From: Arcobacteraceae bacterium
GTDB lineage: Bacteria; Campylobacterota; Campylobacteria; Campylobacterales; Arcobacteraceae
Assembly (NCBI GenBank): GCA_963662945.1
Contig: OY759974.1
Coordinates: 704,001 to 768,000 of the forward strand
Reading direction: 5' to 3'
Length of the DNA stretch: 64,000 nucleotides
The notes beneath the pieces are model-generated. The model was not told the origin of the DNA, made no database searches, and worked only from the letters and a program-made list of their open reading frames with translations. Below are positions 1-64,000 of the stretch, piece after piece. Numbering within the stretch: the stretch's first letter is position 1; each line of letters begins with the position of its first letter. The position numbers were made by a program, and so were the translations under genes.

Positions 1-1428
1 TTTCGATATATGTAAAAATTCATATGGAGTAAGTATTCTTCCATCTTCATCCACAAGCCTAACTAAGGATTCATATTTTTCTATCTCTTGTGTTCTATTA
101 TTTATTATTGGTTGAAAATAAGAAATTATATTATAATTATCTAATGCAATTTTAACCATTTTTATTACATCTAAATTTTTCTTTGCCTCTTTTTGATGTC
201 TAATTGAAAAATCATTTGAATGGCATATAATCATATTTTTATCAATTACTTCATCAAGTCCTGCTTTTGCGTCTTCATATAACATATGTTTACCAAACGC
301 ATAACTTAACGAAATATTTATATCATATTCGATTCCATCAATATCTAATATTGATTGTTTAACATTATTAACAAACTCTTTTAAATAAGTGTCAATCTGT
401 ACATTTGCTTTCATAAAATAGTCAAGGTCAGTTAATAATGCATAACGCCCATTATCAAGATTATATACATTATCGAATTTGTAATCTGTTGGAAGGTAAG
501 ACAAAAGTTTAAATCCAAACATTTTTTCTATCTTGTCTATAGTAGTGAGATTATAAAACTTTTCAAGCATCTCAAATTCTTCTATATGTACTAAAATCAG
601 TAATGATAAAATATTTGATTCTATTTTATCGAAGAAATGTTTTTTATCACTAAGAATTGCACTGATATTTTGTCTCAATGCAATATATTCTACAATCTCC
701 CCTTCTTGATTTAAAATAGGTGTAATTACAGATTTGACATAATAAGACTCACCATTTTTACTAATATTTCGTAAAATTCCACTCCATTGTTTTTTTTGGA
801 TTCTAATAGTGTCCCAAAGTTCTTTGAAAATCTCTTTAGGTGTATCTGGGTGGCGAATTATATTATGATTTTTCCCTAAAAGTTCATTTTTTGTATAGCC
901 TGAAACTTTACAAAAATTATCATTTGCATAAGTGATTTTTCCAGAGATATCGGTTTTTGAGATAATTGAACTTTTATCAGTAATATCTTGATATTGTTTG
1001 AGAAGATTGATATTTTCTTTGTTATTTTCGTACTCTTCACCAACTTGATATCGCGCTTCTAATTTATTTATATGGTTTAAAAAATCTTGATTATCAATAG
1101 GAGGCATATAATACCCATCAATACCTAATTCAATACTCTTAACCAGAGTATCATATTTTTGATCTTTAGAGAGAATAAGAATAATTATAAAAGGTCTTTT
1201 TTTTCTTATTTTTTGAATAAGTTCGAATTTTTCATCATAATTATTTTCTAACTCAATTAAAACTAAATCAATATAATTTTTATCAAACTTCTTTAATCCT
1301 TCTTGAACATTATGTGCCAATATTACAGAACCAAAATACTCCATTAGCCAATCATCATAGGAGTGTGTTCCATCTTTAATGAACAATAATGTTAAACGTT
1401 TAGCAAATTTACTTGATTTAATATTCAT
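1..1428 (-). CDS. REC(pseudo)-PAS-GGDEF(degenerate)-EAL c-di-GMP phosphodiesterase, partial (3' end runs off window)
   Basis: Not in ORF track; manual translation from ATG 1428: MNIKSSKFAKRLTLLFIKD..IDLVLIELE (REC), ISKTDISGKITYANDNFCKVSGY..HPDTP (PAS), YFQPIIN..KYESLVRL (EAL start); open to base 1. Confidence 0.85.
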   Translation of the reverse strand, partial: MNIKSSKFAKRLTLLFIKDGTHSYDDWLMEYFGSVILAHNVQEGLKKFDKNYIDLVLIELENNYDEKFELIQKIRKKRPFIIILILSKDQKYDTLVKSIELGIDGYYMPPIDNQDFLNHINKLEARYQVGEEYENNKENINLLKQYQDITDKSSIISKTDISGKITYANDNFCKVSGYTKNELLGKNHNIIRHPDTPKEIFKELWDTIRIQKKQWSGILRNISKNGESYYVKSVITPILNQEGEIVEYIALRQNISAILSDKKHFFDKIESNILSLLILVHIEEFEMLEKFYNLTTIDKIEKMFGFKLLSYLPTDYKFDNVYNLDNGRYALLTDLDYFMKANVQIDTYLKEFVNNVKQSILDIDGIEYDINISLSYAFGKHMLYEDAKAGLDEVIDKNMIICHSNDFSIRHQKEAKKNLDVIKMVKIALDNYNIISYFQPIINNRTQEIEKYESLVRLVDEDGRILTPYEFLHISK

Positions 1429-1492
1429 AATATAAAATTATACTATAATAACATTAAAATTGAATACTGAGATTTTTCCATTAAGGTTGATT

Positions 1493-2416
1493 ATGTTTAA
1501 AAAATTATTTTTTGTTATTTTTGTTATTCTTTTTACAACATCCTGTAGTAAAAAAGTTGTTGTAACTACATATAGTGATGTTGCTATTCCATTAAGTTAT
1601 TTAGAAAATGTTAATACAACTATAGAAGGTAGTTCTTTATTTATTAGAAAAATTAATACTATTTTACCATCTGAATTTAACGATTTCGAAATACTTAAAA
1701 ATGACCCTAATTCCCCATATATACTTCATATTATAGAAAACCTTGTAGAAACTTCTTCAAAATCACACGAAACTCAAGAAGAGAAAACTATTCAATATGT
1801 AGATTATGTTTTTGATTCACAACAAAACAAAACAATTCCAATCGTCAGAACAAAAGATATAATCTATTTTCAAAAATGTTTTATTACAGATTATACACTG
1901 AGTGCTAGTGTAACTACAAGATATAAAAAAGATACTATAACGGCTACTATTCAAGATGAAAAATGTATTAAAAGAAGATTTAATCTTTTTAATGATTATG
2001 AACTACAATCAACAAATAGTGCAAAATTTTATGGACAATTAGTTGATAAACTTACACAAAATATCAAAGATTATCTTGTACCTTACACAAAAACATATAG
2101 TATAAAAATAAATGATAACTTAGATATAGAAATGTCAGATACTGATGAAGAAAATTATGAAAATATTATAGATATGTTGGCTGATGGAATATTTTCTAAT
2201 AAAATGTTAAGTCAATTAATAAAGCTTGAGAATGATTATCCAAATTCATATTCTATAAACTACAATATTGGCTTGATTTATGAGTATATAGGTCAAAATC
2301 AAAATGCTCTATTTTATTATAAAAGATGTTTAGATATTAAAACTACAGAAGATATAATAAATAGAATTACAACAGTAAACAAAAATATAGAAAATACAAA
2401 AAAAACACAACTATAA
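1493..2416 (+). CDS. Putative lipoprotein with C-terminal TPR
   Basis: ATG 1493 preceded by AAGG gives MFKKLFFVIFVILFTTS-C lipobox; C-terminal YNIGLIYEYIGQNQNALFYYKRCL is TPR-like. Confidence 0.65.
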   Translation: MFKKLFFVIFVILFTTSCSKKVVVTTYSDVAIPLSYLENVNTTIEGSSLFIRKINTILPSEFNDFEILKNDPNSPYILHIIENLVETSSKSHETQEEKTIQYVDYVFDSQQNKTIPIVRTKDIIYFQKCFITDYTLSASVTTRYKKDTITATIQDEKCIKRRFNLFNDYELQSTNSAKFYGQLVDKLTQNIKDYLVPYTKTYSIKINDNLDIEMSDTDEENYENIIDMLADGIFSNKMLSQLIKLENDYPNSYSINYNIGLIYEYIGQNQNALFYYKRCLDIKTTEDIINRITTVNKNIENTKKTQL

Positions 2417-2428
2417 AAAGGATATAAG

Positions 2429-5101
2429 ATGAAAAAATTTTCAAAATTATTTTCACAAATTATTATTATTTTATTTGTTATATATACATTTTTAGGCTTT
2501 TTTATATTACCTTATTTTATACAATTTTATATACCAACTATAATTAAAAATACAATTCATAGTGAAAGTTATGTAGATTCTGTTCATTTCAATCCATATA
2601 CTTTTAAAATCAAAATTAGTAATCTTATCATCCAAGATCAAAATCAAAACAATTTATTATTTTTTGAAACATTAAAAATAAATGTTGATCCATTAAATCT
2701 CATTTTAAAAGAAATCTCTTTTAGTGATATTGTCATTGATAATTTAAAACTATCTGTTGATATTAATAAAAATAAAGTTGCAAATTTCCAGTATATTCTT
2801 GATTCATTCAATAATGAAAATAATTCAACTAAGTCACAAGCAAATGAAGAGAAAAATAATTTTTTAATTAAAATAAAAAATTTAAATCTCTCAAATATTA
2901 GAGTTGTATTTGAAGATTACTCAAAAGAGATACCATTTATTGTTCATACAAAACCTATCTCTCTTGCCACATCAGATATTCAATTAAAACCAAATCATAT
3001 CAATAAAATCAATCTAGAAATTGATACAAAAAATACTGGGAAAATTGCACTCCAATCAAATATTATAGTAGAACCATTAAGTTTAAATGGACATCTGAAA
3101 CTTTCACAAGTAGCTGTTAATAAAATATTTCACTATGTAAAACCATCAAATATTGATTTTACTATTGATTCACAACCTCTTAATCTCTCATTAGATTATC
3201 ACTATACAAAATCAATACAATCACAAAATATAGAATTAGATACTATAAATTTACAACTTGAAAAATTAATTTTTTCACAAAATCCTTTTACTATAGAGAT
3301 TGAAAAGCTTCTGCATACTACACAAAAAGTACAATTAGAGATTGCAGATACACTGCACTACAATGTCACAAATATAAATAGTAAAATTCAAAATATAATA
3401 TTTGCAAACAAAACAAACAGTAGCACTTTATTGTTTACAAATTTTGCAAATGCTATAGATAATGTTTCCCATAACAAAGATAAAACTATCAACATAATAC
3501 AATCTCTTAATACACCACAAAGTGGAACAATCCAAGCAAATGTTAAAGCCATACAAGAACCACTGAATCTAAATATAAAACTTGATACAAAAAATATTGC
3601 TATCACACCTTATGAACCATACATCAAAGAGTTTATAAATATGGATATTAAATCTGCTTTTATAAATAATGAAGCAAATATCAACGTTACAAATGAAAAC
3701 AATCAAACTAATATCAATCTACAAACTGATATTGCACTAAAAAATGTAGATGTTCTAAATAGTATAAATAAACAACAATTATTTAAATTAGATACTTTAA
3801 ATGTATCAAATATGAACTACACAAATAATAATCTTTTCATTAAAAATATATCTATTGAAAAGCCTTTTGTTCAATTTTCTATTAATGATAATAACACAAC
3901 AAATTTTTCAAACCTTGTTCCACAAACTCCGCAACAAAAATCAAAATCAAAAAGTGATACGCAAGAATTTATTTATAAAATAAATAATATCTCTATCAAA
4001 AATGGAGATGCCCTTTTTGAAGACAATAGTGTATCTCCAAAATTTATCTCAAAAGATACTAAAATAGCTGGAAAGATAAAAAATCTTTCATCAGATAAAA
4101 ATAAACCTACAGTTATAACACACTCAAGTATTATCGACAGCTATGCTCCACTTCTAATAAATACAAATATGATACTATCAGATCCTACAAAAGCACTCAA
4201 AAGTGCAATTAAAGTTGAAAATATAGATTTACCATCTTTATCTTCATATAGTGGAAAATTTATAGGACAAAAAATAGCAAATGGAAAATTAAGTCTCACA
4301 TTAGATTATAATATTAAAAAATCTCAAATGACTAGTTCAAACAACATAAAAATCAAAGATATTAAACTAGGAGAGAAAGTTGAAAGTAAAGATGCAATCA
4401 ATGCACCAATAGGTTTAGCAATAGCTTTACTTGAAGATAGTGATGGATATATTGACTTAGATATTCCAATAGATGGAGATATAAATAATCCTAATTTTCA
4501 TTTAGGTGATGTAATACTAGACGTTATCACAAATACAATAGTTGGCATTGTTTCTGCGCCTTTTAAATTTTTAGCAATGATGATTGGACTTGATGGAGAA
4601 GATATTTCCAATGTAACTTTTGATTATGGAAGTTCTACTATTTTAACAACACAAAAAGAGAAACTTGACAATATAATAAAAGCATTTGCCAAAAGACCAA
4701 ACTTAAAACTAAAAATAGTAACAGCTTATGTTCAAGAAGAAGATACTTTAGCACTTAAAGAGGTACAATTCAAAGAAAAATATGGACAAATTGGAGATGA
4801 CAATTTTAATGCAATTTATGAACACTTTATCAAAGAGTTTGGAAAAGAAAGTTATAGAGAACTTAAAGGTGAAAAAAAAGAGATATATCAGCATATGATA
4901 ACAAAGCTAAAAAATAATATTAAGATTGCATCAGATAAATTAATACTTTTAGCAAAACAAAGAGCAATTGCAATTCAATCATACCTATTAGAAAAAAAAT
5001 TACCTTCAGATAGAATTGTTATAAATGAAAATGTTAAAAACGTTCAAAAAGATTTAAAAACAGATAAAGCATTAATATTATTTGAGATTGAAGCTAAATA
5101 G
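2429..5101 (+). CDS. DUF748 (AsmA-like) envelope protein with OmpA-like C-terminal region
   Basis: N-terminal TM with GFFILP, FNPYT motif, repeated beta-rich NF..L segments, LAIALLEDSDGYIDLDIPIDGDINNPNF, C-terminal LAKQRAIAIQSYL. Confidence 0.75.
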   Translation: MKKFSKLFSQIIIILFVIYTFLGFFILPYFIQFYIPTIIKNTIHSESYVDSVHFNPYTFKIKISNLIIQDQNQNNLLFFETLKINVDPLNLILKEISFSDIVIDNLKLSVDINKNKVANFQYILDSFNNENNSTKSQANEEKNNFLIKIKNLNLSNIRVVFEDYSKEIPFIVHTKPISLATSDIQLKPNHINKINLEIDTKNTGKIALQSNIIVEPLSLNGHLKLSQVAVNKIFHYVKPSNIDFTIDSQPLNLSLDYHYTKSIQSQNIELDTINLQLEKLIFSQNPFTIEIEKLLHTTQKVQLEIADTLHYNVTNINSKIQNIIFANKTNSSTLLFTNFANAIDNVSHNKDKTINIIQSLNTPQSGTIQANVKAIQEPLNLNIKLDTKNIAITPYEPYIKEFINMDIKSAFINNEANINVTNENNQTNINLQTDIALKNVDVLNSINKQQLFKLDTLNVSNMNYTNNNLFIKNISIEKPFVQFSINDNNTTNFSNLVPQTPQQKSKSKSDTQEFIYKINNISIKNGDALFEDNSVSPKFISKDTKIAGKIKNLSSDKNKPTVITHSSIIDSYAPLLINTNMILSDPTKALKSAIKVENIDLPSLSSYSGKFIGQKIANGKLSLTLDYNIKKSQMTSSNNIKIKDIKLGEKVESKDAINAPIGLAIALLEDSDGYIDLDIPIDGDINNPNFHLGDVILDVITNTIVGIVSAPFKFLAMMIGLDGEDISNVTFDYGSSTILTTQKEKLDNIIKAFAKRPNLKLKIVTAYVQEEDTLALKEVQFKEKYGQIGDDNFNAIYEHFIKEFGKESYRELKGEKKEIYQHMITKLKNNIKIASDKLILLAKQRAIAIQSYLLEKKLPSDRIVINENVKNVQKDLKTDKALILFEIEAK

Positions 5102-5150
5102 ATAAAGCTGTTTTTTAGTAGAATAGAAAAATTTAAATTAAAGGTTTAGT

Positions 5151-6656
5151 ATGAGATTAATAGTGGGTTTATTTGCAATAATGACAACTTTGATTATTGC
5201 AGTATATGTTATGTTATTTACAAGTTTTGGTCATGGTATTCTTTTACCAATAGCACAATCCAATATAGAATCAAACTTAAAAATCAAAAGCGCAAAATTT
5301 ACAAATTTTACTCTTACAACAAATAGTATTAATACTACACTTACACTTGATAATCAACCTATTCATATAGAAGGGAAATTTAATCTTATTAAAAAATTCA
5401 TTGACCTTTCTTATGATGTTAAAATAGATGATTTAAGTATTTTTAACGCTGTTTCAAATCAAAAACTTCAAGGAACTTTTTACACAGATGGAAAAGTTAT
5501 GGGTGTTTTAGGAAATATTGGTATTTTAGGAAAAGCTTCTTTTGCAAATGGTCAAACAAATTACGAGCTTCTTTTAAAAGAACATGATGTTACAAATATC
5601 AAATTTTCTTTACATAATATTGCTGTAGAAAAACTTCTTTGGATGGTATCTCAACCACAATATACAACTGGACTTCTTAATATAACAGGAACAATAAAAT
5701 CTCTCAATAATCTTGATGGAGATATTCTAACAAAAGTTACAAATGGTGTTTTAAATAGCGAATATATCAATAAAACTTTTAAACAAAATTTACCTAAAAA
5801 AGCCACATTTGATACAACTATCACAACAAAACTACAAAAAGAAGATATAGTTTCTATAATAGATTTTAATTCTTTTGTAGCAACACTTAACACTAAAAAA
5901 ACTACTTTTAATATTCCAAGTGGGAAACTAACTACTGACTATCTACTTGATATTCCAAGTTTAAATGCTCTTTATTTTGTAACAAATCAAAAACTTAAAG
6001 GTGGAATCACTATAAATGGAGATGTTACATTTGATAAAACACTTCTCGCTACTTTTAATAGTAAAAAATTTGATGGAACACTCCAAGGGAAACTTGATAA
6101 CAATAAATTAAATGTACAGCTTAATAATATCCAATCAACAAAACTTTTGGATATGCTTTATTATCCAGAAATTTTTAAATCAAATATCAAACTTGACTTA
6201 GATTATGATATTGCTACAAAAAAAGGATTATCAAAACTTTCAACAAACAATGGCCAGTTTCTAACAAATCAAACAACAGACCTATTAAAAAAATTTACAA
6301 AATATGATTTAACTATGGAAATTTATGATGTTACTAATCTTACAACGAAGATAGATAATACTACTTTACAAAATGACTTATATATGAAAAGTAAAAATAG
6401 TGAAATCAAATCAAAAATATTTACAGTTGATACAGCAAAATCAATCATAAATGCAGATTTAACACTCCAATATAGAAAATACGATATGGGTCTAAAACTT
6501 ACAGGGGAAATTGCCAATCCTAAAGTAAAACTTGATATAGGTAAAGCCATAGAAAATAAGGCAAAAGAGAAACTAAAAGAAACTATCAATGAAAAATTAA
6601 AAGATAAACTTAAAGATGAAAATATAGGAAATATTCTAAATAGCTTTTTCAAATAA
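5151..6656 (+). CDS. AsmA-like beta-rich membrane-anchored hypothetical protein
   Basis: N-terminal TM (LFTSFG), internal repeat (YDVKIDDLS..NQKLQG / YLLDIPSLN..NQKLKG), C-terminal LTGEIANPKVKLD followed by amphipathic helix. Confidence 0.5.
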   Translation: MRLIVGLFAIMTTLIIAVYVMLFTSFGHGILLPIAQSNIESNLKIKSAKFTNFTLTTNSINTTLTLDNQPIHIEGKFNLIKKFIDLSYDVKIDDLSIFNAVSNQKLQGTFYTDGKVMGVLGNIGILGKASFANGQTNYELLLKEHDVTNIKFSLHNIAVEKLLWMVSQPQYTTGLLNITGTIKSLNNLDGDILTKVTNGVLNSEYINKTFKQNLPKKATFDTTITTKLQKEDIVSIIDFNSFVATLNTKKTTFNIPSGKLTTDYLLDIPSLNALYFVTNQKLKGGITINGDVTFDKTLLATFNSKKFDGTLQGKLDNNKLNVQLNNIQSTKLLDMLYYPEIFKSNIKLDLDYDIATKKGLSKLSTNNGQFLTNQTTDLLKKFTKYDLTMEIYDVTNLTTKIDNTTLQNDLYMKSKNSEIKSKIFTVDTAKSIINADLTLQYRKYDMGLKLTGEIANPKVKLDIGKAIENKAKEKLKETINEKLKDKLKDENIGNILNSFFK

Positions 6657-6669
6657 TTAAAACTCTACT

Positions 6670-6685
6670 AGGAATAGTTCTTGTA
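6670..6685 (+). promoter_or_regulatory. Possible sigma54 promoter of nifN (non-canonical -12)
   Basis: AGGAATAGTTCTTGTA = GG-N10-GT, resembles the nifX promoter; about 40 nt upstream of the ATG. Confidence 0.4.
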
Positions 6686-6723
6686 TATGTTTAATAATAA
6701 AACTAATATATTAGGAACTTTCC

Positions 6724-8010
6724 ATGAGCGAACAACAAAATAAACCTCTACAAATAAATCCAATTAAACTTTCTCAACCTATGGGTGCGCTATTGTGCTT
6801 TTTAGGTATCAAAAATACAATGCCACTTATGCATGGTGCGCAAGGTTGTGCCAGTTTTTCAAAAGTTTTTTTCACAAGACATTTTAGTGATCCCATTGCA
6901 GTACAAACAACAGCAGTAAACGATATAACTGCTGTTATTGATGGTGGAGATTATAGTATCTCTGAAGCTGTAAAAAATATCACAAAAAAAGTTAAGCCAG
7001 ATTTAGTAGGACTCTTTACAACTGGAATGACGGAAACAAAAGGTGATGATATTAAAGGTGCAACTTTTTTATTAAAAGATGTACAAAAGATGGTTTATGT
7101 TCATACTCCTGATTTTGAGGGTGGACTTGAAAGTGGTTATGCAAAATCAATAGAAGCTATTATAGAACAATTAGTCACTCCTACAACAAACATTGATAAC
7201 AAAAAAGCAGTTCTTATTCCTAATGTAAATTTTACACCTATAGAGGTGGAAAAAATCAAAGAACAGATAGATTTATTTGGTTATGAAACATTAGCCTTAC
7301 CAGATATCAGTCAATCTCTTGATGGACATTTAGGATTAAAACAAGGTGCATTAAGTAGTGGGGGAATAAGTATTGAAGAGATTGAAAAACTTGGGAGTTC
7401 TCAAGTTGTTATAACAATTGGAAACTCTGTGGAAAAAGCTGGAAAGATTTTAAATACAAAAAATGAGAATATGATTCATCTTCATTTTGATACGGTAAGT
7501 GGATTACTTAAAGCAGATAAATTCTACAAAGGTTTAATGGATATTAAAAAATTAACAAAACCTAATCCTTCTATTGTAAGATGGAGAAAAAGATTACAAG
7601 ATGCACTTTTAGATACACATTTTGCACTAGGTGGAACAAAAGTAGTTATCGCTGCAGAACCTGATCAAATATTAAGTATTACTACAACTATTAAAGAAGC
7701 TGGAGCAAATATAACAGCTGTAGTATCTCCAACCAAAAGTGTAAGTTTAGAAATACTTGATTGCAAAAATGTAATTATAGGAGACTTTGAAGATGTGGAA
7801 AATCAACTACAAAATGCTGATATTCTTATCTCAAATTTTCATGGAGAAAGAATATGTAATACCCATAAAAAAGCACTTATGGTAAGAGGTTTTCCTAACT
7901 ATGAATTAGTAGGAAACAACCTAAAAAATGATACTTTATATGAGGGAAGTTGTTATATGCTTTTTGAAATAGCAAATATAATAAATCATTATAAATATGG
8001 TCAGCATTAA
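6724..8010 (+). CDS. nifN: Nitrogenase FeMo-cofactor scaffold subunit NifN
   Basis: INPIKLSQPMGA, PLMHGAQGCASF, RHFSDPIAVQTTA, DALLDTHF; followed by nifX. Confidence 0.92.
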   Translation: MSEQQNKPLQINPIKLSQPMGALLCFLGIKNTMPLMHGAQGCASFSKVFFTRHFSDPIAVQTTAVNDITAVIDGGDYSISEAVKNITKKVKPDLVGLFTTGMTETKGDDIKGATFLLKDVQKMVYVHTPDFEGGLESGYAKSIEAIIEQLVTPTTNIDNKKAVLIPNVNFTPIEVEKIKEQIDLFGYETLALPDISQSLDGHLGLKQGALSSGGISIEEIEKLGSSQVVITIGNSVEKAGKILNTKNENMIHLHFDTVSGLLKADKFYKGLMDIKKLTKPNPSIVRWRKRLQDALLDTHFALGGTKVVIAAEPDQILSITTTIKEAGANITAVVSPTKSVSLEILDCKNVIIGDFEDVENQLQNADILISNFHGERICNTHKKALMVRGFPNYELVGNNLKNDTLYEGSCYMLFEIANIINHYKYGQH

Positions 8011-8027
8011 ATCAGACAAAAATAGTA

Positions 8028-8043
8028 TGGAACAGTTTTTGCA
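8028..8043 (+). promoter_or_regulatory. sigma54 (-24/-12) promoter of nifX operon
   Basis: TGGAACAGTTTTTGCA: GG(8029-30)-N10-GC(8041-42), in the 66-bp nifN-nifX gap. Confidence 0.8.
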
Positions 8044-8076
8044 TTTTATATAATATAAATCAAAAAAGGAAATTAC

Positions 8077-8475
8077 ATGGGATCAACAATAAAAGTTACT
8101 TCGAATAATTCGGGAAAAGGTTCTATAAGAGTTGCATTTGCAACTAATGATAATGAAAATATTGATGCACATTTTGGAAGTGCTGCACAATTTAATGTAT
8201 ATGATATCAGTGCAGATGATTGTGAAATATCAACAATTATTAAAATTGAAGAGAAAGATGTTGATAGAACTGTAGCACTTCTTAAAGGTGTAGATATCGT
8301 TTATTTTGTAAATATTGGAGCAACTGCTGCTGCAAAAATTATAAACTCTGGAATTTTTCCAATTAAGTATAAAGAAGTTGTTTCTATTGATGAAGAGATT
8401 AAAAAATTAACAGATATGTTAAATAATAATCCAGCACCTTTTATTAAAAAAATACTTGAAAAAAAGGCAGCATAA
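8077..8475 (+). CDS. nifX: NifX FeMo-co precursor carrier
   Basis: RVAFATND..IDAHFGSA..IGATAAAKII..GIFPIK. Confidence 0.88.
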   Translation: MGSTIKVTSNNSGKGSIRVAFATNDNENIDAHFGSAAQFNVYDISADDCEISTIIKIEEKDVDRTVALLKGVDIVYFVNIGATAAAKIINSGIFPIKYKEVVSIDEEIKKLTDMLNNNPAPFIKKILEKKAA

Positions 8476-8897
8476 TGGAAAACTTATTTATTGAAACATT
8501 AATTGGTCAAGTAAGAGCTTTAGATCAATTTGGTACTTGGACAAATAGAACAGATAGAGATATCTTAGAAGAAAAATATGTAAAGTCAAAAGAAGATTTA
8601 AAAAATATTCCAGTAATTGCAGATATTGACGAGATGCAAATACAGGATATCAGATTAATATACCAAGCTATAGCTTTAGCTTTTGAGAAAAAAACAGGAA
8701 TTATGTGTAGTACTATCATGGAGATGAGTCATGAAGGTTTTGGACGAGCTGTTGTTATAGCTGACAAAATTGTAATTGTAAACAAATTTTTTAAAGATGC
8801 ACATAGATTTTCATTCAGAACATATGATGATTTAGTTAAAGAGGGTGATAAACTTCTTGATAGTGCTATAAAAATTTACGACGAATATAAAAAATAA
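8475..8897 (+). CDS. NifX-associated nitrogen fixation protein (DUF269)
   Basis: RALDQFGTW, MSHEGFGRAV, DAHRFSF; TAATG coupling to nifX. Confidence 0.8.
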   Translation: MENLFIETLIGQVRALDQFGTWTNRTDRDILEEKYVKSKEDLKNIPVIADIDEMQIQDIRLIYQAIALAFEKKTGIMCSTIMEMSHEGFGRAVVIADKIVIVNKFFKDAHRFSFRTYDDLVKEGDKLLDSAIKIYDEYKK

Positions 8898-8912
8898 GGG
8901 GGAATAGAAAAA

Positions 8913-9425
8913 ATGAAATATGGAATCTTTGTAGGAACAGCAGGTGGTACTTCAATGAAAGTAGCAAAAGCTTTAATAAAAGAATTTGATATAGATGAAG
9001 ATGATGTTATAAATATGGAAGAAGATTTTGATGATATTGATCAAATGCTTGAATATGATGTACTATTTTTAGGAAGTTCAACTTGGGGACAAGGTGATGT
9101 TCACTTTTCTTGGGTTGACCCAATTTTAGAAATTGAAGATGATGAAATTGATTTTAGTGGAAAAACAGTAGCATTTTTTGGTGCAGGTGATTGTAAAAAA
9201 CATGGTGAACATTTTTGTTCAGCATTAGGTAAACTTCATAAAACTTTTACTAAAGCTGGTGCTAAAGCAATTGGTTTTATACCAAAAGATGGGTATGATT
9301 ATGAATTCTCATTAGCAGAAATGGATGGAAAACTTTGTGGGTGTGCCATTGATGAGCATAATGAGAAAGGAAAAACCAAAGAGAGAATAAGTACTTGGAT
9401 TAGTGCTTTAAAAGAAGAACTTTAA
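8913..9425 (+). CDS. Long-chain flavodoxin (NifF-like nitrogenase electron donor)
   Basis: GIFVGTAGGTS, LGSSTWGQG, VAFFGAGD, IDEHNE. Confidence 0.85.
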   Translation: MKYGIFVGTAGGTSMKVAKALIKEFDIDEDDVINMEEDFDDIDQMLEYDVLFLGSSTWGQGDVHFSWVDPILEIEDDEIDFSGKTVAFFGAGDCKKHGEHFCSALGKLHKTFTKAGAKAIGFIPKDGYDYEFSLAEMDGKLCGCAIDEHNEKGKTKERISTWISALKEEL

Positions 9426-9447
9426 ACTCTTATAGAAAGGATTAAAA

Positions 9448-9849
9448 ATGTATATGGTAGTAGCGGTATTCAATCAATACGATTTGAAAAATGTTTTAGA
9501 AGATTTATTTGAAAATAATATAGAAGGTGTCACAGTAAGTGATGTTATAGGTAAAGGGTCTTTTGGGTTAAAAGAAGCTGATAATCAACCTACAGACTTA
9601 GTAGCAAAAGTAAAACTTGAAATAGTTGTTTCTGATGTAAAACATAGAGAAATTGCGATGGAATGTATAAGAACAAACTGTCAAGATTTAAGTAGAGGCG
9701 CTGGTAAAATGTGGTGGCTTGAGGTAGGTGGTGTTGAAAGAATCAGAACAGGTGAAAGAGATGCTGAAGCTTTAACAACACAAATTGATAAAAAAATACC
9801 AAATGTACCGGTTGCGTTTACAACTGCAATTGATACACCTTGTAGTTAA
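9448..9849 (+). CDS. P-II family signal transduction protein (atypical)
   Basis: GVTVSDVIGKG, KVKLEIVV, GAGK, RIRTGE. Confidence 0.85.
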   Translation: MYMVVAVFNQYDLKNVLEDLFENNIEGVTVSDVIGKGSFGLKEADNQPTDLVAKVKLEIVVSDVKHREIAMECIRTNCQDLSRGAGKMWWLEVGGVERIRTGERDAEALTTQIDKKIPNVPVAFTTAIDTPCS

Positions 9850-9865
9850 GATAAAGGAATAGATT

Positions 9866-10207
9866 ATGCAAACAAAAGAGAAGTCATTGGATGAGTTTTA
9901 CAAACTGACTGATGCGGAGGACTATTTTGATTTTTTTGAGATAGACTATGATAAAAGCTTAGTAAATGTTAAAAGATTTCATATCTTAAAAGAGTATGGT
10001 GCTATGATAAAAACAGGTTTTTCTAACTTAAAAGGTGAAGATGCAAAACTTCTAGATTTTTTGAAATTTTCACTTTTAAAGGTTTATGGAGACTTTAAAA
10101 ATGGTTATGCACCAAGCGCTGCTGATGTATGGAATATGTTTAAAGATGGTAAATTAAGTGGGTGTGTGAGCTGTACACCAACACCAGGAAATAGTTGTGG
10201 CTGCTAA
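9866..10207 (+). CDS. nifW: Nitrogenase-stabilising protein NifW
   Basis: LTDAEDYFDFFEIDYD..VNVKRFHILK. Confidence 0.85.
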   Translation: MQTKEKSLDEFYKLTDAEDYFDFFEIDYDKSLVNVKRFHILKEYGAMIKTGFSNLKGEDAKLLDFLKFSLLKVYGDFKNGYAPSAADVWNMFKDGKLSGCVSCTPTPGNSCGC

Positions 10208-10592
10208 AGAGTTCTCAGTAGATGAGAATATCGTTTTACACGATAGTGTTACCGCAAGTAGATCTGGTCGAGATGAAGATGAACCAAAATTTAAAGAGGG
10301 TCAAAAAGTTGAACTTCTTGAAGATGTTGTAAATGATGGAACTTATCCACATGCAAAAATAGGAACATTGATGATGCCTAAAGGCTCAGTTGGGTATATC
10401 AAATCAATGGGAGAATTTTTACAAGTTATCCGTGTGTATGAGGTTCATTTTTTTGGAACAGATATGGAAGTTGAAATTATTGGCTGTCGAGAACATGAAC
10501 TAAAAGCTGTTGATGATGGATGTGATGATGAAACCACAGAGTCACCTTTATTTAAGGCTATGTTAGAAAAAAGAAAAAACAACAAATCTTAA
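10197..10592 (+). CDS. nifZ: Nitrogen fixation protein NifZ
   Basis: PKF..GQKV..VVNDGTYP..GSVGYI..G.FLQ..Y.VHF..IGCREHEL; GTG start with AGGA SD, overlaps nifW. Confidence 0.88.
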   Translation: MAAKEFSVDENIVLHDSVTASRSGRDEDEPKFKEGQKVELLEDVVNDGTYPHAKIGTLMMPKGSVGYIKSMGEFLQVIRVYEVHFFGTDMEVEIIGCREHELKAVDDGCDDETTESPLFKAMLEKRKNNKS

Positions 10593-10605
10593 AAGGAGAG
10601 AAGAT

Positions 10606-10950
10606 ATGGCAAAAGTTATTTTTATGCATTTTAAAGAAGAAACAGACGGTGTTTATGATGCAAAAATTGGTGAACCACTAGTTAGATTAGCAAAAGAAAA
10701 AGGTATACCTTTACCACTTGATTGTGAAGATGGTCAATGTGGAAGCTGTTTAGTTTCTGTTGAGAATTTAGCAGATGAAGAACCTACAAGTTACATGGAA
10801 GATATGGAACTTGAAAAATTAGTAGAGCTTGGTGCTATTACTCAAAAAGAAGCAAATACTTGCCAACAATTCACAGTTGCACCTAAAGTAAGACTTGCAT
10901 GTCAAACACTTGTAAAAGGTGACATTTTAGTAAAACCTTACAAGGGTTAA
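10606..10950 (+). CDS. [2Fe-2S] ferredoxin, FeSII (Shethna protein II)-like
   Basis: CEDGQCGSC..RLACQ with long helical insert. Confidence 0.75.
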   Translation: MAKVIFMHFKEETDGVYDAKIGEPLVRLAKEKGIPLPLDCEDGQCGSCLVSVENLADEEPTSYMEDMELEKLVELGAITQKEANTCQQFTVAPKVRLACQTLVKGDILVKPYKG

Positions 10951-10979
10951 CATTTAATTTAAAATAAAAGGAGAAAAAA

Positions 10980-11276
10980 ATGACAACAAGAGTAGAAATT
11001 ATAAATGACTTTTTAGCAATCAATGTTAAAGAAGGTAGTACAATACAAGATATCGTAGAGGCAAGTGGTTCAGCACTTCCATTTGGATGTAGAGATGGTG
11101 AATGTGGAACTTGTGTAGTTGAAGTTGAATCAGGTATGGAATTTTTATCACCAAAAACTGATAAAGAAGTAAAAGTTTTAAAAGAGATTTGTTCAGGAAC
11201 ATGTACTCCTCAGTCAAGACTTTCATGTCAAATGAAAATATCTAAACCAAACGGTGTAGTTAGATTAAAATACTAA
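10980..11276 (+). CDS. [2Fe-2S] ferredoxin
   Basis: PFGCRDGECGTC..RLSCQ. Confidence 0.88.
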   Translation: MTTRVEIINDFLAINVKEGSTIQDIVEASGSALPFGCRDGECGTCVVEVESGMEFLSPKTDKEVKVLKEICSGTCTPQSRLSCQMKISKPNGVVRLKY

Positions 11277-11295
11277 TTGTATAGTAAACATACAC

Positions 11296-11334
11296 TAAAT
11301 TGTACCAATGAACTCCCGTTTATGGTACAATTTA
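11296..11334. repeat. Perfect 12-bp inverted repeat overlapping the putative rpoN promoter
   Basis: TAAATTGTACCA (11296-11307) N15 TGGTACAATTTA (11323-11334). Confidence 0.8.
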
Positions 11335-11338
11335 ATTC

Positions 11339-12592
11339 ATGAATAACATACGATTAAATGTAAAACAAAAGCAATCATTACAACTTTCCCTTAGGACTTG
11401 GTTACCTTTACTTCAAGCTCCACTTCAAGAATTAGACACATTATTTAAAGAATACAGTTATGAAAATCCTTTTTTAGAGGTACGTTCTTCTTTTGAATCA
11501 AGCAGTTCAAATGGTGGTTCATCATACAGTGGCAACGGAGAAGATGATAAAAGAGGTTTTATTGAAAATATGAGCATTTATACTGAATCTATCTATGATA
11601 AAATAGATTCACAAATCTGTCCCCCACTATTTCCTACACCAAATTCACAAAAAGTAGCACAAGAGATTCTTTTTTATATTAATGATGAAGGATATTTTGA
11701 AGGAAATATAGAAAAAATAGCTCATAAATGCGGTGTTTACAAAGAATTTGTTGAAACTATTCGACAAAGATTTGCTTATATTGAGCCAATTGGTGTAGGT
11801 GCTTATGATTTAAAAGAATCATTTCTTTTTCAACTCAATGATTTAGATATTGATGAAGAATTATACAGTTTTATCAAAAAAATTATTGCAAATTTAAAAA
11901 ATATAGATAAATATTGTACACATCATAGATTTGAAGATGCAAAAGAGATTATCAAAAAACTAAAATCTCCACCTGCTGTTGAATATCTTGCGGATCAACC
12001 TTACATCATACCAGACTTTTTTGTAGAAGTTGATGATGATATTCGTATAAAAATAAACAATGATTACTATCCAGATATTATTGTAAGTGATCCTTTTAAA
12101 ACAAAAAATGATGAAATAAAGAAAAAGCTTAAAGAAGCAAGGGATTTAGTAAATCTTCTAGAACTTCGAAAATCTACACTCTATAAATTGATTTTAATCA
12201 TAGTTGAGAAACAAATTGCATTTTTTATAGGAAGTGAACTTAAACCCTTAACTATGTCAGAAGTAGCAAATGAATTAGGTTTTGAAGAATCAACAATTAG
12301 CCGTGCAGTGTCAAATAAATATATTAAATGTTCAAGAGGAACTTATCCTTTAAAATATTTTTTTACAAATGCTGTATCAAAAAACTTATCTTCTTCTGAA
12401 ATTAAAAATTATATTGCATCAGTTGTTGAAGCTGAAGATCATGAAGAACCTTTTACAGATCAAGATTTAGTTGAAATGGTACAAAAAAGATACAATGTAG
12501 AAATGGTAAGAAGAACCATCACAAAATATAGAAAACTTTTAGATATGCCCTCTTCTAAAGAGAGAAAAAAAATCTATAAAATGCAAGATTAA
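11339..12592 (+). CDS. rpoN: RNA polymerase sigma-54 factor
   Basis: Q/L-rich region I, LKPLTMSEVA..ESTISRAVSNKY HTH, RpoN box RRTITKYR. Confidence 0.95.
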   Translation: MNNIRLNVKQKQSLQLSLRTWLPLLQAPLQELDTLFKEYSYENPFLEVRSSFESSSSNGGSSYSGNGEDDKRGFIENMSIYTESIYDKIDSQICPPLFPTPNSQKVAQEILFYINDEGYFEGNIEKIAHKCGVYKEFVETIRQRFAYIEPIGVGAYDLKESFLFQLNDLDIDEELYSFIKKIIANLKNIDKYCTHHRFEDAKEIIKKLKSPPAVEYLADQPYIIPDFFVEVDDDIRIKINNDYYPDIIVSDPFKTKNDEIKKKLKEARDLVNLLELRKSTLYKLILIIVEKQIAFFIGSELKPLTMSEVANELGFEESTISRAVSNKYIKCSRGTYPLKYFFTNAVSKNLSSSEIKNYIASVVEAEDHEEPFTDQDLVEMVQKRYNVEMVRRTITKYRKLLDMPSSKERKKIYKMQD

Positions 12593-12616
12593 AATAAGAG
12601 ATTTTTAAATAAAATT

Positions 12617-12646
12617 AAAAAGATAGAGAAAATTCTCTACCTTTTT
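12617..12646. terminator. Bidirectional intrinsic terminator between convergent rpoN and EF-hand gene
   Basis: AAAAAGATAGAGA-AAT-TCTCTACCTTTTTT. Confidence 0.65.
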
Positions 12647-13588
12647 TTATGAAGCTAAATTAGAAAGGTATTTTCCTAATTTTTGTGCTGTGTCAGTATC
12701 TTGAATTTGTGTATTTACCATCGACATAATCTGTTTATATTTAGACATATCTAAATTATTATTTGTTGTATCAGATTCTGTCGATGTTTCTTCACTTTTT
12801 AGTGCATCAAGAAGTGTAGAAACTAATTTCATAGTATACTCTTGCATATCTTGTGTACTTGAAGATGATTGTGAAGCATCATATGCAGCTTGTTCTGCTG
12901 CTGAAACTACACCATCTTGATTTGTATCAGCAGCTTCATACTCCTCTTCCTCTTCAGAAGAACCACCTGCTCCCATCATTCCACCAGGAGGTGGACCAGA
13001 TGGTTTTTCCACACCTAATTGAGATAAAACTTCTCCCGCTTCATCTTTAGACATTTCACCACTTTCTACACTCTCAAAAAGTGTAGTTAATCCTTGTGCT
13101 AATTCTTCTTGTGTAATACTTCCATCTTCATCAGTATCTAAAGATGTAAATAATTCATCAGATATATCCAACTCAGATAGTGATAATAAGCCATCCGAAT
13201 CAGAATCTTTACTAGTAAAAATATCACTAGCCATCTGCTGGGCATTTGGTTGCCCATGGTTAGGTGGTGGAGGCGGTACTTCAAGACCTAAAGAAGATAA
13301 GAAAGTTCCAAATTCTTCTGGTGTTAATTCTTGATTTTTCATTGAGTCAAGTTTTGATGAAATACTTGATTCCAATTCATCTGAAGATAAACTACCATCA
13401 CCATTTGTATCTAACGATGAGAAATCCTCTTCAGAGATTCCTAATTCATCGATTGATAATAAACTATCACCATCGATATCACTTGTTTCCATAACTTTTG
13501 ATACCAAATCAGCCGCACTTGGTGGTTTTGGTTGAGTCATATTTGAAGCTTGCATAATACTACTATAACTACTTGTTGAAACATTCAT
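12647..13588 (-). CDS. Acidic multi-EF-hand Ca2+-binding protein with poly-Pro linkers
   Basis: Five DxDxDG-type loops (DIDGDSLLSIDE, DTNGDGSLSSDE, DSDSDGLLSLSE, DTDEDGSITQEE, DTNQDGVVSAAE). Confidence 0.85.
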   Translation of the reverse strand: MNVSTSSYSSIMQASNMTQPKPPSAADLVSKVMETSDIDGDSLLSIDELGISEEDFSSLDTNGDGSLSSDELESSISSKLDSMKNQELTPEEFGTFLSSLGLEVPPPPPNHGQPNAQQMASDIFTSKDSDSDGLLSLSELDISDELFTSLDTDEDGSITQEELAQGLTTLFESVESGEMSKDEAGEVLSQLGVEKPSGPPPGGMMGAGGSSEEEEEYEAADTNQDGVVSAAEQAAYDASQSSSSTQDMQEYTMKLVSTLLDALKSEETSTESDTTNNNLDMSKYKQIMSMVNTQIQDTDTAQKLGKYLSNLAS

Positions 13589-13618
13589 AACATATCCTTT
13601 TCAATGTTTATTTCACAA

Positions 13619-13651
13619 ATTGTATAATTTTAAAGTAAACAAAGGGTAACA
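13619..13651 (-). promoter_or_regulatory. -10 box plus OmpR-type direct repeat (EF-hand gene)
   Basis: Coding strand TGTTAC-N5-GTTTAC-N10-TACAAT; same geometry at 19257-19289 and 21236-21268. Confidence 0.55.
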
Positions 13652-13662
13652 ATTGTAATTAT

Positions 13663-14814
13663 TTATAACATTTTAAAATATATAACGAGTATCTCTTTTT
13701 GTATATTTAATTTATAGTTTTCTATATCAAGAATTCGAATATCCATCGAATTTTGTATAGTTTGTACATCATCTACTGTTTTATAACCAGCTTTATACTC
13801 TTCTTGATTCATTATAAGTAATTCATTGTATAATTTAATATCATCTACTGCTAATTTTATCCTCTCTTCATAATTAGAAATTGTCATAATAGCACTATCA
13901 TATACAAAACTATTTTCTATAATAGCTTCTCGCAATTCCTGCTTACTTATAAGATAATCTAGTTTTTTCTGTTCAATATTACTTGAAGAGGTATAACTCA
14001 GTGGTACTGTTACACTAAGTCCATAATTATAATAATCATCCCCCACATCTTTATTTGTATCGTTATAGCCATAAGTACCATTAAGACCAATTGTTGGATA
14101 ATAATCACTTTTTTTAATTTTATAAAGATTTTCATCTACACTTATGTTCACTTTTGCATAATTTATATTTGTAGAGTTTTTTAAAAATAACTCTTTAGAA
14201 ACTAATTTTATATTTGGAAGAGAAATATCTGTATATTCTCTATCTGTAAATTTTTTTATCTCATTTATATTGACTAATTTTGTTAATTCTAATTCCTTTT
14301 GATTATCACTCAATTGATTTTTTGTCATTATTGCATTATTTAAATCACTAATATCCAAATCCCCTGCTTTGTATTGTGACTTTTTATTTCTTATCTCTAT
14401 TTGGCTATTATTGATATTTAACATATTTTGTTTAATAGCAATATTGTTGAGTTTAATATTTATTAAAAATTCATATAAAGAATTTAGGTCATCTTTTTGT
14501 GTAATACTAAGATTTATTAGTTCAAGTTTTTGTAACTCATTGGCGTATTCTATCTGAGAACTAATTCCCCCAAATTTAAAAATATCCTGAGAAAATGTTG
14601 CAGAATAATCTTGTGTATCCAAATCATCTTGGTTAGTTGTATAACTTCCTTTTAAATTAATTTCTCCAATATAATCAAATTTATTGGAGATTGCTTTTTG
14701 TTCAATCTGTTTTTTCTCCAATTCAAGAATCTGCTTTTTTGTATCAGATAAGAGATTTATATCCTCTGCATTGATAAATGTTAAGATGAAAAATATATAA
14801 CTTAAAATTCTCAT
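13663..14814 (-). CDS. TolC-family outer membrane efflux protein
   Basis: Signal peptide, QDIFKFGG, YKAGDLDISDL, YYPTIGLNG..GLSVTVPL, YKAGYKT. Confidence 0.85.
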   Translation of the reverse strand: MRILSYIFFILTFINAEDINLLSDTKKQILELEKKQIEQKAISNKFDYIGEINLKGSYTTNQDDLDTQDYSATFSQDIFKFGGISSQIEYANELQKLELINLSITQKDDLNSLYEFLINIKLNNIAIKQNMLNINNSQIEIRNKKSQYKAGDLDISDLNNAIMTKNQLSDNQKELELTKLVNINEIKKFTDREYTDISLPNIKLVSKELFLKNSTNINYAKVNISVDENLYKIKKSDYYPTIGLNGTYGYNDTNKDVGDDYYNYGLSVTVPLSYTSSSNIEQKKLDYLISKQELREAIIENSFVYDSAIMTISNYEERIKLAVDDIKLYNELLIMNQEEYKAGYKTVDDVQTIQNSMDIRILDIENYKLNIQKEILVIYFKML

Positions 14815-15512
14815 TTTACAAATTCCACTTTTACCACTTCTCCAAAGTTTTGATTATGAAGCTTTAAAATAATTTTATGTGCAGATACAAAAGTGTCATC
14901 AAGTGTTACATCTATTTTATCAACTGTAGCAACCGCTTCTTGTCCATTTATCAATACTTTTTTAGTTGTTATACCTTCATAATCTTCACTGCTTAAATAC
15001 ACAACTATTTTGGATTGAGATATATCATAAGCAGTTGCTAGTTTTGCTCCTATTGAAACATAATCCGCTTTATTTACAGCAAACTCTTTTATATATAATG
15101 ACTTTACATTAATATTCTTTTTATCTATAGTATCTTGCAACTCTTCTATTGTTATTTTCAAATTATTGATTGTAATTTTTAAATCTATAACATCATAATA
15201 TTTTTCATCTTTTTCAGATTGACTTTTTCCCCTAATCCCTAAAAACTTTTGATAATTACTTTCTAAAATCTTTAATTTCTCATTATATAAACTAAGTTGA
15301 TTTTTATAAAGTTTTAAATGTTTTTGCTCCAAACTATCATCTAATTTTATTAAACTTCCATTGATAACTTGTGTTTCATCATCTTTATTAAGTTGTACTA
15401 TTTGTCCCGAAGTTTGTGAATAAATTGTAAACTCTTCATAGGGTTCAATTTTTGCCATATAACTTTGTGCATATACTATAAAAGGTATGAATAAAAATAA
15501 AATACTTTTCAT
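14811..15512 (-). CDS. Periplasmic adaptor (MFP/HlyD-like) subunit
   Basis: SQTSGQIV..LIKLDD, coiled coil, VNKADYVSIGAKL; between RND and TolC. Confidence 0.7.
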   Translation of the reverse strand: MKSILFLFIPFIVYAQSYMAKIEPYEEFTIYSQTSGQIVQLNKDDETQVINGSLIKLDDSLEQKHLKLYKNQLSLYNEKLKILESNYQKFLGIRGKSQSEKDEKYYDVIDLKITINNLKITIEELQDTIDKKNINVKSLYIKEFAVNKADYVSIGAKLATAYDISQSKIVVYLSSEDYEGITTKKVLINGQEAVATVDKIDVTLDDTFVSAHKIILKLHNQNFGEVVKVEFVK

Positions 15513-15515
15513 ATA

Positions 15516-16163
15516 CTATTTCCTTTTTTTAGATTTTTTAGTTGCTTTTTGTTTAGCTTGAAATGTTTTTTTATACGAACTTTCATTTAGATGCTCAATT
15601 AATTGGGCTGATAATTTATACATATTCATAATCAACTCTTTTTTATCACTTTTTTGTTCATTTTTTATTTTATCAAATCGATCAATCAAGTCTATATAAT
15701 CAACTTCATTTAAAAAAGGATATAAAATACTAGACTTTTCCTCTTCTAAAACCCATTGACTTAAAGTAGAAATTATAATAACTTCAGGCAACCATCTTTG
15801 ACCAATAGAAAGTTTTGATTCCATTACTTTTAATAAAGAATTATAGTACACAATAAGTGGTTCTTCTTTATCAAATAAAACTCTAAATGCCTTATTTGTA
15901 TTGTTTTTATTTGCAATTAAAGATTTTAAATATGTTACTGGAACTACACTTTTTTCTAATTCTTCTTTTATATTTTTTAGGTTTGTATAGATACATTTCG
16001 TATCTTCTATATTTTTACCTTGCAAATTTACACTATTTTCTTTTTGTATTTTTATAAATAATTGTTCAACTAAAGTTCTTACAAATACCAGTAATGCTTC
16101 TGTTTTTTGTTCTCTTAGAAGTATAGGCTTAATTCTATTTGGACATTTATGGTTTATTATCAT
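15516..16163 (-). CDS. Hypothetical soluble helical protein
   Basis: 215-aa ORF with GGAG SD, inside efflux operon. Confidence 0.6.
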   Translation of the reverse strand: MIINHKCPNRIKPILLREQKTEALLVFVRTLVEQLFIKIQKENSVNLQGKNIEDTKCIYTNLKNIKEELEKSVVPVTYLKSLIANKNNTNKAFRVLFDKEEPLIVYYNSLLKVMESKLSIGQRWLPEVIIISTLSQWVLEEEKSSILYPFLNEVDYIDLIDRFDKIKNEQKSDKKELIMNMYKLSAQLIEHLNESSYKKTFQAKQKATKKSKKRK

Positions 16164-16172
16164 TCATACTCC

Positions 16173-19100
16173 TTACTCTTTTATTCGAAATAATGTTGCA
16201 TATAAAGCTGGAACATACACTAGATTTAAAACTGTTCCCCAAGCTATACCAAATCCTAAAGATATAGCAATTGGTTGTAACATCACAGATTCACCTGTTG
16301 GAAAAAACATTAAAGTAAAAAGTCCCAACATTGTTGTAATAGAAGTAATTAAGATTGGTCTTACCCTTTGTTTTGCTCTTACAAAAAATTCACTTTTATT
16401 TTTAGTATCATGTAAAAAATCGAGCATAATAATTCCATCGTTAATAACAACTCCAGCTAACCCTAACATCCCTATCATTGATTGGGAATTTAGATTTATA
16501 CCAACTATAAAATGCCCTATTATTGGTCCTAAAATCGTAAAAGGTATTACAGATAATATAATAAATGCACTTTTAAATGAAGGAAAATTAATAAGTAAAG
16601 TAATAAATATTAAAAATATTGCAATTAAAAATGCTTTTATAAGATCTGTTGCCAACTGTTGGCTTTTCTCTTTTTCTCCTCCAAAATCCACCTCAACACC
16701 TTGGGATTGAATATTTTTAATAGTACCATCAAGTTTATTTAAAACTTCATTTGCATTTATGACATTATTATCTACATTTGCAAATACTTTTTTGTAAACT
16801 TTACCATCCTCTTTCTCGATTTTTTCAAAATTTCTCTCAATTTTAAAATCAACAACCTCTTTGAGCATTACATATTTATCATCAATTGGGATATAAAAAT
16901 TTTCCAGTTCACTCAAACTATTTTTATATGTTGATTGGGTAATGATTTTAATAATTCCATCTTCATTAAAAGTATTTGCTTGTTCCTTTTCCATAAATAA
17001 ACTACTTAAGGCATTTGCGATTTCACTATCTGTCAAACCTAAACTTTTTCCATAAGCATTAACCACATATTTATATTCACTTTGTCCTAACTGTGTATTA
17101 TCACTTATATCTTTAACACCATTAATAGTATTTAATTCTTTTTTTAATATCTCAATACTAGAGATTAATGTTTTTGTGTCATTTGCGCTTAATAAAATCT
17201 CAACATCTGTTTGAACTATTCCCATTCTTCTTGTTACAACATTAAACTCTTTTGCTTTGTCTTGTTTTGTTAAAGGAATAATAAGTTCTCTAATTTTATC
17301 CATTGCTACACTTGTTTTAATTGGTCGTATCTTATCTGCCCTTGTAAAATCAAAACTAAAATTCAAAATAGGATTTACATAATTTTCTAAAAAATTTTCT
17401 TCTCTAAAATCTTCTAATTCTAAAGCTAATGTAAAACCATATTCGATTGTTTCTTTTGAACTTGTAATATCACTATAACTTCCTACTGTCGTATTGATAT
17501 TTTTTATATAGAGCTCTTTTTTATTCTCTAAAAGTATTTGTTCATATTTTCTTACTATCTCATTTGTTTTTTCAATAGGAATTGACTCGTCTAGTTTTAC
17601 AGATATTGTCACATTATTCGAATCCATATCTGGAAAAAACTGAAATCTACTAGCACTTACAAGAAGAAAAGAAAGTATTGGTATTGTTATAAAAAATGTC
17701 ACCAAAAAAGTTCTTTTGTAATGAATCACTTTATGTAATAATGTTTCATAAAAATCATAAGCTTTTGTCCAATCAAGCTGTTTTTCATTTGCTTTTAAAA
17801 TATGTTTTGCATGTAATGGTAAAAATAAAAATGATTCAATAAGTGATGAAAGAATTAAACAAGAGATCACTATAGGAATAAGTTTCATCAACAATCCCAT
17901 CTCACCACTTATAAGTAACATAGGTAAAAAAGCAAATACAGTCGTCATAGCAGCTATAAGTACAGGTGCAATCATCTCTTGAGTCCCTTGGATAACCGCA
18001 TCTTGAATATTATTTCCATTGTCCAAATGGCGTTGAATATTCTCACTTACAATAATAGCATCATCAACAACAATACCCAAAGTTATTAACATAGCCATCA
18101 TTGAAATCATATTCAAACTATATCCCATCATCTCTATAAACATGAGTCCAATTATAAAAGAAAATGGAATCCCCATCACGATTACAAATGACAACCTTGG
18201 GCTTATTAAAATATACATAGAAAAACCAACTAGAATCAATCCCAATGTAATATTGGCAATAATTGTTTGAATCCTATCACTTATAGGGCCTGAACTATCT
18301 CTAGAAATTATGAGAGAAATACCTTGATGTTCTTTTTTATACTCTTCAAAAAGTTTTCGTACACTTTTTGCTATTTTAATACTATCTCCCTCATCATCTT
18401 TATAAATGCTAAGAGAGATTGTATTTTCTCCATTGAGTCTTGAAATTGTTTCATCAATAGGATAGTCAATAGTAATTGTAGTTATATCTTGAAGATATAC
18501 TTTTTTATCTCCAATTTTAAGAATAGAATTTTTCCAAAATTCTTTATTAAACTTATCATTATTGGCACTTAAATAAATATGATTTCCCACTTGTTCTATA
18601 CTAGCAACAGGATACATATAAGAGAGTTCCCCTATTGCACTCACAACTGTTGATGTATTTAAACCATACATATTTATTTTTTTATGATCAAGTTGTAAAT
18701 CTATCTCTAAATCAGAATCTCCAAAAATCTCTACTTCACTGATACTATCTATTTGCATCAATGATGATTTTAGCTTATCACTCAAAGTTAAAAGAGCTTT
18801 TTTATCAAGATTCATAGAGGTCATTGAAACTGTCATAAGTGACATTTTTCGTTCAACACTTGTCACTGTTGGTTCATTCATATCAGATGGAAAGTATTTT
18901 TTAGCACTACTTACGGCATCTTTTACTTCATTGATTTTATCAGTTTTATTCACTCCATCTTGAAGTTCTATACTAATAGAAAAACTACCAGAACTTATTG
19001 TAGAGGTGACAGATTCTAAGCCAGATATAGATTCTATTTGATTTTCTATCTCTGTTACTGCAAAGTTATTCAAACTATCTGCACTTGCTCCACTATAGCT

Positions 19101-19250
19101 ACCACTAACTCGAATTGTCTCAAGTTCTACAGATGGAAACATCTCTTTTGGAATTTTTATATATGCAAATATACCCATCACTATTATAAAAAGTAATAAG
19201 GTATAATTCAATCTTAAATTTTTTAAAAAGTATTCGATAATTTGATTCAT
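16173..19250 (-). CDS. RND family efflux permease (AcrB-like)
   Basis: 1025 aa, GIVVDDAIIVSENI, RVRPILITSITT, two large periplasmic loops. Confidence 0.93.
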   Translation of the reverse strand: MNQIIEYFLKNLRLNYTLLLFIIVMGIFAYIKIPKEMFPSVELETIRVSGSYSGASADSLNNFAVTEIENQIESISGLESVTSTISSGSFSISIELQDGVNKTDKINEVKDAVSSAKKYFPSDMNEPTVTSVERKMSLMTVSMTSMNLDKKALLTLSDKLKSSLMQIDSISEVEIFGDSDLEIDLQLDHKKINMYGLNTSTVVSAIGELSYMYPVASIEQVGNHIYLSANNDKFNKEFWKNSILKIGDKKVYLQDITTITIDYPIDETISRLNGENTISLSIYKDDEGDSIKIAKSVRKLFEEYKKEHQGISLIISRDSSGPISDRIQTIIANITLGLILVGFSMYILISPRLSFVIVMGIPFSFIIGLMFIEMMGYSLNMISMMAMLITLGIVVDDAIIVSENIQRHLDNGNNIQDAVIQGTQEMIAPVLIAAMTTVFAFLPMLLISGEMGLLMKLIPIVISCLILSSLIESFLFLPLHAKHILKANEKQLDWTKAYDFYETLLHKVIHYKRTFLVTFFITIPILSFLLVSASRFQFFPDMDSNNVTISVKLDESIPIEKTNEIVRKYEQILLENKKELYIKNINTTVGSYSDITSSKETIEYGFTLALELEDFREENFLENYVNPILNFSFDFTRADKIRPIKTSVAMDKIRELIIPLTKQDKAKEFNVVTRRMGIVQTDVEILLSANDTKTLISSIEILKKELNTINGVKDISDNTQLGQSEYKYVVNAYGKSLGLTDSEIANALSSLFMEKEQANTFNEDGIIKIITQSTYKNSLSELENFYIPIDDKYVMLKEVVDFKIERNFEKIEKEDGKVYKKVFANVDNNVINANEVLNKLDGTIKNIQSQGVEVDFGGEKEKSQQLATDLIKAFLIAIFLIFITLLINFPSFKSAFIILSVIPFTILGPIIGHFIVGINLNSQSMIGMLGLAGVVINDGIIMLDFLHDTKNKSEFFVRAKQRVRPILITSITTMLGLFTLMFFPTGESVMLQPIAISLGFGIAWGTVLNLVYVPALYATLFRIKE

Positions 19251-19256
19251 AGCTGT

Positions 19257-19289
19257 ATTATATCAATCTAGTATAAACGATTAATAACA
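19257..19289 (-). promoter_or_regulatory. Extended -10 plus direct repeat (RND operon)
   Basis: Coding strand TGTTAT-N5-GTTTAT-N10(ending TGa)-TATAAT, 6 nt before ATG. Confidence 0.55.
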
Positions 19290-19294
19290 CTTTA

Positions 19295-20566
19295 TTAAAA
19301 TTGAATTTTAAAAATATTATTGCCATTCTGATAACTATATTCTAGTACTAAATTATGTGCTTTTAATATATTTTGAACAATATATAGCCCTAGTCCTAAG
19401 CCACTTTTACTATTTTCAAACTCTTTATTAAATGGTTTTTTATACTCCTCCAATGACTTTGATAATCTATCACCACTTGATGATATCATAAAGGTATTAT
19501 CAGTTATTGTAATATTTGGTTTCTTTTTGCTATATTTCATTGCATTGTCTATTAAGTTTTTTATCGCGATTGAAAAAAGTTCAAAATCTACATTAATAGT
19601 TAAATCCTCTTGAATATTTAATCTGATTGAATCATTATCAACTAATAAGATATCTAAAGAATTATCAATAATATCAACTAATCTAAAATTTCGTTTTTGT
19701 AATTTTAAATTTTTAGATGTAAACTCTTCTATTTTTTTAAACTCTTTCAACAAATATTCTAATCGTAAAAAAGCTTTATGAAGACTCTCTTTAAATTTAC
19801 TTTCATCCATCATTCCTATAATTAAAAGCCCCTTAGTAATAGGTGTTTTTAATTCATGCATAATATTTCGTAAAAAAAGATTTCTAGAATATGTCAAATC
19901 TCTAATTTGTTTTATTGCATTATCAAACTCATTAGACAATGAACTTATCTCATCTTTCCCTTTACATCGTGTATCAACATTTAAATCCCCATTTGCAAAA
20001 TGTGTAATACTTTTTTTTAAGTTTTTCAGTGGTTTTAATTTCTTTAATAAAAAAATATAAAAAGAAATCAAAACTAAATTTAATAACACTGTAAGCACTA
20101 AAATATATTTTGTTTTATCTGTTATAAATAGCTTGTCTTTTATCAAAATTGGATGTAAAGGGTGTTTATCATAAAAATATCTATACCCTTTATAATTATA
20201 AAGTTCCCATTCTCTTTGTGCACTTAAAAGTTCCCCTTGCTCTTTTAGTACTTCATATGTTATTTTAGATATTTCTAAATCAAATGGCAATAATAATTTA
20301 TTTAATTCACCTTCATTTTTTTCTTGTGGCTCTTTTGGAGGAAACATATCAAAAAAATCAAATTTTTGTTCTTGAAATCTATTTTGAAATCGCATAGGTG
20401 GTTCATGAATTTTAAAAAGTGTTTTCATATATTTTGAAACCAATAAATCAATTTGTTGCTGTTTTGTGATATTGTAACCTATATAAATAATTGTATGAAT
20501 TAACAACACCATCAAGACAAAGAAAATTGTTATTGGGAAAAAAATTGAATCTTTATTGGTTAACAA
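19295..20566 (-). CDS. HAMP sensor histidine kinase
   Basis: Two TM, HAMP (GKDEIS), MHELKTPIT, NLIDNAMKY, GLGLGL. Confidence 0.92.
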   Translation of the reverse strand: MLTNKDSIFFPITIFFVLMVLLIHTIIYIGYNITKQQQIDLLVSKYMKTLFKIHEPPMRFQNRFQEQKFDFFDMFPPKEPQEKNEGELNKLLLPFDLEISKITYEVLKEQGELLSAQREWELYNYKGYRYFYDKHPLHPILIKDKLFITDKTKYILVLTVLLNLVLISFYIFLLKKLKPLKNLKKSITHFANGDLNVDTRCKGKDEISSLSNEFDNAIKQIRDLTYSRNLFLRNIMHELKTPITKGLLIIGMMDESKFKESLHKAFLRLEYLLKEFKKIEEFTSKNLKLQKRNFRLVDIIDNSLDILLVDNDSIRLNIQEDLTINVDFELFSIAIKNLIDNAMKYSKKKPNITITDNTFMISSSGDRLSKSLEEYKKPFNKEFENSKSGLGLGLYIVQNILKAHNLVLEYSYQNGNNIFKIQF

Positions 20567-21230
20567 GTTTATATCCTATTCCTCTCAAAGAGATAATATA
20601 TTGAGGTTTTTTGGGATTCTCTTCTATTTTATTTCTAATTCTTCCTATAAGGACATCAATACTTTTTAAACTACTCTCATAATTTATAGAATCAACATTT
20701 GTCAGTAACTCTTCTCTTGAAACGCTAAAACCAGATTTTTTAATAAAATATTGCATAATAAAATACTCTGCATTAGTAAAGTGAATAACCTCATCATTTT
20801 TTCTTATTTCCATTTTAGCATCATCGTATTGAAAAACTTTTTTATTTTCAATAATTTTTTCATTTTGCCCTGATACTCTTTTCAAAATAGAATTAATTCT
20901 TAACACCAATTCTTGAGGATCATAGGGTTTTGGTATATAATCATCTGCACCAAATGCAAAACATTTACTTTTGTCTTCAATATCACTTCTAGCACTTGAA
21001 ATGATGATTGGAATTTGAGATTTATTTCTAATAAGTTTACAAACTTCTGTTCCATCTATCTCTGGTAATGATAAATCCAATATGACCATATCGTATTTTT
21101 CAATACTTAATGCACTTAATCCTAAAGCAGGACTTTCATAGTTTGTAATCTTTATATTATATCGACTTAAAAAATCACCTAAAAACTCTGCAATTTCTCC
21201 GTCATCTTCTATCATTAAAATATTTATCAT
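20553..21230 (-). CDS. OmpR-family response regulator
   Basis: MIEDD, ILDLSLPEIDG, GADDYIPKP, SIDVLIGRIRNKI, RGIGY. Confidence 0.93.
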   Translation of the reverse strand: MINILMIEDDGEIAEFLGDFLSRYNIKITNYESPALGLSALSIEKYDMVILDLSLPEIDGTEVCKLIRNKSQIPIIISSARSDIEDKSKCFAFGADDYIPKPYDPQELVLRINSILKRVSGQNEKIIENKKVFQYDDAKMEIRKNDEVIHFTNAEYFIMQYFIKKSGFSVSREELLTNVDSINYESSLKSIDVLIGRIRNKIEENPKKPQYIISLRGIGYKLVNQ

Positions 21231-21235
21231 ACCTT

Positions 21236-21268
21236 ATTATATCAATATAAAGTAAATAAAAAGTATCA
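21236..21268 (-). promoter_or_regulatory. Extended -10 plus direct repeat (response regulator; probable autoregulation)
   Basis: Coding strand TGATAC-N5-ATTTAC-N10(ending TGa)-TATAAT, 5 nt before ATG. Confidence 0.5.
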
Positions 21269-21273
21269 TCAAA

Positions 21274-23994
21274 CTATAATAAATCCTTTTCTGCCTTTCC
21301 ATAGAACCACCCTTGTGCATAATCAACTCCGAGTTCCCTAACTTTGTCATCTAATTCTTTTGAACTTACAAATTCAGCAATTGTTTTCATATTTGATTTT
21401 TTTGCAAAAGTAACAATAGATTTTACAACTTCTGCTGCCCTTTCATCTTCTAAAATCAGTTTTGTAATTGAACCATCTATTTTTACATAATCAGCTTTTA
21501 AAGATATGAGATACTCATAGTTTGAATATCCACTTCCAAAATCATCTATGGCAACTTTACAACCTCTATCTTTAAATTTTTGTATTGTATTTGCAATACT
21601 GTCACTATCTTCTATCTCTTCAGATTCAACTATTTCTATAACCATTCGCTCAAAAATATTTTTTTGTTCCGCATAATCATAAATGAAAACCATAAGTTCT
21701 TCATTCATTAGATCTTCTATTGATAAATTTATCGAAAACTCCTCTTTACAATTTGCAAATTTACTTATAGACTTTTCAACAATTTTATAGGTAAGTTCTG
21801 GATACAATTTTGTTTTTTTAGCTATCTCTAAGTATGCAAAAGGTGCAACCACTTTTCCCTCATCAATAAGTCTCATAAGACATTCATATTTTTCTATTTT
21901 TTGCGTATGATAATTATAAATTGGTTGGAAGTAAGGGATAATTCTATCTTCATTTAAAGCAACATGTAATTTTTCAACCCAAATCAAGTTATTCTTAAAT
22001 TCTTGAATATTATTCATAGAAGAATCATACACTTTTAAACGTATTTTTTTATTTTTCGCTTCACTTAATGCCATATCTGCATACGTTAACAAATTCTCAC
22101 TTTGATTTGCAATCCCTGCTGTATAGGTAAGTATAAAATTATCATTATTAATACTATAAACTTTTTTACCCTCATTGTCCATAAATCTTTCAATTTTTTT
22201 AACAACTTTTTCTAGAGTATATGATTTGGTAAATAAAGCAAAAATGTCAGCTTGTACTCTATATACCTTATAATTTTCATTGTTAACAAAGCTAAATAAT
22301 CTTTCTCCTAATGCTGTAATTACTTTATCTCCTATATGATGCCCTTTAATATCATTTAGTTCTTTAAATCTATCTATATTTATCAATGCCAATACACCTT
22401 GGGCATTTCTACTAATTTCATCAATTAAACTAACTCTATTTCCCAACCCAGTTAAAGAATCAGTTTTAAAAATATTTTGTAGTTTTCTTCTATTTTCAAA
22501 AAGCTCTGTAATATCAGAACCTGATGAGATATATTCCACAATCTGACCATTACTATCTTTGATAGGTACAATTGTAGTATTATTCACATAACTTTCCGAA
22601 TTTTTCTTTTTATTTTTCAGTATCCCTTTCCAGATTTTACCTGCACTAATAGTTGTCCATAATTTTTTGAACTGACTTTTTGGTGTTTCTGGATGTTTTA
22701 CAATATTATGAGATTTTCCAATAACTTCATCTTTCGTATAACCACTTACTTTACAGAAGTTATCATTTACATATGTAATTATTCCCTCTTTATTGGTTTT
22801 GGATACCACAACACTTTTGTCTAAAATCAATTGATATTGCTGTAACATATTCATATAATCTTTTTGAGATTCTTCAACTTTTCGAATCCTTTTTGAAATA
22901 AAGAAGGCTATTATTAAACTTAAAAAAATCAAAAGAACTAAAATGGATAAAATTTGATTGAGATTTTTATCTAAAGATTGTTTTACTCGTAATTTTTCTT
23001 CTACCAACATATCCTTGAGTTCAGTTAAATAAAATCCAGAACCTATAATAACATCCCAATCTTTTAGTATATGAATATAAGATATTTTTTCATCTTCTAT
23101 ATTGGTATCAGGTCTACGCCAAATATAACTAATAAACCCTCCACTTTTATCCAAAACTATTTTTTTCATATTTTGAAATAAATACTGTCCATCTAAAGTT
23201 TGAAAATCAGTTAAATCTTTATTATTTAGCTCTGGTTGTATGGGGTGCATCAACATGACATTATTAAGATTATGAATCCAAAAATACCCATAGTTATTTT
23301 CACCAAATCTATCTTTTTTTAACTCTTCAAATACTAATTCTTGAACTTTTTTTTGAAATTCAGATTTATAAATACCTGCAGCAATAAAAATATTTAATTC
23401 TTTTAATTTTAAGGCATATACATATTTTGTGTAAAGTTTATTTTTTGTAGCATTTGGTTTATACCATTGATATGTTCCAAAATTTTCATCTTTATTCATA
23501 GTATCTTTAATAAAATATTCTAATTCTTTATTGTTTTTCAATAAATTAAAAATATTTTTATGTTCTAGTTTTTTATCCCCACCATGGTATAAAATATTTC
23601 CAGATAAATCAAAAATATAAAAATATCCTGTCTCATTATCCCATTTGAAAAGATCTAATTCCTTTTTATATTTTTGAATTAAACTTTTTTTATTTTCTCC
23701 ATTTCGAAATGCGTTTAAAAATACATCATAGGTAAAGTGAACTTTTTCTTCCAACGATTCTCTAAGAGTTTTATATGATAAATCTTCTATTATTTCTATT
23801 TTTTTAATTGTTCGTTTAATTTCTGTTTGTACTAAAACTTTATTTTTTTCTATATAAGTTTTTTCCATTAATGCAACTCTTTCTTTGTAAGATTCATTTG
23901 ATATTAATACAAGAAAACCACCTATAACCGTACTAAATAAAAAAGCAATAACTAAAATGTTTAAAAAACTAAATTTTGATAATGAAATTTTCAT
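21274..23994 (-). CDS. Cache-Cache-PAS-GGDEF(degenerate)-EAL phosphodiesterase
   Basis: GYFYIFD / GYFWIH..MHPIQPEL Cache domains, PAS, DSLTGLGNR with QADIF replacing GGDEF, ECL and DDFGSGYS. Confidence 0.9.
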   Translation of the reverse strand: MKISLSKFSFLNILVIAFLFSTVIGGFLVLISNESYKERVALMEKTYIEKNKVLVQTEIKRTIKKIEIIEDLSYKTLRESLEEKVHFTYDVFLNAFRNGENKKSLIQKYKKELDLFKWDNETGYFYIFDLSGNILYHGGDKKLEHKNIFNLLKNNKELEYFIKDTMNKDENFGTYQWYKPNATKNKLYTKYVYALKLKELNIFIAAGIYKSEFQKKVQELVFEELKKDRFGENNYGYFWIHNLNNVMLMHPIQPELNNKDLTDFQTLDGQYLFQNMKKIVLDKSGGFISYIWRRPDTNIEDEKISYIHILKDWDVIIGSGFYLTELKDMLVEEKLRVKQSLDKNLNQILSILVLLIFLSLIIAFFISKRIRKVEESQKDYMNMLQQYQLILDKSVVVSKTNKEGIITYVNDNFCKVSGYTKDEVIGKSHNIVKHPETPKSQFKKLWTTISAGKIWKGILKNKKKNSESYVNNTTIVPIKDSNGQIVEYISSGSDITELFENRRKLQNIFKTDSLTGLGNRVSLIDEISRNAQGVLALINIDRFKELNDIKGHHIGDKVITALGERLFSFVNNENYKVYRVQADIFALFTKSYTLEKVVKKIERFMDNEGKKVYSINNDNFILTYTAGIANQSENLLTYADMALSEAKNKKIRLKVYDSSMNNIQEFKNNLIWVEKLHVALNEDRIIPYFQPIYNYHTQKIEKYECLMRLIDEGKVVAPFAYLEIAKKTKLYPELTYKIVEKSISKFANCKEEFSINLSIEDLMNEELMVFIYDYAEQKNIFERMVIEIVESEEIEDSDSIANTIQKFKDRGCKVAIDDFGSGYSNYEYLISLKADYVKIDGSITKLILEDERAAEVVKSIVTFAKKSNMKTIAEFVSSKELDDKVRELGVDYAQGWFYGKAEKDLL

Positions 23995-24091
23995 AATTAT
24001 TCCCTATACTAAACTATATTTATTGTATATCAACTTCCCTAATGTTTTCCTTTTGGCTATCCTCTAAAGTAAAGTTATGTTATGATTTCGT

Positions 24092-24388
24092 ATGTTTAAT
24101 AAAAGTCATAATTTTTTTATTTTTTTATTATTATTACTTATAGGAACCGCTATACAATTAGTATATATATATCAAACAAAAACTCTAACGCAACAAGCTA
24201 TTGATAAAAAAAATATTTTTGTTAAAATTACTTCTTTACCAGATTTAGCACTTAGTACAGAAGCAAACTATATAAGACATCGAAGTTTAAGTGATATTTT
24301 TTCTATTTACAAAGATGATGGAACTTTACGTGAATATGCTCCATCAACCTACACCTATTCCGTTTCAAAGGGACTTTATGAAAAATAA
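24092..24388 (+). CDS. Small membrane-anchored hypothetical protein
   Basis: N-terminal TM, LPDLALSTEA.YIRHRSL; first gene of ABC operon. Confidence 0.65.
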   Translation: MFNKSHNFFIFLLLLLIGTAIQLVYIYQTKTLTQQAIDKKNIFVKITSLPDLALSTEANYIRHRSLSDIFSIYKDDGTLREYAPSTYTYSVSKGLYEK

Positions 24389-25556
24389 AATTAATCTTTA
24401 CCTTTTAGAGTATGCACTGAATAGTATTTTACGGCAAAAAGAAAAAAACTTTTTTATTCTTTTTATATTTACTTTTTTAACATTTTTACTTTCAAGTGTC
24501 TTTTTTATCTCAAATTCAATAAAACATGAACTCAATACTACTGTTGATTCACTCCCACAAATTATAGTTCAGAACTTAAAAGCTGGAAAAGCATATGACA
24601 TAGAATTAAGTGCTTTAGATGATATTATTGCAATTACTGGTGTAAAAGATGCAAATGCAAGAGTGTGGGGGTATTATTATTTTGATAATGCAGGGGTTAA
24701 TTTTACTATTGTAGGTATTGATCAATATGAAAATCAATATAAAAAAAGCTTCACAAAAATTGCTTCAAAACTGACAAATACTGAAAACTCTTCTATGATA
24801 GTTGGTTTAGGTGTACAAAAAATAATGGCACAAAACTATTATAAAGATTACTTTAATTTTATTAAACCAGATGGAACAATCAAAAAAATCTCTTTAGCTG
24901 GTACTTTTGATACAAATACACAACTTGAATCAAACGATGTAATAGCAATGTCAAAAGAAGATGCAAGGGAAATATTTAATATGAGTGATGATATGACTAC
25001 AGATATTGTTGTAACAGTTGCAAATCCAGAAGAGATACCAACTATAAAAGAAAAGATTCAGTTGCTTTATCCAAATACGAGAATTATCACAAATGAAGAT
25101 TTAAAAATTAGCTACCAAAATATTTTTGATTATAAAAGTGGTGTTTTTTTGGCTTTATTTGTTATTTCACTCTTTACATTTTTTATGATTGTTTATGATA
25201 AAGCAAGTGGACTTACTAGTGAAGAAAAAAAAGATATAGGTATTTTAAAATCACTTGGTTGGACTATAGATGATGTGTTAAAAGAAAAATTTTATGAAGC
25301 ATTTATTATCTCTTTTATTGCATATCTATTAGGAATATTTTTTGCTTTTGGTTATGTATATCTTTTACAAGCCCCTCTTTTACGAGAAATATTTGTGGGA
25401 TATTCGCAACTTAAAACAACATTTGGGCTTCCATTTGTATTTAATTTTCAAACACTCTTTTTAGTATTTTTCTTAAGTGTTCCTATCTATATTGCAGCAA
25501 CTATTATTCCATCTTGGAGAATTGCTACTTTGGAAGCAGACGAGGTAATAAGATAA
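24378..25556 (+). CDS. FtsX/LolE-like ABC permease
   Basis: ATG 24378 after AGGGA; EKKDIGILKSLGW, IPSWRIA. Confidence 0.85.
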   Translation: MKNKINLYLLEYALNSILRQKEKNFFILFIFTFLTFLLSSVFFISNSIKHELNTTVDSLPQIIVQNLKAGKAYDIELSALDDIIAITGVKDANARVWGYYYFDNAGVNFTIVGIDQYENQYKKSFTKIASKLTNTENSSMIVGLGVQKIMAQNYYKDYFNFIKPDGTIKKISLAGTFDTNTQLESNDVIAMSKEDAREIFNMSDDMTTDIVVTVANPEEIPTIKEKIQLLYPNTRIITNEDLKISYQNIFDYKSGVFLALFVISLFTFFMIVYDKASGLTSEEKKDIGILKSLGWTIDDVLKEKFYEAFIISFIAYLLGIFFAFGYVYLLQAPLLREIFVGYSQLKTTFGLPFVFNFQTLFLVFFLSVPIYIAATIIPSWRIATLEADEVIR

Positions 25557-26212
25557 TGATTCAACTTAAAAATGTCACCAAAACATATAATGAAATTATT
25601 GCATTAAATAAGATAAACCTTCAATTCAATGAAGGGGAACTTATAGTTTTAAAAGGTGCTAGTGGAAGTGGAAAAAGTACTATTTTATCTCTTATTGCTG
25701 GACTTACAAAACCTACTTCCGGTGAAGTGATAGTTGATAATAAACAAATATCAAAACTTACTGATAATTTTGCTTCCCTTCATCGAAGAGAAAATATTGG
25801 ATTTATCTTCCAAAAGTACAATCTTATTGCAAATCTAACAGCAAAAGAAAATATTGCATTACCACTTATCCCAAATAATCCTGATGAAAAAAAATTGGAA
25901 CAATTACTTGATGATGTAATGGAAAAGTTTCATATCTCGCATAAAAAAAATATCGTAGTAAAAAATCTCTCAGGAGGAGAACAACAACGTGTTGCAATAG
26001 CAAGAGCAAATATCAATAATCCAAAAATAATTATTGCTGATGAACCAACGGCAAATCTTGATGAAAAACTCTCTCTTCACTTTATAGAGATTTTAAAAAC
26101 ACTCAAACAATCAAATAAAACAATTATTGTAGCAACACATGATCCGATATTTTTTAATCTTGATTTTGTAGATAGAATCGTAGAAATACACAATGGAAAT
26201 CTTATACTATGA
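25556..26212 (+). CDS. LolD/MacB-type ABC ATP-binding protein
   Basis: GASGSGKST, LSGGEQQRVAIAR, ADEPTANLD; TAATG coupling. Confidence 0.92.
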   Translation: MIQLKNVTKTYNEIIALNKINLQFNEGELIVLKGASGSGKSTILSLIAGLTKPTSGEVIVDNKQISKLTDNFASLHRRENIGFIFQKYNLIANLTAKENIALPLIPNNPDEKKLEQLLDDVMEKFHISHKKNIVVKNLSGGEQQRVAIARANINNPKIIIADEPTANLDEKLSLHFIEILKTLKQSNKTIIVATHDPIFFNLDFVDRIVEIHNGNLIL

Positions 26213-27159
26213 TACTTACTCCTGAAATTATAGCAATCTTTATTCTTAATACTCTTTTTCTAATCTTTGGATTTATAGCTTTTATTTTAAGTATTAAAAT
26301 ATTCTTATACTGGGATACAAAAGCAACTACACAAACACAATATATACTTGAAAAACAAAGTTTTTTAACAGCCACAATTATTAAATATATTTTTATAGTC
26401 AAACTTCCTTTATTTTTATTTTTTATTTTTACACTTGATAAACTATCAACTTCAATAACAGGTGCAATGTGTGCTGCTGGTGTAGTAGATGCAACACCCT
26501 ATGGAACTTATCTATTTATAATCAAAATTATCAATATTTATCTTTTTGGATTTTGGCTTACATTTCACTATGCAGATACAAAATTTGAAGTACCAAAATA
26601 TACAAAACAAAAATTTGGTTTATTTATAGTTGGATTTTTCTTTTTAATTACTGAAATTATTCTTGAAACATTGATGTTTTATTCTATAGATATTAGTAAA
26701 ATGGTAAGTTGCTGTGGTACTTTATTTTCAAGTACTACAGCTTCATATATATCAAGCATTTTTCTTATAAAAACCCCTATTCTTTTAACGCTCTTTTATA
26801 TCACTTATATCTCTTTAATTGTATTTTATTTTATGAAACTCAAACATCTGTTTAGTCTATTTAATCTTCTTTTTTTAATCATCTCAATTATTAGTTTAAT
26901 AGCATTTTTTGGGACATATATTTATGAACTACCAACACATCATTGTCCATTTTGTTTTCTTCAAAAAGATTATTATTATGTTGGCTATCTTCTTTATAGT
27001 GTGTTGTTTATTGGTACTTTTAATGGTATCATTGTTGCTTTTAAAAATACTATAGCTTTAAAAGCTTATAAATTATCACTTTTATTTAACTTTATTTATA
27101 TAGTTATAGTTACACTTTATCCAATTGTTTATTATATTAAAAATGGTGTATGGTTATAA
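26209..27159 (+). CDS. Polytopic membrane protein with Cys/His motifs
   Basis: About 8 TM; GAMCAAG, SCCG, HHCPFC. Confidence 0.7.
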   Translation: MILTPEIIAIFILNTLFLIFGFIAFILSIKIFLYWDTKATTQTQYILEKQSFLTATIIKYIFIVKLPLFLFFIFTLDKLSTSITGAMCAAGVVDATPYGTYLFIIKIINIYLFGFWLTFHYADTKFEVPKYTKQKFGLFIVGFFFLITEIILETLMFYSIDISKMVSCCGTLFSSTTASYISSIFLIKTPILLTLFYITYISLIVFYFMKLKHLFSLFNLLFLIISIISLIAFFGTYIYELPTHHCPFCFLQKDYYYVGYLLYSVLFIGTFNGIIVAFKNTIALKAYKLSLLFNFIYIVIVTLYPIVYYIKNGVWL

Positions 27160-27203
27160 CAAAAATTTAAATTTAAATAAACTTTTTTATATTATAATTA
27201 CCC

Positions 27204-28151
27204 ATGCAAAATAAAATCAAACAACTAAAACAAGAGATTTCAAAACAAGTTATTGGTCAAGAGCATATGGTAGATGCTCTTTTAATAGGATTATTTACAA
27301 ATGGACATATCCTTTTAGAAGGTGTTCCAGGACTTGCAAAAACTACTACTATAAATGCCATGGCAAAGTCACTCAATTTAGATTTTAAAAGAGTTCAATT
27401 TACCCCTGATTTACTACCTAGTGATATTATAGGTGCTCAAATATATGATATGAAAAGTGGTGATTTTAAAATCAAAAAAGGTCCTGTGTTTACAAACTTG
27501 CTACTTGCAGATGAGATAAATAGAGCTCCTGCGAAAGTACAATCTGCACTTTTAGAAGTAATGCAAGAAAGACAGGTAACACTAGGAGAAACTACATATA
27601 AAATTGACAATCCTTTCTTAGTGCTTGCTACTCAAAATCCAGTTGAACAAGAGGGAGCTTACAGCCTTCCTGAAGCACAACTTGATAGATTTATGTTCAA
27701 AATAATTGTGGGTTACAATACAAAAGAAGAGGAACATCAAATCGCTCTTAAAGCTGCAAACGCTACTTTTGAAACTATCAATGCAGTTTTACACAAAGAA
27801 GATATTGACACTATAAAACAAGACGTAAAAAACATTCATATTGATACAGAGCTTGAAGAGTATATTGTAGACTTAATATTTGCAACAAGGGAGCCAAAAA
27901 AGTACAATCTTGAAGGATTGGAAACCTTTATAGAATTTGGAGCAAGTCCAAGAGCTACAATCGATATGTTTAAATCAGTTAAAGCAATGGCTTATTTAAG
28001 AGGAAATGATTATGTAAGTCCTGTTGATATTGCATTATGTATCAAAGATGTTTTAAGACATAGAATAATTCTTAGTTACGAAGCATTAGCTAGTGATATC
28101 ACAGCAGATCAAATCATACAAAATATCTTAGAAAAAGTTCCTGTACCCTAA
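27204..28151 (+). CDS. moxR: MoxR-family AAA+ ATPase
   Basis: GVPGLAKT, RVQFTPDLLPSD, DEINRAPAKVQSALLE, LPEAQLDRF. Confidence 0.92.
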   Translation: MQNKIKQLKQEISKQVIGQEHMVDALLIGLFTNGHILLEGVPGLAKTTTINAMAKSLNLDFKRVQFTPDLLPSDIIGAQIYDMKSGDFKIKKGPVFTNLLLADEINRAPAKVQSALLEVMQERQVTLGETTYKIDNPFLVLATQNPVEQEGAYSLPEAQLDRFMFKIIVGYNTKEEEHQIALKAANATFETINAVLHKEDIDTIKQDVKNIHIDTELEEYIVDLIFATREPKKYNLEGLETFIEFGASPRATIDMFKSVKAMAYLRGNDYVSPVDIALCIKDVLRHRIILSYEALASDITADQIIQNILEKVPVP

Positions 28152-28158
28152 ACGTTTA

Positions 28159-28542
28159 TTACAATAGTGAAAGAAAAAATGTACCTGGATATATAAGAAC
28201 ATTTATATATCTGTACACTAAGTTATACTCGATATTTAGAGGTATTAAAGTCGAAATATCCTCGTCATTATCAATTCTCTTACATAAATTCAATCTAAAA
28301 CTTATATCAACAAATTTAAGTATTATAATCATATTCATCAAAAAACTGTAATTACTTAATGAAATAGCTAAATAAATAGAAAATATAAATGTGGGATTGA
28401 GAAGAAAAAATAGAAAAATGCTTTTTTTATATATTGTGTAATTGTTTTTTAGAACACCATAAAATCTATCTGCCTTTTGCCAATTAGATTCAAATAACTC
28501 TAAAGCTATAAAAATGATGATTAAAAAATAAATAGTATTCAA
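28159..28542 (-). CDS. Hypothetical membrane protein
   Basis: 127-aa hydrophobic ORF, TTG start, ELFESNWQKA. Confidence 0.6.
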   Translation of the reverse strand: MNTIYFLIIIFIALELFESNWQKADRFYGVLKNNYTIYKKSIFLFFLLNPTFIFSIYLAISLSNYSFLMNMIIILKFVDISFRLNLCKRIDNDEDISTLIPLNIEYNLVYRYINVLIYPGTFFLSLL

Positions 28543-28551
28543 TGTATATAG

Positions 28552-28580
28552 AAAAAAAGTAGAGTTAAACTCTACTTTTT
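28552..28580 (-). terminator. Intrinsic terminator after rpoC
   Basis: AGTAGAGT-TAA-ACTCTACT stem with T7 tail on the minus strand. Confidence 0.75.
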
Positions 28581-28581
28581 A

Positions 28582-37261
<8,680 letters not shown>

Positions 37262-37312
37262 TTATGTTAGTTAAAGTTTTTATCGTATATAAAAACGTAA
37301 GAATAAACATTC

Positions 37313-37398
37313 TAACCTATGCTTGAGCAAATACCAGGCATAGGTTAAAAAGCTAATTCACTTTAAATGACTAATGCTCTGTAAAAATACAGAGCATT
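37313..37398 (-). promoter_or_regulatory. Two stem-loops in rplL-rpoB spacer (attenuator/processing-like)
   Basis: TAACCTATGCTTG..CAGGCATAGGTTA (37313-37347); AATGCTCTGTA-AAAA-TACAGAGCATT (37373-37398). Confidence 0.5.
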
Positions 37399-37431
37399 TT
37401 CTAGCCATAATTTAGTAAATATTAAATAAAA

Positions 37432-37803
37432 TTATTTAATTTCTACTTTAGCTCCAGCAGCTTCTAATGCAGCTTTTGCAGCTTCAGCATCTTCTTTTGA
37501 GATACCTTCTTTAACAACTGCACCAGCTTCTTCAGCCATTGCTTTTGCTTCTTTTAATCCAAGACCAGTTAATCCTCTGATCTCTTTAATAACATTGATT
37601 TTTTTGTCACCAGCATCAACGATAACAACGTTGAATTCTGTTTGCTCTTCACCAGCATCTGCAACTGCAACTGCTCCACCAGCAACTGCAACTGGTTGTG
37701 CAGATACACCAAATTTTTCTTCAAATTCTTTTACTAATTCAGAAAGCTCTAATACGCTTAAACCTGAAATATATTCTAATACATCTTCTTTAGAGATTGC
37801 CAT
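37432..37803 (-). CDS. rplL: 50S ribosomal protein L7/L12
   Basis: [16 protein letters not shown]. Confidence 0.97.
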
Positions 37804-37874
37804 TTTATTTCCTTTATTTATTCATTATAAATTATAAATTCAAAGTAGCATAATTGCTACTCAACATGAAGCAA

Positions 37875-38363
37875 TTATGCTGCTTCTCCTTCTTTTTTAA
37901 TTCTAAGTGCATCAAGCCCAATAGTAAAGTTTCTAACAGGAGCCATCCATACAGATGCAAGCATTCCAAGTAATTCTTCTCTACCTGGTAATTTAGCAAA
38001 TGCATTAACAGTAGCTGCATCAGCTGCTTTACCTTCAATAACACCAGCTTTGATACTAAAAGTATCTTTGTTAGATGTAGCAAATTTATCAGCAACTTTA
38101 CACGCATTAATTTGATCTTCAGACCAAATGAATATGTTAGTACCTACAAGTTCAATTTCTTCGTGTCCTGCATTTTTAATAGCAATGTTAACTAAAGAAT
38201 TTTTTGCAACTTGTACTTTAGCACCCACTTCTTTAGCAGCTATTCTTAAAGCTTCTAAATTTTTATGTGATGTACCTCTGTAATCTGCAACTACAATCGC
38301 TTGAGAACCAGTAAATTCATTTGTTAATGTTTCAACAATCTCATTTTTTTGTAATTTAGTCAT
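37875..38363 (-). CDS. rplJ: 50S ribosomal protein L10
   Basis: DYRG, VAKNSL, AKLPGREELL. Confidence 0.96.
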   Translation of the reverse strand: MTKLQKNEIVETLTNEFTGSQAIVVADYRGTSHKNLEALRIAAKEVGAKVQVAKNSLVNIAIKNAGHEEIELVGTNIFIWSEDQINACKVADKFATSNKDTFSIKAGVIEGKAADAATVNAFAKLPGREELLGMLASVWMAPVRNFTIGLDALRIKKEGEAA

Positions 38364-38388
38364 ATTTTTCCTCCTTTCAAAACAGTAG

Positions 38389-38445
38389 AACTTCAGTAGG
38401 TTTTACAAAACACTGGAGTTGTGTTTAACCGACTATCTTCAGTTT
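38389..38445 (-). ncRNA. L10 leader (L10-L12 autoregulatory cis-element)
   Basis: mRNA reads AACTGAAGATAGTCGG...AAAACCTACTGAAGTT, matching the GAAGAC-AG..GG/CC..GAGG kink-turn pattern upstream of rplJ. Confidence 0.7.
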
Positions 38446-38517
38446 TAATGTAGTGCTTTGAATAACACTCAAACGTGAAGACCAAAGTCTTCACTATTGA
38501 ATATTAAATCAATGTAA

Positions 38518-39210
38518 TTATTTAATATCCATCATCTCTAAACTGTCAATAACAACAGATGGAGACATTGTTAAAGATACTGCAGCTTTAGTTACATATC
38601 TACCTTTAGCAGTTGCTGGTTTTGCTTTATTAACAGCAGCCATAATTGCTTTGATATTTTCAACTAATGCTTCAGCTGTAAAAGAAACTTTACCAACACC
38701 AGCGTGAATATTTCCTTTTTTATCAACTCTATATGTAACTTTTCCACCTTTAGCTTCGCTAACAGCTTTTGCTACATCCATAGTAACTGTACCTGTCTTA
38801 GGGTTTGGCATTAACCCTTTTGGTCCAAGTATTCTACCAATTTTACCTACTAATCCCATTGTATCTGGTGTTGCAATAAGTACATCAAACTCAATGTTTC
38901 CAGCTTGGATAGATTCAACTAAATCATCATTACCAACGATATCTGCACCAGCAGCTTTCGCCTCATCCATTTTAGTTCCCTTAGCCATAACTGCAACTCT
39001 TACAGTTTTACCTGTACCGTTTGGAAGTACTACAGCACCTCTGATCATTTGATCAGCGTGTCTTGGATCTATATTTAAGTTTAATGCAATATCAACTGTT
39101 TCGTCGAATTTTGCTGACTTTAATTCTTTTACTAATGCAACTGCATCAGCTAAAGCGTATTGTTTTGTTGTATCTACTTTTTCTAATAAAGATTTATATC
39201 TTTTGCTCAT
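38518..39210 (-). CDS. rplA: 50S ribosomal protein L1
   Basis: [30 protein letters not shown]. Confidence 0.97.
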
Positions 39211-39313
39211 TTTTTATCTCCGCAATATTTATTTTTTAAGAGTTATACTCTTTTTGCTTCCACTTTTAAAGCCTTGTGGTCGTTTGGCTGATTATTCTTT
39301 AAAATTTTAAAGA

Positions 39314-39736
39314 TTATGCTATTTCAACACCCATACTTCTACATTGACCAGCAACAATTTTCGCAGCTTGCTCAACATCATTAGTATTTAAATCTGCAAT
39401 TTTTTGATTAACAATTTCCATAACTTGTTCTTTTGTTAATTTTGCAATTTTATTTTTTAGAGCATTATCACTACCTTTTTTAATGTTAGCAGCTTTCATA
39501 ATTAACTCACTCATTGGAGGTTGTTTTGTGATAAATGTAAAACTTTTATCAGTATAAACTGTAATCTCAACTGGAATCTTAAATCCTGCATTTTGCTTAG
39601 TTTTTTCATTAAAAGCCTTACAGAACTCCATAATATTAATACCTCTTTGACCAAGTGCTGGTCCTACAGGTGGTGATGGGTTAGCAGCACCAGCTGGAAT
39701 TTGAAGCTTTAAATATCCTTGTATTTTTTTTGCCAT
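39314..39736 (-). CDS. rplK: 50S ribosomal protein L11
   Basis: [15 protein letters not shown]. Confidence 0.97.
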
Positions 39737-39757
39737 TTTTTTTCCTTAAATATAGTG

Positions 39758-39849
39758 TTAAGTGTCACATTGAACACTTAAAAATTAGTTAGCGAGATGC
39801 TAAGTACTAAATATTACTCCTAATACTTAGCACTTAGCACTTAGCACTT
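39758..39849. repeat. Heptamer tandem/inverted repeats (ACTTAGC) in nusG-rplK spacer
   Basis: (ACTTAGC)x3.5 at 39825-39849; inverted TGCTAAGTA at 39798; TTAAGTGT/ACACTTAA at 39758/39774. Confidence 0.75.
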
Positions 39850-39854
39850 TTAAA

Positions 39855-40382
39855 TTATTCTACTCTTTCTACTTGTGTATATGAAATTTCTACTGGTGTA
39901 TTTCTACCAAAAATCAATACGTTTAATTTTAACATTCCTGAACTCATATCAAATGATTCAACAATACCATTAAAGTTAGCAAATGAACCTTCTTTAATTC
40001 TAAGCATTTCACCTTCATCAAACGAAACTTTTGGTTTAGCTGCTGCTCTATTATTTACTTTTTCTAGAATTTGATTAATATCTTTTTCACTTAAAGGTGA
40101 AGGTTTTTTAGACTCTCCAATAAATCTTCCAACTTTTGGCATAGATTGTATTGCATGCCAAAGCGCTGTATCAAGGTCTATTCTTGCAAATACATATGCA
40201 GAATATAATGGTTTTTCAACTATTACCTTTTTCCCTTTTTTTATCTCAATTAAATCTTCAGTTGGAACTAGAACCTGTTCAATTCTTCCATCTGCCATAT
40301 CTTTTGAAAGCTTTTCAAGAGCATTTTTAATAGTTAATTCACTACCTGAGTGTGTTTGTATTGCGTACCAATTATGTGCCAT
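39855..40382 (-). CDS. nusG: Transcription termination/antitermination factor NusG
   Basis: WYAIQTHSGSE, KOW GSFANFNG, IFGRNTPVE. Confidence 0.97.
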   Translation of the reverse strand: MAHNWYAIQTHSGSELTIKNALEKLSKDMADGRIEQVLVPTEDLIEIKKGKKVIVEKPLYSAYVFARIDLDTALWHAIQSMPKVGRFIGESKKPSPLSEKDINQILEKVNNRAAAKPKVSFDEGEMLRIKEGSFANFNGIVESFDMSSGMLKLNVLIFGRNTPVEISYTQVERVE

Positions 40383-40389
40383 ATTAATC

Positions 40390-40572
40390 CTAACTCATTA
40401 TAGATGATAAACTTACTGACATAATTGCATCAATAAGTGCTAAAAATAGTGAAATTACTGTCACTACAACAAAAACTGAAAGAAAAGCACTTCTAATTTG
40501 CTCTTTGATTGGAAAAATTACTTTGTGTAATTCATCTTTTGCTTGTTTATAATAAAAACGTAATTTATTCAA
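40390..40572 (-). CDS. secE: Preprotein translocase SecE
   Basis: ELHKVIFP plus one TM; between tRNA-Trp and nusG. Confidence 0.92.
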   Translation of the reverse strand: MNKLRFYYKQAKDELHKVIFPIKEQIRSAFLSVFVVVTVISLFLALIDAIMSVSLSSIMS

Positions 40573-40594
40573 AATAATACCTTCTATAGTTTTT

Positions 40595-40642
40595 AAGTAT
40601 TAAGTGTTAAAAAGATAATTATCTACTTAACACTTAGTACTT
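40595..40642. repeat. Heptamer-based inverted repeat between tRNA-Trp and secE
   Basis: AAGTATTAAGTGTTAA / TTAACACTTAGTACTT (15/16 match) with inner palindrome AGATAATTATCT. Confidence 0.7.
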
Positions 40643-40653
40643 TTCAATTGATG

Positions 40654-40729
40654 TGGCAGGCCAAGAGGGACTCGAACCCCCAGCACCCGGATTTGGAATC
40701 CGGTGCTCTACCATTGGAGCTATTGGCCT
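40654..40729 (-). tRNA. tRNA-Trp(CCA)
   Basis: AGGCCAA acceptor stem, anticodon CCA, GTTCGA, encoded CCA end. Confidence 0.96.
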
Positions 40730-40740
40730 TTGCATAGTTT

Positions 40741-40766
40741 TGTAAAAAGCCAAAAGGCTTTTTACA
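40741..40766. terminator. Hairpin/terminator downstream of rpmG
   Basis: TGTAAAAAGCC-AAAA-GGCTTTTTACA perfect 11-bp IR. Confidence 0.6.
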
Positions 40767-40775
40767 GTTAAGAAA

Positions 40776-40940
40776 TTAAGATTTTAACTTAACTTCTTTA
40801 TGTGTAGTGTGTTTTTTAAGTCTTGGACTATATTTTTTTACTTCAAACTTTTCAGAATGAGTTTTTGGATTTTTCATTGTTGTGTAGTTGATGTCACCAC
40901 TTTCTACACATTTTAATCCAATTTTAATTCTATCACCCAT
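40776..40940 (-). CDS. rpmG: 50S ribosomal protein L33
   Basis: Below ORF-track cutoff; [54 protein letters not shown]. Confidence 0.95.
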
Positions 40941-40946
40941 GATTGA

Positions 40947-42155
40947 CTACTCAATAATCTCAGCAACAACACCAGCACCAACAGTTCTACCACCTTCTCT
41001 GATCGCGAACTTTGTACCTTTTTCAAGTGCAACTGGGTTAACTAAAGTAACTGTCATTTCAACATTATCACCTGGCATAACCATTTCTGTACCTTCTGGT
41101 AATTCAACTGAACCTGTAACGTCTGTTGTTCTTACATAGAATTGTGGTCTGTATCCTGAGAAGAATGGAGTATGTCTTCCACCCTCTTCTTTAGAAAGGA
41201 TATATGTTTCACATCTGAATTTTGTATGTGGTGTAATTGATTTTGGTTTACAAAGAACTTGTCCTCTTTCAACTGCTTCTTTAGCGATACCTCTTAAAAG
41301 AATACCACAGTTATCACCAGCTTCACCTTGCTCCATCTCTTTTCTAAACATCTCAACACCTGTTACAGTTGTTGTTTGTGTATCTCTAATACCAACGATC
41401 TCAATTGTTTCACCAACTTTGATTGTTCCTTTTTCAATTCTACCAGTTACAACTGTTCCTCTTCCTGAGATTGAGAAAACATCTTCAACAGGCATTAAGA
41501 AATCTTGATCAGTATCTCTAACTGGAGTTGGGATGTAAGCATCTACTTCAGCCATAAGATTATAAATTTTCTCTGCCCATACACCAGCTGTACCAGCTTT
41601 AGCTTCTTCTAATGCTTGGAATGCAGAACCAGCAACGATTGGAGTATCATCACCTGGGAAATCGTAATCAGAAAGTAACTCTCTAACTTCCATTTCAACT
41701 AATTCTAACATTTCATCTTTATCTTCATCATCTAATTGATCTTCTTTATTTAAGAATACAACGATGTAAGGTACACCTACTTGTTTAGAAAGAAGAATGT
41801 GCTCTCTTGTTTGTGCCATAGGACCATCTGTAGCAGCAATAACTAGGATAGCACCATCCATTTGTGCAGCACCAGTAATCATGTTTTTAACGTAATCGGC
41901 GTGACCTGGACAATCTACGTGTGCGTAGTGTCTTGTTTCTGTTTCATACTCAACGTGAGAAGTAGCAATTGTAATACCTCTTTCTCTTTCTTCTGGAGCA
42001 TTATCAATTTGATCATAATCCATTGTTGCTTGACCATTTTTAAGCCCTAAACACATTGTGATAGCAGCTGTTAATGTTGTTTTACCGTGGTCAACGTGAC
42101 CAATTGTACCTATGTTAACGTGTGGTTTACTTCTGTCAAATTTTTCTTTTGCCAT
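40947..42155 (-). CDS. tuf: Elongation factor Tu
   Basis: [30 protein letters not shown]. Confidence 0.99.
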
Positions 42156-42257
42156 AATTTTTCCTTAAGATTTTGTTTAATTACCCTCTGAGTAGATAAG
42201 CCTTGGGCTAATCTATTCAAAGGGAAAGTTTATTTATTTTTTGTACTCATTTATAAG

Positions 42258-42332
<75 letters not shown>

Positions 42333-42456
42333 GGTATTTTACAATACTTAACCTGAAATTATACTAAAATGATTACATGGAATTACTAAATTATTAAAAT
42401 TATATAAAATGAGTTACGATATGTTCGTATTGAACTCAGCTTCCAGTGTAATTTTT

Positions 42457-42533
42457 TGGAGCGGGAGACGAGACTCGAACTCGCGACAATCTGCTTGGAA
42501 GGCAGAGGCTCTAGCCAACTGAGCTACTCCCGC
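42457..42533 (-). tRNA. tRNA-Gly(TCC)
   Basis: GCGGGAG acceptor stem, anticodon TCC. Confidence 0.96.
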
Positions 42534-42543
42534 TTAAGTAGTA

Positions 42544-42628
42544 TGGTGGTGGGAGAAGGATTTGAACCTTCGAAGCCGTAGGCGGCGGATTTACAATCCG
42601 CAGGATTTGACCACTCTCCAATCCCACC
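42544..42628 (-). tRNA. tRNA-Tyr(GTA)
   Basis: GGTGGGA acceptor stem, long variable arm, anticodon GTA. Confidence 0.95.
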
Positions 42629-42682
42629 GTAATTACTGGTATAGCGCTGATCTTTTTAAGATGAACACTGAACAATGATAAA

Positions 42683-42758
42683 TGGAGCTTCAAATAGGAC
42701 TTGAACCTACGACCTGCTGATTACAAATCAGCTGCTCTACCAACTGAGCTATTGAAGC
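42683..42758 (-). tRNA. tRNA-Thr(TGT)
   Basis: GCTTCAA acceptor stem, anticodon TGT. Confidence 0.96.
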
Positions 42759-42825
42759 ATAAAAACAATCACAAAGAACTCAATGTTCTTTAAAAATCTA
42801 ACATCAAGTTAGTTTTTTAAATTCA

Positions 42826-42901
42826 TGGTGGCGCGAGACAGAATCGAACTGTCGACACAAGGATTTTCAGTCCTTTGCTCTACCGACTGAGCTATCGAGC
42901 C
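42826..42901 (-). tRNA. tRNA-Phe(GAA)
   Basis: Anticodon GAA, GTTCGA, CCA end. Confidence 0.95.
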
Positions 42902-42924
42902 ATCTTCTTTGTTTTTGGACTGAA

Positions 42925-42958
42925 ATTATATAGAAGTAATACTTAATAAATACTTAAT
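42925..42958 (-). promoter_or_regulatory. sigma70 promoter of the tRNA-tuf operon
   Basis: TATAAT (42925-30) preceded by 11-bp periodic TTAAGTA repeats, as in Campylobacterota promoters. Confidence 0.6.
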
Positions 42959-42987
42959 TATAAGACAAATTTTTAAATTTTGCAAAA

Positions 42988-44145
42988 TTAAGAATTTTCA
43001 CCAATTATTCGCTTAAATTCTTCCCCTCTATGTACATAAGAATTAAACTGATCTAATGATGCTGCAGCTGGTGAAAGCATATTAATTGATGTACTAATTT
43101 TAAAAAGAGGATTTGTAATAATATTCTTAATCGCTACTTCTAAAGTAAAACAATCAATACATTGAATATTATATGTATGTGACAACTCCACTAATTTTTG
43201 CGTATTTTTTCCAATTGCAAATATTCTTACTTTATATTTTACTATCTCTTGAAATAAAGGATTTAAATCAACACCTTTATCATCTCCACCCAAAATCAGA
43301 TTTATCGAATCCTCTTTATATGTTCGTAAAGCTTGTATCACAGCATCAATATTTGTTGCTTTACTATCATCAACCCATATATTTTTATTTTTATCTTTGA
43401 ACTCTTCTAATTTGTGTGGGTCTTGTATAAAACTATTGATTAGTTCATAATTTATATTTTGATTATAAAGTTTTGTTGCTGCTAAAGCTAATACAGCATC
43501 TTGTAAAAATGGTTCTTTAAAATCAATTTTTGATATATCTATATTAAATTGATTTGCTATGTCACTTGTATTTTCATAAGTGTATACTTGTGCAGCTGTT
43601 TGAAACTCTTTATATTTAGATGGTATTATAGCTATATCATTTTCATTCATCATAGTTAATGGTTTTAACTTAGCATTTTCATATTCACCAAAAGTTCCAT
43701 GCCAATATATATGATCTTCTGTGATTGGTAAAAGAATATAGATATTTGGTTTTACTTTTGAAGTATAATGTAATGTAAAAGAAGATGTTTCTAAGATTGC
43801 TTTTTTCTCTTTACTTATTTTAGCCAAAGGGATACCAATATTTCCACCACAAGCAAAACCATCATTTTTTAAGAGATGATATAACATTGAAGTAGTTGTT
43901 GTTTTTCCGTTAGTACCACTTATCCAAATAGTATATTGTGACTCATCTAAAAATAAATCATAGTCACTTATTGGATTTTTTGTATTCTGTACAAGATAGT
44001 TATGTGGAGGTATTCCTGGGCTTACTACAGTTGGTTCAGAACTTTCTATATCAAATTCATTTTTATCATCATCATCATAAAGTTTTACATCTTTATACAA
44101 CTCTTGTATTGCAAGAGCTGTTTTTCCTTTACCTAAAACTCTCAT
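42988..44145 (-). CDS. murD: UDP-N-acetylmuramoyl-L-alanine--D-glutamate ligase
   Basis: SGTNGKTTT, GGNIG, DDSKATN, LSPAAASLDQF. Confidence 0.95.
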   Translation of the reverse strand: MRVLGKGKTALAIQELYKDVKLYDDDDKNEFDIESSEPTVVSPGIPPHNYLVQNTKNPISDYDLFLDESQYTIWISGTNGKTTTTSMLYHLLKNDGFACGGNIGIPLAKISKEKKAILETSSFTLHYTSKVKPNIYILLPITEDHIYWHGTFGEYENAKLKPLTMMNENDIAIIPSKYKEFQTAAQVYTYENTSDIANQFNIDISKIDFKEPFLQDAVLALAATKLYNQNINYELINSFIQDPHKLEEFKDKNKNIWVDDSKATNIDAVIQALRTYKEDSINLILGGDDKGVDLNPLFQEIVKYKVRIFAIGKNTQKLVELSHTYNIQCIDCFTLEVAIKNIITNPLFKISTSINMLSPAAASLDQFNSYVHRGEEFKRIIGENS

Positions 44146-45206
44146 TATCTAATTTTTAAACTAAGGATTGCTAAAAGGTTTGACATAAATGCAATAATCC
44201 AAAACCGTATGATAACTTTATTTTCATGCCAACCTTTCTCTTCAAAATGGTGATGAATAGGAGCCATAAGAAAAACTCGTTTTTTTCGTAATTTAAAACT
44301 TCCTACTTGCAATATAACAGATACTGTTTCCATAACAAATAAAAATCCAATAATAACAAGTAAAATTTCACTTTTTCCTACTATTGCCAAATATCCCATA
44401 AATCCACCAATAGCTAAACTTCCACTATCTCCCATAAAAACTTGTGCTGGATGTGAGTTGTACCATAAAAATGCTATTAATGAACCTACAAAAGCAGAAC
44501 CTACAATAGCAAGTTCTCCTACTGTTTTAATATTTGGTAGTAAAAGATATCCACTAAATATAGCATGACCAGTAATATATACAATTACAGATAATGTAAA
44601 AAATGAAACTATAGAAGGGACAACAGCTAATCCATCAAGTCCATCAGTTAAGTTTACAGCATTTGATGTAGCAACCATAACTAATATCCAAAAAACAACT
44701 GCGAATAATCCCATATCAACTAAAGGATATTTATAAAAAGGGGCATAAAGTTCAGTTGTATGTCCTATATAAAATAAAACTCCAACTACTACCCCTGCAC
44801 TTAGTGTCTGTAATATAAGTTTTCCTCGTGCACTTAAACCTGCACTGTTTTTATTATTTGAAACTTTTGCTAAATCATCTTTAATCCCTATAAGACTAAA
44901 GAGTGCGATAATTAAAACACCGCCTATTACATAAAAGTTATTTAATTTAGCTGTTAATAATGTAGCAAGAATAGTTGTGAAAACAAAGACTACTCCTCCC
45001 ATTGTTGGGGTTCCCACTTTTGTTTGATGAGAATTTGGTGCATGTTCATAAATAGGTTGGCTTTTTTTTCTATTTTGTGCCCAACGAATAAATTTTGGCA
45101 TTATATAAAATGTTAAAAAAAATGCTATAAAAAATGCTAAACCCGCACGAACAGAGATATATTGAAAAATGTTAATATCGAGATGTCTATAGAACCAATA
45201 AAACAA
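44145..45206 (-). CDS. mraY: Phospho-N-acetylmuramoyl-pentapeptide transferase
   Basis: [34 protein letters not shown]. Confidence 0.97.
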
Positions 45207-45286
45207 TTTGAAACCTTTTTAAGTAGTTATGTGTTAATATATTAAATTAAAAAGGGATTATATCCTAAAGTTTATTAAGGTTATAA

Positions 45287-46765
45287 ATGAGAAATAAAAA
45301 AACTATATTAATCATTACTGATGGAATTGGTCATAACAGTTCTTGCAATTTTAACGCTTTTTGTAATGCTAATAAACCAACATACGATAAATTATTTAAA
45401 GAAGTTCCTTATAGTTTGATACAAACTTATGGAGAATATGTAGGACTTCCTGATGGACAAATGGGAAACAGTGAAGTTGGACATATGAGTATTGGAAGTG
45501 GAAGAGTTCTTTATCAAGATTTAGTAAAAATCAATCTTGCAATTAAAAATGATACATTAAAAGAAAATAAAGTTTTACAAGAGACTTTAAATAGTGCAAA
45601 TAACTTACATATTATTGGACTTTTAAGTGATGGTGGTGTTCACTCTCATATTGATCATCTTATTGCGTTAGCAAAAATAGGAAAAGCCAACAATAAAAAA
45701 GTATTTTTACACCTTATTACAGATGGTAGAGATGTAGCACCAGATAGTGGATATAGTTATATGAAACAGATTGAAGAGATCTGTGATGAAAATATATCTA
45801 TAGCAACTGTTGGTGGTAGATATTATGGTATGGATAGAGATAATAACTGGGATAGAGTTCAAAAAGCTTATGATGTCATAGCAAATGGAACTAACCCTAC
45901 TACATCAACTATTGAACAATTTATACAAGAGCAATATTCAAAGAATATTTTTGATGAGTTTTTAGAACCTACTTCATTTAATAGTTATAATGGAATTCAA
46001 AATAATGATGCTTTAATCTTTGCAAACTTTAGAAGCGATAGAGCAAGAGAGTTAAGTTTTGCATTTGGTTCAAATGATTTTCATGAATTTCCAACAAAAA
46101 ATATAACACTCCATCTTGCAACTATGACACAGTATGATAAAAACTTACCATTACCAGTTCTTTTCCCAAAAGAAACTCCTAAAAATGTTTTAAGTGAAGT
46201 TATTAGTAATGCTGGTTTAACACAACTACATACAGCAGAAACAGAAAAATATGCTCACGTAACATTTTTCTTTAATGGAGGAGTTGAAGAACCTTTTAAA
46301 AATGAACAAAGAGTTTTAATACCATCTCCAAAAGTAGCAACGTATGATATGCAACCGCAAATGTCAGCACCTGAAGTAAGTTTAGCTGTACAACAAGGGA
46401 TGGATGAGCAAAAAGATTTTATTGTTGTAAACTTTGCAAATGGAGATATGGTAGGACATACAGGTGTCTATGATGCTGGAATTAAAGCTGTTGAAGCTGT
46501 TGATAAAGAGTTAGGAACTATTATAGATAAAGCAAAAGTGTGTGGATACAATGTAGTTCTTACATCAGACCATGGAAACTGTGAAATGATGAAAGATGAG
46601 AGTGGAAAAACACTTACAAATCATACGGTCGGAGATGTATACTGCTTTGTTATAGCTGATGGTGTTACAAAAGTAAAAACAGGAGCTTTAAATAATATTG
46701 CTCCAACTGTTTTAAAACTGATGGATTTAGAAATTCCTGCAGATATGGATGAACCACTTATATAA
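45287..46765 (+). CDS. gpmI: 2,3-BPG-independent phosphoglycerate mutase
   Basis: [34 protein letters not shown]. Confidence 0.96.
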
Positions 46766-46767
46766 AT

Positions 46768-47484
46768 ATGTCAAACTTACAAATATCTCAATTAATCGTT
46801 AAAGAGGGCAATAATAATACCCTTGTAAATCTTTTTGAAAATAATGATATCAATTTAGATATTCAATCCTCTTTAGCCCTTGTTGGGCAAAGTGGTAGTG
46901 GAAAATCTTTGAGTTTAAAAACAATTCTTGGAATGTTACCAAAAAATTTAACTACTCAATTTAAATACACAAGTGATTTTGAATTAAGTAAACAAAATAT
47001 AGGTTTTATACCTCAAAATCCATTTACTTCACTCTCTCCAATGACTAAAATATATAAACAGTTTTTTTGTAATGAAGAAAAGATAAAAGAACTGTTTGAA
47101 TTAGTAAAACTGGATATTGAACTTAAAGATAAATTTCCAGTCCAATTAAGTGGTGGACAACTTCAAAGAGTTGTTATAGCAATAGCTTTAAGTAACAATC
47201 CAAAACTTCTTTTGTTAGATGAACCAACAACAGCACTTGACAGCCAAAGTAAAAAAAATATTTTGAGTATTTTAAAAGAGTTGCAAGAAAAACTTGGATT
47301 TTTAATAATATTTGTAAGTCATGATATTCAAAGTGTAGAAAATATTTGTGAAGAGATTGCTGTTTTAAAAAATGGTGTTATTTGCGAATATGGAAAAACT
47401 TTAGATATTATTAAAAACCCACAAAATAGTTATACTCAAGAATTACTTACAAGCAATTTTGAGAACAGAGGATTTAGAGTTTGA
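46768..47484 (+). CDS. DppD/NikD-like ABC ATP-binding protein (orphan)
   Basis: GQSGSGKS, LSGGQLQR, DEPTTALD, PQNSYTQELL. Confidence 0.85.
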   Translation: MSNLQISQLIVKEGNNNTLVNLFENNDINLDIQSSLALVGQSGSGKSLSLKTILGMLPKNLTTQFKYTSDFELSKQNIGFIPQNPFTSLSPMTKIYKQFFCNEEKIKELFELVKLDIELKDKFPVQLSGGQLQRVVIAIALSNNPKLLLLDEPTTALDSQSKKNILSILKELQEKLGFLIIFVSHDIQSVENICEEIAVLKNGVICEYGKTLDIIKNPQNSYTQELLTSNFENRGFRV

Positions 47485-49445
47485 TTAAAAAATTACTTCT
47501 ATTTTTCAGTTTTATTGGTATTGGTGTACTAATATGGCTTTTATATCTTTATTCAGAGATACGATTTGATGTAGATAAAATTGTAGAATATAAACCAAAA
47601 CTTACGACACAGTTTTTTGATAAAAACGGTGTACATGTTGGAAATATCTTTGAAGATGAAAATAGACTTTATGTAAAATATGCAGATATACCTCCAAGGG
47701 TTACAGAATCACTCGTAGCAATAGAAGATACAAACTTTTTTGAACATAGTGGAGTTAATGTTGATGCGATAATAAGAGCACTTATAAAAGATATTAAAGC
47801 AATGGCTTTAGTTGAAGGGGCTAGTACACTTACACAACAACTTGTAAAAACAATGATTTTAACAAGAGATAAAAAACTTATTAGAAAGATCAAAGAGGTT
47901 CTGCTTTCTATGAGATTAGAAGCACTACTTTCAAAAGAAGATATTATAGAAAGATATCTCAATCAAGTATATTTTGGTCATGGATATTATGGTATTAAAA
48001 CAGCTGCTTTAGGATATTTTCATAAAGAGTTAGATCAACTAACTATAAAAGAGATAGCAATGCTTGTTGGACTTCCGAGAGCTCCAAGTTTTTATGACCC
48101 AACACGAAATTTAAAATATTCACTTATTCGAGCAAACCAAGTTATTAGTAGACTGTATACTTTAGGTTGGATTAGTGATGAGGAATACAATAAATCAATT
48201 AATGAATTACCTATTATTTATAATGATACTTTATCTTTAAACAAAGCTCCCTATATTATAGACCATGCTATTAAGCAGTTAAAAGATGATGTTCCAGATT
48301 TACGAACAGGTGGACATAAAATTGTTTTAACTATAGATTTAGAAGCACAAAAAATTGCACGAGAAGCTTTACGATATGGTTATGAAAGAATTAAACAAAG
48401 AGATGAATTTGTAGACACAAACGAAAGTACAACACAAACTTTAAATGGTGCTATAGTTGTATTAGAAAACTCAACAGGTGCAATTTTATCTATGGTTGGT
48501 GGAATTGATTATAAAGAGTCTTCATTTAATAGAGCAACACAAAGTTTAAGACAACCAGGAAGTGCAGTAAAACCATTTATTTATCAAGTTGCTTTAAATC
48601 TCGGTTACTCAACAGCAAGTAATCTTACAGATATTTCAAGAAACTATAAATACACTTCAAAAGACAATGAAGAGAAAATTTGGCAACCTAAAAACTATGA
48701 AAAGAACTTTAAAGGTCTTGTATCATTTAGATATGCACTTGTACACTCAAGAAACCTTGCAACGATTAATTTAGTTACTGATATTGGTATTGATATTCTT
48801 CATAAAGAGTTAGAACGATATGGTTTTAAAGATATCCCATTTGATTTGTCTATTACACTTGGAAGTTTTGGAATCTCTCCTTTAGATTTAAGTGAAGAAT
48901 ACACTATGTTTTCAAATAGTGGTATTGTTGTAACCCCTTACCTTATATCAAGTATAACAAACAGATACAATCAAAAAATTGTGTTCGAACCAGAAGAAAC
49001 TTATCTTAACTCTCCAGAACAAGCATATCTTATGACATCTATTTTAAAAGATGTTGTTAAAAAAGGAACTGGTAGAAGTGCACAAGTTGCAGATATAGAA
49101 CTAGTTGGTAAAACAGGTACAACAAACAACAACGTGGATGCTTGGTTTTGTGGTTATTCACCAACAATCCAAACTGTTATTTGGTATGGAAATGATGACA
49201 ATAAACCTATGGGGAAAAGAGAAACTGGGGGAAGAACAGCAGCTCCTGCTTTTAGATATTTTTACAAACATTGGTTAGAACTTCATCCTGAGATACAAAG
49301 AGATTTTGTGATGCCTCCAAATGTATTTGTGCAAAAATACAATGGAGAAGATGAATTATTTACAGAAACATCAAGAGTTCCAAAAGAACAAACAGATGTA
49401 GAGATACAAACAGATTATCTCAAAAATAAGAATATACTTTTTTAA
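47481..49445 (+). CDS. Class A penicillin-binding protein 1A
   Basis: EDTNFFEH, GASTLTQQ, RKIKE; SAVK, SRN, KTG. Confidence 0.93.
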   Translation: MIKKLLLFFSFIGIGVLIWLLYLYSEIRFDVDKIVEYKPKLTTQFFDKNGVHVGNIFEDENRLYVKYADIPPRVTESLVAIEDTNFFEHSGVNVDAIIRALIKDIKAMALVEGASTLTQQLVKTMILTRDKKLIRKIKEVLLSMRLEALLSKEDIIERYLNQVYFGHGYYGIKTAALGYFHKELDQLTIKEIAMLVGLPRAPSFYDPTRNLKYSLIRANQVISRLYTLGWISDEEYNKSINELPIIYNDTLSLNKAPYIIDHAIKQLKDDVPDLRTGGHKIVLTIDLEAQKIAREALRYGYERIKQRDEFVDTNESTTQTLNGAIVVLENSTGAILSMVGGIDYKESSFNRATQSLRQPGSAVKPFIYQVALNLGYSTASNLTDISRNYKYTSKDNEEKIWQPKNYEKNFKGLVSFRYALVHSRNLATINLVTDIGIDILHKELERYGFKDIPFDLSITLGSFGISPLDLSEEYTMFSNSGIVVTPYLISSITNRYNQKIVFEPEETYLNSPEQAYLMTSILKDVVKKGTGRSAQVADIELVGKTGTTNNNVDAWFCGYSPTIQTVIWYGNDDNKPMGKRETGGRTAAPAFRYFYKHWLELHPEIQRDFVMPPNVFVQKYNGEDELFTETSRVPKEQTDVEIQTDYLKNKNILF

Positions 49446-49452
49446 TATATTC

Positions 49453-50190
49453 TTATTTATCTGTTAAAAAATACTCTATATTATTCTCTTCTATAAATTT
49501 CACAAACATATCAAAATATTTTTTTGCTTCTAATTCATCATAAGAAGCTATTGAAATTATAACGGCTCTTTTTTCTCCATGAATCTGAGGCAACGATGAC
49601 ATATCAATATGAGAAGGTATTAACTTCATTGTATCTATCAAATCATTTTCACTACATAAAGCTTTCAATGAAAATCTTATTTTTGCTCTATTTGCTGGAT
49701 AATACTTCTCTAAAACTTCCAACACCATAGGATGTGCCATAGAAGGAAATCCAGGTGTAAAAAAATATTTTCCTTCCAAACCAAAACCTGGTACATTTGT
49801 CACTACATTTTTTAGTAAACTTGCATTTATTGGCAGATTTGCCATATTAATACGATGCGGGTAAGATTCATCACCAAATTTATCTATGATACACTTTTTA
49901 GCTTCACTATGTATTTCCATCTTTCCATCAGTAAAAGCATTTGCAGCTGCAACTCTTGTATAGTCATCTGGTGTTGCACCAATTCCACCAAAACAAAATA
50001 ACACTGCATCTGGATCATTTTTCACTAAACGAAAAACATCTTCTATAAAAGGTGGTTCATCTTTTATCACAAAAGAAGCTTTTTGTTCCCAACCTCTTTT
50101 TAAAAGTTCCTCATTAAGAAATGAGAAATGGGCATCTTCTCGACGCCCATTTAATAGTTCTGTACCAATAATTACAGAATAAAAATTCAT
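49453..50190 (-). CDS. CinA-like molybdopterin-binding domain protein
   Basis: IGTELLNG, GGIGATPDDYT, PGFP. Confidence 0.85.
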   Translation of the reverse strand: MNFYSVIIGTELLNGRREDAHFSFLNEELLKRGWEQKASFVIKDEPPFIEDVFRLVKNDPDAVLFCFGGIGATPDDYTRVAAANAFTDGKMEIHSEAKKCIIDKFGDESYPHRINMANLPINASLLKNVVTNVPGFGLEGKYFFTPGFPSMAHPMVLEVLEKYYPANRAKIRFSLKALCSENDLIDTMKLIPSHIDMSSLPQIHGEKRAVIISIASYDELEAKKYFDMFVKFIEENNIEYFLTDK

Positions 50191-50201
50191 AAAAACTCCA
50201 A

Positions 50202-50771
50202 TTACATTTTAGATTGGATAAACTCATCCATCTCAGAAACAATCTCTTCTATTGTTCTTTCACCATTAATCTTTACAAGCATATTTTTTGCTGTATAAAA
50301 GTTTTGTATTTCTGCTAATGGTTCTGTATATACTTTCATTCTGTTATTAAATACTTCATTATTATCATCTGCACCTCGTGAACGACCAAGAACTCTATCT
50401 CGTGCTACTTCTTCTGAAACTTCTACTTCAATAACATTCACCAATTTTACTTCATCTTCATGTACTAAATAGTTATCCAATGCTTCCATTTGTTCTAAAC
50501 TTCTTGGATAACCATCGATAACGATAACTGGTGTTGGTGCTTTTTTTATAGCATTTACAATTGTCTCTATTGCTACTTCAATTGGCACTAAATTTCCAGC
50601 ACTCATATATTTATCTAGTGTCTTTCCTAACTCACTTCCTGTTTTTACTTCTGCTCTAAACATATCTCCTGTTGAATAGTGTGTAATATTTTCGTGGTTT
50701 TTAGCAATAAGTTCTGCATCTGTAGTTTTTCCACTTCCAGGTGCACCAATTATCAAAAATAGCTTTTTCAT
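50202..50771 (-). CDS. adk: Adenylate kinase, short LID-less epsilonproteobacterial type
   Basis: [31 protein letters not shown]. Confidence 0.9.
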
Positions 50772-50897
50772 AGCATTTTTCCTTCTTTTAAATTAAAAAT
50801 GATTATAACGAAAAGATGTTAAAGAAATTATTGATACATTATCTGTTATTAACTACTTTTTTTATACAATTACAAAAAAGAAAAGTAAGGAATAGAA

Positions 50898-51539
50898 ATG
50901 AATTTAATGCTATTTGGTGCACCTGGTGCAGGAAAAGGTACACAAGCAAAATTTTTAATAGAAAAGTACGGTATCCCACAAATCTCAACAGGAGATATTT
51001 TAAGAGCTGCAATTGCAGATGAAACAGCTATGGGTATGGAAGCAAAAAGATTCATGGATGAAGGAAAATTAGTTCCAGATTCAACTATTATTGGTATTAT
51101 TAAAGATAGATTAGCTGAAGATGATTGTAAAAATGGATTTATCTTAGATGGTTTTCCAAGAACATTACCTCAAGCTGAAGCTTTAAGTGAACTTATGAAA
51201 GAGATGAATATCTCTTTAGATAAAGTTATCTCTTTAAATGTTCCAGATGAACTAATCGTTGGTAGAATCACAGGAAGAAGAGTTTGTTCTAAATGTGGTG
51301 CTTCATTCCATGTAGAATTTAATCCTTCAAAAGAAGAAAATGTATGTGACTACTGTGGTGGAGAACTTATCATAAGAAAAGATGATAATGCTGAAACTGT
51401 AAAAAGTAGACTTGGGGCTTACCATGAGCAAACAGCACCACTTATAGCATTTTACACAAATATGGGTGTGATGGTAGAACTTGATGGAACAAAAGACGTA
51501 TCAGAAGTAACAGCTGATATGATTGCAGCACTGAACTAA
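50898..51539 (+). CDS. adk: Adenylate kinase, long Zn-LID type
   Basis: GAPGAGKGTQ, STGDILR, LDGFPRT, CSKC..CDYC, RKDD. Confidence 0.93.
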   Translation: MNLMLFGAPGAGKGTQAKFLIEKYGIPQISTGDILRAAIADETAMGMEAKRFMDEGKLVPDSTIIGIIKDRLAEDDCKNGFILDGFPRTLPQAEALSELMKEMNISLDKVISLNVPDELIVGRITGRRVCSKCGASFHVEFNPSKEENVCDYCGGELIIRKDDNAETVKSRLGAYHEQTAPLIAFYTNMGVMVELDGTKDVSEVTADMIAALN

Positions 51540-51592
51540 TATACTCAAATTTTTGAAAAATATTTAAATTTTCTCTTAAATAAAAAAACTAC

Positions 51593-51627
51593 AAACTTCC
51601 CTTTGACGCTAGTAAAAGGGAGGTTTT
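51593..51627 (+). terminator. Probable terminator hairpin after long adk
   Basis: AAACTTCCCTTT..AAAGGGAGGTTTT. Confidence 0.55.
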
Positions 51628-51652
51628 AACTTTATTTATATATCATTTCTTC

Positions 51653-52861
51653 ATGAAAAAATTTATAACTTACAATGAATCATTAAATATATTAAATACC
51701 ATTTTATATGAAAACAAATCAACACAAAAACTTTTTATAAGTGACAGTTTAGGAAGAGTATTAGCCAAAGATATCGTTGCATCAGAAAACTCACCAGCAT
51801 TTGAAACTTCTGCTATGGATGGATATGCTCTCAAACATGAAGATTTACATCTAGGCAAACTAAAAATCACAGATAAAAATCCAGCTGGTACAATGATAAC
51901 ATCAAAAGTAGAAACAGGAACATGTATCAAAACATTTACAGGTTCACTTATGCCAAAAGGAAGTGATACACTTATACCTATAGAAAATGTTACTGTTGAG
52001 GGTGAATATATTATTATCAATGAAGAGGTTCCAAAAAACTTTGCAGTAAGAGCAGTTGGGGAAAACTACAAAAAAGATGAAGTTCTTATAAATGCAGGAA
52101 CTTTAATCGACTTTGCACAAATCGGTGTAATGGCTAGTTTAAATGTGGCTCAAGTAGAAGTATATACACAACCAACTATTGCTATAGCAAGTACAGGAAG
52201 TGAAATACTAGATGTGGGAGAAACACAAACAAATGACTCACAAATAAGAAGTTCAAATCATCTTACTTTAGAAGCAATAGCTAGAAAAAATGGTGCAGAT
52301 GTTTTGCAAATGGGTGTCGTAAAAGATGATAAAGAATCTATAACTAACCTTCTTAAAAATGCCCTTGAAAACGCTGATATAGTTGTAACTACTGGTGGGG
52401 TTAGTGTTGGAGATTATGATTTTGTAAAAGATGTTATTAAAGAAGATTTACAATGTGAAGTCCTCTTCCAAGGTGTAGATATCAAACCGGGGCAACATAT
52501 ACTTTTTGCTAAAAAAGATGAAAAGTTTATCATAGGACTTCCAGGTTTTGCATACTCTAGTACTGTAACATTCTTGCTTTATGTACTACCACTTATTTAT
52601 AAACTTAAAGGTGCAAATGAAAAACTCAATATAATAGAAGCTATCTGTGATGAAAACTTTCCAAAAAAAGGAAATAAAACTACTTTTACAGCTTGTAATA
52701 TAGAATTTAAAGATGGGAACTATCATATTAACTTTGATGGGAAAAAAAGTGGAAGTAGTGCTATTTTGACAAATATGCTTGGAAATTGTGGATTGTTATT
52801 TCAAGAGGCGGATAGTGGTGCTATATCTAAATGGGATAGAGTTAAGGTTATTTTACTTTAA
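51653..52861 (+). CDS. moeA: Molybdopterin molybdotransferase
   Basis: SAMDGYA, STGSE, TTGGVSVGDYD, KPG, LPG. Confidence 0.95.
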   Translation: MKKFITYNESLNILNTILYENKSTQKLFISDSLGRVLAKDIVASENSPAFETSAMDGYALKHEDLHLGKLKITDKNPAGTMITSKVETGTCIKTFTGSLMPKGSDTLIPIENVTVEGEYIIINEEVPKNFAVRAVGENYKKDEVLINAGTLIDFAQIGVMASLNVAQVEVYTQPTIAIASTGSEILDVGETQTNDSQIRSSNHLTLEAIARKNGADVLQMGVVKDDKESITNLLKNALENADIVVTTGGVSVGDYDFVKDVIKEDLQCEVLFQGVDIKPGQHILFAKKDEKFIIGLPGFAYSSTVTFLLYVLPLIYKLKGANEKLNIIEAICDENFPKKGNKTTFTACNIEFKDGNYHINFDGKKSGSSAILTNMLGNCGLLFQEADSGAISKWDRVKVILL

Positions 52862-52886
52862 CTCTATACTAAATTTTCAAAAAATA

Positions 52887-54464
52887 TTACGAATTTCCTC
52901 GTATTATTTCCTCTTTTAAAGCCTGTTTATCGATCTTAGACTTATCTTTAGAATCCATAGGCATATTTGCTTTAAAAATAATCGTTGTAGGTATCATATA
53001 AGATGGAAGATGTTTTTTGAGTTCAAAGATTATCTCATTTTTAGCTAACTCTTTTGTTCCACTATAAACTAAAACTACCTCTTCCTCTATTTTCTCATTT
53101 TCTATCCCAAAAACTGCACACTCTTTTACCTCTGGAATATTTTCATATACAACAGTTTCAATTTCAAGTGGGCTTATTCTATAACCACTTGTTTTAATCA
53201 TATCATCATGTCTACATACAAAATAGATATAACCCTCTTCATCTTTATATACATAATCCCCAGTTGCAACAACAACCTCATCTGTTAAACCTTGTTGTAG
53301 GTCTATGACATTTTCTAGAATTTTAATAGATTTAAAACTATTGTCAGTATCTTCTTGTGAGTTCCAAAATCCACGATAAATTCCTGCACCTCTATGGATA
53401 AGCTGCCCTACTTCTCTTGGAGCACATTCATATCCTTTTTCATTGATAACATAAAGGTCTACATCTGGGATAGCTTTTCCTATAGAGTTTGGTCTTATTT
53501 TTATCTGAGAGGGATCAAGGTATGCTGAACGAAATGCTTCTGTATGTCCACTCATAGAGTAAAACTTCGTTTTAGGAAAATACTCTTGAATTTTTTCAAT
53601 CATTGTCATAGTTACATTTCCACCTGAAGAAGTAATAACTCTTACATGTTCAAGTTGTGAAGGACTTGGAAGTCTATGACTATCTTCATCAAACATTTGT
53701 GAGAAATGTACAGGCATAGCACCTATTACAGTTACTTTATCTTTTAAAATATGTGCAAAAAAATCACTTGGTGTAAAAAATGTATAGATAGCAAAAGTAG
53801 CTCGTGCATAAAATGAAGTAAATATTTGATTTAAACCATAATCAAAACTAAATGAGAGTAATCCACTTAATACATCATCCTCTTTTATCTCTAAATAGTT
53901 ATAGACAACTCTTGCACTATCTATAAGGTTTTTATGTGAGATAACAACCCCTTTTGGAAAACCACTTGAAGCAAAAGAATAAGTTATCGCTGCATTATCA
54001 TGCCCTTTGATACTACATTCATAACTACTACTATAACATTTGTAAATCTCTTTAAAAGAAACTATTTCCTCATCAGAACTTTCCACTGTGATGATTTTTC
54101 CACTATATGAAGTCTCTTTTAGGGTTTTTAACTTTTGCTCATCTGTTATCATACAGCTTATATCACAATCTTTGATGATATACTCAACTTGTTCTGCTTT
54201 TAATAACTTTGTAATAGGAACTAAAACATAATCAGTTGATAACACAGCTAAGATAGAGATAACTTTTTGGTTGTTTTTATTTGAGTAAATACCTATTCTT
54301 GCACCTTTTCCCAACTCTAAAGTTGTGATATAGTGAGCTAGTTTATTTACTTGTTCATACACTTCACTGTATGTAAGCTTCCCAACTTTATCAATAAGAG
54401 CTATTTTATCAGGTGTTTTTTGATTTGCGATTTCTACTAGGTTTCTTATACTATTGATAGACAT
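52887..54464 (-). CDS. AMP-binding (ANL superfamily) adenylate-forming enzyme with divergent P-loop
   Basis: YSFASSGFPKGV, FDYGLNQ, GHTEAFRS, SIGKAIP, TGD, RHDDMIKTSGYRISP, KIDK. Confidence 0.85.
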   Translation of the reverse strand: MSINSIRNLVEIANQKTPDKIALIDKVGKLTYSEVYEQVNKLAHYITTLELGKGARIGIYSNKNNQKVISILAVLSTDYVLVPITKLLKAEQVEYIIKDCDISCMITDEQKLKTLKETSYSGKIITVESSDEEIVSFKEIYKCYSSSYECSIKGHDNAAITYSFASSGFPKGVVISHKNLIDSARVVYNYLEIKEDDVLSGLLSFSFDYGLNQIFTSFYARATFAIYTFFTPSDFFAHILKDKVTVIGAMPVHFSQMFDEDSHRLPSPSQLEHVRVITSSGGNVTMTMIEKIQEYFPKTKFYSMSGHTEAFRSAYLDPSQIKIRPNSIGKAIPDVDLYVINEKGYECAPREVGQLIHRGAGIYRGFWNSQEDTDNSFKSIKILENVIDLQQGLTDEVVVATGDYVYKDEEGYIYFVCRHDDMIKTSGYRISPLEIETVVYENIPEVKECAVFGIENEKIEEEVVLVYSGTKELAKNEIIFELKKHLPSYMIPTTIIFKANMPMDSKDKSKIDKQALKEEIIRGNS

Positions 54465-54474
54465 TCCCTACTCC

Positions 54475-55650
54475 TTATTTACTCATACCAAGTGTCCAGA
54501 TCTCATAATCTTTGTCCACTACAAGTGTTGGTGTTGTATTAAAATGTAAAAGCTTTTTATAAAAAAATGAGATAATATCTTCCATCTCTTCATTATCTAA
54601 AACTTTTGTAATTCCACCTGTTAATACTATAGAATTAAGTGTATCAAGTTTTATATTTAAGTATGATTTATGATGATGTGATATTTTATATAAAACTAAG
54701 AAAATAGAGAGTTGCATAAGAAGTTTTGTAGTCTTTGCATCTTTACTATCTAGCATGTTTTCTGTAGTATTAAGATGTGCTAAAAGTTCATATACAAACT
54801 CATTGTTTTTTGCAGTGTGTACTAAACTTTCTCTTGATTTATAAACACCAAGTTTTTTAAATACTAGTCTATCGTATTCATTCTCTGTAAGGATGTTATC
54901 ATCTACTAAATCTTTAGAGTAATGAATATCTGTCGTAGCCCCACCAATATCTATCACGATAAATGGATCAGCAACATCAAGTTTTGTATGAATCAATGGT
55001 AATGATTGATTTACGATATATGGTGTTGAGTATATCTGATTTGATGTAAGTTCATATAATCTTTTTATATCCTCTTTCCCCATAATATCTGCTTGGTAAA
55101 GGTTAGTTAAATACTCTTTTAAATCATCCTCTACCATTTTAAGTTTATTGTCTATGATATTTGGCAATACAACTAGATTTTCAATATTTTGTGTCAAAAA
55201 TTCAACTTGTGTTTGGCTTCCCACATAAACTATATTTGAGTAGTTTAATTTATCAAGATAGGTTATAAGTGTTTCATCAAATACATTTTGTACACTGTCA
55301 ATCCCACCTACAACAATAACCACATCAAGAGTATCAGTTGGTACTGCATAACTCTCAATTTGAGAATACACAACAGTTTCAATAATATTGATACCAGAAT
55401 TATACGCTATATTTGAAGCATATTTTAAACTAAATGATTCAGTAAGTCCAATAATAAGTGTACTTAATCCACCATTTGCAGAACTACAGATTTGTATCTC
55501 ATCTTTTTGATATTTTTGGATTGTCTCAGCACATTTAAATAGTAAATCATCATAAATATCTTTATCAAAATTTCTAAAATGATGAGAAATATTTCCATCA
55601 TCACATACTTTAAAATAAGTACTTCCTACATCTATTAACATTTTGCTCAT
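54475..55650 (-). CDS. glmL: Glutamate mutase reactivase GlmL (MutL of the glutamate mutase system; ASKHA ATPase fold)
   Basis: IDVGSTYFK, CSSANGGL, IDIGGATTDIHY, LTGG. Confidence 0.85.
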   Translation of the reverse strand: MSKMLIDVGSTYFKVCDDGNISHHFRNFDKDIYDDLLFKCAETIQKYQKDEIQICSSANGGLSTLIIGLTESFSLKYASNIAYNSGINIIETVVYSQIESYAVPTDTLDVVIVVGGIDSVQNVFDETLITYLDKLNYSNIVYVGSQTQVEFLTQNIENLVVLPNIIDNKLKMVEDDLKEYLTNLYQADIMGKEDIKRLYELTSNQIYSTPYIVNQSLPLIHTKLDVADPFIVIDIGGATTDIHYSKDLVDDNILTENEYDRLVFKKLGVYKSRESLVHTAKNNEFVYELLAHLNTTENMLDSKDAKTTKLLMQLSIFLVLYKISHHHKSYLNIKLDTLNSIVLTGGITKVLDNEEMEDIISFFYKKLLHFNTTPTLVVDKDYEIWTLGMSK

Positions 55651-57011
55651 AACATAACTCCAATATCATGGATGATTTGATTTACCACTGAGTTTGGATT
55701 TTCCCCAAGGTCTATTTTTGATTGTTCATATTTAAAACTTTTTTCACTTAAAGGAAGTTTCCCTTTTTTATAAATACGAATATTGCTATCTTTATCTCTT
55801 ACGGTGATAAGTTCATTGTTGTTTATAATATGTGGAGAGAATGGAACATCTATGATACCATTTTTAATAGAGTTGAATACTTTTCTCCAAAGAGTATCTG
55901 CATGGTCATTAAAAATTGCTTCAAATATCTCATCCACTTCTCTTTCTAGATTTTCCTCTTCTTCCTCATCTACAAAAGCAGGAACTCCTCGAAGTGTTTT
56001 AAGAGTATATTGTACATTTGAAACAGCTTGGGCATTGTCCTCTTTTGTAGGAATACCAAAAGCTTCTGCACGTGTTTTTGTGATAATTTTATCTGCTTTT
56101 ACCATACCAGCTATCATAGCACCTATATCTATGAGGCTATCTGATTTAAACTTATCTCGTGGGAAAGCTCCCATCCATTGATGATATACTAGATTTATAG
56201 TTGCATCAGTTACACCTATTTTTGCTGCATATTCATTTGCTTTTTTTCGTAATACTTTTGACATAACTAAATCTTGATTTAAACTTCCACTTTGAGCAAA
56301 ACTTACAGAGAAAGATTTTACACCCTCTTCTAGTGAAAGTAGCATCTCACAGATTTGTATAACTATAGTAATACAAGGTGGCACTAAAGTTGCTGTAAGT
56401 GGTCCAAATGATTCTCTATTGATTGGTTCATTGAGTGTTGAGTATTTTGCACAAACTCTTTCCACATGTTTCCAATATAAAAAAGCTTTATCTTGTGGAA
56501 AGTTTTTTGAATATGGGAGGATATAGGTTATAGGTCCACCCTCTATCTCAAAAACACCACTTGCTATTGCCATCTCTACAAGTAGTCTTGCATCTGGTGT
56601 TCCATGTCGTAAACTCACAGGTGTATTAAAATGTGTAACCATTTTTCGTGTAGTTCTATATCCATGGTTTATAAGTGGATAACCGTTTAAAAGGTCAGTT
56701 TCTGTCTCTTCAGAAAGTCTCAACATCTTTGCAGCACTTCCATAGTCATTAAGTCTTGTATGAGAATCAATTGTCATAGGTAAGATATCTACTACAGGTG
56801 CAAATTGTTCATAGAGTGCATACATTTTTTCAAAAGTTGGAAATCCACCTCTTGGTTGTACTAAAGTCTTATCTCTATTGTTTTTAAACTTATGAGATAT
56901 AAAAAGCTCTTTATTTGCATTTTTTACAAACTCTTCAATCTCAGAAAAATCAAAATTATCAACATATTGGTTTGATACGATTATTTCTCTATCTCTTTGT
57001 AGTAAACTCAT
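55647..57011 (-). CDS. glmE: Glutamate (methylaspartate) mutase, E subunit
   Basis: QPRGG, TIDSHTRLN, LLNGYP, RHGTPDARLL, EGGPITY, NRESFGPLT, HQWMGAFP, EAFGIPT. Confidence 0.92.
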   Translation of the reverse strand: MSLLQRDREIIVSNQYVDNFDFSEIEEFVKNANKELFISHKFKNNRDKTLVQPRGGFPTFEKMYALYEQFAPVVDILPMTIDSHTRLNDYGSAAKMLRLSEETETDLLNGYPLINHGYRTTRKMVTHFNTPVSLRHGTPDARLLVEMAIASGVFEIEGGPITYILPYSKNFPQDKAFLYWKHVERVCAKYSTLNEPINRESFGPLTATLVPPCITIVIQICEMLLSLEEGVKSFSVSFAQSGSLNQDLVMSKVLRKKANEYAAKIGVTDATINLVYHQWMGAFPRDKFKSDSLIDIGAMIAGMVKADKIITKTRAEAFGIPTKEDNAQAVSNVQYTLKTLRGVPAFVDEEEEENLEREVDEIFEAIFNDHADTLWRKVFNSIKNGIIDVPFSPHIINNNELITVRDKDSNIRIYKKGKLPLSEKSFKYEQSKIDLGENPNSVVNQIIHDIGVML

Positions 57012-57415
57012 AGTAAGTATCCTTGTACATGGTTATCAAGAATATTTAAACCTTCCATCAAATCAATTTGATGAAAAACCAAATCAAAACCATACTCTTT
57101 GAATTTTGGTACTATTAAGCTCTCATCACCCTCACCAACACTCAAGTTTCCACCAATAACAAATACTACATCTTTAAGTTTATACTTATCTTTTAAAATC
57201 ATCAAATCTCTACACCACCCTTCGGCTTCACCGTTAAGTGAAGAGATAAGTAAAACCTTCGCATCTGTTTCTATGACTGCATCAATAAACTCTTCTAAAT
57301 AGGTATTAACCCCAAGATTAAATACCTCATATCCCCTACTTTGTAAAGAGATATCAATAAGTCTATTTGCTACAACATGGATATCATTTCCAACTACACC
57401 TGTTACAACTTTCAC
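57008..57415 (-). CDS. Glutamate mutase S (B12-binding) subunit
   Basis: GNDIHVVAN (DxHxxG-type), SSLNG, GGNL; GTG start with AGGA SD. Confidence 0.92.
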   Translation of the reverse strand: MKVVTGVVGNDIHVVANRLIDISLQSRGYEVFNLGVNTYLEEFIDAVIETDAKVLLISSLNGEAEGWCRDLMILKDKYKLKDVVFVIGGNLSVGEGDESLIVPKFKEYGFDLVFHQIDLMEGLNILDNHVQGYLL

Positions 57416-57514
57416 ATCTTATCCTAGTAAAAAAATTGTGTGATTATATCTAAATAGTGATTAAAAGTATTATTTGATATAATCCCATTACTAACATACA
57501 AAATAGGAAAATGA

Positions 57515-57997
57515 ATGAAATCATATACAGCAGATATCTGTGATAAACATCCACATGAAGTACAAGTACTAGACCCAATATTACAATCTTTTGGTGGCGT
57601 TTCAATGTGCCATGGAGAGATTGTAACAGTAAAACTTTTTGAAGATAATAAGGCTTTAGTAGAACTCTTAAGAGATAATAAGGGGCATGGGAAAGTATGT
57701 GTTGTTGATGTTGAAGGTGATTATTGTGCTGTAGTTGGTGAAACACTTATGGGATATGCTTATCATAACGGTTGGGAAGGTATCATCATCAATGGTTATG
57801 TAAGAGACACACACCAAACTACACAAATACCTGTAGGACTTTGGGCTTTGGGAACTTATCCATTTAAAAGCCAAAAGAAACAAGTAGCAGAACACAATAT
57901 TGAACTAAACTTTGGAAATGTTACTTTTAGAGTTGGTGAGTTTTTATATGCTGATAGAGATGGAGTTGTTGTAACAAAAGAGAATATAGTTTTATAG
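57515..57997 (+). CDS. rraA: RraA family protein (RNase E inhibitor / HMG-aldolase fold)
   Basis: TADICD, FGG, FEDN, VVDVEG, NGWEGIIINGYVRD, YADRDGVV. Confidence 0.88.
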   Translation: MKSYTADICDKHPHEVQVLDPILQSFGGVSMCHGEIVTVKLFEDNKALVELLRDNKGHGKVCVVDVEGDYCAVVGETLMGYAYHNGWEGIIINGYVRDTHQTTQIPVGLWALGTYPFKSQKKQVAEHNIELNFGNVTFRVGEFLYADRDGVVVTKENIVL

Positions 57998-58016
57998 GCT
58001 ATATTCCCTTTTCTTT

Positions 58017-59282
58017 TTAAAATCTTCTTGTAGGCCCTACATATCTTTGTCTTGGTCTTACAATTTTATTTGTTTTATCTCTTTTTTGTTCCATCCACTG
58101 TGCTATCCAACCTACTGTTCTTCCTATAACAAAAATTGGTGTAAACATACTTCTTGGTATATTTAATGATGAAAGAATAGTCCCTGAATAAAAATCTATA
58201 TTTGGATATAAGTTTCTACTTACAAAATACTCATCTGTTAAAGCAATATGTTCTATTTTATTTGCTATTTCTATAAGTTTAGAGTTAATTCCAAGCTCCT
58301 CTTGTAGTGAATCTCGAAGCTCTTTTAATACTCTTGCCCGTGGGTCAAAGTTTTTATAAACTCTATGTCCAAATCCCATAAGCTTAAATGGATCATCTTT
58401 ATCTTTAGCTTTTGCGATATATTTATCTACATTACTAACATCACCTATCATCTCTAATTGTGCTATAACTGATTCATTTGCTCCACCGTGAGCTCTTCCC
58501 CAAAGTGCATTTATCCCAGCACTAATAGCAGCATATGGATGTGCACCCGTAGAACATACAAGTCTTACTGTTGAAGTTGAGGCATTTTGCTCATGGTCAG
58601 CATGAAGTGTAAATATTGCATCAAGGGCTTTTACTTCAATATCACTAATAATTTCATGTCCTCCAGGAAATGAACGCATCATATATAAAAAGTTTTCAGT
58701 AAAATATCTATCCATATCAGGATAAACAAGTGGATAACCCATAGAGTTTCTATAAGTATATGCACAAAGGGTTGGTACTTTTGAAATAATTCTTCGTGCC
58801 ATATCTTGATACTCTTCTTCACTATTGATATTTAAGTGTTGATGATGAAAAGCACTTAAAGCTGAAACAGCAGATGATAATACAGACATTGGATGTGCGT
58901 TGTCAGGAAAAGCATCAAAAATCTTTCTAATACCCTCATTTGGATATCTTTTTATCCTCATATCTTGTTCAAAGATTGTAAACTCTTCTTTTGAGGGAAT
59001 ATTCCCTTTTAGTAGTAAATAACACACCTCAAGATAATTATGATTTTTTGCAAGATACTCTATAGGATATCCTCTATAAAGTAGTTCCCCTTTTGCACCA
59101 TCTATGTATGTTATATCTGAAGTACAACCTGCTGTCATACCAAAACCATTGTCATAAGTCCAAAGTCCAAATTCTTTATTTAAAGGAGATATATCAATAA
59201 CACCACTTCCCAATGTTGAATCATAGATATTTAAATCTATCTCTTTATTAGTTTGATTATCTCTTAGTGTCACTGTCTTCAT
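58017..59282 (-). CDS. gltA: Citrate synthase
   Basis: LHADHEQNAST, HGGANE, GFGHRVYKNFDPR, YPNIDFYSG. Confidence 0.96.
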   Translation of the reverse strand: MKTVTLRDNQTNKEIDLNIYDSTLGSGVIDISPLNKEFGLWTYDNGFGMTAGCTSDITYIDGAKGELLYRGYPIEYLAKNHNYLEVCYLLLKGNIPSKEEFTIFEQDMRIKRYPNEGIRKIFDAFPDNAHPMSVLSSAVSALSAFHHQHLNINSEEEYQDMARRIISKVPTLCAYTYRNSMGYPLVYPDMDRYFTENFLYMMRSFPGGHEIISDIEVKALDAIFTLHADHEQNASTSTVRLVCSTGAHPYAAISAGINALWGRAHGGANESVIAQLEMIGDVSNVDKYIAKAKDKDDPFKLMGFGHRVYKNFDPRARVLKELRDSLQEELGINSKLIEIANKIEHIALTDEYFVSRNLYPNIDFYSGTILSSLNIPRSMFTPIFVIGRTVGWIAQWMEQKRDKTNKIVRPRQRYVGPTRRF

Positions 59283-59407
59283 AGTCTTTTCCTTATTATA
59301 AAAATTTATATTTCAATCTTATCTTATTTACAATTAGAGTTTGTTTTATTTTAGAATATAGCACCATAAAGAAAGATACTTGATAAATAAATTTGAGAAG
59401 TTATCAA

Positions 59408-61969
59408 TTACTCTTCAAGTTTAAAAATAATTTTAAAACAAGCACCTTTATAATCTTTATCTTGATATTGAAACTCATCATTATAGACATAAATTGTTTG
59501 ATGGTGTCTTTGAGTGATAATTTTATGACTCATTGAAAGTCCCAATCCTGTACCATTTGATTGGTGTTTAGTAGTAAAGTATGGTTCAAAAATTCTTTCA
59601 ATAATAGAAGAAGGAATACCTCCTCCATTATCACAAATTTTTAACTCTAAACTTGCATTATCTAAACTTTTTGTAGAAATAAATATCCTTCTATCACTTT
59701 CTTCTGTATTTTCTATAAGTGCATCTTTAGCATTATTGATTATATTTATTAGTGCCTGTTGTAATTCATTTTTATTTGCATTTATTTGTAAATCATCTTC
59801 TATAGATAAAATTAATTTTATATAATTATTTGAAAGAGAAGCTTTTAAAAGATTTAAGGTATCTTCTAATACTTCACTTACTGAAACTAGTTTAAATGAC
59901 ACATCTCCTTTAATAAAATTTCTAAAATCATCAATAGTTTTAGAAAGATATTGTACATTTTCATTTATAGAATCACATGTTTCATTAAATGTTTTATCAT
60001 CAAGTAGTCCATATTCTTTTTGTACTTTCATACCAGTTGCACTTGTAGAGATCACAGAAAGTGGTTGTCTCCACTGATGTGCAATATTTCCTATCATTTC
60101 ACCCATAGAAGCTAATTTTGACTGTTCTTCTAAAAGTTTGAGTGCCGTTATATCTTTTGTAACTATCAAAATTCTATGTTTATCAGGTAATAAAGAAACA
60201 CTCATATTGATTACTATTCTTTTATTGTCTTTAACAATACATGTTTTCTGATAATTCTCAATATAACCAACTTTGAAGATTAAAGCTAATGCTTCAGTAC
60301 TTCGTTGCTTATCTTCTGGTGCAGTAAGTTCAATACAAGATTTTTCCATTAACTCTTCTCTTGTAAAACCTGTCATTTCTAAATAAGCTTGATTAAAATT
60401 AATAAAATGTGATTCTTTATCTAGTATAGCAATACCATCTTTTGAAGTATTAAAAATTGTTTCAAACTCTAATTTTTGTTCTAATATTTGCGCTGCAATC
60501 TCTTTTTGTTTTGTAATATCTCTTACTGAAGTATAGATATAATCTGTCTCTGAAATAGTAATTTTAATACTTGTTATTGAAGCATCGTATATTGAACCAT
60601 CTTTTCTTTTATGAATTGTTTCTATAGTTGTTTGTGTATTAGAAATATTTTGTATAATATTAAGTAATTCTTTCTTTGAATATTTCCCATCCCAATCATA
60701 GATGTATAATTCTTCCATCTCCCTCTCATCATATCCAAGAAGATGCATAGCCATTTTACTATACTCTAAAAGTTTTCCATCCATATTCAAAATAAAAATA
60801 CCATCTGATGCAAAATCAAGCATTGATTTATATTTGTATTTTTCAAATTCAAATTTTTCTGAAATTTCAGAAATACTATGATAACTAGCTTCTAACTCTT
60901 CATACATCTCTTCTATTTCTCGTGCATTTTCTTGTGCTTTTTCTTGTGAATGTTGCAGTTCTTCATTTAATTTTTTAAGTTTTTCTATATTTAATAAATT
61001 TTTACTAAATAATTTTACAATAATAAGTGTTACAATAAATGAACTCATAAAAGTAAAAAAAGTAACGATGAAAAACTGAAAATTAGAATCTTGATTTTGT
61101 TGTTCTATATATGATTTTTTGAGTTGCAAAATAAGATGTAACCCACCATAAATTGGTACATCTAGTTTTTTAGAAACAAAGTTTTTTGTTTCTAATAATT
61201 CACTATCAAGAATTTGTTTATACATTTTTGGAAAATCAGAAGCAATTGTATATTGAGGTTTAGAATAATATCCCCAACTTTTTGTATCTTGATAATGATG
61301 TAGAGTAAAACCTTCATTATCGCACAATATCATATCATATAAGGGTGTATTTGTAAACTCTTTAAAAAACTCATCCATTAAATAGTTTACTATTAAAACT
61401 CCACCAAATTTTCCGTCTTTACTCACAGGAAGCATGGCTCTAATAGTAGGACGATAAGGAATTTCAACTTTTCCTTGTTCTATATTAAGATCAAGTGCAG
61501 AAAACCAAACTTCTTCTAAAGGTTTTATTTTTGAGTTGAAAAAATAATATCTATTTGATTTATTTTGAAGTTTTTCAAGAGGGATAATATGTGGTTGTAA
61601 CTTTTCTTTGTCTCTATCAATTCTTATTTTTTCAAAACCGTTTTTATCAATAAATCTTAGTTGCATAAATGAAGTTTGAGACATTGCATATGATAAAAAG
61701 ATATTTTCTAAAGATTTTTGTCCTGTTCCATTTTTTAAATATGTTTCAAAACTATTCAATTGTCTGATTGATTGTAATGTTTGTTCTGACTGAAACAAAA
61801 ATTTTTTTATATAATTTTCTCTTTCTTTTGTTTTATAAACTGCATTATGCAATGCTATTCTTTGAGCATTATTTCCAAAAAATAATTTTTCTATAGCTAC
61901 ATCTACTATAGACACAATTATTGCAAAAACAATAAATATTATAAAAAGATTTAATTTTGCTTTATTCAT
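59408..61969 (-). CDS. Cache-PAS-PAS sensor histidine kinase (no adjacent regulator)
   Basis: QLRFID..KSNRYYF Cache-like region, two [23 protein letters not shown]. Confidence 0.9.
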
Positions 61970-62120
61970 TACAATTCCTAATATATAATGACAACTTATT
62001 ATTATAAAACTATATATTTTAATTTATCTTAAAAAATAAAGTTATTATAATCAACACACAAAGGCAAAAAACTACAATACTGAAATTTGCTGTACTCTAT
62101 ATCTAATGATACTATAACAT

Positions 62121-62140
62121 TGTCACATCTAATGTCACAT
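62121..62140. promoter_or_regulatory. Direct repeat TGTCACAT-N4-TGTCACAT, putative transcription-factor site
   Basis: Exact 8-mer repeat in the divergent kinase/CBS intergenic region. Confidence 0.4.
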
Positions 62141-62225
62141 TTTTATAAAAATTGAATAATTATTAATGTTTGATTTATTTTTCGTTATATGTCATAATAT
62201 AAAAAATAATAAAGAAGGTTGTATT

Positions 62226-62852
62226 ATGTTTGCAATGTATGATGATGATGGATTAAATTTTCGAAGTACTATCGATAATCTTTACACTGTACATGAAATT
62301 GCACCTAGTAAGAGAATAAAAAATGATACTAAAGAAAATAAAAATAGTAGCAAATTTGATACCTTTTATAAAGGAAAAATAGATCAAGAAGCAAAAGATA
62401 AATATAAACAAATAGCAAATCTTGATACGCGTGTTGAAATATTTCATGTTGAACAAATTATGTCACATACTGCTGTTATAATTAGTGATACTCAATCTAT
62501 CAGTGAATGTTATGATATGATGCAAGAAAATGAAGTACAACAACTACTTATACAAGCAGATAACTTCAATCATCTCAAAGGGATGGTAACAAAACATGAT
62601 ATTTTAAACTACTTTATGGAAAATGTTGAAAATAGAAACATTCTAAATACGCCAATATCAGAAATTGCAAAAAACAAAATTATTACAACTGATCCTATAT
62701 CTGATATAAGAAGAGTTGCAAAAGTTATGATAGATTTTAATCTTAATGCAATTCCTGTTGTAGATGGAGAAGAAAATATATTAGGTGTAGTTACTAGACA
62801 TGATATAGTTGATGCTGTATCAAATATACCTCATCTTCAAATTTGGGCTTGA
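62226..62852 (+). CDS. CBS-domain pair protein
   Basis: VEQIMSH..GMVTKHDI; AIPVVD..GVVTRHDI; ATG 62226 after GAAGG. Confidence 0.85.
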   Translation: MFAMYDDDGLNFRSTIDNLYTVHEIAPSKRIKNDTKENKNSSKFDTFYKGKIDQEAKDKYKQIANLDTRVEIFHVEQIMSHTAVIISDTQSISECYDMMQENEVQQLLIQADNFNHLKGMVTKHDILNYFMENVENRNILNTPISEIAKNKIITTDPISDIRRVAKVMIDFNLNAIPVVDGEENILGVVTRHDIVDAVSNIPHLQIWA

Positions 62853-63805
62853 TAAGTCTGAATATACTTTTCAATAATTTCTACAGCTTTATTTTCTATA
62901 CGAACTTCTAAATCCATCAAGTAAAGATTTTCTAAATTAAATTGTTCTAGTTTCACCATATCTTTTGCTGTAGTTATTATTGCACTATCTGGGTATTTTG
63001 TAGTTATCATGTTTATATCTTCTTGGGTAAAATTATGATGATCTTCAAAAATAACTGTTGAGATATTTTTTGGCAAATATTCTAAAAGTCTATATGCTTT
63101 TGAAATGGCAGTTACTAAGATGATATTCTCTGGTAATATTTCTACTATTTTTCCATCTTTTTTAAAGGTAACAACTCTTTTGAAATCTTGATTTTCTCTT
63201 AAAACACTATCAGCAAAAGCGTACATCATCTTTGTATCTCTGTATCCTCCACTAGGAAGACAAAATATATTTGTAGGTTCCTCTTTAGGACGAATTAGTA
63301 TATCAAATTTTTTTATCTCATGATGTCTATAACCATCATCTAAAAATACAATTTTTGCCCCTAATTCTCTAGCTTTTAAGACACCATCTGTTCTATTCTC
63401 ACTTACAATGACAGTTGCATTTGGTAAAGACTGAGCTAGCAGCATCGCTTCATCACCACTAGTTTGAATATTTTCTAATATTTTCCCATTGTTAGATATT
63501 ACAGAAAGACCTTTTGATACTCTTCCATACCCTCTTAACACTATAGCAACATTTTCTCTTTCTTTTGCAAGTGCAATAATTACAGGAGTTTTTCCAGTTC
63601 CACCAACTAATAAATTACCAACACTAATAACAGGAATACCTAAGTCTATAGTCTTTTTTGATAATCGTTTGTATGCTGTAATCACACAATATAAAATAGT
63701 AAAAGGGAAAAGTAAAATCCCAACTAACCTTTGAAAAGGTGTTGGGAAAAATAGATATTGTTCAATCCATTTTATAAGAAAGCTTTTGAAAAATGTTAAA
63801 TCCAC
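62837..63805 (-). CDS. lpxK: Tetraacyldisaccharide 4'-kinase
   Basis: SVGNLLVGGTGKTP, RGYG, GDE, LDDGYRH, FEDHH, TTAKD. Confidence 0.93.
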   Translation of the reverse strand: MDLTFFKSFLIKWIEQYLFFPTPFQRLVGILLFPFTILYCVITAYKRLSKKTIDLGIPVISVGNLLVGGTGKTPVIIALAKERENVAIVLRGYGRVSKGLSVISNNGKILENIQTSGDEAMLLAQSLPNATVIVSENRTDGVLKARELGAKIVFLDDGYRHHEIKKFDILIRPKEEPTNIFCLPSGGYRDTKMMYAFADSVLRENQDFKRVVTFKKDGKIVEILPENIILVTAISKAYRLLEYLPKNISTVIFEDHHNFTQEDINMITTKYPDSAIITTAKDMVKLEQFNLENLYLMDLEVRIENKAVEIIEKYIQTYQAQI

Positions 63806-64000
63806 TCTTGTGCTACACTCTTAATAGTATCACATACATACTCAACATCTTCATCGCTCATCGCAGGATAAATTGGTAAAGATAAAATTTGCCCATAAGT
63901 AGTTAAAGCATTGCCAAATGTTGTAATTTTTAATTTATATTTCTTTTTATAATATGTTAAAAGATGTAAAGGAATATAGTGTAATCCAGTTGAAACACCT
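63796..64000 (-). CDS. DegT/DnrJ/EryC1/StrS aminotransferase, C-terminal part (partial)
   Basis: Manual translation VSTGLHYIPLHLL..ILSLPIYPAMSDEDVEYVCDTIKSVAQEWI*. Confidence 0.85.
   Translation of the reverse strand, partial: GVSTGLHYIPLHLLTYYKKKYKLKITTFGNALTTYGQILSLPIYPAMSDEDVEYVCDTIKSVAQEWI

Follow-up and report, generated by a model that had tools for sequence, protein, structure and literature searches.

What becomes of the product of glutamate mutase when the mutase genes are followed not by methylaspartase but by an adenylate-forming enzyme? This question is raised by a locus in a 64-kb window (the whole stretch of DNA that was analysed, 64,000 nucleotides) from an Arcobacteraceae bacterium, in which four minus-strand ORFs spanning 52887-57415 are glmS, glmE, a glmL-like gene and the gene of an AMP-binding ligase (Table 1). 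The S/E and E/L junctions overlap by 4 nt each, and the 10-nt gap between the glmL-like gene and the ligase gene contains AAGGAG 5′ of the ligase ATG; moeA (51653-52861, plus strand) converges on the ligase gene, with the two stop codons 25 nt apart. These ORF coordinates agree with a sequence-only reading of the locus, which had described four coupled genes with the same overlaps, gap and convergent moeA. The gene list of that reading was incomplete, however, in that it overlooked the divergent RraA-like gene as well as the AspC-type aminotransferase found in gammaproteobacterial loci. With respect to regulatory signals, the hairpin between the ligase gene and moeA is the sole terminator-like site within 52500-58200, and it is by itself weak evidence because shuffled sequences yield 1.7 ± 1.6 comparable sites. 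A promoter scan returned 39 sites versus 31.4 ± 4.8 in shuffles, the AT-rich DNA making such a scan uninformative, and only tRNAs reached the gathering score in an Rfam scan of the window, which detected no cobalamin riboswitch.

Table 1. Features of the mutase-ligase locus (positions in the 64-kb window)
Feature	Position	Strand	Basis or remark
Inverted repeat between convergent ligase gene and moeA; possible bidirectional terminator	52836..52867	.	13 pairs, T-rich tail
Stand-alone adenylate-forming enzyme, amino-acid-activating type, 525 aa	52887..54464	-	PF00501 + PF13193
glmL/mutL-like accessory ATPase, 391 aa, divergent short form	54475..55650	-	PF13941
glmE, catalytic epsilon subunit of glutamate mutase, 454 aa	55647..57011	-	PF06368
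glmS, B12-binding sigma subunit, 135 aa, GTG start	57008..57415	-	NF002612, PF02310
Divergent intergenic region rraA-like/glmS, 99 bp; presumed shared promoter region	57416..57514	.	Coordinates, sequence
RraA-type gene (160 aa), class II pyruvate aldolase/oxaloacetate decarboxylase family	57515..57997	+	Divergent from glmS

Profile matches agree with the family assignments originally made for the four genes. GlmS matches NF002612 with 154.3 bits (cut-off 110) in addition to PF02310, and its alignment to the MutS/GlmS structures 1be1 and 1i9c places His13 at the position of the cobalt ligand His16, within a motif D-I-H-V-V-A that has Ala in place of the Gly of DxHxxG. GlmE scores 382 bits against PF06368, 370.8 bits against TIGR01503 (slightly below the cut-off of 390.1) and 267 bits against 6h9e_B. 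The glutamate-binding motifs attributed to GlmE are indeed present: R54, R86, R135, E157, Y163 and Y167 align with R66, R100, R149, E171, Y177 and Y181 in the Clostridium enzyme of known structure, and all six are kept across 66 orthologues. The GlmL-like protein matches PF13941 with 96 bits (cut-off 27) and NF040745 with only 77 bits (cut-off 475); a sequence search for solved relatives found none, and the motifs D.GSTYFK and DIGGATTD are kept in 75 orthologues. We propose that GlmS and GlmE would form an adenosylcobalamin-dependent glutamate mutase that converts L-glutamate to (2S,3S)-3-methylaspartate and that the GlmL-like ATPase would keep this mutase active.

Linkage was assessed in the 80 best ligase loci of species genomes, with flanks of up to ~10 kb. 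The ligase gene is preceded by glmL in 77/77 assessable loci (directly in 76), by glmE in 71/71 and by glmS in 66/66, so that the glm-ligase association on which the earlier interpretation depended held in every assessable locus. Of the 61 loci that could be assessed for the RraA-like gene, 53 have it and 8 lack it, and in 45 it is directly adjacent and divergent; any further family detected by ORF clustering of the loci occurs in at most 16. The rraA-like gene and the glmS-glmE-glmL-ligase array are a conserved five-gene module in two phyla, joined in many Gammaproteobacteria by an AspC-type aminotransferase gene. Of the 80 best loci, 49 are from Campylobacterota. The module is thus frequent in this phylum and no oddity there, and the earlier reading, which had called such a route unexpected in the phylum, misjudged its distribution. 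Methylaspartase (mal) was found neither in the 64-kb window nor within ~10 kb in any of the 80 loci, as expected from the claim that none follows the operon. Likewise, a search for ACP and PLP decarboxylase genes detected none in the window or the 80 loci, and no transferase or polysaccharide genes accompany the module in any of these loci. Given this lack of carrier, decarboxylase, transferase and polysaccharide genes, the surface polymer, lipid or glycan that had been suggested as the destination of the product is without support.

The best NCBIfam model for the ligase is TIGR03098 (exosortase-A-associated ligase; 466.7 bits, cut-off 592), and its nearest solved relatives are TycA and ApnA (~140 bits). 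The motifs FDYGLNQ, TEAFRS and SIGKAIP, which had been taken to recall the exosortase/polysaccharide ligase group, are present and conserved, and the kinship is borne out by TIGR03098 being the best-scoring curated family and by a common loop, M-x-G-x-TEAFRS-x-YLD, with Arg at position 330, in the exosortase-A ligases of Aureimonas and S. meliloti, which are 33% identical to the ligase. In contrast to these two relatives, the ligase has Y/N/T/S rather than A/S/A/T at positions 236, 239, 299 and 301. Moreover, both relatives keep the canonical A10 lysine, whereas this position is K in only 44 of the 78 module ligases, an unexpected feature if these are active adenylating enzymes. Each relative also adjoins genes for a PLP decarboxylase and an ACP, in a VinN/VinO/VinL-like triad, whereas neither of these genes, nor any polysaccharide gene, lies near the module.

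Mapping against 863 NRPS A domains yields the pocket code D208 Y209 N212 T278 S280 M304 R312 S313, in which every position but T278 is invariant among 78 orthologues from the two phyla; at T278, 77 of the 78 have T. D208 aligns to the amino-binding Asp (D in 847 of the 863 A domains), a basic residue at position 312 is seen in only 15 A domains, and the combination of aromatic 209, Ser280 and basic 312/313 in none; in the AlphaFold model of the ligase, pLDDT is <50 exactly in the pocket loops 204-206 and 306-313. In the vicenistatin system of Streptomyces, the glutamate mutase VinH/VinI feeds 3-methylaspartate to the stand-alone adenylating enzyme VinN (PMC11284099), for which a review lists D230, F231 (=236), S299 (=301) and K330/R331 as key residues for 3-methylaspartate (PMC11253843). 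D208, Y209 and S280 of the ligase correspond to D230, F231 and S299, and R312 is the counterpart, in the beta13-beta14 loop, of the basic K330/R331; the ligase differs in having Tyr instead of Phe and R-S instead of K-R, in the poorly conserved A10 lysine and in an overall similarity to VinN of only 114 bits. The ligase belongs with the amino-acid-activating enzymes; its pocket, compared by motif and HMM column mapping rather than by structural alignment, resembles that of VinN, and it is predicted to be a 3-methylaspartate adenylating enzyme. The sequence-only interpretation is therefore supported in part: for linkage, the lack of mal nearby, the VinN parallel and the kinship to the exosortase-A ligases, but not for the surface destination or the view that the system is unexpected in Campylobacterota. 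Unlike the Vin system, the module is a compact set of five genes in Gram-negative marine bacteria that includes RraA-type and GlmL-like genes and, in the 80 loci, comes without an ACP (VinL), a PLP decarboxylase (VinO), a second ligase, an acyltransferase or a PKS.

The RraA-type protein scores 132.7 bits against PF03737 and 165.8 bits against NF006875 (cut-off 136), and has an R97-D98 dyad, kept in 55 module-linked RraA-type sequences, where E. coli RraA has R-Q. This dyad is the counterpart of Arg123/Asp124 of HMG/CHA aldolase, which also decarboxylates oxaloacetate (PMC5065237). The aminotransferase, which lies next to the RraA-type gene in 16 gammaproteobacterial loci, is of the AspC/TyrB type (NF006719, 565.6 bits), with a median pairwise identity of 79% (80% for the ligase); none was found in any Campylobacterota flank among the 80 best ligase loci. 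Conversion of methylaspartate by transamination to methyloxaloacetate and on to 2-ketobutyrate is in print, in accounts that assign no dedicated genes. The conserved RraA-type gene and the gammaproteobacterial aminotransferase point to such a keto-acid fate of 3-methylaspartate, and together suggest a side route to 2-oxobutyrate.

We tentatively favor, with a confidence that falls a little short of even, an explanation in which the mutase product is captured by the ligase and a keto-acid branch runs via the RraA-type enzyme and the aminotransferase. The translationally linked ligase would take the place of methylaspartase and capture 3-methylaspartate with ATP, yielding 3-methylaspartyl-AMP, with Asp208 gripping the amino group and Arg312 the free carboxylate in a VinN-like manner. 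The acyl group would then be passed to an acceptor encoded outside the module, such as CoA, an unlinked carrier or an amine; no acceptor gene is encoded near the module. In the branch, the RraA-type enzyme, a putative class II aldolase/oxaloacetate decarboxylase, and the aspartate-type aminotransferase would most likely convert 3-methylaspartate via 3-methyloxaloacetate to 2-oxobutyrate and CO2. Gene content, the conserved linkage, the lack of mal, ACP and decarboxylase genes nearby and the conserved catalytic and pocket residues are observed, whereas the substrates of mutase and ligase, the flux direction, the acceptor and the final product are inferred.

A 2-oxobutyrate branch offers no evident task for the ligase, nor does an activation route for the RraA-type enzyme and the aminotransferase; the two halves therefore do not yet make one pathway.

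Conceivably, the module could be a dedicated route to 2-oxobutyrate for isoleucine or propionyl-CoA, in which glutamate is converted to 3-methylaspartate, then by the AspC-type enzyme to 3-methyloxaloacetate and by the RraA-type enzyme to 2-oxobutyrate, the ligase being an accessory with another substrate. A 'glutamate mutase pathway' to 2-ketobutyrate/isoleucine is on record for E. coli W/Crookes (Abramsky, 1962, and Phillips, 1972, as cited in later work), with the later steps ascribed in print to promiscuous AspC and spontaneous decarboxylation and no dedicated genes named. The gammaproteobacterial module, with an intact R-D dyad in a widely linked RraA-type protein and an adjoining aminotransferase, has a candidate gene for every step, and oxaloacetate decarboxylase activity is known in the RraA family. 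We nevertheless consider this route unlikely: the most tightly linked gene, located inside the mutase operon (77/77 loci versus 53/61 for RraA), encodes an ATP-dependent ligase that would be superfluous to it, the pocket Asp and Arg fit an amino dicarboxylate rather than 2-oxobutyrate or propionate, and the Campylobacterota loci all lack the aminotransferase. Less probable still is that the substrate of the ligase is not the mutase product but a different acidic amino acid (L-aspartate, L-glutamate or a derivative, for instance), the two enzymes having nothing in common beyond regulation or a joint precursor pool. The Arg-bearing TEAFRS loop also occurs in exosortase-A ligases, which lack a mutase partner, and so does not by itself specify the methyl branch, and VinN weakly accepts L-Asp (PMC11284099); yet the operon linkage of the ligase to glmSEL is invariant in two phyla, and positions 236, 239, 299 and 301, which depart from the exosortase type and are invariant among the orthologues except for T278 (299), argue for a different substrate.

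The catabolic glmS-glmL-glmE-mal clusters share the mutase subunits and substrate residues with the module, and the search for mal covered the window and flanks up to 10 kb, such that an ordinary catabolic mutase with mal and the mesaconate-pathway genes elsewhere in the genome, and the ligase as an unrelated neighbour, can be envisaged. This possibility is disfavoured and very improbable: in the two canonical clusters compared, those of Salmonella and a Gemmobacter plasmid, mal lies directly 3′ of glmE, whereas mal is found in none of the 80 loci nor in the window, its place being taken by the ligase, and this ligase neighbourhood is kept in all assessable loci whatever the flanking genes. 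Furthermore, the gene order is S-E-L versus S-L-E in Salmonella, the GlmL is short and divergent, and module GlmEs are at least 69% identical to each other versus only 36-40% to mal-linked GlmEs. Aldolase and aminotransferase pairs can make 4-substituted glutamates. The mutase might act on a glutamate analogue (e.g., 4-substituted) that the RraA-type aldolase builds together with the aminotransferase, with the ligase activating the rearranged product in a small natural-product pathway; class II pyruvate aldolases are what the RraA family comprises (PMC5065237). Such a scheme appears equally far-fetched, however, as GlmE retains the full set of six glutamate-binding residues and the Campylobacterota loci have no aminotransferase.

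Marine Campylobacterota and Gammaproteobacteria thus share a conserved, previously undescribed module whose probable function is to produce 3-methylaspartate and to put it to use with no methylaspartase involved.

The mutase genes of the window form a head-to-tail operon on the minus strand, in which glmS, glmE and a glmL-like gene overlap by 4 nt at both the S/E and the E/L junctions, and in which a spacing of 10 nt containing AAGGAG separates the glmL-like gene from the ATG of the AMP-binding ligase gene that closes the operon. The gene next after the divergent RraA-family gene encodes citrate synthase. An Rfam scan of the whole window returned tRNAs as its sole matches and no riboswitch, and a promoter scan gave sites that were not usefully above those in shuffled sequence. 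A further reading frame, which opposes the first part of the RraA-like gene on the other strand and matches no family, is probably not a gene.

Coordinates of the mutase–ligase operon and of other features of the window
Feature	Position	Strand	Remarks
glmS	57008–57415	-	135 aa, GTG start
glmE	55647–57011	-	454 aa
glmL-like gene	54475–55650	-	391 aa
AMP-binding ligase	52887–54464	-	525 aa
RraA-family gene	57515–57997	+	99 bp from glmS, divergent
moeA	51653–52861	+	converges on ligase
hairpin	52836–52867		single one, ligase/moeA end
antisense ORF	57450–57746	-	98 aa
adenylate kinase gene	50202–50771	-	back to back with the next
adenylate kinase gene	50898–51539	+
nif accessory cluster	6724–12592	+	NifE/N-like, NifX-like, DUF269, flavodoxin, P-II, NifW, NifZ, two 2Fe-2S ferredoxins, then rpoN
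EF-hand protein gene	12647–13588	-	313 aa, several EF-hand calcium-binding motifs

The window as a whole is AT-rich (about 25–34% G+C) and has, besides the module, nif accessory genes, rpoN, rpoBC and tuf; the closest relatives are Arcobacteraceae MAGs, with ligase identities of 95–97%. Given the cluster of nitrogen-fixation accessory genes, the host is probably a diazotrophic member of the Arcobacteraceae. One of the two adenylate kinases is of the short form (189 aa; NF001384, 329.7 bits) and the other of the long form with a zinc-lid domain (213 aa; NF001380, 320.5 bits). The gene of the EF-hand protein adjoins an RND efflux operon, and three Colwellia loci, L028 among them, likewise have a short EF-hand ORF after the ligase gene.

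A genome scan with the ligase detected 265 relatives among species-representative genomes, of which the best 80 (57–97% identity; loci L001–L080) were kept and divide into 49 from Campylobacterota, 29 from Gammaproteobacteria, 1 from an alphaproteobacterium and 1 from a bin with the label Paceibacteria; the module, which the sequence-only reading had called unexpected in Campylobacterota, is thus common there. The gammaproteobacterial carriers belong to the Colwelliaceae, Halieaceae, Granulosicoccaceae, Oceanospirillaceae, Alteromonadaceae and Cellvibrionaceae and to Reinekea. The locus labelled Candidatus Paceibacteria (L076) has Arcobacteraceae-type neighbours, falls among Campylobacterales in the phylogeny of the ligase and is probably a mis-binned Arcobacteraceae contig. 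The linkage of the ligase to the glm genes, the conservation of which had been put forward as a check, held throughout a tblastn census of these best 80 loci in which a locus was counted only where its flank was long enough to judge: glmL lies upstream of the ligase in 77/77 assessable loci (directly adjacent in 76), glmE is present in 71/71 and glmS in 66/66. The RraA-like gene is present in 53 of 61 assessable loci (24/25 from Pseudomonadota and 29/35 from Campylobacterota) and stands beside glmS, in divergent orientation, in 45 of the 61. Clustering of 1303 flank ORFs yielded no further family in more than 16 loci. Departures from the usual arrangement include L005, with extra ORFs on either side of glmL, towards glmE and towards the ligase (4633–10001), and L045 (Colwellia maritima), where just a 71-aa fragment of the RraA-like gene is left (6295–6507).

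The pairwise identities of the ligases correlate with those of GlmE (r = 0.90), GlmL (0.87), GlmS (0.77) and RraA (0.81), as is expected of co-inherited genes and equally of plain kinship. In FastTree phylogenies the ligases of Proteobacteria fall together in a single supported clade amid the Campylobacterota sequences, and the GlmE and RraA trees likewise cluster by class; these trees have midpoint roots only, and therefore we name no donor.

With respect to the mutase itself, GlmS scores 154.3 bits against the methylaspartate-mutase S equivalog NF002612 (cut-off 110) and 94.6 bits against TIGR01501, under the cut-off of 135.8. When it is aligned with the solved subunit 1be1, its His13 falls on His16, the ligand of the cobalt, and residues 11–16 read D-I-H-V-V-A, in which Ala takes the last position of DxHxxG instead of Gly, as they do in 59 orthologues. 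GlmE matches PF06368 (382 bits, cut-off 26.6), TIGR01503 (370.8 bits, slightly below the cut-off of 390.1) and the solved Clostridium enzyme 6h9e_B (267 bits). Its residues R54, R86, R135, E157, Y163 and Y167 correspond to R66, R100, R149, E171, Y177 and Y181, the substrate-binding residues of the Clostridium glutamate mutase, and all six are kept in 66 orthologues; given this identity and conservation, L-glutamate is taken to be the likely substrate of GlmS/GlmE. The GlmL-like protein matches the Pfam MutL family PF13941 (96 bits, over the cut-off of 27), scores 77 bits against NF040745 (cut-off 475) and 51.5 against TIGR01319 (cut-off 204), and keeps two ASKHA-type phosphate motifs, DxGST and DIGGATTD, that are conserved in its orthologues; no solved relative of it was found by sequence search.

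The two canonical clusters taken for comparison include the methylaspartase gene mal, in the order glmS-glmL-glmE-mal on a Salmonella plasmid and glmS-glmE-mal-CoA transferase-CoA ester lyase on a Gemmobacter plasmid. Consistent with the initial observation that no methylaspartase follows the operon, phmmer searches (E <= 0.01) with the Salmonella and Gemmobacter enzymes found none in the six-frame translations of the window and the 80 loci. The module GlmEs are at least 69% identical to one another and 36–40% identical to the mal-linked GlmEs.

The best-matching family of the ligase is TIGR03098, the exosortase-A-associated acyl-CoA ligases (466.7 bits, below the cut-off of 592.35), and its closest solved single domains are NRPS A domains, namely TycA (142 bits), ApnA (140), GrsA (124) and VinN (114), the last being the enzyme that adenylates 3-methylaspartate in vicenistatin biosynthesis; LgrA reaches 208 bits by the addition of two domains that score about 100 each. 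A search of protein representatives with the ligase gave, among the 150 matches listed, its own 50% cluster and giant multi-A-domain NRPSs, which offer no outgroup information and served only as A-domain background. Against an HMM of the ligase family we aligned 863 A domains cut from 243 proteins of more than 900 aa, a set biased in that the source proteins were matches to this ligase. The column mapping reproduces the established specificity codes of Asp, Asn and Val domains; in A domains with a loop one residue longer, positions 330/331 are displaced by one column. Under this mapping D208, Y209, N212, T278, S280, M304, R312, S313 and K510 of the ligase fall on GrsA positions 235, 236, 239, 299, 301, 322, 330, 331 and 517, the first being D in 847/863 and the last K in 789/863 of the A domains. 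Among 78 glm-linked ligases (the window and 77 loci, leaving out L007, which runs off its contig, and the truncated L015 and L033), the pocket is invariant at seven positions out of eight, the exception being T278, which is T in 77. Of the 863 A domains just 15 are basic at column 312, and none of the 863 has an aromatic residue at 209 along with Ser at 280 and a basic one at 312 or 313.

According to a review, VinN activates (2S,3S)-3-methylaspartate in a beta-amino-acid mode, with D230, F231 (=236), S299 (=301), K330/R331 and a loop one residue shorter than usual as key features (PMC11253843). D208, Y209, S280 and R312 of the ligase match the features so described, by HMM columns and not by structural alignment, whereas position 331 is Ser in the ligase and Arg in VinN; the resemblance of the two pockets is suggestive. 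The beta13-beta14 loop of the ligase, with 5 residues between the E309 and Y315 columns, is short yet not unusual, as the A domains have 5 residues here in 270 cases, 6 in 311 and 7 in 179. An AlphaFold2 model of the ligase built with 43 orthologues has a mean pLDDT of 81.5, falling below 50 in the pocket loops, and Foldseek against the PDB does not discriminate, CoA ligases and A domains scoring alike (TM up to 0.81). ESM Atlas searches with the ligase and with GlmE returned their own or generic family clusters and nothing else.

In VinN-type systems the cluster also encodes a dedicated, free-standing ACP and a decarboxylase, and neither was found in the module loci: phmmer searches (E <= 0.01) with ACPs and a PLP decarboxylase taken from two exosortase-A clusters, in a single-sequence mode not very sensitive for ACPs, gave no match in the window or the 80 loci, ORF clustering revealed no conserved small ORF in the flanks of the 80, and no acceptor gene lies nearby. 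In a search for longer proteins that contain the ligase, the top match was 30% identical and no fusion to a carrier or transferase was seen, which is weak evidence. The position of the A10 lysine, the canonical catalytic Lys of adenylate-forming enzymes and K510 in the window, is K in 44 of the 78 orthologues, R in 12, Q in 12, E in 4 and another residue in 6; it is kept in two exosortase-A relatives but not conserved in the module ligases.

These two relatives are annotated members of the exosortase-A family, one from an Aureimonas plasmid and the other from S. meliloti pSymB, and share 33% identity with the ligase of the window. In contrast to the module loci, each of their genes overlaps a PLP-dependent decarboxylase gene near an ACP, amid glycosyltransferase genes, a setting that recalls VinN with its decarboxylase VinO and ACP VinL (PMC11284099). 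The loop M-x-G-x-TEAFRS-x-YLD, Arg included, is common to the exosortase-A ligases and the window ligase, whereas positions 236, 239, 299 and 301 are A, S, A and T in the former and Y, N, T and S in the latter. The shared Arg-bearing loop and the four differing positions are read as pointing to a common hold on the substrate carboxylate with different substrates. We found no experimental work on the exosortase-A ligase family in the CC-licensed PMC and bioRxiv literature.

The divergent gene encodes a protein that matches PF03737 (132.7 bits), NF006875 (165.8 bits, cut-off 136) and, under its cut-off of 196, the putative HMG aldolase family NF009134 (146 bits). It has R97-D98 where E. coli RraA (1q5x) has R-Q, and the R-D dyad is kept in 55 module-linked RraA-like sequences. 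Because this catalytic dyad is invariant and Campylobacterota are not known to have RNase E, a role as RNase E regulator was rejected. In HMG/CHA aldolase, according to a published study, Asp124 is a metal ligand and Arg123 stabilises the enolate of pyruvate, oxaloacetate is also decarboxylated, and RraA homologues are also carried by organisms that lack RNase E (PMC5065237). An AspC/TyrB-type aminotransferase gene (NF006719, 565.6 bits) accompanies the module in 16 of the 80 loci, all from Gammaproteobacteria (L019, L022, L028, L038, L042, L045, L048, L050, L053, L056, L064, L067, L069, L074, L079 and L080), and stands tail to tail with the RraA-like gene, or several genes away in L050. The genes past it vary between families, and its median pairwise identity of 79% among those loci is close to the 80% of the ligase; in this comparison, made with no control, both would fit an aminotransferase that travels with the module. 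A route given in two papers leads from methylaspartate by transamination to methyloxaloacetate and on to 2-ketobutyrate, the later steps being put down to promiscuous AspC and spontaneous decarboxylation with no dedicated genes. The RraA-type enzyme and the gammaproteobacterial aminotransferase would be natural candidates for these keto-acid steps.

Other genes were seen locally around the RraA-like gene. In five Arcobacteraceae-type loci (L046, L047, L071, L072 and L077) a ChaC-like (gamma-glutamylcyclotransferase-like) ORF, weakly matched at E = 7e-5, lies downstream of it; four of the five have a 324-aa ORF of unknown kind and a DsbA-like gene between rraA and glmS. In L068 and L075 (Granulosicoccaceae) an Amidohydro_2 gene follows rraA.

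The equilibrium of glutamate mutase favours glutamate, and therefore a step that consumes the product is needed. In fermenters this is the work of methylaspartase, whereas the module's candidate for it, under strict linkage to the mutase genes, is the ATP-dependent ligase, which may consume the mutase product; transamination followed by decarboxylation could provide a second, irreversible sink. The formation of 2-oxobutyrate gives the ligase no part to play, activation gives none to the RraA-type enzyme and aminotransferase, and we find no linear pathway that would join both. Taking both branches together, we tentatively put forward, as a possibility rather less probable than its negation, that this is a hitherto undescribed, B12-dependent module of primary metabolism, widespread in marine Campylobacterota and Gammaproteobacteria, in which a carrier-independent VinN-like enzyme that does not need the A10 lysine would use ATP to pull 3-methylaspartate from the unfavourable equilibrium into a new 3-methylaspartyl metabolite (a CoA ester, amide or cell-bound conjugate, say), and in which the 60-year-old glutamate mutase route to 2-oxobutyrate would gain its first dedicated genes, those of the linked RraA-type decarboxylase and the AspC-type aminotransferase.

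Glutamate mutase is familiar from glutamate fermentation, where it is paired with methylaspartase, from the haloarchaeal methylaspartate cycle and from a few actinomycete antibiotic clusters. That it can feed an enzyme activating 3-methylaspartate is known from the last of these (PMC11284099). What is new in the module, as far as our searches reach, is that it is compact, has no carrier protein, is linked to an RraA-type gene, is kept across two marine phyla and is common in Campylobacterota. In the CC-licensed PMC and bioRxiv literature we found no paper tying methylaspartate mutase to RraA and none on glutamate mutase in Campylobacterota; nothing there on methylaspartate mutase with an AMP-binding enzyme was relevant, judged by the listed entry, and none on methylaspartate in Epsilonproteobacteria dealt with the module, by title or opening of the abstract.

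Abundant marine bacteria of two phyla have the module intact, among them sulfur-oxidising Campylobacterota as well as Colwellia, Halieaceae and Granulosicoccus, and its retention across both phyla implies a further common marine use of vitamin B12 and 3-methylaspartate. It offers a compact, stand-alone candidate for a 3-methylaspartate-activating enzyme and candidate genes for those steps of the glutamate-mutase route to 2-oxobutyrate and isoleucine that have had none assigned. Furthermore, the Arg-bearing specificity loop held in common provides a lead on the exosortase-A ligase family.
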